Virus record (IMG/VR): IMGVR_UViG_3300012953_002798
Location: 1 to 25,991 of that record
DNA length: 25,991 nucleotides
Origin: a virus
Lineage: Duplodnaviria > Caudoviricetes
Direction: 5' to 3' (one strand)
The notes under the pieces were generated by a model. That model was not told the origin of the DNA. It saw nothing but the letters and a program-made list of their open reading frames with translations, and searched no databases. Positions 1-25,991 of this stretch are shown in pieces (the first letter of the stretch is position 1; each line of letters begins with the position of its first letter). The position numbers and the translations under genes are program-made.

Positions 1-1
1 T

Positions 2-1300
2 GGTTCTGCAAGATACCAATCATTTATGGATCTAAACACAAATGAAAGAAGACAATTAATTGAAGAAATTCTTGATATTACTATATTTACAAGAATGAAT
101 GATATACTTAAGACTAAGATAAGCGATTTAGGTATTGATATTAAAGATAAAGAATATCAGAAAGAAGTTCAGTCGACCAAGATTAATGGTCAGAAAAGTC
201 TTATATCAACATTACAGAAAAAATCAGAACAATCAGCAACAAAAATTAAAGATGAAATTCAAAGAGTTGAAGGTGAAAAGAAGATACATGAGTCACTGAT
301 TGAAAAGCTACAGAAGAAGATAGATAAACATAATTCACCTAACGTTGATGTAGCTATTGAATCAGTACATAAATGTGAAACTCATGGTAATGAACTAAAA
401 AGGAGGATCAATGAAAAATCGAAGCGGATCGCTTTCTATAATACAGAAACTGAGTGCGAAGTTTGCGGACAAGAAATCACAGAGTCGTTCAAGGACAAAA
501 AAATTATCAGCCTTGAAAAAGAAAAAAAGAAAAATGAGGATCTCATCCCTGCCTATGAAAAAGCACTTAATAAACTCAGCAAAGATTTAGAAATTGCTAA
601 AACCAAAGCCAAAGAATTAACAGACTTATTGCAAGAGCAATCGTCAGTTAGAAGTGAAGTGAGTAGTCTGAGCACTTATCTCAGTACTCTCAATGATAAT
701 CTCAAACTGGAAACAGATGATTCATCGTTACCAGATGCTCAAGGGCTACTCACAACACAACTTCAAGAAGAAACAATTATATCAAAAGAACTGATGGAGA
801 TGAGTGAAACAAACCATTTCTATGATGTATGTAAACTATTGTTAAGAGATCAAGGTATTAAAGCTAAGATCATTAAGCAATATGTACCAGTCATGAACAA
901 GTTTGTAAATATACAGCTTGAAAAGATGGGTGCAGCATTTTCATTTAATCTTGATGAAGAGTTTAATGAGATAATTAAGTCAAGATATAGAGATAACTTC
1001 TCCTATGCATCATTTTCAGAAGGTGAAAAGATGAGAATTGATCTTGCATTGATGTTTACATGGAGAGAAATAGCTAAAATAAAGAACTCTGTTAACACTA
1101 ATCTATTAATGATGGATGAAGTTGGTGATTCATCACTAGATGCAGATGCCACAGAGATGTTATGGGATATTATATCTAACCACGAGGATACAAATATCTT
1201 TGTAATCTCTCATAAAGCACACAATGCAGATAGATTCAAACGATTTATTGAATTCTATAAAGATGGCAATTTTAGTAAAATCAAGGACTCGAAAAAATAA
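2..1300 (+). CDS. gp46: T4 gp46-like recombination endonuclease ATPase subunit (SbcC/Rad50 family), 5'-truncated by the window edge
   Basis: Frame is open from base 2 (GSARYQSFMDL...). Long coiled coil with zinc hook CEVC, ABC signature FSEGEK, Walker B LLMMDE, D-loop SSLD and H-loop ISH. Confidence 0.93.
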   Translation, partial: GSARYQSFMDLNTNERRQLIEEILDITIFTRMNDILKTKISDLGIDIKDKEYQKEVQSTKINGQKSLISTLQKKSEQSATKIKDEIQRVEGEKKIHESLIEKLQKKIDKHNSPNVDVAIESVHKCETHGNELKRRINEKSKRIAFYNTETECEVCGQEITESFKDKKIISLEKEKKKNEDLIPAYEKALNKLSKDLEIAKTKAKELTDLLQEQSSVRSEVSSLSTYLSTLNDNLKLETDDSSLPDAQGLLTTQLQEETIISKELMEMSETNHFYDVCKLLLRDQGIKAKIIKQYVPVMNKFVNIQLEKMGAAFSFNLDEEFNEIIKSRYRDNFSYASFSEGEKMRIDLALMFTWREIAKIKNSVNTNLLMMDEVGDSSLDADATEMLWDIISNHEDTNIFVISHKAHNADRFKRFIEFYKDGNFSKIKDSKK

Positions 1301-1303
1301 ATA
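1296..1303 (+). promoter_or_regulatory. Putative T4-type late promoter variant (AATAAATA)
   Basis: 7/8 match to TATAAATA, overlapping the gp46 stop, 4 nt before the ATG at 1308. The AT-rich background lowers confidence. Confidence 0.4.
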
Positions 1304-1307
1304 ATAC

Positions 1308-2357
1308 ATGAGTATTTTTACATCCAACGACGACTTCTATAAAGCCCAGCAAATCAACGAAAAAATTGCAGGTTTAGAGAAAAAAAGCAAAGAAAGCGGA
1401 ATATCATATACTATACTGAAACAAGTATATGACAGAGGTATGGCAGCTTGGAAAACTGGTCACCGTCCTGGTACCACTTCACAACAATGGGCATTTGCTA
1501 GAGTAAATAGTTTTATTACTAAAGGTTCTGGTACATGGGGTAAAGCTGATAAAGACTTAGCTGCAAAAGTTAAGAAAGAAGATGTCAAAGAAGCCGATAG
1601 CGATTACATGAAAGGTGTTGCTAACGATAAAAAAGATGATCGTAAAGCTCAATTCGATAAACAAGCTAAAATGGATGATGATGATCCTAACGCTTATAAA
1701 CCCGCTCCTGGCGATAAAGATAAGGATGGAGAAATGAAAAAGACAAAACTATCAAAACACACTAAAGCTTATAACGCTAAGTTTGGTAAAAAAGAATCCG
1801 TCAAATCAGTATTTACTGGAGAGGTAAATCATTTCGCTGAAGCTAAGATTAAATTCAGAAACGAAAGAGATGTTGAAAAACACAAACAAAATTTATTGAT
1901 GGCTATGGAAATTGCTGTTGAAGCAGAAGGTGATTATACTGGAGCAACAAAGCAAATTGAAAAATTAGAAAGAGGTTTATCTAAGAATCCATCAGTTATG
2001 GCTGCTTTAAAATTCTATGCAGAAGATGTAGAATTTCCACAAGATATAGCAGACGAATTACAAGAGAAAAACCCAGGTCTATGGGCAAATATACACGCTA
2101 AAAGAAAAAGAATTAAAGCTGGCAGCGGTGAAAAAATGAAAAAGAAAGGTGACAAAGGCGCACCTAAAGAACTACCAGAAGAAGATATGATTGAAGGTAG
2201 ATATTCTAAGTATTCAGATTTATTAATGCAAAGAGCAAGAATTATCGGCGATAAAGGCAAAGTAGCTATGGACGGTAATAATCAAGAAATGAAAAAAATT
2301 GATAGACTAATTGCAAAAGAACTGAAAAAACTTGGAGTATCAGATGCCGCTGGATAA
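1308..2357 (+). CDS. Lys/Asp/Glu-rich modular protein with a DUF5824-like domain; candidate internal head polyprotein
   Basis: SGISYTILKQVYDRGMAAWKTGHRPG...QQWAFARVNSF resembles DUF5824 (recalled). Further modules such as GLWANIHAKRKRIKAGSGEKM are separated by INE/VKE/FAE/LQE/MIE linkers. Confidence 0.6.
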   Translation: MSIFTSNDDFYKAQQINEKIAGLEKKSKESGISYTILKQVYDRGMAAWKTGHRPGTTSQQWAFARVNSFITKGSGTWGKADKDLAAKVKKEDVKEADSDYMKGVANDKKDDRKAQFDKQAKMDDDDPNAYKPAPGDKDKDGEMKKTKLSKHTKAYNAKFGKKESVKSVFTGEVNHFAEAKIKFRNERDVEKHKQNLLMAMEIAVEAEGDYTGATKQIEKLERGLSKNPSVMAALKFYAEDVEFPQDIADELQEKNPGLWANIHAKRKRIKAGSGEKMKKKGDKGAPKELPEEDMIEGRYSKYSDLLMQRARIIGDKGKVAMDGNNQEMKKIDRLIAKELKKLGVSDAAG

Positions 2358-3591
2358 AACAGATGATATGGGTGATTGGATAAAAGACTTCCAAAAGTCA
2401 GACGCCCCACAATTCAAAGGAAAATCACAAGATAAACGTAGACAAATGGCTATTGCAGCTAAACTTGCAACAGAGAATAATGCGTTAAGAGAAGCAAATA
2501 TTACTATATACGAGAAGAGAGCATTTATTCTTGCTGCTAAACAAGCATTCCTAGATGGCAAGAAAACATTTGTATTTAAAGAAAAAGAATATAAGTGTAC
2601 AGTGAGAGAAGAACAAGATATATTTGGTGAACTTACAGATTACTTACTTCATAAGAAAGAAGATGTTGATACTGCTACTATGGCAGATGTTGATGATGGT
2701 GCTGATGCACCAGACGATATTGAACCTGAAGATCTTGAAAGTGCAAGAGATCATGCGGCTCAGAGATTTAAGAAATTCAATAGTGAAGAATCAGAAGTTG
2801 ATGTAGAAGAAGGTATCAAGCCATATGTTTCTATGATGAAAAAAGATGTTCGTGGTCGTAGAGTAATGCATTATCGAGTTTTAGATAAAGATGAAAAAGA
2901 AATATTAATAACTACTGATAAAAAGAAAGCAGAAAAATTTTTAAAGAAAAATTATAATAAACTTAAAACTGGCTCAGTAAAACCTATCAAAGAATCAGAA
3001 GTTGATGAGAATATTAAAATTAAAGCCTTTAAGAATGCCACTGATAAAACAAAGAAAGGTTTAGAGATATCTAAAACTGGCGGTATGGGTGGTACTATCA
3101 TGATTAAAAACAAGAAAGAACTTAAAGATTTAGAAACACAATTAGCAAAAGCTAAAAGACAACACAAATTAGCAGAAGGTACAAAAGATAGAGCTAAATT
3201 TAAAATGGATTCAATTAAATTGATGCGAAGAGTAAAAGCAACTAATAAAGGCCATAAAATAGCAATAGAAGATTTACTTACAATGGCTCCTTATAAAGTT
3301 CTTGAGGGTATGTTCAAAAAAAATCCAAGAGGGTTTATAGATATGCTAATGAAAATGAATCCCAAAAGAGATAAATTACAAGTAGGAGACTATATGATTG
3401 ATGGTCGATTTGTCGCTCCTAATGGTAATTTATTGTCTGTTGACCAAACTAAAAAATTAACAGAAGATACTGTTATACAAGAGTCAGTAGAGTATCATGA
3501 CAGAGAGTCTATGCCATCAGCTGTTGATGATGCTGCAAACGTTATGAGTAAGCTTGATGTCTACACAAATTTCATTAAAAAGACGTACTAA
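2344..3591 (+). CDS. Charged modular protein; candidate internal head polyprotein
   Basis: ATG 2344 has GGAG at 2334-2337, so it is preferred over TTG 2332. The N-terminal module DWIKDFQKSDAPQFKGKS..KRRQMAIAA is followed by modules separated by LREA, VREE, VEEG, IKES, LAEG, LTED and IQES. Confidence 0.6.
   Translation: MPLDKTDDMGDWIKDFQKSDAPQFKGKSQDKRRQMAIAAKLATENNALREANITIYEKRAFILAAKQAFLDGKKTFVFKEKEYKCTVREEQDIFGELTDYLLHKKEDVDTATMADVDDGADAPDDIEPEDLESARDHAAQRFKKFNSEESEVDVEEGIKPYVSMMKKDVRGRRVMHYRVLDKDEKEILITTDKKKAEKFLKKNYNKLKTGSVKPIKESEVDENIKIKAFKNATDKTKKGLEISKTGGMGGTIMIKNKKELKDLETQLAKAKRQHKLAEGTKDRAKFKMDSIKLMRRVKATNKGHKIAIEDLLTMAPYKVLEGMFKKNPRGFIDMLMKMNPKRDKLQVGDYMIDGRFVAPNGNLLSVDQTKKLTEDTVIQESVEYHDRESMPSAVDDAANVMSKLDVYTNFIKKTY
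2786..3007 (+). repeat. 18-bp perfect direct repeat AAGAATCAGAAGTTGATG (2786-2803 and 2990-3007)
   Basis: Read directly. The copies are 204 bp (68 codons) apart, in frame, and each encodes ESEVD. Confidence 0.85.
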
Positions 3592-3603
3592 AGAGTATAA
3601 TCT
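3577..3603 (+). promoter_or_regulatory. Putative promoter (A-tract ... AGTATAATCT) for the glycan/lipid operon; probably a leaderless transcript
   Basis: Perfect TATAAT at 3596-3601 with the ATG 7 nt later and no Shine-Dalgarno. The same motif occurs at 15543, 17721 and 23320. Confidence 0.6.
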
Positions 3604-3608
3604 ACCTA

Positions 3609-4475
3609 ATGAAGGTAAGTTTATATACGGCCTATGGTGCGCTTAACTCTCCTCCGATTTTCGACGCTCTTGCTAGAGGGATTATCTCTAACGGTGATGA
3701 CGTTGTTTACAATGAGCGGGATGCTGATGTTGCTGTTATTTGGTCTATTCTTTTCGCTGGCAGAATGGAGCCTAACAAAGACGTCTATGCTGATTTCAAA
3801 GCTAGAGGAAAACCAGTCCTCGTTGTCGAAGTAGGTCAGCTTAGAAGAGGTATCACATGGAGATTAGGCTTTGATGCAGTAAATGCAAAAGGCAGATTTC
3901 CAAAACCACCACATGAAAATACTAATAGATGGGATAAATTCGGTATTGAATTAAAACCTTGGCGTGAGTCAGACATGTTTGACTATATTGTAATAGCTAC
4001 ACAAAGACAAGATAGTATGCAATGGCAAGGATTACCACCAACAGAAGAATGGGTTTGTCAGTGGATTGATGTAATTAAAAGACACACTAAAAGACCTATA
4101 GTATTAAGACCACACCCAAGAGATTACATGACAGATTTTTATTATGTATCTCATAAACATCCAGACACATTAATATCTACACCAAAATCTATAAATGATA
4201 AAGATAGAATGGATTTTCCATCACTACTTGAAAAGACACATTTAGTAATTAACTGGTCATCGGGTCCAGCCGTAGAATCAATTATAAATGGTGTACCAGT
4301 AATAGTAAGTGAAGATTCATTTGCACATAGTATAAGTACAGATTCAATAACAGCAATTGAAAACCCAAGTAAACCAGACAGAAAACACTGGTGTGAAAAA
4401 ATGGCATACACAGAATGGTATGAAGAAGAAATAGCGGAAGGCGAGCCATGGAGATTACTGAAAGAATATCTTTAA
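3609..4475 (+). CDS. Putative glycosyltransferase, KpsS/KpsC (capsule synthesis)-like GT-B C-terminal domain
   Basis: Q..D.Q, IVLRPHP, LVINWSSGPAVESIINGVPV and a C-terminal R..W...AY.EW..EE pattern shared with the next two ORFs. Confidence 0.6.
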   Translation: MKVSLYTAYGALNSPPIFDALARGIISNGDDVVYNERDADVAVIWSILFAGRMEPNKDVYADFKARGKPVLVVEVGQLRRGITWRLGFDAVNAKGRFPKPPHENTNRWDKFGIELKPWRESDMFDYIVIATQRQDSMQWQGLPPTEEWVCQWIDVIKRHTKRPIVLRPHPRDYMTDFYYVSHKHPDTLISTPKSINDKDRMDFPSLLEKTHLVINWSSGPAVESIINGVPVIVSEDSFAHSISTDSITAIENPSKPDRKHWCEKMAYTEWYEEEIAEGEPWRLLKEYL

Positions 4476-5251
4476 TACAACCACGTCCATCACCAAAGAT
4501 GGAAAGAATATATGCAGCATTACAAGAGGGTTGGCCTACAGCCAACATTAATGATGGTTTAGCAGAACAATATGTGGTATGGGGTTTGATAGGTGATAAT
4601 CCTAGAATAATGAAAGCAGACCCATACATATTTTGTGATATGCCTTATAGCGGTAGATATGATCCTAATAACGAAGATTGGGATAATACATATTGGAGAT
4701 GGTGTGTAGGTGGTTTACATGATAATAGAAGACTGAATGTACCTGCTGATAGATTTAATGAATGGGCAGATCATGATGTAAAACCATGGGAAACACAAGG
4801 TGAGCATATATTAATATGTCCATCATCACAAACAATGACACATTACATGACTGGTCTAACTGTAGAACAATGGGTACAAAAAGTTGTTGATTATGTTTCT
4901 GAAAAAACAAATAGACCAATAAAATTAAGATTAAAACCTAGAGGTAAAGGTACATCAGGTCCATCAGTAGCTAAGAAAAGTATTCAAGAAGATTTAGAAA
5001 ATGCTTATTGTTTAATTACTGCTGGTTCTTTAACATCAATTGATGCATTAAAAATTGGTATACCAGTAATATCTACTAATAGAGAATATGCACCATCTGC
5101 TTGGTGTAGCAACCCCATAGAACAAATAAATAATTTAAAACTATATGATAGAGAACAACTGTTTTATAATCTAGCTTATAAACAATACTCTATAAAAGAA
5201 ATGCGCGAAGGAATTTGTTATGAAAATAGTAAGCTATATCTCATCGATTAA
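4448..5251 (+). CDS. Putative glycosyltransferase, KpsS-like paralog 2
   Basis: KPW...ILICP, RPIKLRLKP, LITAGSLTSIDALKIGIPV and REQLFYNLAYKQYS..E; clearly paralogous to 3609-4475. Confidence 0.55.
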   Translation: MEITERISLIQPRPSPKMERIYAALQEGWPTANINDGLAEQYVVWGLIGDNPRIMKADPYIFCDMPYSGRYDPNNEDWDNTYWRWCVGGLHDNRRLNVPADRFNEWADHDVKPWETQGEHILICPSSQTMTHYMTGLTVEQWVQKVVDYVSEKTNRPIKLRLKPRGKGTSGPSVAKKSIQEDLENAYCLITAGSLTSIDALKIGIPVISTNREYAPSAWCSNPIEQINNLKLYDREQLFYNLAYKQYSIKEMREGICYENSKLYLID

Positions 5252-6191
5252 AGCTGGTAAAAGATCCAATTCACAGAACCCAATAACAGCAGCATTAGAC
5301 TCTATTGTTTCAGCAGCAAACAATTCAGGTGGTGAATTTGTTGCATATAAACATGAAGGTACTCATACTGTAGGTGCTGATGTTGGATTTTGCTTTGGTT
5401 CATACACTCAAAGAAAGTTAGAAGTAGAAAGAGCAGTATTAATAAGAGCTATCGAAGCTGCAAAACAACCATGCTTTTTTCTAGATTCATCAGCATTTTC
5501 AACACACATACGTAATTCATTAAACAGCAGTGAAACATTTATGTTTAGATTAGGTCTAAACTCATGCACAGGAGAAGGTGTATTTTGGAATCAAGATTTG
5601 CCATCTGAAAGATATGATGCAATGAAAAAGACATTTAACTTTACAGAAAAAGATCCACAGAATAATGTGACAGGTGCTATTGTTTTTCTTGCTCAGACAG
5701 AAACAGGTTGGCAGTTTGATGATTTAGAACCATATTACAAATTTGCAAACAAAACATTAAAAGAAATAAGAGAACATACTGATAGAAAGATTATTTATCG
5801 TACACATCCGAAACTAGATCCTAGGTCACCATTAGATAAATGTATAGAAGGTATAGAAAATCTTGAAGTACATAACTGTCCAGTATCGAGAAGAACATTA
5901 TTTGAATCACTTGACGGTGCTTATGCTGTAGTGACTCATTCATCTTCAGGTGCATTAGAAGCGGTGCTTGAAGGTATTCCTACTTTTGCTTTAAGTCCAA
6001 GAACCTTTGGCTCACCACTTTATTTGACTGATTTAAAAGATATAGGAAATGCATTCCATACGTTCCCATGGGATGATCGACAACAGTGGTTATACAACCT
6101 CGCATATACTTCTTGGAGCGTAGAAGAATTGAAAACTATTGAAGTTTTGCGGTATTATACTAATATGCTCAAAGGAATAAACAATGAATAA
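5220..6191 (+). CDS. Putative glycosyltransferase, KpsS-like paralog 3
   Basis: [33 protein letters not shown] and [16 protein letters not shown]. Confidence 0.58.
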
Positions 6192-7206
6192 AAAAGCGAT
6201 AATTACAGGCATCACCGGACAGGATGGACCATACCTTGCAGATCTACTTTTAGAAAAAGGATATGAAGTTCATGCCATAAGGAGAAGAGGTGCCACAGAT
6301 AACACAACAAGAATTAAACATATATTAGACCATGATAATTTTTGGCTACACTATGGTGATCTTACAGATTCATCAAGTTTAGTTAAGATTGTAAATATGG
6401 TAAAACCTGATGAAGTCTATAATTTAGGTGCAATGTCACATGTAAGAATATCTTTTGATATTCCTGAATACACTGGAGATACTGGTGGTTTAGGCGTGAC
6501 AAGAATGCTTGAAGCTATAAGAACTGCAGGTTTAGAAAAGACATGTAAATTTTATCAGGCATCCACATCAGAACTATATGGAAAAGTAGTTGAAACACCA
6601 CAAACGGAAGCAACACCATTTTGGCCAAGATCGCCTTATGGTGTTGCCAAGTTGTATGCTTATTGGATGGTAAAAAATTATAGAGAATCATACGGTATGT
6701 ATGCATGTAATGGTATCTTATTCAATCATGAATCACCTAAACGTGGTGATGATTTTGTCACACAGAAAATTGTAAAGGCAGCAATTGCTATATCTTATGG
6801 TGAACAAGATAAACTTACACTTGGAAACTTAGATGCAATGAGAGATTGGGGACATGCAAAAGATTATGTTAAAGGTATGTACTTAATGTTGCAACAAGAT
6901 AAACCAGTAGATTATGTATTAGCTACTGGCGAAATACATTCTGTAAAAGAATGTTGTGAATACGTATTTAAAAAATTAGGTATGCCATTAAGATGGGAAG
7001 GTAATGGTATCGAGGAAAAAGGTTTTTCAGGCGATAAACTAATGATTGATTGTAGTGAAGATTTTTATAGACCAGCAGAAGTACAACTTTTACATGGTGA
7101 CTCAACAAAGGCTCAGTCTGAATTAAATTGGGAGTTTGAACACGATTTCTATTCTTTAATGGATGATATGGTAGATACTGAACTCATGAAACATGTGGAG
7201 AAGTAA
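6184..7206 (+). CDS. gmd: GDP-mannose 4,6-dehydratase
   Basis: [54 protein letters not shown] and LGNLDA.RDWGHA. Confidence 0.97.
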
Positions 7207-8388
7207 ATGAAATATCCTTTAAGCTGTGACACTTGGAATAACCAAGAAATAGGAGCTATCAATAGAGTTATACGATCTAGCCGTTATACGATGGGTGAAG
7301 AAGTATTTAAGTTTGAAGAACAGTTTGCTGATTTTATGGGTGTAAACCATGCAAAGATGGTAAACAGTGGTTCATCTGCAAATTTACTTATGACTGCTGC
7401 AGCAATCTACTCACCTGAATATGATTTAAAAGAAGGTGATAAGGTTATAGTACCTGCGGTATCTTGGTCCACAACATACTTTCCATTACAACAATATGGA
7501 TTAGAGCTAGTATTTGTAGATGTAGATCTACACACTCTTAATTTGTGTCCTACCAAGACAGCTGAGGCACTCGAGGATATTGACGGTATAAAGGCAATAT
7601 TAACTGTAAACTTACTAGGTAATCCATCACAGATTGATGAATTAAGAGATCTAGCAGACAGTTATAATCTAATATTACTTGAAGATAATTGTGAATCATT
7701 TGGTTCTAGCTTTAATGATAAAATGATGGGTAGTTATGGTGATATGGGTACACATTCATTCTTCTTTAGTCATCATCTTCAAACAATGGAAGGTGGTATG
7801 ATACTTACAAATTCTGAAGAGACTGCTCAATACATTGACTCTCTTAGAGCTCATGGATGGTTAAGAACATTGCCTGATAAGAATTTTATTCATAACAAAA
7901 CAGGTGATCCATTTGAAGATAGTTTTAGATTTGTTTTGCCAGGTTATAGTGTAAGACCATTAGAAATGAGTGGTGCTATTGGCCAAGTACAATTATCTAA
8001 GTGGCCTAGCATGATGAAAGAAAGAGTTAGAAATGCAGAACACTTTAAAAAGGTTATGGCAAAATTACCTATAATTACACAACAAGAAATTGGTAAATCA
8101 TCTTGGTTTGGATTCTCTTGTATCGTACCAGATGTTCCTGGTAGGAAAAAATTTACAGATAAATTAAGAGATAATGGTGTAGAGATTAGACCGATTGTAG
8201 CTGGTAATTTCTTAAGAAACCCAGTGATGAAACACATTAAACATATTCGTAGTGGTACTATGAAAAATGCTAACATGATACATGACTTTGGATTCTTTTT
8301 AGGTAATGATTCAGAAGACATAACAGATAAGATTGATTATGCAGCAGGTATTATGGAAGAAGTATTAAATGAAGGTGGTTGGGAATGA
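7207..8388 (+). CDS. colD: DegT/DnrJ/EryC1/StrS-family PLP enzyme, ColD-type GDP-4-keto-6-deoxy-D-mannose 3-dehydratase
   Basis: MVNSGSSANLL, PAVSWSTTYFP and LEDNCES are present. SFFFSHHLQTMEGG has His in place of the Schiff-base Lys, the ColD hallmark. Also RAHGW and RPIVAGNF; lies directly after gmd. Confidence 0.85.
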   Translation: MKYPLSCDTWNNQEIGAINRVIRSSRYTMGEEVFKFEEQFADFMGVNHAKMVNSGSSANLLMTAAAIYSPEYDLKEGDKVIVPAVSWSTTYFPLQQYGLELVFVDVDLHTLNLCPTKTAEALEDIDGIKAILTVNLLGNPSQIDELRDLADSYNLILLEDNCESFGSSFNDKMMGSYGDMGTHSFFFSHHLQTMEGGMILTNSEETAQYIDSLRAHGWLRTLPDKNFIHNKTGDPFEDSFRFVLPGYSVRPLEMSGAIGQVQLSKWPSMMKERVRNAEHFKKVMAKLPIITQQEIGKSSWFGFSCIVPDVPGRKKFTDKLRDNGVEIRPIVAGNFLRNPVMKHIKHIRSGTMKNANMIHDFGFFLGNDSEDITDKIDYAAGIMEEVLNEGGWE

Positions 8389-9143
8389 CAGATTATTCAG
8401 TAGTAATGACATTAGGTCCACATAACTGGAAACAGTATGGTTCTAAATCAGTAGAATCTTTTGACAAGTATTGGCCTAAACACATACAACTTTATGTTTA
8501 TTATGAAGGTACTCCACCAGACTTTAAATCTGATAGAGTACATTTCTTAGATTATAATAAAGAAATACCTGAACATAAAGAATTTATGGAAAGAAATAAA
8601 GATAGGCATCCACATGTAAACGATGTGCATGTAAATAATATTACACATCAAGCAAGTAAGTTTGCATTTAAGGTCTATGCACAATTGCATGAATTAGAAA
8701 AACCAAAAAGTAGATATGTAATATATCTTGATGGTGATAATGTGACACAGAAAGATATACCATTAGATTTACTTGATAAATTAGTAAATGAAGAAGTATA
8801 TCTATCCTTTGTAAATAGAATGCCAGCTAAATACACTGAAACAAGTATAATGATATGGGATACTTTAAATGAAAATCATAACGAATGGTGTAGTACTTAT
8901 AGAAGTATGTATGATGATGATAATATATTTCAATATCCAGCATGGCATGATTGCATTGCATTTGACGAGACAACATTTCCTATGATTAAAGCTAAGAAAA
9001 TTAAAGCAATTGACTTAGGCTTTGGTGCACCATCTAAACATCCACTTGTTGTTGGACCATTAGGTGAATACTTTGACCATTTAAAAGGTCCATCAAGAAA
9101 ACAATTAGGTTATTCTAAGGAAAGAAAGCATGCAGGATTTTAA
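8385..9143 (+). CDS. Putative GT-A fold glycosyltransferase
   Basis: ATGA overlap with the colD stop (ATG 8385). KF.FKVYA, YVIYLDGD (DxD), WHD and HPL...DHLKG motifs. Confidence 0.6.
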   Translation: MTDYSVVMTLGPHNWKQYGSKSVESFDKYWPKHIQLYVYYEGTPPDFKSDRVHFLDYNKEIPEHKEFMERNKDRHPHVNDVHVNNITHQASKFAFKVYAQLHELEKPKSRYVIYLDGDNVTQKDIPLDLLDKLVNEEVYLSFVNRMPAKYTETSIMIWDTLNENHNEWCSTYRSMYDDDNIFQYPAWHDCIAFDETTFPMIKAKKIKAIDLGFGAPSKHPLVVGPLGEYFDHLKGPSRKQLGYSKERKHAGF

Positions 9144-9798
9144 AGTCTTTATTGGTTATGATTCAAGAGAAGATATAGCCTACCAAGTTTGTAGGCATTC
9201 TATACTTAAACATAATCCACACATAGAAGTAGTACCACTTAAATTACATGAATTAAGAGAACAAGGTTTCTATACAAGAGCCGATGATAAGAAAGGTTCT
9301 ACAGAATTTACTATTACTAGGTTCTTATGTCCAGCACTTATGAACTACCAAGGATATTCTTTATTTATGGATTGTGATATGATAGTTCAAGCAGATGTAA
9401 AAGAAATATTTAAAGAAGCAAGAGGAGAATTCGATGTATCTTGCGTACAGCATGATTATAGTCCAAAAAGTATGACTAAGATGGATGGAAAGATGCAACA
9501 TGCATATCCAAGAAAAAACTGGTCAAGTGTAATGTTGTTTAATAATGAGCAGTGTGATGCTCTTACACCAGAATTAGTAAATACAGAAACACCACTCTAT
9601 CTACATAGAATGTTATGGGCAGAAAAAGTTGGTGAATTAAATCATAAATGGAATCATCTTCTTGGTTATTATGAAAAACCTGAAGATGCTTTGATAGTAC
9701 ATTATACAGATGGCGGTCCATGGTTTGAAAACTATAGAAACTGTGAATATGCTGATGTATGGAAACAACATGTAAAAGAGTGGTTAGAACTTGATTAA
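9130..9798 (+). CDS. GT-A glycosyltransferase (GT8-like)
   Basis: VFIGYDSRE, STEFT.TRFL.P, LFMDCD (DxD), YPRKNWSSVMLFN, WNHL and HYTDGGPW. Confidence 0.8.
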   Translation: MQDFKVFIGYDSREDIAYQVCRHSILKHNPHIEVVPLKLHELREQGFYTRADDKKGSTEFTITRFLCPALMNYQGYSLFMDCDMIVQADVKEIFKEARGEFDVSCVQHDYSPKSMTKMDGKMQHAYPRKNWSSVMLFNNEQCDALTPELVNTETPLYLHRMLWAEKVGELNHKWNHLLGYYEKPEDALIVHYTDGGPWFENYRNCEYADVWKQHVKEWLELD

Positions 9799-10492
9799 TG
9801 TAGTTTGTGTAAATTGGGGTACTAAGTATCCTAAATCATATACAGAGCGTTTGTATAATATGGTCAAACGTAATACTACACGTGACTTTAATTTTTATGT
9901 ATTGACAGATCAACACATATATGAAGAACCAATAAAAACCATTGAACTGAAAGCAGGTTTAAAAGGTTGGTGGAATAAACTACAGATGTTTGATAGAGAA
10001 GTTATGCCTGAAGGTGAATGGTTATATTTTGATTTAGATGTAGTGATAGTAGAAAATATTGATTGTTTCTTTGATTCACCAAAATTTGGTATACTACGAG
10101 ATTTTATAAGACCAGATGAAGGATTATTACCTGGTAAAGAGTACAATTCATCAATACTCAGGTTCAATAATTTTGAATATTCTTCTATATTTGAGTATTA
10201 TCTATCTAATAAGCAGGTGTTTCATGATATGCAAAAACAAGTACCATTCTTTGGTGATCAAAATGTTATTAGTAGCTACTTTAATGCTTACCCTGATTAC
10301 TGCAAGCCATTCCCAGATGAATGGGCATGGTCCTACAAAAAAGGAGTGGCAAGAGGCGCCCATGCAGGAGATCGAAGTGAAATGTTTGGAAGAGAAATAC
10401 CTGATGGCGGGAAGATCTGTGTATTCCACGGAGAACCTAATCCAGAACAGGTGCTGGAGAAACACGATTGGATAAAGGAGAACTATAAATGA
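9791..10492 (+). CDS. GT-A glycosyltransferase
   Basis: VVCVNWGTKY, GWWNKL, LYFDLDVVI (DxD), NSS, GDQ and ICVFHGEPNP; TTG start. Confidence 0.78.
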   Translation: MINVVCVNWGTKYPKSYTERLYNMVKRNTTRDFNFYVLTDQHIYEEPIKTIELKAGLKGWWNKLQMFDREVMPEGEWLYFDLDVVIVENIDCFFDSPKFGILRDFIRPDEGLLPGKEYNSSILRFNNFEYSSIFEYYLSNKQVFHDMQKQVPFFGDQNVISSYFNAYPDYCKPFPDEWAWSYKKGVARGAHAGDRSEMFGREIPDGGKICVFHGEPNPEQVLEKHDWIKENYK

Positions 10493-10701
10493 ACAAAATG
10501 TTAGATGAGCAAATGATTCAGGCATTGGCACTGAAATTTGAAGGCCTTAAACAAGCACATATAATGAATGTAAAAACATTATTACATAATGGTGTAGGTG
10601 TTGCAGAACATCCAGATAGTGCATTAACTATTGAAGGTGAGATTGGCAAGGTTGCAGAATATGATGATAAGATCGAAGCTTTAAAAAAGTATTTTGACTA
10701 A
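10489..10701 (+). CDS. Small hypothetical protein (helical hairpin, GVGVAEHPD turn) of a type common in T4-like phages
   Basis: 70 aa, AAGGAG RBS, ATGA/TAATG coupling with both neighbours. Confidence 0.7.
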   Translation: MNKMLDEQMIQALALKFEGLKQAHIMNVKTLLHNGVGVAEHPDSALTIEGEIGKVAEYDDKIEALKKYFD

Positions 10702-11555
10702 TGGGATTTGAAAATAAAAAGATTTGTATAACTGGCCACACTAAAGGTGTTGGTAAGGCTATTAAAGATAGGCTTGAAGCTAATCACTACACAGTCATTG
10801 GTGGATCAAGATCTAATGGTGTAAATGTAGGTAAACCAAAATCAGTACTTAACTGGATTCTTAAAGAAGACCCTGATGTCTTTATTAATAATGTATTCTG
10901 GCCAGATTCACAGGCAAAAATTTGTTATCAACTTTATAATAAATGGCAAAGCGAAAAGAAACACATAATTAATATGAGTTCTACTAGCGGTATGGCTCAT
11001 ACTAATTTTAATGAGATGGCAAATAGTGATATTACTAGAGCATTTTATAACGAGTTCTGGGGACCATACGTATCAGAAAAGAATAGATTAGATTTTATTA
11101 GTAAACAATTAGCTCATAAATTTAGTAGAAGATTTCCATGTAAGGTGACTTCAATGATGCCTGGTTTTGTAGATACTAATGCAGTAGCTTTATTCAAACC
11201 CGTATTTACACCTGAAAGTTTCTTAACACCTGAAGAAGTAGCACAGCAAGTGCATTGGCTGATAGAACAACCTGATCATATACAAGTGCAAGCTCTAGCG
11301 TTTGGTACATATTTTGAAATATCACAAGCAGCTGCAAGACAAAGATTAAAAGACTTTGATAATATGGTAGAACAACAACAAAATAATGCTTATAATTTAG
11401 ATGAAAAAGCGGTTGAAGCTGGAAAAGAAGGTAGAGAAGCATTGAAAAAACTTATTAATAAGAGAATCATGCAAACAACACCAGATGTATCAAGAAAAAC
11501 AAAAGATGCAATTGAGCAATTACAAGAAGAAACGTATGATGGAAAAGAAGAATAG
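10701..11555 (+). CDS. Classical short-chain dehydrogenase/reductase (SDR) with C-terminal coiled extension
   Basis: ITGHTKGVG (TGxxxGxG), FINN, IINMSS, catalytic YVSEK (YxxxK) and PGFVDT. Confidence 0.85.
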   Translation: MGFENKKICITGHTKGVGKAIKDRLEANHYTVIGGSRSNGVNVGKPKSVLNWILKEDPDVFINNVFWPDSQAKICYQLYNKWQSEKKHIINMSSTSGMAHTNFNEMANSDITRAFYNEFWGPYVSEKNRLDFISKQLAHKFSRRFPCKVTSMMPGFVDTNAVALFKPVFTPESFLTPEEVAQQVHWLIEQPDHIQVQALAFGTYFEISQAAARQRLKDFDNMVEQQQNNAYNLDEKAVEAGKEGREALKKLINKRIMQTTPDVSRKTKDAIEQLQEETYDGKEE

Positions 11556-12783
11556 ACTTGCAGTCACAGGTGTAGCTATTGCAGATTGTCTTGGTGATGA
11601 TGGCATAGAAAATAATTTCAATAGGTATATGGCTAATGATACATCTACACCTATGGATATCGAAAACATCAAGCAATCAATTGTAGAAAAAGGTTTATTA
11701 AGAAAAGCATTGACAAAATACTATGATAGATCTTCTATGGCTATTATAGATTTAGTAGATAAAGCAATTAATATGGCCGACTTAGATGTAAAGTCAGATA
11801 CTGAAGCACCTATCATGACTGGTACAACAAGAGGTCCTATTACATCTACACTAGAATACTTTAAATTATATTGGTTTGAAAAATGGAAAGAAGAATTTGA
11901 ATCTGATCCTGCAAAGAAACAAGAAATATATGCTGGTCTAATTAAAAAGTTTCAAAGAATGAATCCATATTTTCTTTTAAATGTAAATGTAGATTTTATA
12001 CAAACACAACTATCTGCTCATTATGGTATCAATGGTCCAGTATTTCAATCAGCAGCGACATGTAGTAGTGGTATTTACCTATTAGATATTGCAAAGGCTT
12101 ATTTAGAGAGAGGTAATAAGTATGCTATTCTTACGGGTTATGAACAACTTGATGCTCATGAATTAACACGTTGGTTCTTTATGTCTTTAGGTGCTGCAGC
12201 TCCAAGTGGTGTATGTAAACCTTTTGATAATAGTAGAGATGGTACAGTGTTAAAGAATTCGTATGCAGCTATGATTGTAGAACGAGAAGATGAGGCTAAG
12301 AAGAGAGGTGCAAATATCTTAGCTTATGTTGAAGATGTAAGAAATAGAAATGATGCAGGTCATGCATTAGCACCAGCTGATGATGGTAAAGCATATCGAA
12401 TTGCATTGGAGTCCTTAATGAAAGACAAAGACATTACGTATGATGATATAGATTATGTAAATGCGCACGCCACAGGTACTCCAAGAGGTGATGAGATAGA
12501 ACTTAATACACTTAAAGATTATCTTAAAAAAGATACGGTAATTTCTGCCTTAAAAGGCCATATTGGTCATGCTATGGGTGCATGTTCTTTGGCAGAAATG
12601 ACATATACTATAATGATGATGAATAAAGGTATTGCTTTACACACAGCACATTTAACTGATCCATGTGATGATTACTTTAATCTTATTACAGAGCCAAAAG
12701 AAATGGAAATTAAGTATGCACTTAAGAATAGTTTTGGTTTTGGTGGTAGATCTTCTGTAGCATTGCTATCGAAAGCTGACTAA
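11536..12783 (+). CDS. fabF: Beta-ketoacyl-ACP synthase (FabF/KAS II-like ketosynthase)
   Basis: LAVTG, catalytic Cys in AATCSSG, CKPFD..RDG, YVNAHATGT..GD..E, KGHIGH and NSFGFGG. Start is probably 11536 or 11539; the ORF is open from 11485. Confidence 0.88.
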   Translation: MMEKKNRLAVTGVAIADCLGDDGIENNFNRYMANDTSTPMDIENIKQSIVEKGLLRKALTKYYDRSSMAIIDLVDKAINMADLDVKSDTEAPIMTGTTRGPITSTLEYFKLYWFEKWKEEFESDPAKKQEIYAGLIKKFQRMNPYFLLNVNVDFIQTQLSAHYGINGPVFQSAATCSSGIYLLDIAKAYLERGNKYAILTGYEQLDAHELTRWFFMSLGAAAPSGVCKPFDNSRDGTVLKNSYAAMIVEREDEAKKRGANILAYVEDVRNRNDAGHALAPADDGKAYRIALESLMKDKDITYDDIDYVNAHATGTPRGDEIELNTLKDYLKKDTVISALKGHIGHAMGACSLAEMTYTIMMMNKGIALHTAHLTDPCDDYFNLITEPKEMEIKYALKNSFGFGGRSSVALLSKAD

Positions 12784-13826
12784 TGGAACTTATAAAACAC
12801 GATCATTATGCAGAATTAAAGGTAGATTCACCTAGTAATGATGATGATATAAAAGAATTAGGTCGGGCATGTAGAGAATACTTGTTCGACCACCAAGTTT
12901 TAGTACTCAAAAAACAAAATCCTGATTCAGTATACTATTCAAAACTGATTCATTCAATAACAAAATCCGGCATATACAATTGGAGACAATGTTCTTGGAC
13001 ACCTGACGGTGAGTTGTTTAGTATGGGAGAACAACTTATGGCAAATGTTGGATATACATCGAAAGAAGCTTCTAATATAGAGATGCCTAAATCAGGACCA
13101 TTGAATCAGATTAAACCTACATCATCTTTACAAGATAAGAATCATGAATATTTAGATCCATTTGAATTTAATGAAGTAAACTCATATCCAGTACAACGTG
13201 TCACTGGTGAACAGAAAGGAAAATACGGTGGTGGTATATTTGGTACTGGCGACTTGGATTGGCATTGCAATCTTGGAGGTTATCACGAGGCTGATGGCGT
13301 AGCGCTACAAGGAATTAGAGATGTAGAAGGTGCTTCAACCTTCTTTGCAAATAGTGTACCTGCTTTAAGAGATATGCCTGATAATTTATTAGGTCAAATA
13401 CAAGATAGAAAAGCACACTTTAAATTTGACCATAAGAAATGGTCAGATACAAAGAAGATGCATCCAATGCAGAGAATTACTATGCAACTCTTATATCTTA
13501 ATAATAAGAGAGCAGAAATGGATTTGTATGTTATACAAGAGAATCTAAAGAAGATTAAAGGTATATACTTTCATAGACTTAATAATATGGATATAGAAGG
13601 TGATGATGGTACATTAGTGCAGGCTTTATATGATCACATGTTTCAAGAACAATATGTATATGAACACCATTGGGAAGTTGGAGATATTGTCTTAATGGAC
13701 CAATTAATAACACAGCATAAAAGAGAATTCGTAGAACCATCTCTCTTAGAGAAAAGAGTACTACACAGACTTACATTTATGTTAAACAACGATGATAACT
13801 ATGTCTACAATTATAACCACTCTTGA
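12783..13826 (+). CDS. TauD/TfdA-family Fe(II)/2-oxoglutarate dioxygenase-like protein (HxN variant)
   Basis: LDWHCN, G..T.FAN, YEHHWEVGDIVLMDQ..TQHKR and RVLHR; TAATG coupling to the ketosynthase. Confidence 0.75.
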   Translation: MELIKHDHYAELKVDSPSNDDDIKELGRACREYLFDHQVLVLKKQNPDSVYYSKLIHSITKSGIYNWRQCSWTPDGELFSMGEQLMANVGYTSKEASNIEMPKSGPLNQIKPTSSLQDKNHEYLDPFEFNEVNSYPVQRVTGEQKGKYGGGIFGTGDLDWHCNLGGYHEADGVALQGIRDVEGASTFFANSVPALRDMPDNLLGQIQDRKAHFKFDHKKWSDTKKMHPMQRITMQLLYLNNKRAEMDLYVIQENLKKIKGIYFHRLNNMDIEGDDGTLVQALYDHMFQEQYVYEHHWEVGDIVLMDQLITQHKREFVEPSLLEKRVLHRLTFMLNNDDNYVYNYNHS

Positions 13827-14772
13827 TACTGACATAACAAACATGGTCGATCCAGACTATGATAGAATTAAGAGAGCAGTTGAATCTGATGGTATCATAT
13901 TAATAAAGAAACAAGACACAAATCCAATACACTTCAGTAAAATTATTAGTAAAATTTGGGGTATTGATAACTACAGATTCCTAGCTTGGAATACAGATGG
14001 TTCATCTGCTAAGAATGCAATAGCAGCATTCACACAAAAACAAATGCCTAATCCAAACGCTGGTGATTATTGGGGACATGATGATTTCAGAGATAATGAA
14101 GATTATCCAGATCCATTTAATTTTCCAGCACATAAAACATATCCAGTACAAAGAGTGACTGGTGAAAAGAAAGAAGGTAAGTGGACAGGAATATTTCAAT
14201 TAGGTAAATTAGATTGGCATTGTAATTTGAATCAATTACATGGTGCTGATGGTGTAGCATTACAAGCAATACGAGGTTGTGAGAATACACCAACACTATT
14301 TATGAATACTATTCCGGCATTGAAAGAAATGCCTGAAGATTTAAGAAAGAAAATAGAAGGTAGATATGCAACTTACATTTATGACTATGAAAAATGGGGT
14401 AAGGTTATGTCTAAAGAACAAGCAATGGTGTTTAAACTTGCTGGAAAGAAACCATTTAAGTTATGGTTGATTCAGGAAAATGCTGGTGGTACTAAAGGTA
14501 TCTATTGGCATAAGTTTAATCACATGCAAATCAATGATGATGAAGGACATAAACTAAGAGATGAGTTAGAAGAATACTTATTTCAAGATAAGTATATCTA
14601 CACACATAATTGGGAGGTAGGTGATGTTATTATAATGGATCAACTACTTACTCAACATAAAAGGGTACCAGAAAAAGATGAGGTACTAGAAAATAGAGTT
14701 CTACACAGGTTATCATTTAGGTTAACAAACCGAGGTGTACCAAGAGCTCTTGAATTAGCCAATAGGATATAA
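13792..14772 (+). CDS. TauD/TfdA-family dioxygenase-like protein, paralog 2 (HxN variant)
   Basis: YPVQRVTGE, LDWHCNL, ADGVALQ, YTHNWEVGDVIIMDQLLTQHKR and RVLHRL, all shared with the preceding gene. Alternative start at 13801. Confidence 0.75.
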   Translation: MITMSTIITTLDTDITNMVDPDYDRIKRAVESDGIILIKKQDTNPIHFSKIISKIWGIDNYRFLAWNTDGSSAKNAIAAFTQKQMPNPNAGDYWGHDDFRDNEDYPDPFNFPAHKTYPVQRVTGEKKEGKWTGIFQLGKLDWHCNLNQLHGADGVALQAIRGCENTPTLFMNTIPALKEMPEDLRKKIEGRYATYIYDYEKWGKVMSKEQAMVFKLAGKKPFKLWLIQENAGGTKGIYWHKFNHMQINDDEGHKLRDELEEYLFQDKYIYTHNWEVGDVIIMDQLLTQHKRVPEKDEVLENRVLHRLSFRLTNRGVPRALELANRI

Positions 14773-14775
14773 ATA
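14768..14775 (+). promoter_or_regulatory. T4-type late promoter TATAAATA
   Basis: Perfect consensus at a gene end, upstream of an AAGGAG RBS and ATG 14807. Confidence 0.7.
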
Positions 14776-14806
14776 CTATATCCAAATAAACAAAGGAGAA
14801 ACTTAT

Positions 14807-15007
14807 ATGGAATCGATTAAAGAAATGGTAATGATGGGAGTAGACTGGGTAAAAGACAGACTATCTGAGAGAACATCTTGGGATGGTATTGTACTTATTG
14901 CAATCGGAAGTCTAATTCTGATCGCATCTCCACTGACTAAAATTGCAGCACTTGTTGCAATCGGTTATGGAGTATTTACTATCTTAAAAGATGAAGGTAT
15001 GTTTTAA
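14807..15007 (+). CDS. Small membrane protein (two hydrophobic segments); holin-like candidate
   Basis: AAGGAG RBS. ERTSWDG is followed by IVLIAIGSLILIA and IAALVAIGYGVFTIL. Confidence 0.7.
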   Translation: MESIKEMVMMGVDWVKDRLSERTSWDGIVLIAIGSLILIASPLTKIAALVAIGYGVFTILKDEGMF

Positions 15008-15013
15008 TTATTT

Positions 15014-15033
15014 GGGGTAGCTTCGGCTACCCC
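15014..15033 (+). terminator. GC-rich hairpin GGGGTAGC-TTCG-GCTACCCC (C(UUCG)G tetraloop); terminator or mRNA-stabilising stem
   Basis: Perfect 8-bp stem with the UUCG loop typical of T4-like phages. It has no U-tract, so intrinsic termination is uncertain. Confidence 0.65.
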
Positions 15034-15049
15034 TAACCGCGAGTATATT

Positions 15050-15361
15050 ATGATTAGAGATTGGGGTTATTGGGAAGTACTCAATGAAGGTCCTAAATAT
15101 AAAGTCAAAAAGCTGGTAATTCAACCAGGAAAATCACTATCAAATCAGAAACACTATAAGAGAGCAGAAACTTGGATTCTTGTCTCAGGTGTATGTTATG
15201 TGGAGAATGAATATGGTACTAGTAATAAACTAATACCATTTAAACCATTCCATATACCAGTTCAATCATGGCATAGAGCCTATAATAAAGATAACACGCC
15301 CGCGGAGATCATTGAGATATGGGATGGAGAATCTACAGAAAATGATATAGAGAGACGCTAA
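15050..15361 (+). CDS. Cupin, mannose-6-phosphate isomerase type II C-terminal-like
   Basis: R.WG.WEVL, YKVKKLVIQPGKSLS.QKH..RAE.W, IP...WHR..N and IIEIW.G...E.DIER. Confidence 0.8.
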   Translation: MIRDWGYWEVLNEGPKYKVKKLVIQPGKSLSNQKHYKRAETWILVSGVCYVENEYGTSNKLIPFKPFHIPVQSWHRAYNKDNTPAEIIEIWDGESTENDIERR

Positions 15362-15521
15362 AAGCTGTGTTTTCACCGAGACAGCCTTCCAAAGCATGAT
15401 CCGAGCACCATCTCGAGGCTGTAAAAATAAGGATTCTCACATATATATCATAATGTATAGTTATTAGTAAATAGAGCAAAAAGCACCAAAAATCACACCA
15501 AGCTGCTTTTTTTTGACTATT

Positions 15522-15550
15522 TTGAAAAAAACTCGCTTTTAAAGTATAAT
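15522..15550 (+). promoter_or_regulatory. Sigma70-like (early) promoter TTGAAA-N17-TATAAT
   Basis: -35 at 15522-15527 and -10 at 15545-15550, with an AGGAGG RBS at 15584-15589. Confidence 0.72.
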
Positions 15551-15596
15551 ATTACTGTATCATTAAAAATCATAGCAAAAAGCAGGAGGATAATAA

Positions 15597-16535
15597 ATGG
15601 CACATCAAGTAGAAACAATGGCGTATGCAGGTGAATTACCATGGCATGGTCTTGGAGTTAAGGTCAATGATGACCTTTCACCAGCTGAAATACAAAGAGA
15701 AGCTGGATTGGAATGGGAAGTTCAAAAAGTTCCCATGTTTGCAAATGCTAATGGTTCAGAAGTAAAGATTCCGAATCAGACAGCACTTATCAGAGAAACT
15801 GATAATAAAGTCCTATCAATTGTAGGTGATAACTGGGAGCCAGTACAAAACAGTACAGCCTTTGAGTTCTTCACTGACTTTGTGAAACAAGGTAAAATGA
15901 AAATGCACACAGCAGGTTCATTACAAGATGGTAAGATGGTATGGGCATTAGCTAAAGTAGATGATGACTTTGAACTATTTAATGGTGACAAAGTAGAATC
16001 ATATTTACTTTTCTCTAACCCACACCAGTATGGTAAATCTATTGATGTTAGATTCTCACCAATCAGAGTTGTATGCAATAACACATTGACAATGGCTCTT
16101 GGTGGTAAATCTGGTGTCACACTAGATCACCGTAAAGCTTTTGATTCTCAAACAGTTCAACAAACTATGGGACTGGCACATGAGTCAATGGACGAATACA
16201 AAGAAGTTGCAGAATTTCTTGGTTCTAAACGTTATACTAAAGATACATTGAATCAGTACTTCTCTGATGTCTTTGGTAAATCATCCAAATCAGATGACAA
16301 TGAGCTTATACTTACTCGTAATGGTAATAAAGCTCTTGATATTATCGACACCCAACCAGGTGCTGATTTTCAACGAGGTACTTTCTGGCAAGCACTGAAT
16401 GCAGTGACTTACTTAGCTGACCATGAGTTAGCGAATACCAGAGACATGAGAATGTATGCCTCTTGGTTTGGAGCTAATCGTGTTAAAAAAATTAATGCGG
16501 TTAAAAAAGCAGTAGAATATGCAAAAGCTGCATAA
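15597..16535 (+). CDS. DUF932/DUF945 family phage/plasmid protein
   Basis: MAH.VETMAY..E.PWHGLG, AGL.W.V, QN..AF.FF, TAGSL..GK.VW.LA, PIRVVCNNTL and GT.W.A.NAVT...DH. Confidence 0.88.
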   Translation: MAHQVETMAYAGELPWHGLGVKVNDDLSPAEIQREAGLEWEVQKVPMFANANGSEVKIPNQTALIRETDNKVLSIVGDNWEPVQNSTAFEFFTDFVKQGKMKMHTAGSLQDGKMVWALAKVDDDFELFNGDKVESYLLFSNPHQYGKSIDVRFSPIRVVCNNTLTMALGGKSGVTLDHRKAFDSQTVQQTMGLAHESMDEYKEVAEFLGSKRYTKDTLNQYFSDVFGKSSKSDDNELILTRNGNKALDIIDTQPGADFQRGTFWQALNAVTYLADHELANTRDMRMYASWFGANRVKKINAVKKAVEYAKAA

Positions 16536-17412
16536 CACTAAAGCTTTAACCCTAGATAGCGTGGCCATAGAGCCACGCTACTCTACTATTTTAAAGGCAG
16601 ATAAGATTGATTTGGAGATTGATAATAAAGCTCCAATATGGGCATCATGTGATGATGCTACAGGTACTATAGAAATAGCAGAATCATTATCTGAAGCAAA
16701 GATTGGTACACTCTTAAGTACTAGATACGATATAGATGAATTATACAATTTCTTCTTTGAAGAAAAACCTTATGTTGCATTATCCATTGGCGATACTGAA
16801 GGTCAACTACATAAATGGAATCAATTAAAAAGCAAACTGCCAACAGGTAATATACACTATGTAAATCTTGTCACACAAAATGCACATAGCATAGAGTATA
16901 TTTACAAGGTGGCTAAATTTAAGGAGGCAAACAAAGATGTCAAAGTCATCGCAGGACCAGTATCAGACCCAACAGCAACAAGGAAACTTTTCGAAGTGGG
17001 TACAGAAATTACAAGGATTGGATTTGATGCTCGTTTCGATAACGAAAATTATATGGAGACTGGTGTTGGTAGCCCTCACGTTAGCGTTCTTCTTAGTAAT
17101 GATGAAGTTGCTAGGGAGTTTGATGGGCATATCATGGCTTCTGGATTCTATCCTGACGCAAGTGATATCGCCAAGTGTATAGCTTGTGGAGCATCATCAG
17201 TAGAAGTAAGTAAACTATTCTATGGCCATGAAGAGAACTATGGCAAGACAGAAACTATTGATGGAAGTATGTATAAGAATGGTGTTGAGTACAGTGGTAA
17301 AATTATAAATACAGTATATGATCTTCTCAATACTTTAGAGAAATCATGCCGTCAAGCTGGATATAAATCAATTAAAACTTTCCGAGATTCAGCCAAGTTA
17401 GTTATCATATAG
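16519..17412 (+). CDS. GMP reductase/IMP dehydrogenase (GuaC/GuaB)-fold protein with degenerate active site
   Basis: LTLDSVAIEP.YST, PIWAS..D..GT.E.A, VIAG.V, TGVG.P, DIAKCIACGA and Y.G.I.NT...L...L...C...G align with GuaC. The GIGPGSxC catalytic loop reads IGFDARFD. Confidence 0.75.
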   Translation: MQKLHNTKALTLDSVAIEPRYSTILKADKIDLEIDNKAPIWASCDDATGTIEIAESLSEAKIGTLLSTRYDIDELYNFFFEEKPYVALSIGDTEGQLHKWNQLKSKLPTGNIHYVNLVTQNAHSIEYIYKVAKFKEANKDVKVIAGPVSDPTATRKLFEVGTEITRIGFDARFDNENYMETGVGSPHVSVLLSNDEVAREFDGHIMASGFYPDASDIAKCIACGASSVEVSKLFYGHEENYGKTETIDGSMYKNGVEYSGKIINTVYDLLNTLEKSCRQAGYKSIKTFRDSAKLVII

Positions 17413-17420
17413 TATAAATA
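17413..17420 (+). promoter_or_regulatory. T4-type late promoter TATAAATA
   Basis: Perfect consensus immediately after the stop at 17412, upstream of ORF 17526. Confidence 0.65.
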
Positions 17421-17525
17421 CATTATCCGATATACAGTTGGTATACTGCTTATAAAACAACCGCAAAGCAACTAAACTCAAATTTAACTACATTATTAAC
17501 TATAACATTTATAAGAGATATTAAC

Positions 17526-17714
17526 ATGGGAATATATGAAAGCATTTTTGTAACGACAATGATAACCTTTATAGGTTTTCTTGCATGGCGTGTTTATCTC
17601 ATAGAAACAAATCATCTTACCCACATTGAAAAAGCCATCACAGAAATTCAAACAGATATGAAATGGCTAATCAAATTTCATCAAGAAGAAAAATCCCCCA
17701 AGAAAAAAAAATAA
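17526..17714 (+). CDS. Small single-TM protein with C-terminal coiled coil and basic tail
   Basis: Hydrophobic IFVTTMITFIGFLAW, then NHLTHIE...IQTDMKW and a KKKK tail. Confidence 0.6.
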   Translation: MGIYESIFVTTMITFIGFLAWRVYLIETNHLTHIEKAITEIQTDMKWLIKFHQEEKSPKKKK

Positions 17715-17730
17715 CCGTTTAGTATAATCT
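17703..17730 (+). promoter_or_regulatory. Putative promoter (A-tract ... AGTATAATCT) for the replisome operon
   Basis: TATAAT at 17723-17728, then AAGGAG RBS and ATG 17748. No TTGACA-like -35. Confidence 0.55.
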
Positions 17731-17747
17731 CTATACAAGGAGATTTT

Positions 17748-18965
17748 ATGGTTGCATCTAAAAAACGGCAAAAGAACGCGGAGCTTTTAAAAGCTATGCG
17801 TAATCCAGAAGAACCGATACCACCAGCAGAGAATGAACTGGCTAAAATGTCAGGCATTAACTATTCTAAATCTAAGCGTGATGCTCAGGAATGGTATCGT
17901 ATGGAGAAAAGTAAAAAAGAATTCAAGACATATGTCATTGATTATATTAAGAATACAAGACCTGACCAATTAAAGATTATAAAAAGAAATCCTGATTGGA
18001 GATTCAGTCCAGTTCTTGGAGCTATGTGTAGAATGTTAACACGTGGTTGGCCTGACTATGTGGAAGCTGAGAATGTATATTGGCAAGGATTACCAGGTAC
18101 TACAGGTGTAGTAAGACCTATGTCAGCTTGGTTAGAGCCAAGACTTGATGAGTTATATGATAAAGGATTACATGGTGAAGATGAAGATGATGATAAACCT
18201 AAAGTAATTCGTAAGTCACCTATAGAACTATATAAAGAAAAAGTTTGGGATACAGTCATGACTGATCTGGTGAACATGGAAGATGATTGGATTGATGGTA
18301 AACAAACAACTATAGATATCTACACACTGTACCAGAAATATGGTCTTACTTCAAAAGCAAATCCAATTGTAGAACAACAAACTAAAAGATGGCATGAAGA
18401 GTATACAGAGTTATTGAAAGTAAGAAAGATAAAAGAACGTAGTGATTGGGACGAGCAACTCGTTGAAGGTTATCAGCATTTACAAGATAAAGAAGTTAAG
18501 TTTAGATTTAAAGCAATTGATACTATACACAGCGATTTAGAAAGAATTAAGAAAGCAACTCAAACTACTCGTAAATCAAGAGTCAAGAAACCACAGTCTG
18601 CAGAAAGACAGGTTAAGAATCTTAATTATGAGAAAGAGAATCATGAATATAAAGTAGTATCATTAAATCCACTACAAATTATTGGAACACATCGTCTATT
18701 AGTATTCAGTACAAAGTATTGCCGTATTGAAGAATATATTTCAGAGCGAGTAGATGGTTTCGAAGTAAAAGGACAAGCTTTATTACATGTTGATAAAACT
18801 AGAGGTAAGAAGTTAAGAAAGCCTATGGAATTCTTACCACTTGCACTATCAAAGACTGAAAGACAGTTTGATAAAGAATATGAAAAACTGACCACTAAGG
18901 AGTATAAACCTAATGGAAGGTTCAACAAAGCTCTTATTATATTAAGAGCAGACAAAAGGAGATAG
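17748..18965 (+). CDS. Conserved-looking hypothetical protein of T4-like phages
   Basis: 405-aa ORF with strong RBS. QLVEGY.HL, P..IIG...L.VF.TK and KKLRKP...NGRFN resemble uncharacterised marine T4-like proteins (recalled). Function unknown. Confidence 0.7.
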   Translation: MVASKKRQKNAELLKAMRNPEEPIPPAENELAKMSGINYSKSKRDAQEWYRMEKSKKEFKTYVIDYIKNTRPDQLKIIKRNPDWRFSPVLGAMCRMLTRGWPDYVEAENVYWQGLPGTTGVVRPMSAWLEPRLDELYDKGLHGEDEDDDKPKVIRKSPIELYKEKVWDTVMTDLVNMEDDWIDGKQTTIDIYTLYQKYGLTSKANPIVEQQTKRWHEEYTELLKVRKIKERSDWDEQLVEGYQHLQDKEVKFRFKAIDTIHSDLERIKKATQTTRKSRVKKPQSAERQVKNLNYEKENHEYKVVSLNPLQIIGTHRLLVFSTKYCRIEEYISERVDGFEVKGQALLHVDKTRGKKLRKPMEFLPLALSKTERQFDKEYEKLTTKEYKPNGRFNKALIILRADKRR

Positions 18966-18966
18966 T

Positions 18967-19623
18967 ATGAAGATTTCTAAAAGAACTTTAGGAATATTAA
19001 AAAACTTTGCGACAATAAATCAGTCTATAGTTATTTCTGAAGGTAATCAAATCGAAACTATTTCAAATGTAAAAGATATATTTGCTAAAGCCACTGTTGA
19101 TGAAACATTTGACAAAGAGTTTGCAATCTATGATTTGAATGAGTTCTTAGGTACTATATCTCTATTTGATTTAGATTGTGATTTTGAATTTGGTGATGAT
19201 GCAGTTATTATAAAAGATGGTTCTGCACAACAAAAGTATTTCTATGCTGATAAAAGTATAGTTGCTACACCACCTGAAAAAGGTATTACATTACCATCAG
19301 TTGAAGTAGAAAAAACAATCACTAAAGAAAATCTAACAAGATTAGCTAAAGCAGCTTCAATTAATAATGCTTCAGATATTACATTTACTGAAGAAGGTAT
19401 TATAGTACATGATAAAACAGTACCAACATCTAACAAGTTTACTATTAATCAGAAAGAAAAAAGCTCAGCCAAATATAATCTTTCAATCTCAGTTGATAAA
19501 CTAAAATTTATTATTGATGATTATAAAGTTAGTATTTGTGCTAAAGGATTATCATTATTTTCTGGTGCAAGTGGTATTGATTACTATGTAGCACTTCAAC
19601 CTGATGGTGAATATGGCAATTGA
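18967..19623 (+). CDS. gp45: Sliding clamp, DNA polymerase processivity factor
   Basis: MKISKRTL.ILKNFATINQSI, FAIYDLNEFL, DY.V.I and C-terminal YYVALQPD; replisome context. Confidence 0.93.
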   Translation: MKISKRTLGILKNFATINQSIVISEGNQIETISNVKDIFAKATVDETFDKEFAIYDLNEFLGTISLFDLDCDFEFGDDAVIIKDGSAQQKYFYADKSIVATPPEKGITLPSVEVEKTITKENLTRLAKAASINNASDITFTEEGIIVHDKTVPTSNKFTINQKEKSSAKYNLSISVDKLKFIIDDYKVSICAKGLSLFSGASGIDYYVALQPDGEYGN

Positions 19624-19867
19624 AGATGATGATAGGCAATCTTTAGAAGATGCCATTGAAGATGCTAGTGTAGCAGCTGAAAGGTATTTGACTTCTGAAA
19701 AAGATTTGCATAAGAAATTATTAGAAGTCACTGTTGATGATGCACTTCAAGCACTATCAATGTATAAGGAATTATTGAGAGATGATCCTAAAAAAGAAAC
19801 TTATAAAATCCATTTATTGGTACCAGTACAAATAGTAGAGATGTTAAAAGAAAATGAAGATAGCTAA
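19604..19867 (+). CDS. Small acidic hypothetical protein
   Basis: Fills the gap between gp45 and the deaminase and overlaps both. Alternative start at 19613. Confidence 0.55.
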   Translation: MVNMAIEDDDRQSLEDAIEDASVAAERYLTSEKDLHKKLLEVTVDDALQALSMYKELLRDDPKKETYKIHLLVPVQIVEMLKENEDS

Positions 19868-20285
19868 AGCAGATAAATTATATGGTGACTTAGTTGATGT
19901 CATCGGACAAATGTCTACCAGCCGTAGATTCAAGGTTGGTGCTATTATTGTAGATGATGGATTAGAAAATATTATTGCGTTTGGTTATAATGGAACACCA
20001 CGCGGTTGGGATAACGACTGTGAAATAGAAAATGAAGATGGTTCATTAACAACTAAACGAGAAGTTTTGCATGCGGAGTCAAATGCCCTTGCAAAAGTCG
20101 CACGTACCACATCCAGTGCAGAGGGATCGACGCTTTATGTCTCACTATCTCCTTGCTATGATTGTGCAAAGCTCATCTATCAAGCTGGTGTGGTTCGTGT
20201 CGTCTATAATGAAGAATACAGAAGTAAAGATGGAATAGATTTTCTTCTGGACTGTGGAGTAGAATGTGAGCAAAGAGAACTTTGA
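19854..20285 (+). CDS. cd: dCMP deaminase
   Basis: KVGAII, GYNGTPRG, HAESNA and SPCYDCAK zinc motifs. Confidence 0.93.
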   Translation: MKIAKADKLYGDLVDVIGQMSTSRRFKVGAIIVDDGLENIIAFGYNGTPRGWDNDCEIENEDGSLTTKREVLHAESNALAKVARTTSSAEGSTLYVSLSPCYDCAKLIYQAGVVRVVYNEEYRSKDGIDFLLDCGVECEQREL

Positions 20286-20496
20286 TCAGAAAAAAAAGTT
20301 AAAAGCATGGAAGTCAAAGACCGAGAAACTGGATAAGCAATGGAAAGATGGCTTCAAACCATTAGGTAAACCAGGAGCTGTAAAAAATTCTATAGCCATT
20401 GAGTATAATGGTAAGATATATGATTCACTCTCTTCAGCATCTAGAAAGACTGGAAGATCTATTGGATATATTAAGAAGCATAGCAAGGAGTTATAA
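20266..20496 (+). CDS. Small basic protein with NUMOD1-like helix-turn-helix
   Basis: GTG start with GGAG RBS. IEYNGKIYDSLSSASRKTG matches the NUMOD1-like G..Y.S..EA....G pattern. Confidence 0.55.
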   Translation: MSKENFDQKKKLKAWKSKTEKLDKQWKDGFKPLGKPGAVKNSIAIEYNGKIYDSLSSASRKTGRSIGYIKKHSKEL

Positions 20497-21431
20497 TGAA
20501 AGAACAATTTTTATGGGTAGAAAAATATCGTCCTAAGACTATTGACGAATGTATTTTACCTGACAAGTTAAAGCAAACATTTATTAACCTTAGAGATAAA
20601 GGTGATATGATGAATTTGCTTTTATCAGGTTCGGCGGGTACTGGCAAAACCACAGTGGCCAGAGCCCTTTGCGAAGAGCAAGGCTGTGATTACATCATAA
20701 TAAACGGTTCTGATGAGGGTAGATCTATTGATATACTCAGAGATAAGATTAAAAAGTTCGTCTCTACTGTTTCGACTACTACTAAGCCGAAAGTAGTTAT
20801 TATTGATGAAGCTGATTACCTAGGTATCGCAGTCCAGCCTGCTCTTCGTAATTTTATTGAAGAGTTTAGTTCAAATGCTAGATTCATATTAACATGTAAT
20901 TTCAAACATAAGATCATACCACCTTTACATTCAAGATGTAGTGTTATAGATTTCAGTATATCTAAATCTGATATGGCTGCAAATGCTGGTGGTATTGCTA
21001 AAAGATGTATGAATATTCTTGATACTGAAAAAGTTAAGTATGAAAAACAAGCAGTACTTGAAGTTGTAAAATCTCATTTTCCTGATAATCGTAGAATCAT
21101 TAATGAACTACAAAGATATTCTCATATTGATAATAATATTGATAGCGGTATCATTGCAGTTGTAAATACAAGTAAAGTAAAAACTCTTGTAAAATATATT
21201 AAGCAAAAAGATTTCAAATCATGTAGAGCTTGGATTGCAGATAATCCTGATCCTGATTCTTTATTCAATGAGTTCTATCAATCAATAAATGAATATGTAG
21301 AACCATCTTCTATACCAAATCTTATCTTAATCATTGGTGAGTACCAACATAGATCAGCATTTGTCACAAATCAAGAAATTAACTTAGCAGCATTTGTAGT
21401 TGAGGTTATGAAGAATGTCAAGTTCCGTTAA
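20496..21431 (+). CDS. gp44: Clamp loader large subunit (AAA+)
   Basis: LWVEKYRP..IDECILP, Walker A GSAGTGKTT, Walker B IIDEAD, PLHSRC and FPD.R..INELQRY. Confidence 0.96.
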   Translation: MKEQFLWVEKYRPKTIDECILPDKLKQTFINLRDKGDMMNLLLSGSAGTGKTTVARALCEEQGCDYIIINGSDEGRSIDILRDKIKKFVSTVSTTTKPKVVIIDEADYLGIAVQPALRNFIEEFSSNARFILTCNFKHKIIPPLHSRCSVIDFSISKSDMAANAGGIAKRCMNILDTEKVKYEKQAVLEVVKSHFPDNRRIINELQRYSHIDNNIDSGIIAVVNTSKVKTLVKYIKQKDFKSCRAWIADNPDPDSLFNEFYQSINEYVEPSSIPNLILIIGEYQHRSAFVTNQEINLAAFVVEVMKNVKFR

Positions 21432-22062
21432 ATTAATCAGTTATACGAATGCACCAGGCACTCATGAGGACAAAGTTTTAACTGATCTAATAGCTTATAC
21501 AGCTAGAGTTTCTAACCCATCCAATCAAGACAATAAGGAGACACAGGATAGGCTCCTTAAATACTTAATGAAGAATCAACATTGGTCACCATTCGAAATG
21601 GTAAATGTTTGTTTAGAAATTAAAACAACTAGAGATATTGCTAGACAAATATTAAGACATAGAAGTTTTTCATTTCAAGAGTTTAGTCAAAGGTATGCTG
21701 TTGCAAACTCCTTTACTCTTAGAGAGGCTAGAATACAAGATACAAAGAACAGACAGAATTCACATGACAATTTAGATATAAAACTAGAAAGAGACTGGTT
21801 GAATAAACAACAAGACTTGGTAGATAAAGCTAGAGAGTTATATGATTGGGCATTGGAAAATAAGATTGCAAAAGAACAAGCCAGAGCAGTCTTACCAGAA
21901 GGTTTAACTAATTCAACTTTGTATATGAATGGCACATTAAGAAGTTGGATACATTACATTGATTTAAGAATAGCAAATGGAACTCAAAAAGAACACAGAG
22001 AAGTTGCTTCTAAATGTTTGGAACAGATTTCAAGAATCTTTCCTGCAATCAAAGACAACTAG
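21415..22062 (+). CDS. thyX: Flavin-dependent thymidylate synthase
   Basis: ARVS, HWSPFE, RQILRHRSFSFQEFSQRY, AKEQARAVLP and TQKEHR. Confidence 0.96.
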   Translation: MSSSVKLISYTNAPGTHEDKVLTDLIAYTARVSNPSNQDNKETQDRLLKYLMKNQHWSPFEMVNVCLEIKTTRDIARQILRHRSFSFQEFSQRYAVANSFTLREARIQDTKNRQNSHDNLDIKLERDWLNKQQDLVDKARELYDWALENKIAKEQARAVLPEGLTNSTLYMNGTLRSWIHYIDLRIANGTQKEHREVASKCLEQISRIFPAIKDN

Positions 22063-22516
22063 GATATACTTCTTCTTAAGTACTCATTACCCACGTAAAA
22101 GAGCAGCACGTATGGGTTATAATGAGGTACACCCATGTTATATAGCCAGAAAAGGAAATGGTCTATATGCATGGGAAAAAGGTACATATTATAATAGTCA
22201 CAGAAGAATATCTAAATTTAGAGGTTTGAAACTTGGTATTGGAGAATATGGTGTTTCATTTGGTTTGATTAGTGGATATAGACCAAGAAACTTCTTAAAG
22301 ATACTCTTAAAGTCAGGTGAAATGCCATACATATTATTTCATTCTAAATCAGCATTCCATATACCTGCATTTATGGTATTTCCAGGTCAATGGTGGATTG
22401 TTTGTAAATATGAGGAAAAAACTTTGATGGGTCAGTATAAAGATCTTATAGGACATTGGAGTATAAAGAAAAGAAATGCAAATAGATTTATTCGGAAACG
22501 TAATAAAAGACAATAA
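21977..22516 (+). CDS. Hypothetical basic, aromatic-rich protein; start uncertain (21977 or 22112)
   Basis: Only long ORF covering the 22063-22475 gap. It overlaps thyX and gp62, and no motif was recognised. Confidence 0.55.
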   Translation: MELKKNTEKLLLNVWNRFQESFLQSKTTRIYFFLSTHYPRKRAARMGYNEVHPCYIARKGNGLYAWEKGTYYNSHRRISKFRGLKLGIGEYGVSFGLISGYRPRNFLKILLKSGEMPYILFHSKSAFHIPAFMVFPGQWWIVCKYEEKTLMGQYKDLIGHWSIKKRNANRFIRKRNKRQ

Positions 22517-22904
22517 TGAAGAAGAAGTAAAGGTACATAAGCCTTCACCCTTCGATTTCATTAAGTCTATATCAAATAAAAACTTTAAAGAAGATCTTTA
22601 TGGTTATGTCAAGTATGTAATCAATCTTGGATTTTCTATGAGATCAGATACTATTCACTATGCAAATGAAATGAACAAATATGATAATGTATCTGATGCA
22701 GAACAATATGCATTTTATTTTCATGCAATGCCAAAGAAAAATTACTTTGCGAAATGGCAAAAGATGAATAAGACCGATGGTATAGATGAGGTTGCAGAGT
22801 ATTATTCTATATCAAAGAAGCAGGCAATTGACTATTGTAAGACACTTAAGCCTGAGCAAATCAAATACATTCAGTCTCTTAACCTTAAAGGCGGTAAAAA
22901 ATAA
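22476..22904 (+). CDS. gp62: Clamp loader small subunit
   Basis: SPFDFIKSI, Y..YVIN.GFS...DTI.YANEMN, KK..FAKW.K and V.EYY..S...A. Confidence 0.9.
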   Translation: MQIDLFGNVIKDNNEEEVKVHKPSPFDFIKSISNKNFKEDLYGYVKYVINLGFSMRSDTIHYANEMNKYDNVSDAEQYAFYFHAMPKKNYFAKWQKMNKTDGIDEVAEYYSISKKQAIDYCKTLKPEQIKYIQSLNLKGGKK

Positions 22905-22940
22905 ATACAGTAGGCGTATCTAACATATTCAAAGGATATA

Positions 22941-23321
22941 ATGTTAGAACAATTACTAGAAGTAAAACTAAAAGAGCGAGACGATTTCCTTAAAATAGTA
23001 GAAACTTTGACAAGAATTGGATTAGAATCAAGAGATAAGAAGTTAGTCCAGACTTGCCACATTCTACACAAAAAAGGAAAGTACTATATCTGTCATTACA
23101 GAGAGCTCTTTAAACTGGATGGATTCGATAGGGAGATCACCGTCGAGGATACAGCACGTCGTAACGGAATAGCTCGACTTCTAGAAGAATGGAAATTATG
23201 TGAATTAGTTGGTTCAGCCGAACCAGCATCCCTCCAAAAAGTAAAAGTAATCCCTTTCAAAGAGAAAAGCGAATGGACGTTAAAAGCTAACTATACCATT
23301 GGCAAAAAGTCCATAAATTAG
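22941..23321 (+). CDS. regA: Translational repressor RegA
   Basis: LEV.L...DDFLKI.ETLTRIG, L.Q.CHILHK.G.YYI.H..ELF.LDG, RRN.IA.LL..W and W.L..NYTIG. Confidence 0.95.
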   Translation: MLEQLLEVKLKERDDFLKIVETLTRIGLESRDKKLVQTCHILHKKGKYYICHYRELFKLDGFDREITVEDTARRNGIARLLEEWKLCELVGSAEPASLQKVKVIPFKEKSEWTLKANYTIGKKSIN

Positions 23322-23327
23322 TATAAT
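23299..23327 (+). promoter_or_regulatory. Sigma70-like promoter TTGGCA-N17-TATAAT for gp43; probably leaderless
   Basis: -35 at 23299-23304 and -10 at 23322-23327, with the ATG 7 nt downstream and no SD. Confidence 0.62.
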
Positions 23328-23334
23328 CTAATTA

Positions 23335-25833
23335 ATGTCAGAATACTACACTAATGTTGCCATATATGGGCAAAATCTACTAGTCCGCGGTATCAGAGAT
23401 GGTGAAGAGTTTAGATCTAAAATTAAGTATGATCCTACACTCTACATACAATCTGCTACAAAGACAGGATTTACAGATGTTTATGGTAATCATTTAAAGC
23501 CATTACCATTTGATACAATGGTAGATGCCAGAAACTTTGGCAAACAAAATGAAGAAACAAATCTAAAAGTATATGGCTTCCCATTCTTTAACTCTCAGTA
23601 TTGTATTGAATATTATCCTAATGCTGAGAATGATTGGAAACGCGAAGAGATAAGAACATTTACAATTGATATTGAAGTATCTTCTGAAGAAGGTTTCCCT
23701 GAACCAGGTGAAGCCGCTCATCCAATCACAGCAATATGTTTACATGATTCTATTACTGATAAGTTTATTACATTCGGTAATGGTGATTGGTCAAGAAATG
23801 ATTCAGTACTTACTGATCAAGATTTACTAGATAAAATTGTATATGTACCATGTAATTCAGAAAGACAAATACTTGACTTCTTTATAAAGTATTGGCAAGA
23901 TCATTATCCTCAAATTATTACTGGTTGGAATACTCAATCATTTGATATGCCATATATTCACAATCGTATGGTAAAACTAGGAATGGATATTAAAAGACTC
24001 TCACCATGGGGTGTCACACGTATCAAAGAATTTCCTACAAAACAAGGTAATCAGCTCAGAGTTGAAATCATGGGTATTGATGATATTGATTATCTTGACA
24101 GATATAAAAAGAATGCTGTACAAGAATCATATCGTTTAGATCACATTGCTAATATCGAGCTTGGTGAAAAGAAACTAGATTATAAAGAAGTTGGTTCTTT
24201 ACATAAATTATTCTTTGAAGATTTCAATAAGTTTATTGATTATAATATTCAAGATACTAATCTTGTCAAAAGACTTGACGATAAGATGGGATTGATTGAT
24301 GTTCAAATTGCAGTAGCTTATAAAGCAGGTATTAATTATGAAGATGTATCAGGTGTTGTTAAAACATGGGATGCTATGATTAATAAAGAAATGTTCTTTG
24401 AAAAGAAAATACCACCATTCAGTTTTCCAAGAGGTGGATATACAGAAGCTATTCCAGGTGGTTATGTAAAACCACCACAGGTTGGTAAGCATGGATGGGT
24501 TGCTTCATTTGATTTAAACTCTCTATATCCTCATCTTATTATGCAATATAATATATCACCTGAAACTATTATGGATAAACTTCAGGTATGGCCAGAAATA
24601 TCTGAAGAAAAACGCATGCGTGATTTCTTACATGGTAAATCATTTAAATCACAAGGTGACTTTGCAGTTGCTGCTTCTGGTTGGATGTTTAAGAAAGACT
24701 TTGAAGGTATCATACCAAGAGTTATGCGTAAGCTATATGATGAACGTAAACAAATTCAAGGTGTAATGAAGAAGAAGCAGAAAGAAGGTGCTGATATTAC
24801 TAAACTGCATCTTGCTCAATATGTTCGTAAAATATTATTGAACTCAGGTTATGGTGCAATCACAAACAAATATTATAGATGGTTTGATCCAAGACTTGGT
24901 TCTAGTATCACATTATCAGGTCAGTTTGTAATTCAACGTGCTGAAATGGCAATCAATAGATATCTTAACAAGCTCTTAAAGACAGATAAAGTTGATTATG
25001 TTATTGCAATTGATACAGATTCAAACTATGTAAATCTTCAACCATTGGTTGATAAGTTCTTCGCAGATAAATCTAAAGCGGAAGTTGTAGATATTCTTGA
25101 CAGAGTCTGCGAAGAACAACTAACCAAAGCTCTTAATAAAGAGTTTGATTCAATAGCTGAATATCAAAATGTATATGCTCAGAAGATGGTTATGGGTAGA
25201 GAAGCTATTGCAGATGCTGCATTCTGGACAGCAAAGAAAAGATATGCAATGAATGTGCATGATATGGAAGGTTATAGACCTGAAAAGCCAAAGATCAAGA
25301 TACAAGGTCTTGAAGCCATCAGATCAAGTACACCTCAAGGCTGTAGAGAACCATTATTAAAACTTATTGAATTAGTACTAACCACTGATGAAGAAACAGT
25401 TCAGAAAGCGATTGCCAACTTTAAGAAGCATTTCCTTACATTACCTGCAGAAGAAATTGCATTTCCTAGAACTATGAATAATGTATGGCAATATACACCA
25501 AGAGATAATATTGGTTTCAAGAAAGGTACTCCACCACATATACGTGGTGCAATACTATTCAACAGACTTATCAATCAACACAAACTCGAGAAAGATTGGG
25601 AATATATCAAGAATGGTGAGAAAGGTAAATTCTTATGGCTTAGAGAACCTAATAATGTTGGTGGTGATGTAGTATCTTATTTGACATCTCTGCCTGATGA
25701 ATTCAAGGTCAGAGAATATATCAATTATGAAAAGATGTTCAGTAAAATTATTGGTGAACCTATGGAAGGTATACTAGATCCTATCGGCTGGACTATTGAA
25801 AAGCAATTGAATCTAACAAATTTCTTTGGATAA
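23335..25833 (+). CDS. gp43: Family B DNA polymerase (T4 gp43-like)
   Basis: ExoI DIEV, ExoII GWN...FDMPY, ExoIII YNIQD, motif A SFDLNSLYP, motif B KILLNSGYG, motif C DTDS, KKRY and a C-terminal clamp-binding LTNFFG. Confidence 0.97.
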   Translation: MSEYYTNVAIYGQNLLVRGIRDGEEFRSKIKYDPTLYIQSATKTGFTDVYGNHLKPLPFDTMVDARNFGKQNEETNLKVYGFPFFNSQYCIEYYPNAENDWKREEIRTFTIDIEVSSEEGFPEPGEAAHPITAICLHDSITDKFITFGNGDWSRNDSVLTDQDLLDKIVYVPCNSERQILDFFIKYWQDHYPQIITGWNTQSFDMPYIHNRMVKLGMDIKRLSPWGVTRIKEFPTKQGNQLRVEIMGIDDIDYLDRYKKNAVQESYRLDHIANIELGEKKLDYKEVGSLHKLFFEDFNKFIDYNIQDTNLVKRLDDKMGLIDVQIAVAYKAGINYEDVSGVVKTWDAMINKEMFFEKKIPPFSFPRGGYTEAIPGGYVKPPQVGKHGWVASFDLNSLYPHLIMQYNISPETIMDKLQVWPEISEEKRMRDFLHGKSFKSQGDFAVAASGWMFKKDFEGIIPRVMRKLYDERKQIQGVMKKKQKEGADITKLHLAQYVRKILLNSGYGAITNKYYRWFDPRLGSSITLSGQFVIQRAEMAINRYLNKLLKTDKVDYVIAIDTDSNYVNLQPLVDKFFADKSKAEVVDILDRVCEEQLTKALNKEFDSIAEYQNVYAQKMVMGREAIADAAFWTAKKRYAMNVHDMEGYRPEKPKIKIQGLEAIRSSTPQGCREPLLKLIELVLTTDEETVQKAIANFKKHFLTLPAEEIAFPRTMNNVWQYTPRDNIGFKKGTPPHIRGAILFNRLINQHKLEKDWEYIKNGEKGKFLWLREPNNVGGDVVSYLTSLPDEFKVREYINYEKMFSKIIGEPMEGILDPIGWTIEKQLNLTNFFG

Positions 25834-25836
25834 TAG

Positions 25837-25844
25837 TATAAATA
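25837..25844 (+). promoter_or_regulatory. T4-type late promoter TATAAATA
   Basis: Perfect consensus 3 nt after the gp43 stop. The expected start site falls at the 5' end of the structured RNA. Confidence 0.75.
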
Positions 25845-25849
25845 TTATA

Positions 25850-25982
25850 CGTTCATCAACTTTTTAGTTGACGGAAGTAGGCAAAACCTGAAAACCTCCC
25901 TATTCTTAGGGGAAAGCAAGTACCTTCTTTTTGGGTCAATAAATCCAGAAGGGAACGAGACCGAAAGTTTGCTGAAGGAACG
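25850..25982 (+). ncRNA. glnA-motif (glutamine riboswitch class I)-like RNA with expanded P3
   Basis: P1 CGUUC(25850-54)/GAACG(25978-82). P2 UCAACU/AGUUGA (25856-71). Junction CGGA plus E-loop AGUA(25876-79)/GAA(25974-76). P3 GGCAAA(25880-85)/UUUGCU(25968-73). Confidence 0.72.
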
Positions 25983-25991
25983 CGTTGAGAA

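Follow-up and report, generated by a model that had tools for sequence, protein, structure and literature searches.

The last 155 bases of a 25,991-nt phage fragment (the window, by which we mean the whole stretch of DNA that was analysed) hold the start of a cassette in which an RNA of the glnA type carries a second, conserved domain inside its P3 helix and leads into a short ORF encoding YRG repeats. Judged from sequence comparison, this appears to be a genuine riboswitch of the glutamine-I type whose variant architecture includes a conserved and uncharacterised domain, and it is common to T4-like phages and the marine SAR86 lineage. We observe a defined anatomy, covariation of the proposed structure, a fixed link to the YRG ORF and copies of the cassette on SAR86 chromosomes. 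The overall explanation that we favor, and hold to be probable, is a glutamine-ON translational switch with a nested second binding module that would control the YRG peptide and that, in this phage, is likely driven by a late promoter.

Setting of the cassette in the phage genome

The window derives from a T4-like phage, of whose genome it is a fragment, with genes for a gp46-like nuclease, sugar modification, the sliding clamp, clamp loaders, regA and a DNA polymerase (gp43) that is only 42% identical to its best matches among isolates. Between the gp46-like gene and the sliding clamp (1308-18965) lie sugar-nucleotide, glycosyltransferase, aminotransferase and oxygenase-like genes, many of which have no PHROG match, and at 20266-22516 dCMP deaminase, thymidylate synthase and putative oxygenase genes are interleaved with those of the clamp and clamp loader. 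The position of the cassette behind the polymerase gene (Table 1) is not a constant feature of such phages. Of 16 polymerase loci for which downstream DNA was available, 5 lack the whole cassette at this site, and in other phages it sits after other genes, often a putative major capsid gene (read by eye). The riboswitch-ORF unit behaves as a mobile cassette.

An earlier note on this DNA, made from the letters alone, had seen a late promoter motif 5 nt before a glnA core, and these positions were confirmed (TATAAATA at 25837-25844, a 5-nt gap and P1 from 25850). By itself the octamer is not significant, with 4 occurrences in the window against 4.8 expected; the three further sites are at 14768, 17304 and 17413. 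Among the matches listed, TATAAATA was found no more than 45 nt upstream of 50 of 101 viral cassettes but of none of 46 bacterial ones, and it was absent from all 95 control windows; 36 of the 101 viral cassettes had no late-promoter motif. The arrangement is that of a T4 late transcription unit, with TATAAATA a few bases before the RNA in a T4-like phage, the start site and timing being predicted. The RNA would likely be made from this phage late promoter.

Table 1. Coordinates of the features of the cassette and its surroundings
Feature	Position	Strand	Remarks
T4-like DNA polymerase (gp43) gene	23335..25833	+	PHROG 262, E 2.4e-273; cassette directly 3' of gene
Predicted T4-type late promoter TATAAATA	25837..25844	+	Motif and enrichment before viral cassettes
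P1 5' strand (C1, G2) and A6	25850..25855	+	P1 strand 25850-25854; ligand contacts according to PMC6698751
P2 hairpin, family-variable length	25856..25871	+	First four pairs canonical in 108/108 listed RNAs
J2/3 with G22, G23 and outer loop-E strand AGUA	25872..25879	+	CGGAAGUA in 106/108 listed RNAs, the search patterns themselves having largely demanded CGGAAGUA
P3 5' strand	25880..25889	+	Pairs with 25965-25973; 5-11 nt long in family
Nested domain	25890..25964 (75 nt)	+	Three-way junction, predicted tandem G-A closure, invariant GAAAACC and GAGACCGA strands
P4 hairpin	25897..25912	+	Invariant U-G, C-G base; covarying stem; free loop
P5 arm	25915..25957	+	Invariant C-G pair; second loop E AGUA 25919-25922 / GAA 25953-25955; covarying distal stem
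GAAGGAACGC: outer loop-E GAA, G54, P1 3' strand (C58, G59), C60	25974..25983	+	
Start of expression platform: 5' strand of alternative helix from C60	25983..25991	+	Helix covariation; rest beyond window
40-aa YRG ORF	L001:6412-6534		Beyond window; two YRG repeats, DUF4278-like

A glutamine-I type aptamer with its pocket bases intact

The glnA core that had been proposed (P1, P2, E-loop and P3) is present with every element in its proposed place. The pocket bases, namely the C1-G59 and G2-C58 pairs, G22 and the G23/C60 pair, are all there (25850, 25851, 25873, 25874, 25981-25983). In the solved glutamine-I structure glutamine is contacted by C1-G59, G22 and C58 (PMC6698751), and the G23/C60 pair comes from PMC6212724. 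With its P1/P2/P3 three-way junction and loop E, the RNA has the make-up of the glutamine-I family (RF01739), and it is very probable that glutamine would bind the intact outer pocket.

A search with the Rfam glnA model, as suggested in the earlier note, had a mixed outcome. The window copy scored 21.5 bits on RF01739, short of the gathering cut-off of 35; relatives with shorter inserts reached 40-55 bits. Among the 16 polymerase-linked loci only two, with shorter inserts, passed (40.5 and 40.7 bits), and eight further loci with an insert all reached 43-55 bits when the model skipped over it. The low score of the window copy is probably a consequence of its long insert. The 147-nt fold taken alone had z = -1.39.

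Other assignments were considered and set aside. The glutamine-II model (RF01704) gave only partial matches of 15-20 bits against a cut-off of 33, and here there is a P3 with loop E instead of a pseudoknot. A tandem glnA arrangement was rejected, there being one aptamer in the window and an upstream aptamer-like end in just 1 of 396 locus matches. A tRNA/tmRNA search of the 16 loci found none.

A conserved domain nested in P3

The P3 loop was described in the earlier note as holding an insertion of about 79 nt with two extra hairpins (25897-25912 and 25923-25952). An enlarged, structured P3 is indeed present; the conserved insert is 75 nt long, and a count of 79 takes in the inner end of P3. 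Both hairpins also exist, not as loose appendages but as parts of a three-way junction with a second loop E. What the note missed is that the insert is, by sequence comparison, a domain conserved across the family. Its order is P3, GAAAACC, P4, two free bases, P5 (AGC, the second loop E and a distal stem), GAGACCGA and P3. Insert length across the family is 50-80 nt, and the P5 distal stem, 30 nt in the window (25923-25952), ranges from 8 to 30.

Pattern scans, in which some bases were imposed by the patterns, gave at least 108 distinct complete RNAs; across these about 29 junction and loop-E bases are near-invariant and two helices covary. The covariation analysis across homologs that had been called for bears the structure out. 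Over 70 sequences the full named structure had 161 double-sided changes against 46 ± 8 in shuffled alignments (none of 500 shuffles equalled it) and 3-46 in slid controls, with P4 showing double changes at three pairs in 31-34 of the 70, counts that are inflated by shared ancestry among the sequences and in which 16 'unpaired' P1 cells represent an alignment slip.

Because the patterns had imposed some bases, the scans were repeated with each half of the structure left free, and among the matches listed the conserved blocks were recovered in 68 of 69 distinct RNAs with one half free and, five chance matches left out, in 69 of 70 with the other. When only the outer aptamer was fixed, all insert blocks were found in 13 of 13 RNAs among the matches listed. 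Every full-signature match was nested in a glnA P3 (116 of the 119 viral matches listed and 49 of the 118 metagenomic ones, the rest being without the signature). A covariance model of the insert alone, whose alignment included close relatives but not the window copy itself, scored the window at 66.3 bits. The same model matched 44 of 151 SAR86-order genomes at 56-78 bits, all nested (43 of them found before, and the remaining one nested too), and 3 of 151 genomes in the Halieaceae sample, one nested and two weak ones judged by eye to be chance. In these 151 SAR86-order and 151 Halieaceae genomes the insert model revealed no free-standing or diverged copies, and no other Rfam family lay over the insert in the window (E up to 10) or in 8 loci (E up to 5).

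In the listed RNAs the length of P3 lies anywhere between 5 and 11 nt and the loops of P4 and P5 are free in sequence, so the domain has no fixed geometry against the glutamine pocket. This freedom points to an independent module. The P5 loop of the window (25931-25947) recurs nearly unchanged in 14 viral records, among them phage cassettes that otherwise differ (L196, L227, L247, L285), which suggests either recombination or one more conserved loop. The domain was also compared with the consensus features of familiar motifs. A sarcin-ricin-loop mimic was rejected since the distal loop has no fixed sequence and ranges from 8 to 30 nt, and kink-turn and hammerhead readings were rejected by eye.

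What the nested domain might do

We lean, by a modest degree, toward the possibility that the insert folds alone and binds a host protein or a metabolite as a second input. So many invariant bases in a module of free geometry are more in keeping with a self-contained binding site than with a stabiliser, and a protein would be a slightly likelier partner than a metabolite because the length of P3 is free. No route by which the insert could be coupled to the switch was found.

It is unlikely, in our estimation, that the insert is purely structural, a stable fold without a ligand that tunes folding, glutamine affinity or mRNA half-life and replaces the tandem layout. Such a role would agree with the observations that nested RNAs are single aptamers whereas plain ones are often tandem, and that the insert can be lost, as at L605 (see below). 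However, a stabiliser would need neither some 29 near-invariant bases nor the constraint that they imply in an element whose position relative to the pocket shifts with a 5-11-nt P3, and P3 points away from the aptamer core (PMC6698751).

Equally doubtful is the more specific idea that the insert is a second small-molecule aptamer forming a two-input, AND-type switch, possibly coupled through an invariant CCUC that pairs with GGAGG; this is a sub-case of the second-partner binding that we favor. Invariant junction bases with free loops are a riboswitch-like pattern, CCUC complements the sequence of the ribosome-binding site, and the succession of hairpin, linker, loop E and hairpin echoes glnA itself, which would suggest an old duplication. 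Yet pairing between CCUC and the site was predicted at 0.05-0.13 in long leaders and 0.00 in short ones, the glutamine-contact bases are not repeated in the insert and no Rfam family matches it. Given the low predicted pairing, CCUC was rejected as an anti-Shine-Dalgarno element.

The expression platform and the YRG ORF

The RNA does not end with the window, a point that the earlier note missed: it runs on for about 60 nt as an expression platform. The downstream sequence is supplied by a near-identical contig (L001), which overlaps the window over 6358 nt with 6 mismatches and has, beyond it, a structured leader of about 60 nt, GGAGG, a 40-aa ORF, a hairpin and a second late-promoter motif. 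Identification of the downstream ORF, which had been recommended, thus yielded a DUF4278-like YRG peptide. The window-type peptide matched PF14105 at E 1e-4, below the cut-off, and the three-repeat form of L012 matched at 8e-8, above it. The peptides, 40-55 aa long, consist of YRG repeats only, 2-3 per ORF; 108 of 132 distinct listed peptides have three, mostly 20-22 residues apart.

The earlier note offered two readings, a sensor that controls a late gene beyond the window or a standalone RNA. For the first, a gene was found, the 40-aa YRG peptide, and the promoter in front of it is a predicted late one. The second was judged unlikely because a YRG ORF follows 107 of 108 listed insert-bearing RNAs, as expected of the leader of a DUF4278 gene. 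That the RNA is non-coding and standalone, or is a variant that no longer senses glutamine, strikes us as highly improbable: the sub-threshold Rfam score of the window copy would be in keeping with it, but that score is probably due to insert length, the pocket bases are intact and the link to the ORF is nearly constant.

The alternative helix that starts at C60 has its first three pairs canonical in 122, 122 and 121 of 123 long leaders (those parsed of 131), with compensatory changes. It covers the ribosome-binding site in short-leader relatives and ends about 5 nt before it in the class to which the window belongs. In cyanobacteria, glutamine binding forms G23-C60 and melts a short helix adjacent to P1, which has been proposed to free the ribosome-binding site (PMC6212724). 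By analogy with the gifB leader described there, it is likely that binding would draw C60 into the G23-C60 pair, weaken the C60 helix and free translation, so that high glutamine would likely turn translation of the peptide on. Nearest-neighbour folding constrained to the bound state gave no release of the ribosome-binding site in the long- or short-leader classes (median unpaired site: 0.40 versus 0.48 for viral long leaders, 0.53 versus 0.50 for bacterial ones and 0.01 versus 0.05 for short leaders). Folding energy therefore reproduces no switch, and the ON logic is taken from homology.

The long leader between aptamer and start codon (L001:6350-6411) itself forms a conserved hairpin, whose internal loops are invariant and whose tip covaries; about half of the distinct listed RNAs have it, as does L605, which lacks the insert. 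It may be a further binding element. A terminator scan after the ORF called no site, though a stem followed by a T-rich tail can be seen there. The cassette is spanned by contigs assembled from the RNA libraries of four studies, one at a depth of 59; they reveal no strand, ends or level and lend weak support to its expression. No RNA-run cover was found over gp43, and this was not counted as evidence.

Occurrence in SAR86 and the likely host

A genome scan with one genome per species matched 49 records, of which 43 were titled SAR86; the other six were four Gammaproteobacteria, one Halieaceae and one Flavobacteriales bin with a phage-looking contig. In that bin the cassette (L588) follows T4-type scaffold- and capsid-looking genes and is probably from a mis-binned phage. 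The genome-scan copies are chromosomal, lack the late promoter and have the YRG ORF next in 49 of 49 cases. Within 3 kb of the genomic cassettes, amtB was found in 28 and a PII gene in 29 of the 49; in the loci inspected these genes are upstream or convergent and hence outside the control of the switch. For the SAR86 order, one copy of the nested form was present in each of 49 of 266 incomplete genomes and plain aptamers in 105 of 266. One SAR86-order locus, L605, is a natural deletion of the insert that keeps the aptamer, platform, ORF and convergent amtB, and YRG ORFs stand behind plain tandem glnA RNAs as well (54 of 77). These two observations indicate that the insert is a dispensable add-on.

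As the cassette is also found on SAR86 chromosomes it is not specific to phages, and its presence there hints at the host. The identity between certain phage peptides and those of SAR86 is as high as 82-87%, and in a midpoint-rooted tree, which leaves the direction of transfer open, five SAR86 cassettes fall within a phage clade with support 1.0. On comparison of the sequences, the whole cassette appears to be native to SAR86 rather than a phage invention. For the phage studied here it is reasonably probable that the cassette is shared with its host lineage, which would be SAR86 or another marine gammaproteobacterium related to it. The peptide that belongs to the window has two repeats, and its identity to the closest SAR86 peptide is 35%, so the host of this phage is assigned less firmly. 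No phage isolate matched the RNA or the peptide, the nested form having been sought by blastn with limited sensitivity. A distant gp43 occurs in 2 of 266 SAR86-order genomes. DNA matches of 65-79% in 43 of the 266, mostly near nucleotide-sugar genes, had no control and were not used. One SAR86-order genome (G239; L624, L626) has a T4-like polymerase of 39-44% identity with its matched parts about 145 nt apart, possibly from an infecting phage.

The plain aptamers of the order have other neighbors as well. In 30 plain loci read by eye they stand before, among others, putative glutamate synthase and glutamine synthetase genes. At L595 and L604 they precede a glutamate synthase-like gene, and at L610 and L613-L615 plain single or tandem glnA RNAs, with another conserved leader of about 80 nt, precede a short glutamine synthetase-like gene. 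A glutamine-ON response would be unexpected at such genes, and the logic there may be reversed. Tandem glnA RNAs also precede basic, non-YRG peptides of about 50 aa in SAR86-order genomes (L606, L618-L621) and in phages (L070, L123, L159).

Possible function of the YRG peptide

The T-loops of SAR86 GlnK proteins contain YRG, and E. coli AmtB is blocked by Arg47 of the GlnK T-loop (PMC4274968). It is tempting to speculate that the peptide, through its YRG repeats, imitates the T-loop of PII and acts on one of the PII targets, for instance the AmtB ammonium channel, although we regard this as a tentative proposal that may well prove wrong. The parallel with GlnK lies in the YRG motif, in the mostly three repeats set against a trimeric channel, in the SAR86 gene neighbourhood and in production when nitrogen is plentiful (as we infer for the peptide). 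Under this hypothesis, three repeats spaced 20-22 residues apart would suit the trimeric AmtB channel. In contrast to GlnK, the peptide is 40-55 aa long, has neither PII fold nor effector sites and appears to share with the T-loop three residues (hhalign probability 9%). A complex prediction of SAR86 AmtB (two copies, 30-row alignment) with the peptide of the same genome scored 0.29 (mark 0.32, no folded controls) and is counted neither for nor against the idea; the homologue search for AmtB gave near-identical proteins only.

A different function, which we rate as rather improbable, is that of an IF17-like inhibitor of glutamine synthetase, as was suggested for picocyanobacterial DUF4278 proteins (PMC6212724). 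DUF4278 is the N-terminal part of IF17 and, in 25 of the 28 cyanobacterial genomes, follows glnA aptamers; however, short DUF4278 proteins lack the C-terminal part required for enzyme binding (PMC6212724), and the YRG peptides are made of repeats alone.

Relation to known systems

There is precedent for glutamine-I RNAs before DUF4278 genes. The Synechocystis PCC 6803 gifB leader has the P1/P2/P3 junction, loop E and pocket bases; it also has an alternative helix linked to C60 and is followed by a DUF4278 gene (PMC6212724). Unlike that leader, the RNAs described here have a P3 with a 50-80-nt conserved domain and a second loop E, a non-cyanobacterial host and an ORF of only 2-3 YRG repeats, and the phage copies use a T4-type late promoter. 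The insert motifs are already present in the glnA alignment of 2010 (PMC2864571, supplementary file 5), where one of them occurs 18 times and the eight motif places displayed were all in glnA rows; there, however, the insert, which comes from environmental reads, merely fills the P3 loop and is left unaligned, and the main text, in the portion available, does not describe it. A search of the openly accessible literature, with subscription journals outside its coverage, found no description of the nested domain. RF01739 was noted in SAR86 deletions in a 2025 paper whose accessible text does not describe the form (PMC12379486).

Glutamine riboswitches of the glnA type have been reported in the marine T4-like phages Melnitz, Mosig and S-CREM1 (PMC9004378, PMC9964418), but the available parts of these papers mention no nested domain or YRG peptide. 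Tandem glnA RNAs are likewise longer glnA leaders in the same phages and SAR86, in this case with serial copies rather than a different domain inside one aptamer. Among the matches listed in a long-span scan, 97 of 120 were tandem and 17 nested.

Implications

The most far-reaching scenario, which we consider improbable as a whole, is that a two-input riboswitch of SAR86, an aptamer nested in an aptamer and bearing a novel site for a ligand or protein, governs a multivalent mimic of the PII T-loop that plugs AmtB, and that T4-like phages captured it on many occasions and placed it under late promoters as a means of controlling nitrogen uptake by the host, so that it would mark SAR86 phages. 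The nested domain is a compact orphan RNA element, conserved in the manner of a riboswitch. Over 100 variants of it occur naturally, one natural deletion among them, which allows a direct search for its partner. Control of DUF4278 peptides by glutamine riboswitches would be extended from cyanobacteria to SAR86, an abundant ocean lineage, and the likeness between YRG and the T-loop offers a testable function for these peptides. Finally, the cassette may serve as a sequence marker that ties uncultured T4-like phages to SAR86.
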